A program made the translations under genes and the position numbers. Below the pieces are notes generated by a model. It ran no database searches, had not been told where the DNA came from, and worked only from the letters and a program-made list of their open reading frames with translations. Shown here piece after piece: positions 1 to 64,000 of a stretch of 64,000 nucleotides of DNA. Source of the DNA: Lytechinus pictus (taxonomy: Eukaryota); NCBI RefSeq assembly GCF_037042905.1, contig NC_087251.1, positions 14,076,001 to 14,140,000 of the forward strand. Reading direction: 5' to 3'. The first letter of the stretch is position 1. Each line of letters begins with the position of its first letter.

Positions 1-763
1 ACTCTCGCACCAAGTCGTACAACGTTGAACAACACTCGCACGATGATCGCCCGACCGATGGTACGACCCCGGGTACGGCCTGATGCGAGTGAATCGATCG
101 TATTTGATCGCGTTCGGATTTTGAACATGTTCAAAGTTCAGATGTGACCAGTCACGACCACCTCGAGTTCGTGCGACCGTCTACAACGACTGCGAGTGCT
201 CGCAAGACACCAAGAGATCGATCGTGCAACAACAAGAAAAAACTGTTGCAGGCAGTCGTAAACTGGTCGGACGTCAATTGTGAAAGGGGCTGAACGGTCG
301 CATACATGCGAATGCAACGGTAGTGGAATGTAGTAAGCCGTAGTTTCGATCGGTCTTGCAACAGTCTCATATTATCGCACCCAGTCGCAAGACTGGTCTC
401 TGTAGGTCTCCAGCACATGTGCAAGTGTTGTACGACCTCCAGTCGACTAAATGCGACTATACTTAGTTGTGCCACCTCTCGCACCAAGTCGTACAACGTT
501 GAACAACACTCACACGATGATCGCCCGACCGATGGTACGACCTGTTGCGAGTGAATCAATCGTATTTGATCGCGTTTGGATTTTGAACATGTTCAAAGTT
601 CAGATGCGACCAGTCACGATCACCTCCGACCACCTCGAGTTTGTGCGATCGTCTACAACGACTGCGAGTGCTCGCAAGACACCATGGGATCGATCGTGCA
701 ACAACAAGAAAAAACTGTTGCAGGTGGTCGTAAACAGGTCGTACGTCAATTGTGAAAGGGGCT
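1..763. mobile_element. Right end of a non-autonomous DNA transposon (PIF/Harbinger-like), tandemly duplicated with ~474-bp period
   Basis: 2-290 is repeated at 476-762 (ctctcgcaccaagtcgtacaacgttgaac...aattgtgaaaggggc). The second copy ends GGGGC followed by TTA. The left end lies outside the window. Confidence 0.55.
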
Positions 764-1034
764 TATCGACTGGTCCACGATGCGATTATGGAACAAATTA
801 CATGTTACTAATTTTCTAAAAAAATGTGAATAAAAAATATCTCTTCGTTTGAGGTCGAAATTAACTGAAAGAATACTAATATAGCAATTTTGGATGATTA
901 TACAAGCCTTTATTTTAGAGCAAAGTCGTAATTAGTTTCAAATTGTTGCCAGTCGTACGATTGCTATGACATCTAGATTTACTTTTATTCTAATAAGGAT
1001 GATAGCATAGTCACAGATTTCTACAATTTTCGTA

Positions 1035-1274
1035 CACTAAAAAATATTGGGTAAAATTTTTACCACCACGAGGGTAATTATGTGTCCAACCAATTTTGGG
1101 CAGTATTTTACCCATTATTGTCCAGTAAAGTTAAAAAAATAAGCAGCAATTGCGGTAGAATGGGCAAAATTTTCATCACACTGGATAAATAAAAATGCCC
1201 AAAAGAAATGCACAATGTTGGTTGCACACATAATTACCCTCATGTAGCACTTTACCCAAAATATTTTTAGAGTG
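1035..1274. mobile_element. MITE with CACT...AGTG termini and TA flanks (EnSpm/CACTA-like)
   Basis: Imperfect TIR cactaaaaaatattgggtaaa / tttacccaaaatatttttagagtg, inner IR gagggtaattatgtg / cacataattaccctc, TA at 1033-34 and 1275-76. Confidence 0.7.
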
Positions 1275-3965
1275 TACGATGATAAGGTATTCCATATTAG
1301 CATCAAATTCTTCTACGTTTTATTCCAAAATCAGGTCGCAGATCAATCATAAGGTGTGCAGTGGCCTTTACACATGATGCATGTATTCATGCACGCTTTC
1401 TCATCAATCAGGTAAAACTTACAAACATCTCAATATTCCCTGATCAAAAATGCTAAGAGGAAATAAATAAACGAGGTATATGAACTGTATGACTCGTTTA
1501 CGTGATACCAGGTAGTAAATCAAAATTTATTATAAAATCACTATTCGTTATAAATAGTGACGATATGCAGGTACATGCAGATGTAAGTGTAGATTAGTAT
1601 ATATAATATATATAATTCATATAGGTCTCTCCGTGGCGATAAATAAGCGACATTTGATATGATTGTTCAAAAATATCAGTCCCCCTCCCCCCCCCCCGTT
1701 TACGGTAATTATGCAGGAAACGAGAAATGGCAATAGGTAAAACAGAAAAGTGTAGGGGGAGTGTAAATAAGGGCACATTTTTTTATAATGCCAATTACAT
1801 CTTTTAATGTAAAGCAGTGGAAACATGATTAGATGCCTATTACTATAGAGTAGACCGACATTATCCATTGGAAATATTATAACTAACCAGCCTAATTTGC
1901 ATATTAATGAGCCATAAACATTTTTTGTCGGATGGCCTTATTTGCCCTACTGAAATGAGGCAATTGAGGCCGCCTGATTAAAATCTATTTTATGTTTCTG
2001 TATTCGAAATAAAAATAGTTCAGTTGGTTTGATACAATCACTAAACATTTACTAGTAACACTCCTACCATTAACATTTAGTTATTTACCCCCCCCCCCTC
2101 CAAAAAAAAAGTTTAGGATTGATTTATTAATTCTTTTTTTCAATGTTATGGTGGAAAAAAACGATTCTCGGATTGTGTTTTCTACTGTCACAGTTATATT
2201 GTGAATTTACTTGTTTTATTGGTAGTGGACACATACTTTATTCAAGTGCGGTGATGTCTACACTGCATTTTAAAGTTTTAACAGTTGTAACCATAGACTT
2301 AATTATGTATTAATCCGGGTGGCCTCATTTGCTCCATCGGACACGTCGAGTTCATAGACATCCAGTCAGAAAAAAAAAGAGGGAACATGGTGAAATTTAC
2401 TACATGCACATGGCATGCACAGTAATACCTTAGACAAAGTAAACTTAAGATAAAAAGTAAATACACATTAATTACTGGGGAGGTACAGTTAATTGCCTCT
2501 CTGAAGTGGCAATGCTACTTTTAACATTTTGATTTTGAAGTGCTGCTGGTTTGTGCTCCTCCTGGCCATTCGCTCCCCACCCCGATAAATTTGACAAGTT
2601 GAAAATTGTTTAATGTGCAATGCAAAAAAATGTTTGAAAAAGCTTCGGAAAGCACTATAAAACCATTAAACTTGACATAAAAACTATCATCAAACAAGGA
2701 AAATGGTCGAATTTTATGCGTATTTCACTCGCAAAATTCTTAATTACAATAGTGGGAAAATTTTGATAATTTTGTCACCCCACCCTTCCATCCAAAATGT
2801 TGATCAACACTTCTAACTCTGAATTTTTTAATAACTTAACCACGGTCAGGAATAATATAGCGACCAAGCCATTTTCTTAACAATAATAATATTTAAAAAA
2901 GCATATCCTTAAGAATGAAAAACTTCAGAGTGTTTTTGACAAAAATAGACAATTTGTTATATTCATTCGTGATGGGAGAAAGTAGGGATAGGGGTTAATT
3001 ATTTTGACCAACGAGGGCACTGTATTACAGGGCAACATTGACAATGATATACCCGAACTTGAAGAGAGCGTTAATAAATACATATATTTTGCATTTACAT
3101 GTTATTTGGCGAGGGAGCGTGTAGCGACCGAGCGAAAAAAAATCTCATTTTATCCGACAGTCACTATAGCTCGTAGCCAATCAAAATCATGGAAAATTGT
3201 CAGCTCTGACAACTTGTCAGACAAAAATGTTGATAACGCTCCCCTGGTATATTCCGCGTACTCATCAGGCTCCAGCACCCACTAATTAACATAAATATCA
3301 CAAAGACTTGCTAGACCAACGTAAAAAAAAAACGCGCCTTCTCCGAAGAAGGAAAACAAGAAGGCTTAAAACTACATAATTTATAGATACATTGAAGTTT
3401 TATACTTTTATATGCCCGATCAGTATGGCTGAAATAATAATAATCACAAAAATATACAAATAGTAGTAATAACATAATGATGACGATGATAATACATTAG
3501 ATATGCTTTCACTATTTTAAATTGCACAATTTTTCTCATTTCAAAAATTAAAAAAACGGTATTGTTGAAAAGGATCCATGATTGATGGTATACCCACTCG
3601 TAACAGACAGATGCTTGTGATGTCATTATATTGTACTAGCTGGTATACAAGCGGAACAATTATTTTCTTTTCTCCTTCGTTTTTGTTTGTTGTTTGTATG
3701 TTATTTTTTGTGGGGGTGGGGGTAATTACGCCACTGCAGGTGTGCATTGAAATCATTATCATAATTCAAGTAGGCCTATACCACCTTCCTTTCTCGTCCT
3801 CATTCCCATTAAAGTTTTAGTAAAACAAGAAAACAGAAGGCTCTGATATTTTATTTCTTATCAGAAAAAAAAAACATTATTGAATATTACCTTTCAAACG
3901 AGAACAAAATTTTACAACGAATTGAATGATTTTTTTTAAATAGCGAATTGGAACATCGCACTTAC

Positions 3966-4068
3966 CGACGGCTGTCATAAATGCTTCGTTAGCGGTGAGC
4001 AAAACTATAATTAAAACTGTTGAATAGACTCGAGAGTTCTGGAGGAAACACGAGCAAGATGAAGACAT
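3966..4068 (-). CDS. Candidate first coding exon (signal peptide-like) of a divergent secreted/membrane protein gene
   Basis: ATG at 4068; MSSSCSCFLQNSRVYSTVLIIVLLTANEAFMTAV+G has a hydrophobic core and ends at a phase-1 consensus donor G|GTAAGT (acttac at 3960-65). No downstream exon was recognised in the window. Confidence 0.4.
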
Positions 4069-5004
4069 GATGAACCAACCCTATTCAACTGATACGGAAT
4101 CGAAGCTACAGTATTTAGTGGAGTCAAAATTCGGCGTATACATGTATATAAATCATTCAACTGTGTATTTAGCGAACATATTTCAGATCTGCAGGTTTGC
4201 ATTTTAATGTCTAAATGAATACGACAGCGCCAACTATGTTGGACAAACCATGCACCTATGAAGAGATGGACATTCATCGCTTAGATAATGAATTCACTAA
4301 CAGGTGACGGTAATTGTCATCTGAATAACATTCTCTTCATACTAGTCTTCTTTGGTCCTATGATCGTCACCGTGAGAAGGGACTGAATTAGTTCGTTATT
4401 GGACATTTATATTTCACAAATTATATGTTGATAGAAAATCAATGAAATAATGGATAATCGATGTGCAGTTTTTGTTTACCTTTGTTAATCTTAGTTCCAT
4501 GTGTTTTATTTGGGGAAATGTCTGCATATTTTAATATAGAGGCAATATTGTGATTGATTGTTTACCATTTAAAATTCAATTTTCCCAAGTTTCTCCATAA
4601 TATTCCAGATATACGTGGCACATAACATGTGTAGATCGTGTATCTTTCAATGTTATTGAGGTCCTTATGTGTGAGCGGTAGTTAGCGGATCGAATAATAT
4701 CATATTTTATATCATAAAAATCGTCTGCTTCTCAAGTTTGCTGATCCATATATGAAGCAAATTGACTGAAAGGCACATACTGAAACAGGGGATCAGCCAA
4801 CAAAAGTCAAGACCGGGAAACTGTTCCGTCTTTGGGTGATCAGATACGTCTTGGTAGTCATGGTAATTGCTATTGTTACAACACCTGTATGTTCTCATTA
4901 AGATGCGCATAACCAGGTGACGGTGACTATCATTGTGTCAAAGAAATGCTCGCGTTAATCGTCCATCTTTTCATAGGTCCATGGACAAACGATCATGACT
5001 TTAA

Positions 5005-5606
5005 AGGACAAGTCCACCCCAACATAAAGCTGATTTGAATGAAAGGAGAAAAATCCAACAAGCATAGCAATGAAAACTTCATCCAGATCGGATGTAAAAT
5101 AAGAAAGTTGAGACATTTTGAAATTTCTCTTAATTTCACAAAACAGTTATATGCACATCCAGGTCGGTATGCAAATGAGGAGACTGATGACATCATCCAC
5201 TTACTATTTCTTTTGTATTTTATTATATGAAATATGAAATATTCTGATTTTCTCCTGATGTCACGTGAAAGGAGCTTTATTCCTCCCTGGATATATGGAA
5301 TTACCATTATTCTAACATCTTTTGGCTCAGTCAAGTTGGTCATTATTGTCGGTCAAATATGTAAGAATTGAAATATTGTATAATTCAAACAATAAAAATC
5401 AAAAGAAATCATGAGTGAGGGACATCATCGACTCTCTCATTTACATGTCACTGAGTTGTGCATATTACTATTTTGTGAAAAATAAGTTAAACTTCAAATT
5501 GTCATGATTTTCTTATTTTACATCCGAGTTGGATGAAATTTTTAGCGTTGTTGGATTTTTCTCTATTGATTCAAAGCAGTATTTTTTTCTGGGGTGGACT
5601 TGACCT
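5005..5606. mobile_element. Kolobok-like MITE
   Basis: TTAA|AGGACAAGTCCACCCC ... GGGGTGGACTTGACCT|TTAA, with long imperfect internal inverted repeats. Confidence 0.85.
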
Positions 5607-6171
5607 TTAACAATATACATATTGGATAATTATTTCTGCATGCTGATGACTAGAATGGAAGGTTGACATCTGCTATTCTTTTTTCATTTTGACTGAATTT
5701 GTGTAGTGCGTTTGTGAAGTTTGATAGGATTCTTTTGGAACCGCGTTTAGATTCTCTGCCGCTTAACGCAGTTCATTCAGTGAACCAAGAATCGTTTTGT
5801 TTTTTAGAAGTTTACCCTAGTCCTACACAATGTTATTTCACTCTTGCGGGAAATTTCGACTTTTTCCAGGAAAGGTTCGGGAAATGAACAAACTTCCAGG
5901 AAACTTCCAGGAAATCCGAAAACTACAATTAAATAACATCAAACGTAGCAACTTTTGATATTCATGTTTGTTTATATACCTCAATACAATAGCTCAAAAA
6001 TTTTCGCTCGTGCTCCGCGGTCGCATTTCTTGATTTAAAGGTCAACTTCACCCCAGAAAAATGTTAATTTCAATCAATAGAGAAAAATTGATCAAGCGTA
6101 ATATTGAAAATTTCATTAGAACAAAATAAGAAAGTTACAATTTAAAAGTTTCCCTTTTCACAATACACTTA

Positions 6172-7018
6172 GGCCGTGTTTATGCTTCCACTTTTCAGGC
6201 CAGAATCAGCGTTTCCAAACGTGATTAGTCCAAAACACGGTTGCGTCCATGTTTACTTTCATTTAAACGCTGTTTCAAAACACCGATCGTAAACTCACAA
6301 AAAGGTGCGTTTGTAAACGTCGTTTGACCAGAATCAGGCTTTCTGGGGAAGTATAAACAGAACCACGATCGTAAACGTGTTTAAATGACGTCATTTGGTA
6401 CTTGCTTCCGGTGAGATGAAAATCCGCGGGCAAATACAGTCGCATTGCTCCATGGTCGCATGTTACCTCCACGGAATTACCTCTCATCTCCCTTGTTTTG
6501 CATTAGTACTATTACTAGTATTACTCTTCCAATTTGTCATCACGATGAATGTTGAGGGATTTACACCAAAAAATAACCTGGAACATGAGTTATAATGAGG
6601 AGACATCGCAAGATGCCCCAGTAGCATAAACAAATAGACATTTATTTTTATTTTGTATACTTAATATTCTTTTCTTTTTTTACTATTATCCTCACCATGG
6701 TGGAAATTATATGGCTATATCAAGAAGCTCCATGCAATGACTAAAATATCGGAAATTGTTCGATGTTTATATAACAGTCGACGTAGCTTCCCCATAACAA
6801 CACTCGGAAAAAAAAAACTTTCGAAAAAGGGCGCGCCCAATTTGACCTCGCTTTCCTGCTCAACGAAAATTACGATGCGAAGCCAGCTGGAGATCGTGAT
6901 TTCGCCTCTGAAAAAAAGGTGCATAAACAGCACTCCCAGAGCCACGTTTACGATCGGCGTTTTGGATCGACGTTTGAAAACACTGATTCTGTCCTCGCAA
7001 TGGAAGCATAAACACACC
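6172..7018. mobile_element. PIF/Harbinger-like MITE nested in Kolobok
   Basis: TIR ggccgtgtttatgcttcca / tggaagcataaacacacc; inserted at the host TTA (TTA left, CTA right). Confidence 0.75.
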
Positions 7019-7121
7019 CTATATGCACAACTAATCAGTGACGTGCTAATGAGAGAGTCGATGATGTCACCCACTCACTATTTCTTTTGTTTTTGTTGTT
7101 TAAATTATACAATATTTCATT

Positions 7122-7375
7122 TTAATCCATATTTAATCCATATTTTATTGTTCGAAGAAATACCCCGAAAATTTGCTTTGCCTAATTGATCGTGGGCCCG
7201 GCAGCGCTGTGCAGCGCCAGCTCGACGAGGCTCTATCCCTTTAATCGTTGAACGCCAAATAAGGTAGCAGCAACTCCCATCTTTTAACGTCTTTTGGTCT
7301 GACGCGCCCGGGGTTTGAACCCCCGACCTCCTGGTTGTGAGCCGGACGCTCTACCAACTGAGCCAACACACCGGT
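7122..7375 (-). mobile_element. tRNA-derived SINE (Val-CAC-like head)
   Basis: Minus strand shows A box TGGCTCAGTTGG, anticodon-like loop CTCACAA and B box GGTTCAAACC, then a non-tRNA body (ccaaaagacgttaaaagatgggag...) and an (atatggattaa)2 tail. Confidence 0.85.
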
Positions 7376-7961
7376 ATTTTTTTTAACAGATTTGACATTA
7401 AGGTCCAACTCAGCTGAACCAACAATGGTAATACCACATGTTCAGGGAGGAATAAAACCTTTTTTTTATAGGACAACAGGGAAAAAATTGGAAATATTTC
7501 ATATTTCATATAATAAAATATAAAAGAAATAGTAAGTGAATCATGTCATCGGTCCCCTCATTTGCATACCGAACAGGGTGTGCACATAACTGTTTTAAAC
7601 TGTCATAACTTTCTTGTTTTACATCCGATTTTGATGAAATTTTCAGTGTTATGCTAGTTGGATTTTTCTCTATTTATTCAAATCAACTTTTGTTGGGGTG
7701 GACTTGTCCTTTAAATAAGATTATTATAAAGAAAGCGTATATTAACAATGCCCCGTTTTCAGGTGGGACTCGTACTAACAAGAAAATTCATGATACCACA
7801 ACACTCCCGTACAGAGGAGGTTGGTGATACGACATGAACACTCCCGTACAGATGAGATAGGAGGTTGGGGCATGGACCCCCCCCCCACAAAAAAAATGAA
7901 AAGAACAGAAAAATTGAAGAATTGAATGGAGAAGGGGGAAATTAAATTCTATGACAACATA

Positions 7962-10113
7962 CAGTGGAGGAGACCGGGGTTAGTTGGCCCCCTTTCCTCT
8001 TTAGAAAGTGAAAGCTTTGTATTGCTGCATCCATGGACCTATTACGAAATAGGTCCATGCTGCATCCAAGGACAACTAATTCTGGTATTCAGCTAGCCTC
8101 CTCTAGCTACATAAGTAACTGTGTCCCTCAGCATGTGAATATGAAGGCCATTAGACCACACAGCTGTAAAATTTGCTCTCCTAAAAGTGACATCTCTACT
8201 TTAGATAGGTGAATGCTATGTAAATTATACAAATCAGTGTATAATTGAATCATTTTATATTGTAGCAAAACTTATTGCTGAATATTATTCATAGGTAACT
8301 TTCTTTATTTATCTTGGAATAAATGTATTTTGTTTAGTAGGTGCACGGGGCTACTTGCCCCCCTTGTACATTCAAGCCAAATATGAGCTGATGACTTAAT
8401 GTCTCATACAAAATAGCAAGAATGATAATAAAAATTTTGTCTTAAATTCGGACCCTATCTTGTACATTTTGTGTTCTATATATGGCTCTAGACTACACCT
8501 TGTTTTATCCTGAATTGAAAATATGGCCCACAAATTGTCATTTCGTTTAAGAAATGTGTATGCTTCGATCATGCCAAGAACATGCTGACAGAAAAAAAAA
8601 GCCTGCATCGGCAAGTATAGGGAAACTTAACACAAATGAAGGCGCGGGAAGGAAAATAATATGACAGACAGGCAGAAGTGGATGTCATTGTTGAAACATA
8701 ATGATCTGGTAGAAACTTAAAAGTGTGAAGTATGGTGGGAAAAAAAATGACCAGACAAATTCTCCATAATTCATAGAACGTGATCTTTGTCTAAATTTTT
8801 TTTCACCCACATTTTCCCCGATCGGCCGCTCGAAGTTAATTTTTGTTTGTTTCTTTGAAGGGGTAATATATTTATATATATAATATCATAAGCCTTATTT
8901 AAAAAGTGTGAGCTTTTTGTTTATTTATGTATTTTGTTTTAAAATTCAAATATTCTTGGCAATGTTTATGATCCTAAACGAGATGTGATTCTAACTGAAT
9001 AATTGCTGCGAGCGCGAAGCGCGAGCAGAAATTTTTAATATACGTTTTCATCTGATAAAAAAGGATCTGTTACCGGCAGCTTGTTAGCCATGAAGACGTT
9101 ACATATTTCAACTATCAAATATTTTCGAATTTTCAAATAATTTTCGAGCTGAAATATGTTTTGTATATTGACTTCAAGATTTGATATTTAAGCTCCATAT
9201 TGAGCAAGATATGTAAATCACCTAAAAGGCGATGCGAGCGCGAAGCGCGAGCAAAAATTTTATATCCCGGCATGAAAGATTTTTTACTATTACTTTCCAA
9301 GTCTTCCCCTTATCTTATTCACTCGTCTTCCTCCTTTTATATATGTTTCCCTTTCTTTTTTTCTCCTCTCTTTTCCCTTTTTCTTCTCTTTTTTTCTTTA
9401 TTTCCCTTTTTTTTTTTTTTTTTTTTGCTCCGCCAATAGGAGGGGGGGGGGGGGGGGCCGGGCCCCTCGCCCCCCCCCCCTGGATCCGCCTATGCTGTCA
9501 TGCCGTGCATACCCACATGAAAAAAAAACCACCACGCACGTGCGGGTCTCCATGTGGGTGCTCGCGTGTGCCCCGGCGTCGTACGTACAGGAACGGCTCA
9601 TAGACGGCTAGCTGCGCTGCTTTTGAATGCGAATTTACCCACCGTTAGTTGCATCGAAAAGTTACATGACAGTTTTTTTTTCTTTATATTTTTTAAGGGG
9701 AATCAACTCTCATTTCCTTGAGAAGGTATGCACATATTCCCCCCCCCCCCCAGATGGTCACACTTCTTTTGTGACAAAAACATGGGGGGGGGACATTTGA
9801 TATTGTGTCCCCCCCTGAAAAAATCATGGGGGGGGACACGCCCCCCCGTCCCCCACCGATTGACGCCCATGTCTGTACATAAAAATCACTCAAAAGTGTT
9901 TGCAAAATGTCTTCAGCTGACAGATGTTAATTAACCTTAATTAAGATCTTACTAGAAATATGTAGGCCTAGACTTTGTATTTGCTTTGGGAAAGTTAGTT
10001 AAATAGTTGTTATTAACATTGGTAATGTACTTCAAACATGTTGATTTTTGTGTTATTAGGCTGCTATAATGTGAAACATAAAAAAGGGGCCCAACTAACC
10101 CTGGCCTCCCCTA
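7962..10113. mobile_element. Tc1/mariner/pogo-like non-autonomous element with nested fragments
   Basis: TA|cagtggaggagaccggggttagttggcccc ... ggggcccaactaaccctggcctcccc|TA. The interior holds other repeat ends (ctggatccgcctatg at ~9480-9494; ttgacgcccatg at ~9860-9871). Confidence 0.55.
8032..8059. mobile_element. 28-bp hairpin mini-element, CATG termini, 7-bp TSD (P-element-like)
   Basis: CTGCATC|CATGGACCTATT-ACGA-AATAGGTCCATG|CTGCATC: perfect 12-bp stem and perfect flanking duplication. Confidence 0.75.
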
Positions 10114-10144
10114 TATATTTCTACAATAAAAAGTCAGCAGAGTT

Positions 10145-10271
10145 GTATAGAGCGCGCGTAGCACTGCACTGGTCCTACATTACATGTAGATGGCGCTACA
10201 AAGCCACGTCGACTTATTTTCTGTGACTGTGCGAAGACTTGTGATCGATGGGACTGTTTGCTTGTTGTAAG
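10145..10271 (+). promoter_or_regulatory. Probable Sec23 promoter and non-coding first exon
   Basis: CpG-rich non-repeat DNA with AGATGGCGCT and GCCACGTC motifs, ending at donor AAG|GTAAGA (10271/10272); a second donor CG|GTAAGT is at 10368. The ATG exon at 21002 starts with an acceptor, so an upstream exon is required. Confidence 0.5.
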
Positions 10272-10459
10272 GTAAGAGAAAAACGGCTATAATTGTTTGT
10301 TCCTTTTACAAGTTGATGATTTTTAGATATTTGAATTGTTGCTTTGTTTCATTTCCGACAGTAAACGGTAAGTGAGCATTGTAATCTAAATCAAGACAGA
10401 TCCAGACCCAAATTAAATTGCAATGAAACTGTAATCTACTTCACTCTTCAGTACTCCTT

Positions 10460-10508
10460 TAACCCAGAGAGCTCCCGCCCGCGTAGCGGGCGGGAGCTCT
10501 CTGGGTTA
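10460..10508. mobile_element. 49-bp perfect hairpin element with 9-bp TSD
   Basis: GTACTCCTT|TAACCCAGAGAGCTCCCGCCCGC-GTA-GCGGGCGGGAGCTCTCTGGGTTA|GTACTCCTT. Confidence 0.85.
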
Positions 10509-10663
10509 GTACTCCTTCAGTCCCATTCGCATTATTTTGCGTAGGCTACTGTAGATAGCCGTAGGCGCTGGCTAGGCTTAGATTTTGGTTTGGAATGAAT
10601 AACAAGTTAGATCTAAGCACGGAAATAAAATGAAGGGGAAAGCTGATCGCCACTATCGTGCGT

Positions 10664-10687
10664 AGTCACGTGACTGCCGCCATCTTG
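10664..10687. promoter_or_regulatory. Adjacent E-box/CLEAR-type palindrome and YY1-type site
   Basis: AGTCACGTGACT (10664-75) immediately followed by GCCGCCATCTTG (10676-87), about 400 bp downstream of the candidate exon 1. Confidence 0.5.
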
Positions 10688-10758
10688 CTAGTGACTTTAG
10701 CGTTCATGTGCAATTTCCGAATTCCGTGTAACTAAACTAACACTAACAGTAACACTAA

Positions 10759-12089
10759 CAGTAGAGGCGCACGGCCAAGGCAATATTGGAGACTATCTCC
10801 AATGTGGGAGATTATCTAGTCTTGAGGACGCAATGATGATGATTTTTAAAATAATGAAATATACTTCTTCATCATTGACGTCTTGACACTCTTCCCCCAG
10901 TCGCATAAGAGAAGGACCATAATAAAGATGGATTTCCCTCGGAAATCCATCTTTAGAAACAAAAATCACCTTAATTGTATTGATTTCATTAATTTTCACA
11001 CCTTCCTACGCCTAATGCGTAGGAAGGTTTTAAAAATTATAACATGAAAATGTGAAAAATTTAAGGTTTCTTACCTAACTGATGCTGAGTAAACCCCTCG
11101 ATCCACATGTAAACAACGTAAGTACAATAGCGTCGACCCTTGAACCGCTTATGTATGACGTACTTCTGGCTAGCGATGCCGTTCTGATGAATAATTTATA
11201 GAAAAACAAATTATTTCGCAAATGTTAAAATTGGTATGAAACTTACAATTATTTTTAATTTACGTGATACATTTTAACATTTGCGAAATAATATTTTTTT
11301 TCTATAAATTATTCATCAGAACGGCATCGCTAGCCGGAAGTACGTCATACATAAGCGGTTCAAGGGTCGACGCTATTGTACTTACGTTGTTTACATGTGG
11401 ATCGAGGTGTTTATCCGGCATCAGTTAGGTAAGAAACCTTAAATTTTTCACATTTTCATGTTATAATTTTTAAAACCTTCCTACGCATTAGGCGTAGGAA
11501 GGTGTGAAAATTAATGAAATCAATACAATTAAAGTGATTTTTGTTTCTAAAGATGGATTTCCGAGGGAAATCCATCTTTATTATGGTCCTTTTCTTATGC
11601 GACTGGGGGAAGAGTGTCAAGACGTCAATGATGAAGAAGTATATTTCATTATTTTAAAAATCATCATCATTGCGTCCTCAAGACTAGAGATTATCTCCAA
11701 TATCAGAGACTTTTGTAAAGAATTTTGGTATCCTATTTTAGAGACAGTCTCCAGTTTTGGAGTCCAATTTCCTTTGTTTACATTTGCTGCAAAAGGATAA
11801 CCTTGGCGGCAAATAAAAATGTGATAAGCAGATTCCTCATGAAAAATTACCCCTTTTCACCGTCTACTTAAAAAATTCACCGTCTACTTTTGTTTTGATA
11901 AGGATTTTTGTTGTCAATCACACACAAAACAAATGGGCTTCTGACCTCAGTGAGACAAAATTTTGGGTGGAAAAAATCATGCTTTTGTTGGTGTTGTTTC
12001 TTTTGTCCTTTTGCAAAGCAAGTCTCCAATGTGGGAGATTGTCTCCCCTATTGGAGAGAGTCTCCCATATTGGCCGTGCGCCTCTACTG
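10759..12089. mobile_element. CAGTAG-family MITE (~465 bp, 5-bp TSD ACTAA) split by an 870-bp palindrome
   Basis: ACTAA|CAGTAGAGGCGCACGGCCAA ... TTGGCCGTGCGCCTCTACTG|ACTAA. Confidence 0.9.
10817..11686. mobile_element. 870-bp foldback element, TAG...CTA termini, 9-bp TSD (AcademH- or MULE-like)
   Basis: GAGATTATC|TAGTCTTGAGGACGC ... GCGTCCTCAAGACTA|GAGATTATC; ~415-bp arms with few mismatches around a ~40-nt spacer (11233-11270). Confidence 0.9.
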
Positions 12090-12359
12090 ACTAAAGTAAA
12101 ACTAAAGGCCACCGCACACCTTACGACCCGACTGGCTTGCGACTGAGTGTGGGGAGGTGTGACGTCACAACTCTTGTCAGCTTGAGAGTCGCAGACCGTT
12201 CAGAGACAAGTCGCAAGGAAAATCGTAAGCAGTAGAGGTGCACGGCCAATATTGGAGACTGTCTCCAATCACTCTAAGCACCAAGGTTATTAATTCCTGT
12301 GTTAAAAAAGTGAGTGCACGCGAATTAAATGTTGGACTTAAATTACTAGATCTTACCAT

Positions 12360-12825
12360 CAGTAGAGGCGCACGGCCAATATGGGAGACTCTCTCCAATA
12401 GGGGAGACAATCTCCCACATTGGAGACAATCTCCCACATTGGAGACTTGCTTTGCAAAAGGACAAAAGAAACAACACCAACAAAAGTATGATTTTTTCCA
12501 CCCAAAATTTTGTCTCACTGAGGTCAGAAGCCCATTTGTTTTGTGTGTGATTGACAACAAAATTCCTTATCAAAATAAAAGTAGACGGTGAATTTTTAAA
12601 GTAGACGGTGAAAAGGGGTAATTTTTCATGAGGAATCTGCTTATCACATTTTTATTTGCCGCCAAGGTAATCCTTTTGGAGCAAATGTAAACAAAGGAAA
12701 CTGGACTCCAAAACTGGAGACTGTCTCTGAAACTGGATACCCAAATTATTTACAAAAGTCTCTGATATTGGAGATAATCTCCCACATTGGAGACAGTCTC
12801 CAATATTGGCCGTGCGCCTCTACTG
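12360..12825. mobile_element. Intact CAGTAG-family MITE (5-bp TSD ACCAT), inverted relative to the other copies
   Basis: ACCAT|CAGTAGAGGCGCACGGCCAATAT ... ATATTGGCCGTGCGCCTCTACTG|ACCAT. Confidence 0.92.
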
Positions 12826-13917
12826 ACCATGGAGCTCCATGACGAAATCTATTCTTAAATTAGACTCTAGATATTACTAAATTGAAAAAAATGTATAAAT
12901 ATTACTCGCCTGGTCTTTTCTTGGGGTATTGAAGCCTTTTTGTCCAGAACTTGCTCAACTTTTGCGGCAAATTTTGTCGCCATAGGGTTGTGCACATTCT
13001 CATTTAATACTGGTTGTCACGTGACACGGCAATGTCGTTAGGCTGTTTGGCCTGTATTCAAGGCGTTCTATCCGTTATGATTTTATATTGAATGAAGCAA
13101 ATTCCATCAGGTATAGGCCCCTATCAAGTCAAAATCGATACAGGGATCGAGAGGGGGGGGGGGGGTGGAGCCAAAAATTTCCCAGTCACATGGTATGAAA
13201 ATGATATTTTTTATGATTGTCCACGATCATTAGGGCAAACCCGTGTGTGGCAGTACGGTAGCGTGATGAGTAAAAAAAAATAAAATAAAAGAAAGAAAGA
13301 GGGCCAATGTAGGCATACATTGCGCGTGGGAATAAAGTTGCTTTATATGTTCCAAGCGAGTGAAGCAAGCGAGAAAAAAACTTTTTGTGCAAATCTAAAT
13401 TTGAGATAGATATCTTAACTTACACTTTTCCTTTTCTTTTCATTAATTCCCTTCATTTCTTTTTTATCTTGGTTGTAGAACTTTCGGGGGCCCCTAGGCC
13501 TAACCCTTCCATCGTGTACCCCCAGTGCAATATCAGCAGGTGGGTCTCGATAACTCTGGATATTTAGTAATTAGACCTATTTATAGAAAAATATAACGTT
13601 AATGTTTTGACCCCTTCCCCCCCAAAAAAGGAAAAACAATTATAAACTAAGTTATATACATCCCCCTTTTCTCATTTTGCTTTTTATTTTCTCTATTCCC
13701 TCCTTATTTTTTTTTGGGGGGAGGGACCTTTTCGGGGAGCACCGCCCCTAGCTACGCGCCTACCAGATGAAGAGGCGAGCGAGCAAAACCTTTGTCACTT
13801 TTATTACAAATATCAATTTTGCAATAGATTTTGACATTACATTCGGAATTATTCTCGCATGCATTTTTCTTTCCTTTTGCTTTTTTATGGCCTTTTATTT
13901 CTCTTCCCTTTCTCTTT

Positions 13918-13920
13918 CTG

Positions 13921-13964
<44 letters not shown>

Positions 13965-13965
13965 T
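13918..13965. repeat. (TTTC)n microsatellite
   Basis: About 10 tandem TTTC units. Confidence 0.9.
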
Positions 13966-14179
13966 TCCTTCCTTCATTCCTTTTCTCTTATCCCGTTTTT
14001 TTTTGGTGAAATCCACTGGACCGGGGATCAAGGGCCAGCCTGCATGCCCCCGGCGGTTTACGCCTCTGCCGTGGATGTAAGCTATATATACGCATGATCT
14101 TAATCTTCATTATGATTCAAACTATATAGAGGCGCATCCAAGATTTTCCAAATTAAGTAGGGGGGGGGGGGGCGGGGTG

Positions 14180-14650
14180 AATTTTCTCAAGTAAAATTTG
14201 ACAACTCCCAAAAAAGGTTCTTACTAAAAAAAAAAAAACGGTCATTATATTGTCTCGCGTAAAGTTTGACAAGTTAAAAAAAAATGGTCACTCAAAATGA
14301 AAGTCATTTTGTCCGCGTAATATTCGGCAAGCCCCCCCCTCCACAAAAATAAGAAAAGGGAAAGTCATTTTGTCCACGTGATATTTGGCAACCCCCCCCC
14401 CCCAAAAAAAAAAAAAAAAAAAAAAAAAAAAGGTTTTAACTATAGCAATGATCGAAGGTCATTTTGTCTCGCGTAAAATTTGACAATTTTTTTATAAAGT
14501 TGTCACTAAAAAGAAGGTCATTTTTTTCACCATTGATTATATTTGGCAAGCCCCCAACCCCCACCCCCATAAAAAAGTTTGTCCCTAAAAGTGATGTATA
14601 GAAAGTCATATTGTTAATTTGTTCCCAGTAAAATTTTGAATTTGGCAATA
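14180..14650. repeat. Degenerate ~50-70 bp tandem array
   Basis: Recurring core gtcattttgtc(t/c)cgcgtaaaatttg(a/g)caa separated by poly-C/poly-A runs. Confidence 0.65.
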
Positions 14651-17244
14651 AAAAAAAAAGGCCAAAAAGAGAAAAGAATATGAACGAAACATCCCCATTA
14701 CAAATAATGCTGTACGTGATTCTCATGAGGGGGGGGGGGGCACATAACTAGTATTAACAACATATTTAATTCCAAAATGTTTACTATAAATCTCAAAAGG
14801 GGGAACGGGCAGAAATGCTCACCCCAACCCCCCCCCTCCCCCCCCCCCCCCGCCACTGATTCCAATCAATAATGACTTTTCTCTGCAATACTAATGCTTT
14901 GAAATCAAGATACTGAAGATTGATACGCTTAACATAAATTATGAACGTCTGACAAAAAGATAACCAACCGATCACCTGACCGATCAGCTGACCAGTACGC
15001 GTATCACTTCGGAGTTGATCACTCGTCGCAGGTGTGTGGAACGCTCACCGAAAATCAACAAAAAGGGCCTGAAATGTAAGTTTAACAATAATCCATTTTA
15101 ATTTCAACTATTTTGAGAACTTACTCAATTAAATGCGACCAAATAAAAGTTATATCTTAACACTGCAACTTGTATTAATGCGTACATTTACCAAAGTCTT
15201 GGGTTGGAAATCAGAACAGCATTGTCCAACCCATAATTTGGGTAATGTCGCCTATGAGGTCCATACATGTTAATGTTTGGACCTCATTGGTACTAGGAGT
15301 GTCTCCAATGTGGGAGATTATCTCCAATATCAGAGACTTTTGTAAAGAATTTTGGTATCCTATTTTAGAGACAGTCTCCAGTTTTGGAGTCCAATTTCCT
15401 TTGTTTACATTTGCTGCAAAAGGATTACCTTGGCGGCAAATAAAAATGTGATAAGCAGATTCCTCATGAAAAATTACCCCTTTTCACCGTCTACTTAAAA
15501 AATTCACCGTCTACTTTTGTTTTGATAAGGATTTTTGTTGTCAATCACACACAAAACAAATGGGCTTCTGACCTCAGTGAGACAAAATATTGGGCGGAAA
15601 AATTCATGCTTTTGTTGGTGTTGTTTCTTTTGTCCTTTTGCAAAGCAAGTCTCCAATGTGGGAGATTGTCTCCCCTATTGGAGAGAGTCTCCCATATTGG
15701 CCGTGCGCCTCTACTGGTAAGGATTTGACATGTCGAATCCTTATGACTGGATCGCAAGCTCAATCCAACTTCCAGCCAATCAGACAGCAGAGTTGCACGA
15801 CGCGTATATGATAAACAACGCGCATACGCAGTAGTAAGCGCACTTTCTCAGTTGCTATGGCAAAAAGCAAAAGGCGCATGCATGAGTCGCAGATCGAATC
15901 GCAAGGTGTGCGGTGTCGAGGCTTATGACCACCTTGCGATTCATCTCCCCTCACTCAGTCGTAAGCCAGTCGCAGACCATTCGGGTCGTAAGCCCGGGGG
16001 GGCCACTTACATTGACGAGTGGATACCATGCGCGACCACAAAAACAAGTAAACAAGTCTTTTTCAAGATAGAGCATGTTACGTACGTAACGTTATAAGGG
16101 TGTCAAAAACACAAAAATATTGAAAAAAGGGTATCTCTTCGCTCTGAAAAATATACGTGTTTAGGGTCAAATATGCGGGGATGATAAAACAAAATCAAAA
16201 TGTTTTATAGAGGATGTCCTTTTTGCCCCAACACTACGTGTTTAGAGTCCGATTTGCGCGAGGTGTGGAAGGTGGGGCCGTAATAAACCAAAATAATGGT
16301 GTGTAAAGGTAAAACCGACGACCGACGGACCCGTGACATAACAATATCGCTGTACTTGTTTAGGGGTTCATTTCAGGGAATACATGCCAAGAGTATCGTT
16401 TTGTTTCCAATACTTGTTAAGGGGTGCATTTTCAGAGTATGGAAAAAACATCGCTGTGCGTACTTGTGGCTCAATTTTGGGAATACTTGCCAATAGTATT
16501 TGTTTCCAATACTTGTTAAGGATAGGGTTTCACACGCCAATACTTGTTAAGGGCAACGTTCTCGCTACCACGAGTCACGGTTGGCGGGCGCCGACAACCC
16601 TGAAAATTTTCAGGGCAAATCCGCCAACCGTGAACTTCCCCGACAACTGTGGCCGACAACTGTGGCCGACAACTGTAAAACAGGCCTAGATCTACACAAA
16701 AACTGAATAATATATTAAAAAACAATGTGCTTTTCAGATCCTAAAATAAACTTGTCGATTATTTCGTCCACGATTTCTTCCCGGGATTTCTTTGACTCAC
16801 TACTAACTACGATACGACCTCGACTCGAGGCCCAATCTCCTTTGTGGGAAGCGCGAAGATGTCTACCCCCGTGTTTACCTCGCATTTGCGTATCGCATTG
16901 CTCACATTATTTACGTCTTTAAAATGGTAGTAAATGCGCTCAAAAACAAGTGAGGGGAGACGGGGGGAGACGGCTATCGTGGGTTACTGGGTTGGGCAAT
17001 GTAATTTAGATTATTATGAATTTCAGTTGATATTGTCACTTATTTTGTCAAAAATAAAGTGTGTCAACAATAATATGAAAATTCGATCGAAATTTAACTT
17101 CATCTCGTCCCACTAAGCTACATCGACTACATGAATTCACTGAATGCTTTTCTGATGACACTGCCGTAGAGCGAATTGAGAAAATTATTTCCAGATCACG
17201 TTAATAATGACAAAGCCAAAGGAATGGATTGATTTAATGCCCAA

Positions 17245-19715
17245 CTCATTTACTTACAGCAAAATTATTTATTCACATTTAAATTCCGATTTTACTCCAT
17301 AATTTCCAAAGTCTTGATCTCTACATCAATCTTTTGAAAGTGTTGATTAATTCGGCGACGGCATGTCTACCAAATTCTGTGCCACTGCACTTGCGCTCGC
17401 AACGGCCACATTCAGAATACAAATCGCACATGGCATAAAAATCCTTGGTCCGGGGATCCCAGTCTTTCAAAATAAGATGGGATCCAAAGCTAATTTAATT
17501 TGAATGTTTTTTTATATATTCATTGAATCTGTTATAATTTTCATTTTTTAAGTAATAATCTTTATTAATTCGCATTTTTTATCATTACGACTCATTTTGT
17601 AAAGTGAGTTATACGTAGTGTATTTTCATTTGTATTGTTTTATTACTCTTTACCTGCCAATTAATAATGAGCGCACCTGTCACGGGCCTGAGAAATGTTT
17701 TAGTCATCACAGTGAATGCTTTATGAATTTGTTGTACAATTGCTTAACAACTACGATTTAAAATAAAATATTTGAAATTAATTTGTGTAAAGGAGAAAGA
17801 GAGAATAATGGGGGGTGGTCGTGGGCAATGTAGATGAAAATGATGGGATGTTTGTGACTTTGTGGGGAGGGGATTGGCGAAAAGAAGTCAATGTTTGTAG
17901 CGAATGAAATTAATATTCATTTATGGATGTGTCTACTGTGATTGTGGCTGCATAATCTTTATGGCTATTGGAAAATCCACCACGGGTCGGGAGGGGTACG
18001 TGATTCAATAGATTTCGATAGAAGTACACATTCAACAAAGTGGAATTGGCAATTCATTCACAGATATTCATTTCAAGTACGAATTATTGAAGTTGATATG
18101 TGTGAACGTTTTAGAGGATACATTGTATATGTATTTCGTTTGTTCACGCCCACATGAGATGCTAGTATAATTTGAATATCGTTGGATGAAGTTTTCAAGT
18201 TCACTTATGTCTTTATGTTTTGTATATCGGAATTGTGCTTTTAACATGGAGTTATCTTTACAATGTCGTTAGCCTAATTATACTGCGAGTGGATGATATT
18301 TATGAAGTGAGTTGGAATGTGAATGAGACGCCCCAAAGCCGATGGCACATGATCTAATTAGTATTCACTTTCTTGGTTGAGCCAATCATTGTGCTTGAAA
18401 ACGGGTTTCCCGAATTCCCGCCCTTGGAATGTGTCCCACGTGTGTGACCTGTTAACCTGTTGTTTGAGTGCGGATCAGCTGATTTCGTGACCTCAAATAT
18501 TCTTCATGTTGTTTACGCTGGATGGGGGCTATAAAATTAAGAAGATCTTTCTCTTTTTTCATTTTTAATAAACTGTTCGTGAATTTCTGTAAATTTACAA
18601 CTAAACCTATAGTGATATTGTGATGCAATTTATTGAATCACGTACCTCGATCTTCCCACTCATGGTGCAAGAAAACATTTAAAAAATTTAAATTCACCAA
18701 AATATACATGTAAAGAAAGATTATTCAGCCGTCATCATCAGTAGAAGTATACACGTCTATAAAAATGTATTCGCTTCGAATATTGACTTCTTCACCAATC
18801 CCACACACACGATCTCAACATCCCCTTGTCATTGTCCACACCACGACCCCTCCCCTATCGCTCTCTCCCTTCGACCATCCTACAACCCCACCCCTCTTCC
18901 TCTTTCACACACGCTGTATTTGTAGGCCTACATAATGTATTATGTAAAAATAGAAATCTGCTTTCCTGTCAATTAACCTGTACTTTCAAAACATTTTAAA
19001 TCGCAATTAAGAACAACAAAATCGTAATATTAAAGTATTATGAATGACTAAAAATATTTCTCACGCTCGTGATGAGCACATTCATTATTTTATAGGTGAG
19101 TAACGAACAATACAAATGAACACAGCAATAATTGACAGTGATAAAAGAATCTTGATTGGATATTATTAGTATAAACATCATCAACAGAAGTCTTATGAGA
19201 GTTGTTTCAGTGAGTATCGAATAAACAAAACAAAAAACCATGCAAATTTTATAAGTTGGGGACCCGTCTCATGAATACCGATGCCCATTATTTGGAAGCC
19301 TCGGAAGAAAACTTCCGAGGCTTCCAAATACCTCGGTCACATTTGCTCTACGGCGGCCGTACGGCGAGTCGAAAACAGCCGTTTTATTCATTTTTATTCA
19401 AACCACCTATATTCAGCTGGTACAACAATTTTAAAAACGGCTGTTTCCGACTCGCCGTACGCCGCCGTAGAACAAATGTGACCGAGGTATAAAGTCGGAA
19501 CAATCTTTGGATTTAGTAAGGACGTGACGCGGCGCAAGCTCAAAAGGCTACGCATGCGGTCCGTAGATGTAGTCGGTCATTGACATATTAAGAAACAACA
19601 CGCATTCACAAAATTAATCGCACTTTCTAAGGATGTAGCGATCTAAACATTGGAAAGCATGGAGTTAATTTATCGATGCCATCGATGTGAATAAATCTAA
19701 AACTGTAAGTATAAA
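17245..19715. repeat. Old diverged inverted repeat (arms ~17245-17960 and ~18760-19715)
   Basis: The reverse complement of 17250-17355 aligns with 19610-19715 (aattaatc..cactttc..gatgtag.gatc..atggagt..atgtgaataaat..ctgtaagt). Further inverted pairs: tgagaaatgttttagtc / gactaaaaatatttctca and agaagtcaat / attgacttct. Confidence 0.7.
19329..19489. mobile_element. 160-bp palindromic MITE (TA/TWA-flanked, Harbinger-like)
   Basis: ~55-bp TIR tacctcggtcacatttgctctacggcgg / ccgccgtagaacaaatgtgaccgaggta; a diverged sibling is at 59975-60137. Confidence 0.85.
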
Positions 19716-20217
19716 ATGATATTGACTTCAATTCATTTCCCAAGACAAGTTGACCTTTTTAAGTTATCAGTAATTGCCTTTCTGCTTCAATCGCAATTCG
19801 CGCAACCGTTACAGCAGTGTGGCCGGAGAAGCATTGAATAGATATAAAATGTGGTGCATTTAGCAGCAATCTAAGCTCGTCGATATTGATATTTTCGATA
19901 GCTACCGCGCTTCCCTCCCAGCGCTAACCCTCCCCCCCTGCATGCTTTGCACGCACCGAGGCCGCTGCGCGGCTTGCGTCACTTCGCACCGCCAAGCATC
20001 AGAGTGAACCTGGCGAGAACGTTGGTTAAGGGGTGCATTTTAAGAATATGGAAAATACGTGTTTAGGGTGCTTTTCAAGACCCCGTGGCCGTGCATGGTA
20101 TCCACTCGTCACTGGAAGTGGCCCCTCCGGGGTCGTAAGGTGTGCGGTGGCCTTAATATGCTCCATGAAATTATTACACGGAATAGAAATATGTCATGTT
20201 TTCTGCATTTAACATTA

Positions 20218-20345
20218 GGCGCACGGCCAATATGGGAGACTCTGTCTCCCAAATCTCCCATATTGGAGACTTGCTTTGCAAAAGAACAAAAGAAACACCA
20301 CCAACGACAGAAGCGTAATTTATTCCACCCAAAATTTTGTCTCAG
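20218..20345. mobile_element. Older truncated CAGTAG-family fragment
   Basis: ggcgcacggccaatatgggagac...cccaaaattttgtctca matches 12367-12516 with substitutions. Confidence 0.7.
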
Positions 20346-20972
20346 CTCACTAGGGCCGTCTGCACCATTCCGAGTTTTCAAATTAGCGCGCTATTTCTGA
20401 TCCGGCAAATTATCCCGCTCTGAACAATCTCGATATTATTTGCAATGGAGACGCAATTATCACGCTAGTTCGCAGGATTAATCTCGAGATTGCAATCCCA
20501 ATTCAATTTGGGATTATTTGCAAAATACCGCGCTATTTTACGAATTATCCTGCTAATTCGCAGGTGCAGATGCACTCAAGATTGGACTCGGGGAAATTTA
20601 TTCATGATGTCAGTCCATAATGCAATTCGCGTTCCACTTCCGCCTTGGTCAAAACACATTGCGTACCATACACATGCGAATGTCAACTTACCTGCGCACG
20701 CTAGTATTAGATTGGTATTATTATTGTTTGTCCAAGAATTTTGTTTAGGAACCATAATACCGGTAATTTGCGGAAGGATCTGCTCCCTCTTTGAGAGCCA
20801 CAATAACAATGTTTATTGTGCCCCCCTTTTGAAAGTCACAGCATATATTTTGTTAATAGTAATATGTCTTTCATACACAAGTGAGGACTTTTTTTTTTGG
20901 GGGGGGGGGGGCTTTTCAAATTTTACATGGACGAAATTTAGAGGGCTCAATACATTTGAACAACATCTCTAA

Positions 20973-37075
<16,103 letters not shown>

Positions 37076-37774
37076 TAAATAATTGTCTCAGTTGCAGGAA
37101 GATAAAAAAAGTTTCCTCCATTGTGACGCTGTCACATTCTGCTGCGTCATACGCGTCACTTATCATTTACACTTTTACAAACTTGTTACCTGATGGCTTA
37201 CGTTTAGATTTATTAACACTAACAGTTGTATAACATCTTTTGATGCTGCCCTCATGGTTCCATTTTCTATAAGGTTTAGTGAAAATTAGTAAATGCCTCG
37301 ACTGTGCTTTTATCTTACATACATGTATCTTGGCAAATGTTTGAACTAATGTAATGAGATGAATAAAGTCAAATGCATCCACATTCCCATATATGTGTTC
37401 TTGTTGATGATGTTGTCTAGAGGGTTCTTAGGATCAAAGGTCATATTTTGTTAGATAGCTTGAATGCACTCTGCCATGTAAAATGTTATTGATTTTTTCA
37501 GATTGTCTGTTTTTGTCCATCATAATATACTTTATGCCTAGAATTTTGTCTGATAGTGATGCTTCCTGCGATATTCCCCTAAGAGTCTCATATTCTAAAG
37601 GTTATATTTTAGAATTATAAATTATGACGCATTCTTTTTACTGCTTGTTGATATTTTTAGGCAGAAATCTAAATTTGATTTCTTGTTGTTTTGAGATTCA
37701 TGGTCAAATCAGTATTGCTGTTTTTTTTATTCATCATGGTGTCTGTCGGATAAAATTAAAAGAAGGTGGATTAA

Positions 37775-38380
37775 AGGGATGGTCTAGGCTGCAGATATTT
37801 ATATCTTAATAAATAGAGTAAAATTCACAGAGCAAAATGCTGAAAATTTGATCAAAATCAGATAACAAATAACAAAGTTTTTGGATTTTAAAGATTTGCA
37901 TTACTCCGGTGAAACAGTTCTAGGCATGTGTTCATGAATATTCATTAGGTGGGCTGATGATGTCATCTCCCCATTTGTTCTTTTGTATTCTATTATATGA
38001 AATTAGGTTAATTCAAATTTTTTTCTCCCAAGAACTAAAACAATTGGATTGACAACTGATTAAAATGCATAGTTATTTATTGCCGCAACTTATTTCATCA
38101 TAATGGAGACACATCATTTACACATGTATGAAAAAATGAAACAAATATGATTTCTTGTAATAACATAACAAAAAGGAAAGTGTGGATGTGATATCATCAG
38201 CCCACCTAATGAATATTCATGACAATGTGCATATAACTGTTTTCACAAAATATTGATAAACTATTAAATTCAATAACTTTGTTATTTGTTATCCGATTTT
38301 GATGAAATTTTCAGCATTTTGCTCTGTGAATTTAACTCTTATTTATTTAGATATACATATTTTCAGCCTGGACCATCCCT
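37775..38380. mobile_element. Kolobok-like MITE
   Basis: TTAA|AGGGATGGTCTAGGCTG ... CAGCCTGGACCATCCCT|TTAA; ~200-bp imperfect inverted arms. Confidence 0.88.
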
Positions 38381-38519
38381 TTAAGAATACCTGTGTTGTG
38401 TGTTAAGATGAGATTTTACGTTCTAAAGCCCAGTGTCTTGTTTTGAAAAAGCATGCAGGAAAATTGCAGTTGTGATTCTTGAAGAATAAAATATGTTGCT
38501 TTTCATGTGATTCAAATAG

Positions 38520-39035
38520 TGTCGCCAACTCTTTGTTATGGAGCAATGAATTATTGTAGTATACTGTTTTGTACAATCTCTCCCCAGAATCAGTTATTCA
38601 AATTTCAGAAACATTAAAATGTTACCACTTGCATTGTTTCCCTATCCACCAGACACACTCACATTGCTCCCATTTTACAATTCTTACACTGGCTCCCTGT
38701 AAAACAATGTATTGAAATAATTTGTCAACTATCCACTGTATTTATGGTTCTTTTCTGCAGTTCTCATTTCAATCATTAAAACCTACACCCCTTCAAGATC
38801 CGTACATTCCTCAACTTGCAGTTCTCTCATTACCTCCAAAGTTTCCACTCATCCTCTATTAAAATTATGGAACAGCCTTCCTGAAGACAGTGAAAGTTGT
38901 TTAATTTCTGAAACTAAAAAAAAATCTGAATACATTTTTATTCAATTCCTTTCAAATTTCTCTAAAAGCGCCTTGAGCACTCTCCAAAATGGATTTGGCG
39001 CCAGACAAGTAGAATTTATTATTCTTTTTATTATG
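38520..39035 (+). mobile_element. Decayed 3' end of an L2-clade LINE
   Basis: Translates HTHIAPILQFLHWLPVKQCIE (~38654-38716) and LWNSLP (~38865); 3' stem aagcgccttgagcac..ggcgc plus (tta)n tail. Confidence 0.7.
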
Positions 39036-40984
39036 ATTACTCGTTATATACGGTAGATGTATAGCTGGAAATTTGTTTCCATGCTTTGCTGGTATTGTAG
39101 AACAATCAAATCACTGTATCGATCATAGTAATCAGGGTTTGCACATGTTTCAATGTTCGGTTGGGAGATTGTAGTTTTGACAAATCTCATGATTTTAAAA
39201 GCAGGATATCAAATAAAAATCTGCTACATTAGTGTAGAAATGTTAGTTTGTGAAAACACCCCTACCTACATGTACATATATCTATTTTCTGTTTACTAGT
39301 ATTGCAGTACAGATTTACCTTTTTACAGATACTGAAGTGGAATAAAAAAAAATAATGCAGATTATCAAAAAGCAAAGAGTCCATCCTCATTTATTGTTAT
39401 GACTATAACAACAATAACAACAACAATAATGATAATAATATAATAATTATATTAAAAATAATTATTCTTTTTTAGCATTATTTTCATCACCATACTTTCT
39501 TACTCGACGAAGTAATAATCAATGTAATGAACACTGGAAGAGTTGAGCTTTTATGGGGAGAATTTACTACCTATTAACAGAGGACTTTACTCAATGAGTG
39601 CCTATCATGATCTTTAATTACATGTGGGATATTTGACAGCTGGTGGTTGATAGACAAAGCATGAAACTGAAGGGGGAAACAAGCAATAAATGCTCAATCT
39701 CCCAGTCTTGCGCAATCGCTGTTCAGAATCAATGACTAGGACTTCACAAGAGAACTAATACTATGAAACTGAATACTGGAAGTTTTACGGGTCATTTATG
39801 TTGATATTATAGGAAGAATTTCAAAAAAATATACTGTTGGTTTTAATGGCAAAGAATTGCTCTTCACATGAATTTACAATTCTGAACAAAAAAAAAAACC
39901 CTGACTCAAATCTTTGGTAAAATTTTGTATAGTCCTCTACATGCATATTTATGTGCAGTGTGTTCTTAGGCAAAAGAGACTTGGTTTCTGTGAGTCATTT
40001 TCTATCATTTTCTTGATCTCTATTTTTTAGTCTAAATGCTCAACCATGGCCCTTTTCTTTTAATATCTGTTTACATGTATGTTTCCAATCTCTCTTTCTC
40101 TTCCTCTGTTTTCCTCAGATCCATAATGTTCACCTCCTTTTTTCTTTTCTACTCTCTCATTCTGTCTTGTTTCTACTCTCTAATTCTCTCTTGCTCTTTT
40201 TACTCTCTCATTCTCTATTTCTTTCTCTCCCTCTTTCTTTTTCTCTCTCGCTTTCCCTTACCCTTTCCTCTCCCTCTCTTAACCAAACTTTTCTCTGTAT
40301 CATTGCAATCTGTCCTCATTTCTCCTCTTTCATTATCTCCATGTTCAGTCACATTTGGTTCATGCTAGATTTAGATTCGTCATTCCATTATAATCAAGAT
40401 AGAAGTAATTAAAAAAGTCATTATATGTGCTATTGAAAAATTTCCAGCTATTTTAATACTTCACATGAAAAAATTCAGTATCAGTCATCATTTTTACAAC
40501 CTTGTTAACCTCTGAATAATGAATAACAAGCATACAACCACTGACATAAACAAATTACAATCTGCATTGAATAAAAATGCAAAAATTAGATAAACAAAAA
40601 AAGTGTGAGGGCCAGTAGAGAGAAGGGAAACTAATGAGGTCATGTAAAGCATTTAGATGCTTGGTTGATTTCATTCACTTATTGACATTGAAAGTTATAA
40701 AAACTATTTTTTTTTGTACTGGTAATCAGAAATTTGGCCAAATAATCATATTATTCAAAATACATTTGTCTTTTTATGAGTTAAGTTGTACATATATGCA
40801 ATTTGTTTATTTCTAGGAGCTTTCACATTAGGATATAATCTGCTATGCATGTACATGTACCTTGAGAAATAGACATGTACTTCGACTTGCAAGTTGATGT
40901 ATGGCATATTTGTTCAGACATGATGCAGATATAACATAGCCTTATTTAATGCTGTAATGTTTAGATATGTGCATACGTCATACG

Positions 40985-41375
40985 TGGGGGCATCTTTGGT
41001 TCTTTCAATCAGAGGGTCGTGGACTTGAATCCCAGCCACGGTGTGTTTTTACCCATATTTTGCTGCACTCAACCCAGGTGGGTGTTTCATAAAGCTGTTT
41101 GTAATGTTACTCACGATTTTATGCATGACTAGCTACATACAGATATATTATTTAGCCAAAGAAATGGTCACCAGTCGTGCATGAATTCATTTTTAACTTT
41201 AATATGTGCAGCTTTATGAAACGGCTCCTAGGTGAGGTGAATTCGGCAGGATTAAATCCTTGAATGTGCTGAGCTCTGAAAACAGCAGCTTGAGCTAAAG
41301 TCGGGGTAATGATAATACTGTGCCTTGGGATAGATTATTTCTAGGTAAATGGTGCTTGGAAATCCAGATTATCAT
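40985..41375 (+). mobile_element. Degenerate SINE interrupted by a CWG-type MITE
   Basis: B-box-like ggacttgaatccc, ctcaacccagg|MITE|ggtgaggtgaat, gctaaagtcggggtaat; related to 34972-35205. Confidence 0.6.
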
Positions 41376-43701
41376 TACCATGTACATATATATATAGTAA
41401 AAGGAAACAAAGCTCAGTGAATAAGTCCTCTGATGCATGTAGGTGTCAGTCCATTAAACTTGGAATTTTAATAGTTGCCCTGTCAGCCTGTCCAAACATC
41501 TCTTAATGGTAACTTCTTGAATCTACCCTCTACTGGATAAATCTTAAAAATTTCTTGAAAAAATCATTAAAAATACAGGCTCATCACCCTGTCAGTAACA
41601 GGCCACAAAGAATGAAAATGTGCACTGGGACTCCTGAACTCTGATATTGTTATTATGTGCATTCATTAACATTGTGTTAGGATATATTTGTTCAGACTTT
41701 TTACCAAACCGTTTTAATAGCTCATTAAGCATACATGGTAATGTACTGTTAATTTTGATATGCAAACAAGATTTTACTTTCTGTTTCAAAAGTACAGAAT
41801 TGCATTTGTCACTCCATTTCATAAGGACAATGTAAGATGTCTTGAAAGAAAAGATTCTATACTCCCTACATTAATTAATGATGTTATTGGCAAGTTGTTC
41901 CAGGATGATTTGAGAATCTTTAATAATTTTGAAGCTCAAAGATCAAACTGCAGGAGAAATTGGGTGATTTCAAATTCAGTGTACTGTAAGTGCTGGCGTC
42001 AATGTTGCACAATTTAGATTACATTCATGCGCTTCAAAATCTTAGAAAAATAATCAAAATTACAAATCAAAATCACATAGTGGACCTTACATGTAGCTCA
42101 ACACCTACATGTAGTGAAGTTCATCCAACCACCAGCATCATTTTTAAGTTTGGTCCTGTGCTGATGTGACAATAGGCCCAATGCCTTCACCAAAAACTCA
42201 ACACCAAACTTGAACTTGAAAGCAGCCATTGTTGCTAGAGCAAGTGCAAAGTCACTGAATCCAAACATCATACTGTACAGTGCTCAACCCTATTGATCAT
42301 GATTATTCACAAGAAATATACTGATATTTAGTCAGATTTATTAAAACCACGATCCCTATCTTTTGCATCTCACTTTTTTCTCAGAATAAATCATATAGAC
42401 GGCAGGCATAGCCGGCGAGGTTGATATAAATCATATGTATGAGGACAGTATGTAATTGACTTTAAAACTTAGATGTGGATAATGGTCTATTATATGGCCC
42501 TGGCTAAGCTGGTCTTGCAATTACATGCGAAGAGGACCGATATTTTTAGAAAGCCCACATTGACACAAAATAAAATAAAAGAAAGGAGCAATTAAATCGG
42601 TGAAGTGTTTGTTCTTTTCCGACATTACACTGCGTGTAGAGAGGGAGATTGACCACCATCTACAGTCAAGTGGCAATTGGATATTCTGTTCAGTGTACAC
42701 ATAATCAATTTTGTAGCAAAATACGGAATAGAGTTCTGTGCTGGAGTGGGTACAGACTCTGTTACATGTGAAATTAATTCATCAGGCCAAGCAGTGATCA
42801 AGTTAAGGATAACTGGTTTTCTTCATGTATTCTTTAACTGAAGTAAGAGATAGAATAAGAGAGATGATGGGGGGGGGGGGGAGGTGGTGAGAGAGAGGGA
42901 GGGGGAGAGGGAGAGAGAAAGAGGGAGGGGGTTGGAGTTTTTATCCTGTACCGATTCTTTCTTTTTTTGTTTTTTAAAAGAACAAAAAAGTAAATTGTAG
43001 GCTATTTAGGAAGAGATGAAGCTGCTGATGAATCTGCTATTAAATACAACTACAGTATAACAATTTGCTACAGAATAAGAAAATTTGGAAATTTAAGAGA
43101 CTGTCAGAGAGAACATGTATAATTTGAAGAAAAATAAAAGAAATCTTACAGCACATCTGATAGATATTAACACATAAAAATGATATCTGCTTTCAATAAT
43201 TTCTGAATTGTCTGTCACCAATAAACATTTTATTTATTCATGCACTCAACAAAAAAACTGTGTGTATTGATTTAAATCTTTTAAGGTGAAAGAATCAACT
43301 AGGTGCAACAATAATTTGAGAATATTTTATTTTTTTAATATTCATTAAATCAATACTATTTTCAGTTGCATTTGACTAAAAAAAAAAATATACATGATAA
43401 TTGATATTAGTTGCACCTGATTAGTCACCTTGTTATTTTATTCAAGAGTGCAATACTTGGTATAGTTTCCGTAATGATCTGAAAGAGTTATGCTCTAATT
43501 AGTAAAATATAAAAATGATGAAAATGACAGTTGTATGATTCACCTGTTAATCCTGAGGAATGTATGAGTTTTAGATTTAACTATTTTGTCTGCCAATTTT
43601 TTTTCGACCTGTCTCTATACTGAAACTCATTTGTCCTTGTACAAAGCCTATGGGAATTACATAATTTTAATAGTAGTCAGAGGTTTAATAAATAATTCAT
43701 T

Positions 43702-44185
43702 TTATATGATACCTAGATAGATCCTTGTCATTTGATTGGTTGTTTGATATCGATCATTCAGTCCATTTTACAATGACGCCATCAACTGTGCAATTTTGGA
43801 TCCATTCATTGTGCAATTTTGGATCCATACGATTTTGTCCATTGCACGCGCACCGAGACTACAGGCACCACAAGTAAATCCATTCATGCAGCGTGCATGT
43901 TGTATGTACTCGACAATAAACAGACCGAGATCGCACTACATGAACATAATTATTTTGCATCAAAATTCATAAATTTCGTATGAAAAAGAATCTATTTTTA
44001 GGTGTCACATAAACCAAATAATGAATGTTTTTATCATTCGTGCAATGGACAAAGTACTTCATTCGCTGAAAGATGAAATGAATGATCTATATAACTTCGC
44101 TATGCCTCATTGAATGGATCATTTCATATTTCACCTCATGAAGTATTCTGTCCATTGCACTCATAAACATTCATTATTTGTATAC
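43702..44185. mobile_element. Repeat with terminal hairpin (possibly Crypton-like) just 3' of the GPCR stop
   Basis: Inverted pair caaataatgaatgttt..gtgcaatggaca..tacttcat (44015-44062) / atgaagta..tgtccattgcac..aaacattcattatttg (44138-44181). Confidence 0.45.
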
Positions 44186-44260
44186 TATTTGAATTCAATG
44201 GGACACTATCACCTTGCTTTCTTGTCGTTATCAAGCTGCATTTAGGGTTTATTGGAATGA

Positions 44261-44751
44261 TTAAACTTCTGCCGTTTCCCCGACTTCAATTGTTGCTTGT
44301 ACAGCAGTGATATGCTGCGATGATTGTATCTTTTGTTGGCCTTCCTCAACTTGTTTCTTAGACATGCTTGAGGAATGAGTAGTCCTTTCGTTGGTGTGCG
44401 TATCATCATTTTCTTTTTGACTTCCACTTCTGCGGTTCCCCTTGCCCTGCGTGTCCCTGCACTCTGTCATCTCGAGACTAGCGTTTCCTCCTTGCGCCGT
44501 GGCTGCTGCTTCTGGACCCACGCGGAAGTGGTTACGCAGGAGTGGTAGCTTGTGCACAGCCTGCATGACGAGCTGTCGCATGGCTGCTCGGAAGGTCCGG
44601 TTTAGGATAGAGTAGAGCCAAGGATTGATGGCTGAGCTGAGTAATGTGAACCAAAATGCCACAGATGTAAGGAGGGGTGGTACACTGTGCTGACCAGACG
44701 TATCCCAGCTACACAGGAAAGTGAAAGGGAGCCAGCAGATAGCAAATACAC
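44261..44751 (-). CDS. GPCR exon 2 (TM6, TM7, C-tail)
   Basis: (G)VFAICWLPFTFLCSWDTSGQHSVPPLLTSVAFWFTLLSSAINPWLYSILNRTFRAA...GETAEV*. Confidence 0.92.
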
Positions 44752-47700
44752 CTGGGGAAAAAAGATTAAAGATGCAGTTTGATTATTGGAAAATTGATGA
44801 ACATGTAGTTCTGGTTAACTAATTTTCATAACCTTGAGCAGGGAGCTCATTTTTCTAACATTTGGTGTATCAGTACCATTCGTTCAATTACCTCAGTATT
44901 CAAAAGAAATAATCACTGATATCCTTTAACTTGAAATGAGACAGACATAACAATTTTATGCTTTATTCATACAGATATCCAGTTTTTAACTCTGAAAAAA
45001 TTGAAATCACTTTTTAGTATGAATGATATTTTTGGTATCTGAAAATGGAAATATAACCAAGGAAAACACTGCTGTTGCCTGATCGAAGAATAAAATCTGA
45101 TTGGATACGACTTAAAATATGAATAATTATCTTGAATAAGCCTCAAGAATATATACAGCAAGGTGATATGGATGCAAATGTATACTGCAGCAAAAAAAAA
45201 ATTAAAAAATTGTTACATTTAATATGTGTACAAAATTCATCTGTATTTCTCATCTCAGTTGATTGTTAAATAGTCATGAAATTTCATTAGGTGCATCGAA
45301 AGATTATGACTTAATCTGTGACTGGCTAGTTATTAATCTAGTTTATATTTCCACATACATGGTATTTGTCAATTTGAATGTTCCATTCTGTACTAATCCA
45401 ATCAATGTAAGTCCAGATATGGGTCCTCCACCTGCCCCTTATTTCTGTTGATGCACTATATTTGATAACATTCTGGCAACGGGACATGGCATCTCTAATG
45501 CAGCTGATTTGTTAGCCATTAGAGTGAAATGAGTGGGCATCGCTCACCGGAGCAGAGCGAAAGCTCAAAGGGACCGTTTGCTCTTCCTCGCTGTATATCT
45601 CCCTCTGAGCTGATGAATTTAATTTGGTGTTACCCCACATCAATAGCAGTATGCATTGCCTGGAAAACACAGGTCTCTTAGGACCATTGAGTGGTAGCCT
45701 TTAGCTTTTCTCATCATGTGATAGTAAGACGGTTAAGGGTTACTATTGTCATGGGATGAAGGTAGAAGGCAAAGTCCTATGTCATCTCTTGTCTCAATAT
45801 CTTCTGATTTTTTCCAGGATTATAGGCCGTTTCAAGTGATTTTGGCAAGATAAAAAAACATCTCTTTTACACACAATGTGGCAAAATAACTTTCCCCTTT
45901 TACAGGCATGTTATTTTTTTCAGTTTGGAATCTTGGTGCAAGGAAACTGCCTTGTGATGTTGAGTATTACCAGGTGAGTGTTTCATAAAGGTGTTTGTAT
46001 TGTTATGAGCAACTTTACCAAAGACTGGTGATCATTTTTCGAGGTATATTATGAACACCAAATTTTAATTGATGGGGATTTTGCTCCTGAGAAAGGATCA
46101 CCAGTTGGTTGTAAAGTTGCTTGTAACTTACCAATTGATAGCTTTATGAAACACCCACCTGGGTTGTATAAGAATTCTGTTTTGAATCTTGTATAGCCAC
46201 TGTACTGATTTTGCTTAACCATTGCCCTGTAACACAAACCTTAGTGATTGAATATACAATTGATTTTTTTTATAATTAATTGCACTTATATCAATGCAAT
46301 CAATCATGAAAACCATTGTATGATTGTTCAGCTTTTTGTAACGGGAGCATCCGGGAGCAACTTAATAAATAAAGAATTTTTAATTCTTGAATGTACTGTA
46401 GGTTATTAATTTGTGCCAATATTAAGACTAAGATTAAATTATTTTCATTTACAAACTCTTTTACCGGTAATCAGAATACTTGTTTATATTGAGAAACACT
46501 ATTATTTCATTATTAGAAAGAAATAGTAAAATGTTTCTAAGTATAAATTTTACTATCATATAAAATCCTCCCCTGCTGAATATTGAACTTTACCATATAT
46601 ATCTCACTTTTTACAATTATGGCGTGAGTGAACTCGACCAATAAAGGACTCACTTTTATCAATATTGACGACAATAATGAGCAAATGCAGGTAATGAGTA
46701 ATGTACTCTGGTTGATAAGATAAATGTGTTATGAAGCCCGTTTCCATTTATAGCACAATTGGTTAAATCTCTTTTTACAAACTGTCCCATGTAGCAGTTC
46801 AGAACAAATATCACATGATTTTTTATGAAAATATAATTGACAGGGTCATTTCTACATGTAGGTTTGAACTTGGCTTTTCATTCGAAAAATGCTCAATTTC
46901 ATTCATGATTTTAGACCATCACACGTTTTCTCTGAAAATAGAAATGGATGGATCTGATTGAAGTGCCTACATGTGCATGCTTCAAAACAGATCTGTGCTC
47001 ATCTTATTTTGTAGAACAATAGGTCTGGCTCAAACACATAGAAAAGGCGTTTGAACTCCATATTCAAAACACCTTTGCGTTGATCATCATTTTGCCATAA
47101 GTTTCCTGATACACATTTTGAAACCTTAACTCTCTACCCCAGAAAAGAGATGATAAATGCATCTTTAGGCCAGTCTTGATGGGCTTTCTATGCTAGAGCA
47201 TTTTCTTGAGGAGGGAGGCTCAAGCTAGAGTCTCGATATTGAGCAAAATCAGGTTGATGAAAAACAAAACTATTTTATGTAAAGAAAAAAAAGACGAAAA
47301 TGACCTTAATATAAGAAGAAAGGTCACCTGAACCTTCATTCATCATGGTGTTGTGTTTTCTGTTCAGATTAAATCTTCACTCTTGTGTGAGTAGCTTTGC
47401 TCTAGCATTGAGGTCTAATGAATTAATGAACTTATAGTAGTTGAATAATGTCTAATGGCATTCATCAAGTGAACTATGAAAGATCCACACACTGCCGCTT
47501 CAACAATTTGAGCTGAATTGGAAATACCATAATGTAATCACAGCTAATAACATCATTCACTAAAGTAAACCCTTTGGTCATTACCAGGTTTTTTTTTAAT
47601 GCTCGTCTCACTCCTAACTTTCTCCCTACTCACCCCTTTTCCCAACATTTTCAAAGAAATTCAAAATTTTTGTTTGCCAAAGTTATTTTGCCATGTGATA

Positions 47701-49424
47701 TTTTCTTGTATCAAAATTTATTAAGACTATATATAGCTGAATATCAGGGATTCTGGATATCATTATCTGTTTGTACCAAGATGTTTGCATTATCACTGTA
47801 GAACTCTTTGAAAATTCTCATTTAATAAAGGACTTTTTATTCTTGCTTATATTTTTTCAAAGAATTGCCATAGATTGGTCCTGTATTACCTCAAGATTAC
47901 TTAATCATATCAGTTTCATTTTAAATCACATTCATACTGTAGTTAAAGGGATACTCCAGGCTGAAAATAATACAATTTGAATAGATATAAGAAAATGAGA
48001 CAAACAAAACACTGGAAATTTAATCAAGAATCGGACAGGGAATAACAAGTTGAATGACATTTTAAAATTTTGCATTATTCTATTGAAACAGTTCTATGCA
48101 TATCTTCATGAATATGCAATGAGCAATCAATGATGTCCTATCCCTGCTTATTCTTTAAAATTTGTTTTATGAAAACATATCTATTCAAATATTGAGCTCC
48201 AATATAAAGAAAATAGACAAATGTAAAATAGGCATTTTGGCAACTTATTTTGTTACAAGGTAGATATCATGGTCACACTTGTATGAAAATAGTATGATAT
48301 GATAATAATTTCATTTAATGAAATATTAAAGAAAAAGGAAAGTGGGGATTTGACAGACATCATTAGCCCACCTATTGCATATTCATGACAGCATGCATAT
48401 ACATGTAATTAAATTTGCTCACCATATAACCTTTTTACTTGTTAATCAGATTTTGATAAAATGTTAGCATCTTGCTCTGAATTTTCTTGCACATATTCAG
48501 ATTTATTTGATTTTAGCCCGAGTACCCCTTTAAAAGTTGAGTAAGGAGCATTTCATGAAGAGTTTTGCGAGTGATTTTCACAACAAATATCCTCCCAGCC
48601 ATTCAGCTGCAAGGATTTCAGTATATGACAGTAAATATCACTCGCAAGGTTGCTTCATGAAACAGTGCCCTGATCTTACCTGCCAAAGCTGCTAGTATCT
48701 TTGCTGCTCGATAATCCTTGTTTTTAGGCGTGACATAGACACAGTGATCCTCATTACACTCTATGACTTTTCTCCTGGCTTGAGTGCATGCCACACGTCC
48801 AATTGAAATATAAGCCAAACACATAATTACAAACGGAAAGCATATCCCTGTTGTCAGTATGATTATTGAGGCTACTCCATTTTCAAAGAAGTCTGGAAGA
48901 CAGAATCCGTATGTGGGAAGATAAGTGTAGTTGCTGCTGGACATGAATGGCACTGTTGCCATGAACACGGCAAATCCCCAATTCAGGAGTATGGTGATCC
49001 ACACTCGTGACTTGGTAAGCATCTGATGGTATTTCAGAGGTTGATTGACGGCAATGTACCGCTCCATGCTCAGACTCGCCAGAGTCCATGTTGAGACGAT
49101 CCCGACAACGAGGTACACAAATCCCAGTATCCCACACCATTCTTCGGAGTAGATCCACCCTTGATAAACATGGACAGCCGATGCAAAGGGAAGTAGGAGG
49201 ATTCCTGTGGTGAGATCAGCGATGGCTAGATTGAGCAGGAATCCTGATGTAATGGTCTGGATCTTAGGTGATCTCATGATTATGATTATAACAAGTAGAT
49301 TTCCTAGGATAGTTACAATTGCTGTTAGAATCATCAAGGTTCCTAAAGTGTAGCTTAGTGCAGGACCTAACAAGTTTTCTGATTCAGGATTATGTTGATT
49401 GGATGAGTTTAGTAGATCATCCAT
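44261..49424 (-). CDS. Class A (rhodopsin-like) orphan GPCR, GPR161-like, 411 aa, two coding exons, antisense to Sec23
   Basis: complement(join(44261-44751,48680-49424)) = 1236 nt with a phase-1 intron GCA G|GTAAGA...ttccccag|GT GTA. Motifs: GN (TM1), NLAIAD (TM2), C3.25, ERY, W4.50, CWLP, NPWLY, helix 8 FR. Confidence 0.93.
45974..46158. mobile_element. CWG-flanked Harbinger-like MITE in GPCR intron
   Basis: CAG|gtgagtgtttcataaag ... ctttatgaaacacccac|CTG. Confidence 0.7.
47947..48529. mobile_element. Kolobok-like MITE in GPCR intron
   Basis: TTAA|AGGGATACTCCAGGCTGAAAA ... TTTTAGCCCGAGTACCCCT|TTAA; homologous to 37775-38380. Confidence 0.8.
48680..49424 (-). CDS. GPCR exon 1 (N-terminus, TM1 to start of TM6)
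   Basis: ORF 48618-49424, MDDLLNSS...DYRAAKILAALA; donor GTAAGA at 48679. Confidence 0.93.
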
Positions 49425-52400
49425 ATTGAAAGTGTGACCTTATTATCCTATAGATACACAATGTTCATTCATCTAGGCGCTTTAAACCATTGTGACAGTC
49501 ATGAGAATGCTTTCCTGAATCCTGACTGTCGTTGTCTTTTCACAATTTTCAAATAACCATCTGAGATGTAGACTGCTCCAAACTGTGCTTTATTATACTC
49601 TTTCACTGGGAGAATCCCTGAGTAGTTTACCTTTTATCTTAAATTTGTGTCATTTAATAAAGATTTTAAAGCCACGTGAGTCACTCCACGCATGCAATGT
49701 TTTCATTGATATTCCAATTACTCTCTAAATATGAGTTGTTTTTATGGAATTTTATCAGTATTTCGATCAGGTTGTACGGAGATCCGCATGAATTACTCTA
49801 GCAGACTTAATAATTGGGCCATTCTCATTGACGATGGATGAGAGAGATTTGTGCAGGAGCATGTCTGCGTTCCTTTCAAGAAGGGTGTGGGATTACCCAA
49901 AATGGCTCCAAAATGCAGTCTTTGTACATTCTTTTGCCTACCATTAGGAATTTGAGACACGCTGTAGAATCACCCATCTTGTCATTGGCTTGGGGTGTCG
50001 ATAACAGTGTCACTTTATAACCTCATCTAAATAATTGTAGAGTCAAAGATATTCAATCGTGGCAAAGCACATTACCATACCAGCCAAATCGTGCTCCAAA
50101 CATGGATATGCTCATTCCTTAGCAAGAAATTCACTTGAAATGCAGCCTCAAATTACCTTGTAAGATGCATTTCCAAACATGTCATAACACAAAGACGCCA
50201 AATTGAAGAGTTCCATCATCCGTGCAATCAATATAAAAACAAATTATTAAACTTGACTGTTTGTTGAGGATCTTTACAGCTTGCAAGAACAAAAATGTCA
50301 GCATATTTCAACACTCAAGTATATGCAAGACAATGAGATCAATATTCTCCCTTGTAGAATAAAACAGAGAATGAGCAGAATAGGGCCATGTGAATTAAAT
50401 TTATCCCCGGTACAGTCCTTGTCTCATGTGAGTATCACTGATCATTTGTATGAAGTCATGTTGATAAAGCTTACATCACCATGCCCTGAAGTGAGAGAGA
50501 GGGGGGGACGATTTCTCTGGTCTGTTGCCTTCTGATGCGATGTGATCCCATTAAAAGCAATTTGCCCTCCAACAAATTTGAGAGGTCAAATTACATCTAA
50601 TGGTATAAACTCCATTCAACTTGCTTGGTGTTCCTTTGCCTCTTCTGCTCCCCTGCATACTTCATTTATTCAGTAAAGCATCTTATATTCCATTTTTTTC
50701 TCCGCCTGAGAAGATCGTCTGTCAGTCATTTTATGAAGAGTAAATTTGTCTTGGCGTTGACAGAATTGTGCCTGTCTTCAGTAAGAATTTTCCACCATAG
50801 AGCCCCAAATCTGCAAGATAAGATATTAGTAAAGTGTCATGTTGTATCATGTTATAATTTCAAACTCATATGGGTGTTTGAACAATTTTCCTGAATTTAT
50901 ATAATATTGTCCATTTCAATGATATTAAAGACTAAACTTTGTAACCTTTTAATATCCACTCTAGATGAATTTTCAGTGTAGGTCTGATATAAAAAAAAAT
51001 GTATTCAAATTAATTTCTGCTGCTTCAAAGTTCAAACAATCCAAAATTACATTTTTAGATAAGGCTGTTCATCAGATACAATAGCTGTCTTGCAAAATAG
51101 CATTTAAAGATTAATTATATATGATTGTTTTCATAAAACTAGTGTTATTTTGAAATCAGAATAAGGTCTATATTTGGGTTTATGATATCACACTCCCAAG
51201 ACTTTTTAAAGGAACTACATGTACTCTAGCTGTTCCAAGTTAAATTTCAGGCTGCTTTTTAGAGACTACCAAGCAATATTTATTTTAATACTTTGAATAA
51301 CTGATCAATTTTCTTGCAAATATTCCAAGAGTCTGATAATCTTTCTCTAGATGAGATAATAAGCCATGCCATCAGCATAGCTGATATTTATAATTGAACG
51401 ACCACCGTGCAGCAGAGATTTACACGTTTATGTCATGCTATTTTCAGTATTTCCCTTTATTTGCCTGATCTAGGCCTTTCCTGCATTATATTAATTAATG
51501 TCCAAAAAGTTTAATGTGCAAAACATATGCATGAGCTATATTTACTTTGCTTTGTCTTCAAAGAAAATATGAGGGAATTAGTCTTCTCCCTGAATGATCA
51601 ATCAATTATTCATACACACACATTATATTATCTCTTGTTTCTTCAAGATTTTTTTTTTTTCAAAAGCTTTGAAAGACTTGATTTTTTTTTCAGTGTGAAC
51701 AAATATTTACCATTTTTAGACAATCCTTAATCATTTTCAGATTTGAGAAAACAATGAGATTCATTTTTTAATAAATGTTGGTAGTTTGTAGTATATAATT
51801 TCTATATTTGCACTCATCACTGTCTTCACCATTTATTATTAAGTACGAGGTCGTTAACTTTCCTCATCCTTATTTCTCTTCCCAAAATCGTTTTTTTTTT
51901 TCATTGTTTAAATGGAAATTTTTATCAAGTTTAGTTTATTTATCTCTCAAATGTGTTTTTAAACATTCAATTTTTTTTATGAGTGTGCCTACAGTGTACA
52001 TATACCATTAGGCTCTTAACCGTCATCTTCAAACAATATTACTATGCTTGAATTCTTCCTTACACTTAAACATTATTTAAACTAAAGGTAATAGATCTGT
52101 TTGAGCCTTGTATCACATACAGTCATTCAAGAAACCCTGGGGTGTCTTGTCAACTGCTATTTCATAGGTAATTCATTTAATAAGGGAAAATTCATTTAAG
52201 GGCGAGAACAGAGGGTGAAATACTTGCAGATACCCCTCCAAGGAGATACATTCCTTGCAACCCCATCCTATTTCTATCACCTTATGTTCAAGAAAAGTAA
52301 AGTTTTGAAAATTATAGAACACCTGGGATAAAGGTATACAACACATGTAGTTGCCAATACAAGTCATTTCCTTCTCACTCTGATACACTGGAGCATCATC

Positions 52401-55400
52401 GTGTCAATATTTTATTTATAACTAACATGTGAAACACAAACACAAGCCTTTACATCATTATAATCTATGTATTTTAAACCTTACGCTCTTTTTGTATATT
52501 GACCATTTATTGTTAGAGTAATTTTTATCAGTTTGTTTTACAGATATTTCATTTTGAATAGACACTCAAAAATGATAAGATGGAAAACAAACAAATGGAC
52601 AACACTCATTTTGCTTTGTGTCTCATGAATTGGACATTTATGATGTTCATGGTTTGGATAGATTAATTGTAAGATAGCAAAGCTATTACACAGAACCTGG
52701 CAAAAAGTTGATATTTAATTTTTTTGGGCTACTTTTCACAATTTACTACCTGATTTTGCCAAATTGGATAAGTATTGACATTGCAACAAAATGGGGAGTT
52801 TCAAGGGCTCCTCTTTTTGAGTTTCTAGGGCTGTCTGAGCATTTTGGGGCTAAATCGCCCCAGTCCCCCATATAATTTTTTCTTCTGCTCAGAACCCTCA
52901 CATTTTAAGAATTCAGGATGTCATTCTGAAGGAAAGAGGAAAAAAGCTGCTTGAAACACTAAACAGAGGCATTCTGTTTAATTCTGAAAATGGATTTTCA
53001 GGCTTTTCAGCTTTGAATTTGTGTATTGTATTTGACTTCCGACGATATTAAAAAGCCATTGTGTAATAACGAATTTGAGCAGGTCTGCAACAAGCATGCG
53101 GATAACTCACACCTTCCGCTTCAGTGCTCGGAAAAATGCAAACTGGAGAAAAATTGTTGTAGATCTCTGTGCACTAATGAGGTGTCACAAGTGTAATTGA
53201 TTTTTGCCAATTTGCTTCAAAAGTATAATTATTGTAGACAATTATAGATCAGCCCAGTCTCATAGTAAAATTAGAAGGTCAAATTGATGCTTAGCGCCTC
53301 GGTATTGATTCCCAGGGCGGTAGGAAGACATTCATTGAAGTATGGAGCAGCTGATGTACCAAATAATACGACTCAGAAAGCCAAACCTGTCATATTATGA
53401 AGGCACTCATCATGGCTTGGGTAGTTCTACAAGCTCAGCTTTGTATAACTGCATTTCCTTATTACTAAATACTAAATGGATGGGGAAAAAAAGCTTCTAA
53501 TGAGTAGGGGGGGGGGGGGGGACAAAATTCCCTAATGGGTAGAATAACATCCTTAATGGCTGAAAGGCATCTTGGAAGTCTTGATTTTATGTGTTTTCAG
53601 ATGGGATGTGGAATGTCATTAAGTAATCCTTGCCCTTCATGAGTTGCTAATTTGTCAATTTCATGTCATCCCTATACTGTATGATGCGTATGTCAGGCAA
53701 ATGATTTTTTTTCTCAGTTTTTGTACAATAAATCTTTCGATCTTGAAATGAAAGGGAGAAAAAAGCCTATCACATCAGAGCAAACAATATAGTGGTAATT
53801 AACATAGTTCTACAGACATGGTTGGTTTATCAAGTAAACTTGTAACCGCTTAGAAATTATGAATGATTATTCATATGCATCCATTTTGAAAGAGTGATCA
53901 TTGTAAATCAATACAGGTAATAAGAAGCATGTGTGTTATTTCCCTCAAGCTTCCGTTGGTATTTTTTCTTCAAAATATGAACCATCCGAAACCTTGTCCA
54001 CCATGACATAGCAAATTGTCCTTTGATGATATTCATTAGGTATGAGAGTCAGAAGGGAGTAACTCATATGCCCCAACTTAATGGTAACAGCCTTATGCCT
54101 CTCACAAGGTGGTGCACCCAGGCAACTAATGACATGTTGAAGCGATTTATTTAATCACTGACCGGCTACCCATAAAATCCCTCTTTTTTATCCGGAGTTT
54201 GGCAATTTGGCCATTGGCCATAGAAAAGTACTCCTTAAAGATCAACCAGCTTGTACATGGATAATGGTAATTAGACTCTTTAATGCATATTTGGATCTGT
54301 TAATCCATCTTTTTGTCATTAATTCTCCATCACCAATTTACATGTAGATGTTGAGGATGATCACTAATTTTTTTAAACTGGAAAGTTAAAAAAACAAACC
54401 ATAAGTTTTGCTTTTAAGAAGGGAATCCTAAATTTCACTGAGATGCACAGCTGTTGTGTGCCATTCTGCTATAACAGCAATATATTTTTTTTCAGAAAAT
54501 ATAATCAGATAAAAAATGAAGCCTATTTTTAAAGTAATTGCTCTCAGCATATGATGATAGTCCCTCCATCGAATGCTATATTGTTTTGGGGGGAATTAGA
54601 AATAGGATATCTGTTGACTCAAATATTCCAGCTTTTACATCAGAGGAAGATTCAACTCTTATTTGATTTTCTTTGTATGTAGTGGAATTATGTTGCTTGC
54701 CAGACAGTGAAAGATGTTTCTGTGTCTGAATTTAGGCCAATTCCTCAGAGGATTGTGAAAGCAAGTAACTTTTTGAAACGTCGCTTGTGAATTTGATTTA
54801 TGTCCAGGGAATTGATTAAAGAAATTTGAACATCTTGCCAGCTACATTTTGAGATGGATTTTCATGTGTATCAATAACAAAGAATGAACAATTCTCTTTC
54901 CAAGTTTAGTTCAGTTTCAATTTTTTTTTGAAGGGGAGGGGGGTTTGGTGTATTATAAGGTGAGTTGTTTTAAAGAATTTGTTGGAATTGCATCTTCATA
55001 TATTGTTCTTTCTCTTGAATTTTATAAGCACAAGCATGAATTGAAAACAATTCGAATAGCCCTAGTTGCCTTTTATTCATCTACTATAAATATGGCTAGA
55101 TATCCAATTATTCTTCACTGAAAAATGATGTGACAGGGAAGAGATTTTATTTTTGAAAATACTCTTTCTAAAACATCTAAATATCTTTTCCTTAGTATTA
55201 AGATGAAAGCCACAAAAAAAAAGAAATTTGTTACAATATACAATGAAAATGTTGATAGAATAGGCTTGATTTTTTTTTTTTTTTGGGGGGGGGGGGTTAG
55301 GGTCAATCTTAACCCCAACACCCACTTTTTTTTGGGGTAAAAATATTTGTTCATTAGGCTTACTGTCCACAATAGTCACATCATGATACAAATGCCTGTA

Positions 55401-56267
55401 AAAGATTCATGATGTGCCGGCACAGGCAGATTGAAAACCTTAATTGTTAGTGTTTACAGACAAGGGAAAGAGCAAGCAAGTATACTCAGATCAATTATTA
55501 ATATCACTCTGTCAACAAGTTTTAAGAACAACACCAGACAGTGTTCTGAGAGGTCCACTTCCTCAGAGTATTAAAACACCAAACAGGTTGTGTTGTGCTA
55601 TAGAAATGGGATATCCAATGGGATAGAAATACATTCTGTGTTCCTGTAGTGTCAATTTTTCAGACAATGACCCTTTCACAAGACATAATAAGATTTGAAA
55701 TGCTTTTATCAACCTTGCTATTAAAATGTTGTAGTTCCCATTAAAATCTATGCTAAATGTCTTTACTCCCTCAAGGAAAAGAAAGCTTTGACTGTATAAG
55801 TATGCAGTGCAGCATTGCAAACCAGAGAAAAACCTTGCATTGTTATTGCTATCTAGAGTAGATATGGAAACATCCTCTATTTTTAGGTCAGGTTGTTTAT
55901 CAAGAACATCTGGGGCCTGTAACATCGGACATCATGATTATGTGAGGCTAAACTATATGATTGATGTCATTGATTATTGTGTGTGATCAGTCGTAAAATT
56001 GAACCTCACAATCAATTGCTAAGATTTTTTTCTAGGGCCCTGCTTGTATTTCTGATCATTGAAAATAAAAACTTCATGAGTGTAATATTCGGTTGACCCA
56101 CCATAGTTTTTATTTAGCATCACCATCCCTGTTCTAACATATTTCATATGCTTATAAGTTTCCCTAATAATCTAATTTGTGATCAATGATGACTGGAGAG
56201 AAGAGGGTTTATCTCTTTCTAGAAGCGAAAAAACAGTTGGGTCCTCTAACTTTCAAACACACATCTA

Positions 56268-56301
<34 letters not shown>

Positions 56302-57418
56302 CCAGCAATGCACTTTGGGGAGAAGGAGATATGGCAAAGATATTTCAGAGATTTAATTGGCAATTATTGCAGCATTTACACAAGAAGTGTTGACTTGACT
56401 GTGTCTGTTGTGCCTGGGGTTGGGGTGGTTATTATTATGCTCATCAGCTCTTGTTTGAGCCATGAAACATGTGTTTGGAAGTCAGGTATGACATGCCTCC
56501 CCTGCATGTGTCGGGTAGTCCCAAAGTCACCACCACAATGTTAACTCCTCCTTAATTCAGTCACATTCACATTTATAATCAAAATTTCTGCTTTTGGATT
56601 AATGCCCTAGAGCAGTCTCAAAATGTACTAGAGGAAATACATGCATTTGATGGGGCTAAAAATATGCTCACAGGTGCAATACACTGATTTTGTTTCATTG
56701 TTCATGCTAATAGGCATCGGGTCATTATAAAACCAGAGGATTGTTGGATGTTATTATTTTTAAGAATAAAATGGAAGTGTAAGTAGACTAAAGATAGATG
56801 ATGCTTATTAACGATAAGGATCTATTTGCAATGTCCATACCAATATGACCTTCATGTTGGATATTACCCTCCTGGAATTTGATATTTTTGGGGGAAAACA
56901 GATCTTATCATAGATCTTCAAACCATGTTATGTTACAACAGAAGATAAAGAGTCTGTTGTACGATCTCTCTCAGAGCAATCACTTCAAATTTGATGAGCG
57001 AATGGGAAAAACAACAGACTTTGTTTATCTTTCAAGCTGATACTCTGGTCTGGACGTTAAACTAAAGTGCAATTGTGGATTCCTAGCTTCAGTTTGTACC
57101 TACATGTATTATTGACTGTCAGGTTTGGAAGCATTTTCTGAAGTCGTCCACTGTTGGATAAATAAGCTATTTGGTGGTAAATCGACTTGATCATTCATTT
57201 TTTCTCCTGAATCTTAAATGGCTCATAATGCAATGGCTTCACTGTAATGTTCACATACACACATGATTACAAGATGCTGGATAGCTGGTACACTGATTTA
57301 CAGTCTATTACCTACATAGGCATAGGCTCGTCATTAAAACCACAATGTTAGAATATATAATCTCATTACAAACTAAAATCAGCAACAGTACTTTGTGTTG
57401 CTATACTACTGTTATTAA

Positions 57419-57950
57419 AGAGATGCTCCGGTCTTAAAATATCTATATCTATCAAATAGAGTAAAATTCACAGAGCAAAATGCTGAAAATTTCATCAAAA
57501 TCAGATAACAAATAAAGTTATTGAATTTTAAAGTTTAGCAATAATTTGTGAAAATAGTTATATGCACATCATCATGAATATTCATTAGTTGGGCTGATGG
57601 TATCACATCCCCACTTTCCTTTTTTTTAATTTTATAACATAAAATCATTATTAGTACATTTTTTCATACATATGTGAATAATGTGTCTCCTTTATAATGA
57701 AATAAGTTGCAGCAATGAATGTCTAATTCACTTAATAAGTTGTCAATATCCAATTTTTTTTCAGTTCTTGGTAATTTTGAATAAACCTTATTTCATACAA
57801 TATAATACAAAAGAACAAGTGGGGATATGACATCATCAGTTGCTCATTGAATATTCATGAAGACATGCCTAGAACTGTTTCACCGGAATAATGCAAATCT
57901 TTTAAACGCCATAACATTTCATAACATTATTTTCAGCCCAGAGTACCCCT
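57419..57950. mobile_element. Kolobok-like MITE (internal deletion in right arm)
   Basis: TTAA|AGAGATGCTCCGG ... CAGCCCAGAGTACCCCT|TTAA; shares aatagagtaaaattcacagagcaaaatgctgaaaattt with the 37775 copy. Confidence 0.8.
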
Positions 57951-58663
57951 TTAAAGTTGAAGGCTGTTCTCAAGACTTATATCCCCTGCACTCTCGAACA
58001 CTGCCTCTTCTTGAATACAGATAGATCTCATCTGCATGTATCATTTGTATGTACATACATTTCGATACATTGGCATACCAAATTGCACCTTTCCTTTTCA
58101 AAAGCACTTCGTCTTTAAGTTCTATTTATAAAAGTGATGAAGTATATATCCATTCACTACCAATCAGTTTTTGTTGTATACAGACACGATGACTAATCAG
58201 CGGAATGAGTGTGGGACTATGCCTTTAATAAGTTTCATTTGACTGACTGAAGTGTACATTTCAATTCAATGGTTCTTCATGAAATTATCATTTAATCCTG
58301 CTTTAATAATCATAATTCTTGAAAGGGTTAATTCATCTGTCAATAATTTCTCGTTTTGTGTACATTTCTGTACAATTTACTTTAAAGCTTGAATACTATC
58401 TATGGCTTCCCTTTAGAGTCCATCATAGATAAATATTCAGGCTCAACATTAAGCTTACTTACATGTATTGCGTTGTAGCTTCTTTTAAATTATTTTAGTA
58501 TGGTGTTCACACCGTGAAGCCTATTTTGTTAATGATTTTATGTGACATATATTAATTTCAGATATTATCATTAACCAGTGATGATCAGTAACCCGTCTTT
58601 GTCTTTTGCACATTATTGCCAATTAGGGTTGATTGCATTGTGTGATCTGTAAATGTCATTCAG

Positions 58664-58812
58664 GGGAGCATTTCATGAAAGGACTTGTCGGACGTCTTAT
58701 CCGACAAGTCGTGTTTTATCAGACAGTTACCATAGGAACAGTGCATCTTAGCCAATCAAAATCAAGGAAAGATGTCAGATCTGTCGACCAAAATTGTTGA
58801 TGAAATGCTCCC
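58664..58812. mobile_element. 149-bp MITE with CAG TSD (Harbinger-like); relatives near 3130-3245, 31490-31625, 48545-48670
   Basis: CAG|GGGAGCATTTCAT ... ATGAAATGCTCCC|CAG. Confidence 0.8.
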
Positions 58813-59974
58813 CAGATGTGCTACCTATTACTCTTCTCATCAACAGCTTTATGACAATGCACACAAAGTTTGTCATGGTATTTTAGATTACATACAGTAT
58901 CTTCATATCTAAATTAGATGTACTCTTCTCTTTCCAAAGGAAATAATAGAAATTTGTTTAGATTAGGGGGGTGGGTTGCTGAAAATGCCCTGTAAAGTAT
59001 GCTTTTTACAGATACACGTACATGTAGAGCACTGATTTTGCTTTTGGACTTGAATTAAATTTTATTAATCTAAATGATCAAATTTTACGAGGAATACTTT
59101 GTGATTGTGAAGTTGGATTTTAATGACCTATCTTAATGTTTAAACTAACCATATGTTTAATATACACCTAGTTTCATAATAGTGAGGTGACCATTTCATT
59201 GTGTTGTGTATCAGAAAACTGCACAGATAGTGCTATTCATGTAGATATTAGCCCTATACTATCAGGGGCCCAAGGCTTACCCATATTTTCCGAGTATCAA
59301 CACTAACGGTGATGAAAATATCATTCTCAATCAACATTTTTAGTGATTAAATATTTCATTTTCATGCCAAGATCTCCCGAGGTAGGAATTAGATTCTTGC
59401 ATTACATGTGTAATGTCATACATTGAGTGGAATAAATTGATCCTTCATCACCCCTGGCGATGATCGTGTTCTCTTATCATCTCATTGCGGTGGACAACCA
59501 ACCAAGTTAAATTCTCGTTCCACTCTTCTCACTCCCTCTCTTCCCTCCCACAGAACAAATGGGTCATCCAATTTGCCCCAGTGGAAAGTAGGTCTTACAC
59601 GATAATGTTTGTACATGTCCCCAATGTACTTCTCGCTTTAGGGAGGTGCAGTCGGAATGCACTGTTCTTCGGGGAATAACAGCACCTCATAATTAATACC
59701 GCCATGAGGTTTAGGTTTTAAGTGAAACCACCCTTTCTATCCCTTGATTTGCCACGAAGGCTTGAAAAACAATAAAGCATGATTATGGATGGTAAAATAT
59801 TATACTGCGCATTATGTCACACATGATCACTACCTTTAACAATCCTTTTAGATAATTTCAATTTAATCATTTTTTGTTATTTTTTGTTGAGTGGTAAAAG
59901 ATATCAACAGAACTGATTAGCTTCATGGTAATGTTATCACAAAACCCCTTTGTGTACATTATTCCAACCACTTA

Positions 59975-60137
59975 TACACTTCATTCACATTTCCCCTGCA
60001 GTGGCCGTACAGCGAGCCGAAAACAGCTGTTTTATTCATTTTTATTCAAACCACCTGTATGTAGCTCGTAAAAAATGTTAAAAATTGCTGTTTTCGACTC
60101 GCTGTACGGCCGCCGCAGGAGAAATGGGACTGAGGTA
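59975..60137. mobile_element. Diverged copy of the 160-bp palindromic MITE
   Basis: Shares gttttattcatttttattcaaaccacct with 19329-19489; TTA on both flanks. Confidence 0.75.
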
Positions 60138-63100
60138 TTATGAACATTCAAGCTCCTTTCAAACGTTTTTATCAAAATCATGATTATTTCATACTATTAC
60201 TACTATCTATATCATCATTGCTATAAAATTAATTGAAGTTAAAAGTGCTCAATTGTTATCATGCAGCATTCCCCCATTTCCATAGGGAATAACTTTAGCA
60301 CCTTTTGAATTCATCTGGCAACACTTGTACAAAATATGTTATAAAATATCTTGTTAAAAGGCTTCTATGAATTTAACATTCTCAATGCTCATCAATGCAA
60401 AAACTTTCTGTGGGTTCATGATATACAATGTACATTGATAAACCAAGACTTTCATCCTAGGAGCTAGACTAGTGAGAAACAATCCTTGCTAATGAAAGCA
60501 AAATAAAAGCTGACATGATCTTTCAGTAGCAGAGGAGAAGGAAGACTACCTTTGCTTGGAAGAGGGTGGTGCAATTGAGCATACTCATGTTCTTATTCAA
60601 GTTTGATGTCGGAGCAGGAATCACGATGCCTTCCATAGCTTTAACACTGAACATGGGTTTGTGATTAAAATGATACATAATTGATAATACCACTGTGTGT
60701 AGATTTAGCACTAGAATAAACTTTTTTTGTCTGGATATATTGGTTGAGTTCTTCATGGTTATCTTATTTCCATCGAAGATTTGTGTAAAATGATCTCATC
60801 TTGATGGAAAGGATATTATGGAAGAATCATGGGGTAGAGGTTCTGACTCTGCAAACAGAGAGGCCATTTGGAACAGAATGGGAAAAAAAACCTTCCTATA
60901 TCTATGGTAGCAGGAGCAGAGTGGACAAATATTAATAGGAAATTGATGCCATGAAAACTGAGCCATGTCTTTGAATTGGTGTCTTATGTAGATTCATTAA
61001 TTGATTTATCAGTGTAGTCTGGAAACCAGTCGATATTACTTTCTATAAGTCTGGAATTCAAACTGTTTCTTTAGACTTTCATAAAGATCAGTACAAATCA
61101 TTCAAGTTAGCAGTAGCCTTTGTATCAACACCAAAAGACTTTCTCTCGCATTTAACCAGAGTGAGGACAATTTATGTCTTTAAGATGAAACCAATATCTA
61201 GGAGAAAATGATAAATGTGTCTTGAGGTACAGCAATATTTCCTCAAAATTAAAGTCACTCCCCGCGTCAAAGTGATCTGTGTCACTTATTTAGAACCAAA
61301 TTGCAATTTGTTTTTTATAGGCCAAAGGTGTAGATTTCAGGGATAGTTAGCTTGGTCTTTGAGCATCTACTTTCAATCCCCAAGAAAATTGCACCAATGA
61401 GTATACATGTAGTACACCGAGAAAGCTATTGCCTTTTTAATGATGCTTTGCTGGTATGCATAGCATTTTAATCAAGGATTTGGCCAGTTACAGACCAAGC
61501 AGGTCAGATTACAATAACAATACATTTGCTTTGTATTTTAGTTGATACTGAATTACTTCAGTACACATATCATTTTACAATTGATAAAGAGATATTGACA
61601 TTTATATATTTCAAATTGATTTTCAAAGAAGAGATAGCGGCACTTCTGTGTTTGGAGCTGCTCTTTTCTTCTACCTCTCTGTGGCAAGCACACTTGAAAG
61701 ATGATAGTTTTACATCCCTCCATTCATTTAAAGTTGCATTAAAAATGCAGCTCCATGAATAGTTGTTATTGTCTTTTTTTACTTATTTACATGTACTTCT
61801 CCAATATCACTGGAAATGTATCGTTGTCTTTCATAGATTATTATTTATCACTTATTTTCACAAGTGAATATTATTGGGGTGCCTTGTTTACTTTATCTGT
61901 TGAATAAAAAGAGTTTGTGAACCTAAAAGTGGACAGTGCATATAGCTTGCCCACCATCTATCTACACAAATATTGTTGGAGTCACGAATGGATAAAGTTT
62001 GAGTGGTTAGACGATTTTATTTGCATGAATGAGTCTTGCAGTCCTTTGCACCATATAAATGGGTAATTTCTGATATGAAAATGTCATGAGGAGTATTGAT
62101 ATTCCTTAGTTTCTACTCCAAAGACTATTGTGAAGAAATTTACTGTTGAACCTTTGAATATTGTGAAGGTCAAATGGATAAAATTGGCATTAATTATTTT
62201 CTAGCACTGTGTAAAATATCTTTATCAGAAAATATCAAATGACTTTAACTGTAACTATTGTGAAGCAAGAACTCAATAGTTTTATGAATATATATCTTTA
62301 TTATCCATTTAATTCGTTCTGGCTTCACTTTTTATGATGTTAGCCTCTAGTGTACATTTTAAATCTTATTCTTTATTTGAAGTCTTACATTTGTTAGACC
62401 TATAAATCATTTTTATCTATAATGGCATAATCATGTTATGATTAAGCTATAGTTCATAGATCATCTCTGATCTAATGCAATGTATAAGAATCATTTCATT
62501 TAGGATTAAGTAGCCATCAAAAGGTTTAATGTAATTGGCCAATTATATTTCATAATGTGTTCAAGCACTTAAGATTATCAGTATGAATTGTATATCAAAA
62601 TAAAAACATATTGTTAGGTTTCTGCAGCAGAGTTTAGGTGATTTTTTAATGAAAATTGAAATCTCCATTTCAAGATCTGCCACGTTGTTCCATGTACTTC
62701 ACATTTTGACCCAGGAAGTTTATTTGGCTAACTTGGAATGCCTGAACAGGCCACTATGATGACATAAGATCGTTATTGAGATGTTTTGTTGTGTTCAGAC
62801 AATTATCAGGGACCCTTCTTCCTTTTATGTTCCAAATTGCATTCTTTTCAGCATTTCATAATGATATGTTTATATTGGACATTGATTTAAAGAACAACAA
62901 AGTACTTTGCTTAAACAAAACCACAAACAACTTTGCAAATTGCAAGTAAAGGGTGAAAAATTATTGTTTGAATTTGAACTCATCCCTAGATGGGGATCAA
63001 AGCAATGGGCCGACTACTTTCCAACATGATCAAAGGTAGGGAACATCATACAGTGCAGATTTGACTCGTGAAGGGGCGGGCAGTCAAACAAAGACTCTGC

Positions 63101-63449
63101 TTGTATTTTAGGGATGACAGATTAGAAAGGGAATTGGAGAGATGGTTGGATAGAAGTCGGAGGAGGATAGTAGAATTTTTTGTGATGGAGAGGGGGGAAG
63201 GGGATGACAGAAGTAGGGCATGAAAGTGAGTGGTTATAGGGTGTAGGAGGATGGGGTTTTTAAGAGAGAAACTCAAGAGTCCATGGTTCGCCATAAAATC
63301 ATAGAGTTCAATGGTAAGATTGCCTCTTTTTTTACTATATGTTTAGTTCAAAACCTGGTTGCGCGCATGCAAAGCTTTTTGGTTGTGATCGTGAATAGTC
63401 ATAATCCAAATCTTGCAATAGGTGTGTTTGAATCATAGCTTTGCATAAC

Positions 63450-64000
63450 CAAGGCTCCACATTAACTTTTTTTGGTGGTGGCCCGTTCGGGCCACCAAAA
63501 CCTTCAAATAATTTTTTTTGGTGGCCCGATATTAAAGTTTGGTGGCCCGAAAAATATAAAAAAAAACATTAAAAATGAATAAATGGGTATAAATGGTTTA
63601 ACCACTGTCAAAAAAAATGAAAAAAAATAATAAAACGGCGGAAAAAAATAATAAAACGGCAAAAAAAGTGTGAGAAAATTCCTTCCCTAAATTTGCCAAA
63701 ATGTTGGAAAAATTTACATTTCATATGAATGAAATGCCTTCCCAAAGTATTTACTTTCTCAAGAGTTGTTTAAGAAATCATTTATAAACAAAAAAGAAAG
63801 TAACTGTCTGTTTACTTTTGGCTAGAAAAGACCGGAAAAGACACAGCTTCGAAAGAAACCAAGTAACAACATACATACAAATGCACATGTGGGACTGTGA
63901 TGTACTCACCTATGTGTTTTTATGTGTATTATTTTCATTTGGAAATCGGTCTTTTTTAGTCAAAAGAGAGGTCATGATTCCTCTTTTTAACGCTTGCAAA
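63450..64000. mobile_element. Left end of a probable hAT-like non-autonomous element running out of the window
   Basis: Starts caaggctccacattaac, followed by repeated subterminal ggtggcccg motifs in both orientations. Confidence 0.5.

Follow-up and report, generated by a model that had tools for sequence, protein, structure and literature searches.

Nested non-autonomous DNA transposons in the front intron of a Lytechinus pictus Sec23 gene

The intron preceding the first coding exon of Sec23 in Lytechinus pictus consists largely of mobile DNA, and this locus raises the question of whether its layers are separate families that inserted into one another at this site, and in what order. In the 64-kb window, which is the whole stretch of DNA that was analysed, a nested stack of gene-less DNA elements in this intron is confirmed as real (Table 1). 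Its probable origin is the serial insertion of non-autonomous cut-and-paste transposons, from at least six families, into the 5′-UTR intron of Sec23.

Table 1. Elements in and around the nest and exons of Sec23, with positions in the window
Feature	Position	Strand	TSD	Details
H, Harbinger/Tourist-like MITE	12106..20153		TAA	40-bp TIR; 409 bp after excision
A, CAGTAG MITE with hAT5-like anatomy, in H	12230..15716	+	GTAAG (5 bp)	447 bp without B
B, CACTC..GAGTG element	12270..15301		TCTCCAAT (8 bp)	TIR 12/15; 2561 bp without C
Interior of B, 2 kb	12986..14978			older poly-G/C repeat remnants; missing from shorter family form
C, third CAGTAG MITE	12360..12825	-	ACCAT	466 bp; opposite orientation to A
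D, CCCGG MITE	15993..20131		GTCGTAAG (8 bp)	47-bp TIR (42 match); 660 bp without E
E, CAACG element in D	16554..20024		GTTAAGGG (8 bp)	12-bp perfect TIR; ~3.3 kb
F, ~159-bp palindromic MITE in E	19330..19488 or 19331..19487		AT or TA, respectively (2 bp)	
Z, CAGTAG MITE	10759..12089	+	ACTAA (5 bp)	452 bp without Y; 5-bp insertion in left TIR
Y, 870-bp foldback in the subterminal repeats of Z	10817..11686		GAGATTATC (9 bp)	393-bp arms
Tenth element, palindromic micro-element or internal-deletion remnant	10460..10508		GTACTCCTT (9 bp)	49 bp
Decayed fourth CAGTAG fragment	20217..20344	-		75-83% alike
Candidate non-coding Sec23 exon 1	10212..10271	+		donor AAG/GTAAGA at 10271/10272; only donor end placed
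Sec23 first coding exon	21002..21244	+		ATG at 21027

The assignment of the gene, putative in the sequence-only reading, is upheld. The coding exon shares 99% identity with residues 1-72 of the Lytechinus variegatus Sec23A-like protein (sequence comparison), no coding exon lies upstream of the exon carrying the ATG, and the nest is located 5′ of the latter, while the 72 amino acid piece matched no Pfam family. Stranded RNA reads cover this exon at a depth of 32-36, showing that the gene is expressed. A contig of run X1 matches 21000-21244 with no differences and continues upstream in 58 unaligned letters; its two-letter overlap at 21000-21001 is compatible with a preceding exon that ends in AG, as the candidate exon 1 would. 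The two other AG/GTRAG donors in the intron (11428 and 19095) both fall within elements. Provided that the donor is at 10272, TSD-flanked inserts make up 9445 of 10,730 bp, in agreement with an earlier estimate of about 9.4 of 10.7 kb, and inserts enlarged the intron approximately eightfold, from ~1.3 to 10.7 kb. A comparison of 9500-21500 against Rfam gave no matches. A CTCF-like motif was not found near the insertion sites, and only two short AGATGGCG-type matches are located at 10188 and 10678.

All seven elements of the nest (H and A to F) carry inverted ends (TIRs) and exact target duplications (TSDs), and a TIR and TSD scan of the whole window recovered 9/9 elements, comprising these seven as well as Z and Y. 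Eight shuffled windows, serving as a chance control, gave 0, 0, 0, 0, 2, 0, 0 and 1 matches, while one match with a TSD of at least 8 bp appeared in each of two among 30 shuffles of 9000-22000. A looser cut (TSD of at least 5 bp, TIR 11/14) returned a mean of 2.6 matches in shuffles of the latter region. The short-TSD matches of this looser scan were dismissed as palindrome artefacts inside long inverted repeats, most of which the window-wide scan filtered out. Given this background and the weak TIR of B (12/15), this element is accepted by virtue of its 8-bp TSD and because its removal cleanly restores A. Excision of B and Y restores A and Z as sister copies with 6 differences across 447 sites. 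The longest of the 33 stop-to-stop frames in 10500-20300 is 129 amino acids in length, and no transposase-sized open reading frame is present.

The sequence-only reading described every TIR and TSD as intact, which is correct for the TSDs, all of which are exact, and for the presence of inverted ends on all seven elements. However, D interrupts the right TIR of H, that of Z on the left contains an insertion, and the ends of B and E are only 12-15 bp long. The two proposed branches, H > A > B > C and H > D > E > F, were reproduced with exact boundaries, except that the start of E was corrected to 16554 and that the 49-bp element had been missed. The exact relative chronology claimed for the locus is reduced to a partial order (H < A < B < C, H < D < E < F and Z < Y). 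The two branches are unordered relative to one another, as are Z and H, and the order is valid only if each insert arrived at this locus and not pre-nested.

All four CAGTAG copies of the window are located within 10759-20344, with A, C and Z being 92-99% alike. A and Z are sister copies separated by six substitutions and one 5-bp indel, and have 11 substitution states and a 19-bp indel in common against C, which contains one 19-bp subrepeat more than either. Among the states shared by A and Z are two that are in the minority in the family (15497, with the other base in 36 of 43 X24 reads; 15353, 47 of 58). At 15390, A, Z and C all carry a base that is in the minority, the other one being found in 35 of 49 X24 reads and throughout the depth of X1 and X9. 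Some of the minority-allele reads of X24 may nevertheless be pre-mRNA of this locus, and contigs drop rare variants. The occurrence of three copies within 5 kb with common minority alleles suggests that a single minor sublineage gave rise to them by hopping locally. They resemble non-autonomous hAT5 elements (PMC12730594) in their 5-bp TSDs (GTAAG, ACCAT and ACTAA, 3/3 copies), CAG..CTG ends and subterminal repeats, and their clustering is like the local hopping of hAT elements (PMC2753552). The hAT5 label is nevertheless insecure, in that CMCT-clade elements also have CA..TG ends and TSDs of 2-5 bp (PMC12730594). Repbase counts an element as hAT when its 11 outermost bases agree with those of a classified hAT (PMC4455052). 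No autonomous partner was found through the 20-letter CAGTAG end in prokaryote genomes or the terminal word in the literature, where 408 papers contained one such word and the 25 listed bore unrelated titles; a single prokaryote match to this end, in a bacterial MAG, was taken as chance.

The arms of Y match at 385 of 393 positions, and no second copy was found in the 64-kb window. Together with the 49-bp element, it resembles Mutator-like foldbacks (PMC2774946), with a 9-bp TSD and long near-perfect arms, and this putative superfamily label is drawn from anatomy. Contigs of the B family are approximately 99% alike. A shorter form of this family (joint 12985>14979) is represented by one contig each in X1 and X9, with a short side of only 25 letters, and the same two runs contain near-identical contigs across the 2-kb interior, for which a TIR and TSD boundary was sought and not found.

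The sequence belonging to H itself (12106-12229, 15722-15992 and 20140-20153) contains 14 copies of an 8-bp RTCRYARR motif, covering 27% of the element. D sits within the right TIR of H, 22 bp from its end, and the D TSD leaves a 24-bp perfect outer match. In this one copy, TAA is found on both sides, in line with the TWA duplication of PIF/Harbinger elements, and H shares this duplication, the short TIR and a repeated short subterminal motif with Tourist-like MITEs (PMC4482050, PMC9710019). It differs in that its motif is 8 bp long and only putatively bound. A PIF/Harbinger origin would entail ends in common with an autonomous element encoding a DDE transposase and a Myb/SANT protein, and no such partner was found for H. 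Pattern scans of metagenome contigs gave no matches for the H and D families, nor did a scan of viral contigs for D.

Both B and E combine an 8-bp TSD with CA..TG ends, which are common to hAT, P and Zisupton, such ends being those of P and hAT elements. TSDs of 8 bp are reported for hAT and Zisupton (PMC12730594) and for P (PMC5932611). Assignment of D, B and E to the hAT Buster group, with its TSD consensus nnnTAnnn (PMC3517528), is not supported, as GTCGTAAG, TCTCCAAT and GTTAAGGG carry GT, CC and AA at positions 4-5, each at a single site. The interior of E is an old, decayed hairpin in which four inverted pairs are arranged concentrically between 17291 and 19668, and a second copy of F is found at 59970-60139 (84%). 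For F, a 161-bp skip in run X10 fits an AT TSD, but the site is A/AT/A and the ends would be AC; the sequence is equally compatible with a TA duplication, which is Tc1/mariner-like. ISL2EU elements have an AT TSD within A/AT/T and usually GG ends (PMC4482050).

Reads and contigs of four (X24, X1, X9 and X10) of the 24 runs listed were aligned on 12830-21400, with Z, Y, C and the left ends of H, A and B lying outside this stretch. Among the at least 24 runs listed by a word index, none held half of the words, and the index listed no RNA run as containing them. The insert-free forms below are family-level joints and not alleles of this locus, and derive from 15 of 429 joints and 24 of 2423 loose ends listed. 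Among these joints, D without E is represented by a precise joint (16545>20025; skip of 3479, corresponding to E and one TSD) in 4/4 runs, with 384 reads in X24 and one, one and 11 contigs in X1, X9 and X10, respectively. Joints of H without D were observed in three of the four runs (seven X24 reads, one X1 contig and nine X10 contigs), while E without F is found in two contigs of X10, which is derived from a related species (organism C). Unaligned contig overhangs of 42, 75 and 85 letters are the basis for H without A and B without C. In X24, depth is ~500 for D, 270 for H and 350 for F versus 3-11 inside E and 2-8 inside B; in X10 it is ~1e6 for D versus 2e3-5e3 in E and 31-67 at the exon, although summed contig depth is no copy number. 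D is the deepest family across the runs, and the depth of the A family is also high. Each layer shows the features of MITE multimers: inverted ends and a TSD, a host that is restored on removal, and a multi-copy family that is normally insert-free, as seen from joints for D, H and E, from the B-less C and Z copies for A, and indirectly for B. An 8-kb unit that is common elsewhere, a form of the refuting case named earlier, is excluded by these separate families, whose members normally lack the inserts in the reads on 12830-21400.

The serial insertion that we favour would have begun with a ~1.3-kb intron that was repeatedly struck by non-autonomous elements, with transposases supplied from elsewhere. 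H and Z would have inserted first and later elements would have landed in them at this locus, each with the TSD of its own family, until the intron reached 10.7 kb, presumably neutrally and still spliced out, with the three CAGTAG copies probably added by local hopping. That near-identical repeats were instead mis-assembled is very improbable: three copies 92-99% alike and a 393-bp hairpin are found within 5 kb, and no read or contig among those listed spans the whole stack, but every junction has its own TSD, of constant length per family (5 bp in all three CAGTAG copies), and the copies have private differences, neither of which mis-assembly makes. Partial pre-assembly elsewhere (E with F, B with C, or H moving the whole 8 kb by its surviving 24-bp ends), whereby the apparent order would not be the local order, is also unlikely. 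The 2-kb interior of B does behave as cargo, the outer ends of H are still perfect over 24 bp, and the joints listed include neither an F-less E for organism A nor a locus-level empty allele. However, layer depths differ at least hundredfold, the E-less D reads of X24 (384) greatly exceed the depth at the left end of E (~13), and C has a minority allele in common with its neighbours A and Z, fitting a local origin. It is conceivable, if doubtful, that open promoter-proximal chromatin of a housekeeping gene draws transposases, with insertions into other elements being tolerated in a safe haven. Ten TSD-flanked elements occur in the 10.7-kb intron versus ~4-8 (hand count) in the remaining 53 kb (binomial p between 1e-5 and 2e-4), although the window was selected because of this cluster, and nested or local insertions do not count as independent events. 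Sec23 is expressed, and P elements prefer promoters (PMC5932611) and Mu open chromatin (PMC2774946). Against this, inner inserts can be as much as 9 kb away from the likely start, a second intron (23650-28325, with one foldback) is likewise 83% insert, and within a spliced-out intron a safe haven would offer little further benefit.

Purely random nesting within a serial insertion scheme does not predict the choice of sites. Six of the seven nested inserts are located 22-124 bp from a host end, whereas F lies at 534 (post hoc p of 0.009-0.014 for uniformly distributed insertions), although more than half of the length of short hosts lies within 125 bp of an end. B and Y both lie within 19-bp subrepeats at the same end of the sister copies A and Z, and E in the repeated TACTTGTTAAGG motif of D. 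The earlier observation that both branches start at a (gtc)GTAAG site stands insofar as the final G of the H motif RTCGTAAG is where both A and D end, while the flanks of other D copies show no consensus (227 reads, agreement 0.37). The post hoc probability of a shared site is 0.4% (in register) to 1.5% (5-mer inside 8-mer), which weakens a chance reading of a coincidence that is itself real. Unrelated transposases might favour terminal and subterminal repeats through sequence, DNA shape or a bound protein such as a Harbinger Myb-like protein, making nests self-feeding, and such guidance would be compatible with serial insertion; Harbinger3_DR has a Myb-like protein that binds a 9-bp subterminal motif (PMC9710019). 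We regard this as an improbable addition, since the statistics are all post hoc and concern seven events at one locus, B and Y have no target motif in common, and reads of the D and H families are mostly insert-free. More speculative still is that resident MITE ends and subterminal repeats are landing pads for unrelated superfamilies, where the 8-bp repeat of H would fix the cut for transposases with 5-bp and 8-bp TSDs, for example via a bound host or element protein, with nests growing by positive feedback and local hopping adding sisters. If end bias and shared motif held genome-wide, they would constitute a testable cross-family target rule and a caution for dating that assumes random nesting.

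Nested MITEs are well known, and the nest is an unusually clean case of a known process and no new element type. Searches of published papers turned up no account of this locus or of its element families, which may nonetheless have entries in repeat databases such as Repbase or Dfam. Both MITE multimers and local hopping have precedents (PMC5172404, PMC2753552); in rice and maize (Jiang and Wessler 2001, as summarised in the review PMC5172404), more than 10% of 6,600 rice MITEs belong to multimers, and many other families target the Tourist-like Ditto. As in those multimers, non-autonomous TIR elements are inserted in one another near genes, both within and across families. Unlike them, the nest comes from an animal, has one branch four levels deep, consists entirely of DNA transposons, two of which are 2.5-3.3 kb, and represents one locus. 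Giordano et al. (2007; PMC1914374) used ~600,000 interruptions to order families, and nesting here likewise reflects relative age, with the newer element interrupting the older, but one locus yields a partial order of copies and not of families. The locus, whose nine to ten non-autonomous elements represent at least six families and have exact ends and TSDs, is a compact type specimen, useful for the curation of sea-urchin repeat libraries. The very recent growth of the front intron of a housekeeping gene, which is still expressed, from ~1.3 to 10.7 kb predicts large presence/absence polymorphism among individuals.

The 5′ intron of Sec23 holds a real, clean and recent nest of gene-less DNA transposons of a kind already known. 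After reading of positions 9500-21400, each boundary was checked by script, and inverted ends with an exact flanking duplication were found in all seven stack elements, as well as in the neighbouring CAGTAG MITE Z and the foldback Y that it carries. A TIR and TSD scan of the whole window recovered all nine and a tenth element, while shuffled windows (n=8) gave 0 to 2 hits each, and the seven elements named in the sequence-only reading are thus borne out. Its statement that every TIR is intact requires amendment, as inverted ends are present throughout, but the right TIR of H (40 bp) is interrupted by D, the TIRs of B and E match over 12/15 and 12 bp, respectively, and the left TIR of Z bears a 5-bp insertion. 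Insert-free A and Z differ at 6 sites and by one 5-bp indel, a near-match which serves as an internal check on the boundaries of B and Y. The tenth element is a 49-bp near-perfect palindrome (10460-10508) with a 9-bp direct repeat, GTACTCCTT, on either side, and represents a micro-element or the remnant of an internal deletion or excision.

Mobile elements and older repeats of the window (lengths marked "excised" are those without inserts)
Element	Position	TSD	Length and remarks
H, Harbinger/Tourist-like MITE	12106-20153	TAA	409 bp excised
A, CAGTAG MITE in H	12230-15716	GTAAG	447 bp excised
B, CACTC element in A	12270-15301	TCTCCAAT	2561 bp excised
C, CAGTAG MITE in B	12360-12825	ACCAT	
D, CCCGG MITE in H	15993-20131	GTCGTAAG	660 bp excised
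E, CAACG element in D	16554-20024	GTTAAGGG	about 3.3 kb excised
F, palindromic MITE in E	about 19330-19488	2 bp	
Z, CAGTAG MITE	10759-12089	ACTAA	452 bp excised
Y, foldback in Z	10817-11686	GAGATTATC	
Foldback	23812-27672	TATAAC (6 bp)	3861 bp; arms about 90% alike
Older related repeats, TTAAAGG ends	5000-7720, 37771-38384, 47943-48533, 57412-57918		68-84% alike; several palindromic

No frame exceeds 129 amino acids in the stack, and no pile-up of molecule ends occurs in four runs among the positions listed for 12830-21400. Thirteen sense-strand AATAAA hexamers lie within 12106-20153. A 12-bp tandem (TAACACTAACAG x2.2) at 10738-10763, the last unit of which overlaps the first bases of Z, could be a junction duplication or the scar of an earlier CAGTAG insertion. 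By their ends, the TTAAAGG repeats would be Kolobok-like.

The exon at 21002-21244 encodes 72 residues sharing 99% identity with a Sec23A-like protein of Lytechinus variegatus and 93% with that of Diadema, which marks the host as a Lytechinus-type sea urchin; tblastn puts the first residue at 21027, with ten more segments following as far as about 37000. A contig of run X1 matches 21000-21244 with 0 differences and has 58 unaligned letters upstream, while its two-letter overlap agrees with the donor AAG|GTAAGA at 10271. We infer a putative non-coding upstream exon ending at this donor, whereby inserts make up 9445 of 10730 bp of the intron and leave 1285 bp, in line with the earlier estimate of about 9.4 of 10.7 kb.

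Judged from ends and TSD alone, H resembles Tourist/Harbinger MITEs (PMC4482050), A, C and Z resemble hAT5 (PMC12730594) and Y a Mutator foldback, with B, D, E and F left unassigned; Repbase is described as assigning elements of this sort by how well their termini match those of classified members (PMC4455052). MITE multimers are reported as common in rice, where certain families serve as targets for many others (review PMC5172404), and nested insertions as frequent among MULEs (PMC3903597). No description of the present families was found in the literature searched, repeat libraries and supplements lying outside that search.

Four runs (of 24 listed) were compared with 12830-21400, a stretch that starts downstream of Z, Y and C and of the left ends of H, A and B. 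X24 (raw RNA reads) and X1 (contigs) derive from organism A, with 0 exon differences in X1, while X9 and X10 are contigs of organisms B and C, respectively; organism C, in which 14 of 362 letters differ around the exon (X10), is a relative. In X24, D is covered to a depth of about 500, F to 350, H to 270 and A to 70, whereas depth is 3-11 in the interior of E and 2-8 in that of B. In X10, the corresponding values are about 1e6 for D, 2e3-5e3 for E and 31-67 for the Sec23 exon, summed depths not being copy numbers. These layer-to-layer differences exclude a common 8-kb unit. The joints listed (15 of 429, alongside 24/2423 loose ends and 40/941 differences) agree; all are family-level, and no empty allele of the Sec23-intron locus was seen among them. 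At 16545>20025, E is missing together with exactly one TSD (384 X24 reads and contigs of X1, X9 and X10). Joints 15970>20130 and 15971>20131 lack D, and also the 12 bp by which the right arm of this D copy exceeds the left; D-removing joints, among those listed, comprise 7 X24 reads, 1 X1 contig, 9 in X10 and none in X9. F is missing at 19327>19489 (2 contigs, X10 only among the joints listed), and a second copy of F occurs within the window. The layers are therefore separate families, as the sequence-only reading held. In X9, pieces of B, D, E, A and H show identities as high as 99%, yet the Sec23 exon has zero depth; sparse coverage of host DNA, or filtering, would account for this.

Nesting is described as an established clock (PMC1914374), and here would give the orders H, A, B, C; H, D, E, F; and Z, Y, valid only for inserts that arrived at this locus. 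The proposed exact chronology is not supported beyond this partial order, the two branches, and Z relative to H, being left unordered by nesting. Differences from family contigs (e.g. 6/255 to 22/289 for E pieces; 0/249 to 6/381 for the B interior) hint that branch 2 may be older than branch 1, single contigs being poor clocks.

Joint 12985>14979, weak as its short side has only 25 letters (one contig each in X1 and X9), points to a possible short form of B without its interior. A long form is likewise present, with contigs 99% alike across the interior, and the old repeats within B are thus probably cargo rather than layers added at the Sec23 intron. These are poly-G/C-ended remnants and 61-bp subrepeats at 13140-14860, one resembling 20889-20937 (82%); no TSDs were found for the remnants. 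Inside E, four concentric decayed inverted pairs (17291-19668; 73-95%; centre near 18320) constitute an old foldback that either travels with E or is nested within it. F is abutted by a 42-bp hairpin (19289-19330).

Open chromatin and safe-haven insertion were proposed to underlie the cluster. Promoter or open-chromatin preference has reported precedent (PMC5932611; PMC2774946), and the Sec23 5′ intron holds 10 TSD-flanked elements versus about 4-8 by hand count in the remaining 53 kb (binomial p 1e-5 to 2e-4, for a region chosen for its cluster and non-independent events), so that either proposal may apply. However, a single foldback likewise takes up 83% of the Sec23 intron 23650-28325. This foldback contains a 276-bp repeat core as well as tandem arrays (31-bp and 20-bp), and its 6-bp TSD and TATG end bring to mind IS3EU (TAYGG; PMC12730594). 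As to target choice, H contains 14 copies of RTCRYARR (112/409 bp), resembling the subterminal motifs that the Harbinger Myb-like protein is reported to bind (PMC9710019), and which may be bound in H. For A as for D, the site ends on the last G of this motif, confirming the shared GTAAG target noted previously; the chance of this coincidence over all site pairs in H is 0.4% (in register, <=1 mismatch) to 1.5% (5-mer within 8-mer), post hoc. Similarly, 6/7 nested inserts lie <=125 bp from a host end (p 0.009-0.014, post hoc). Nevertheless, flanks of other D copies lack a consensus (227 reads; agreement 0.37) and the B and Y sites have no motif in common, and we consider targeting to the 8-bp motif and host ends unlikely.

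The CAGTAG copies suggest a further process. All four in the 64-kb window fall in 10759-20344, and A and Z, which are oriented alike and separated by 140 bp, have 11 substitution states and a 19-bp indel in common relative to C. Their bases at 15497 and 15353 are family minorities, the other base occurring in 36/43 and 47/58 X24 reads, respectively, and in 98-100% of X1 depth, while the base at 15390 common to A, Z and C is absent from 35/49 X24 reads and from the entire depth of X1 and X9. This suggests that a single minor sublineage may have hopped locally, as is on record for Ac, Tol2 and P (PMC2753552). The minority reads may, however, stem partly from RNA of the Sec23 intron itself, and rare variants are lost from contigs.

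In the window, homology to Sec23 (765 residues) ends near residue 467. No convincing exon for the last 300 residues, at the C-terminus, was found in 36997-64000 (27 kb; best match 40%, 61074-61193, E 0.002), which may mean that an intron is very long or that the gene model is split. The match to a 497-aa L. variegatus protein runs beyond the donor near 36997, and that model may read into the intron.
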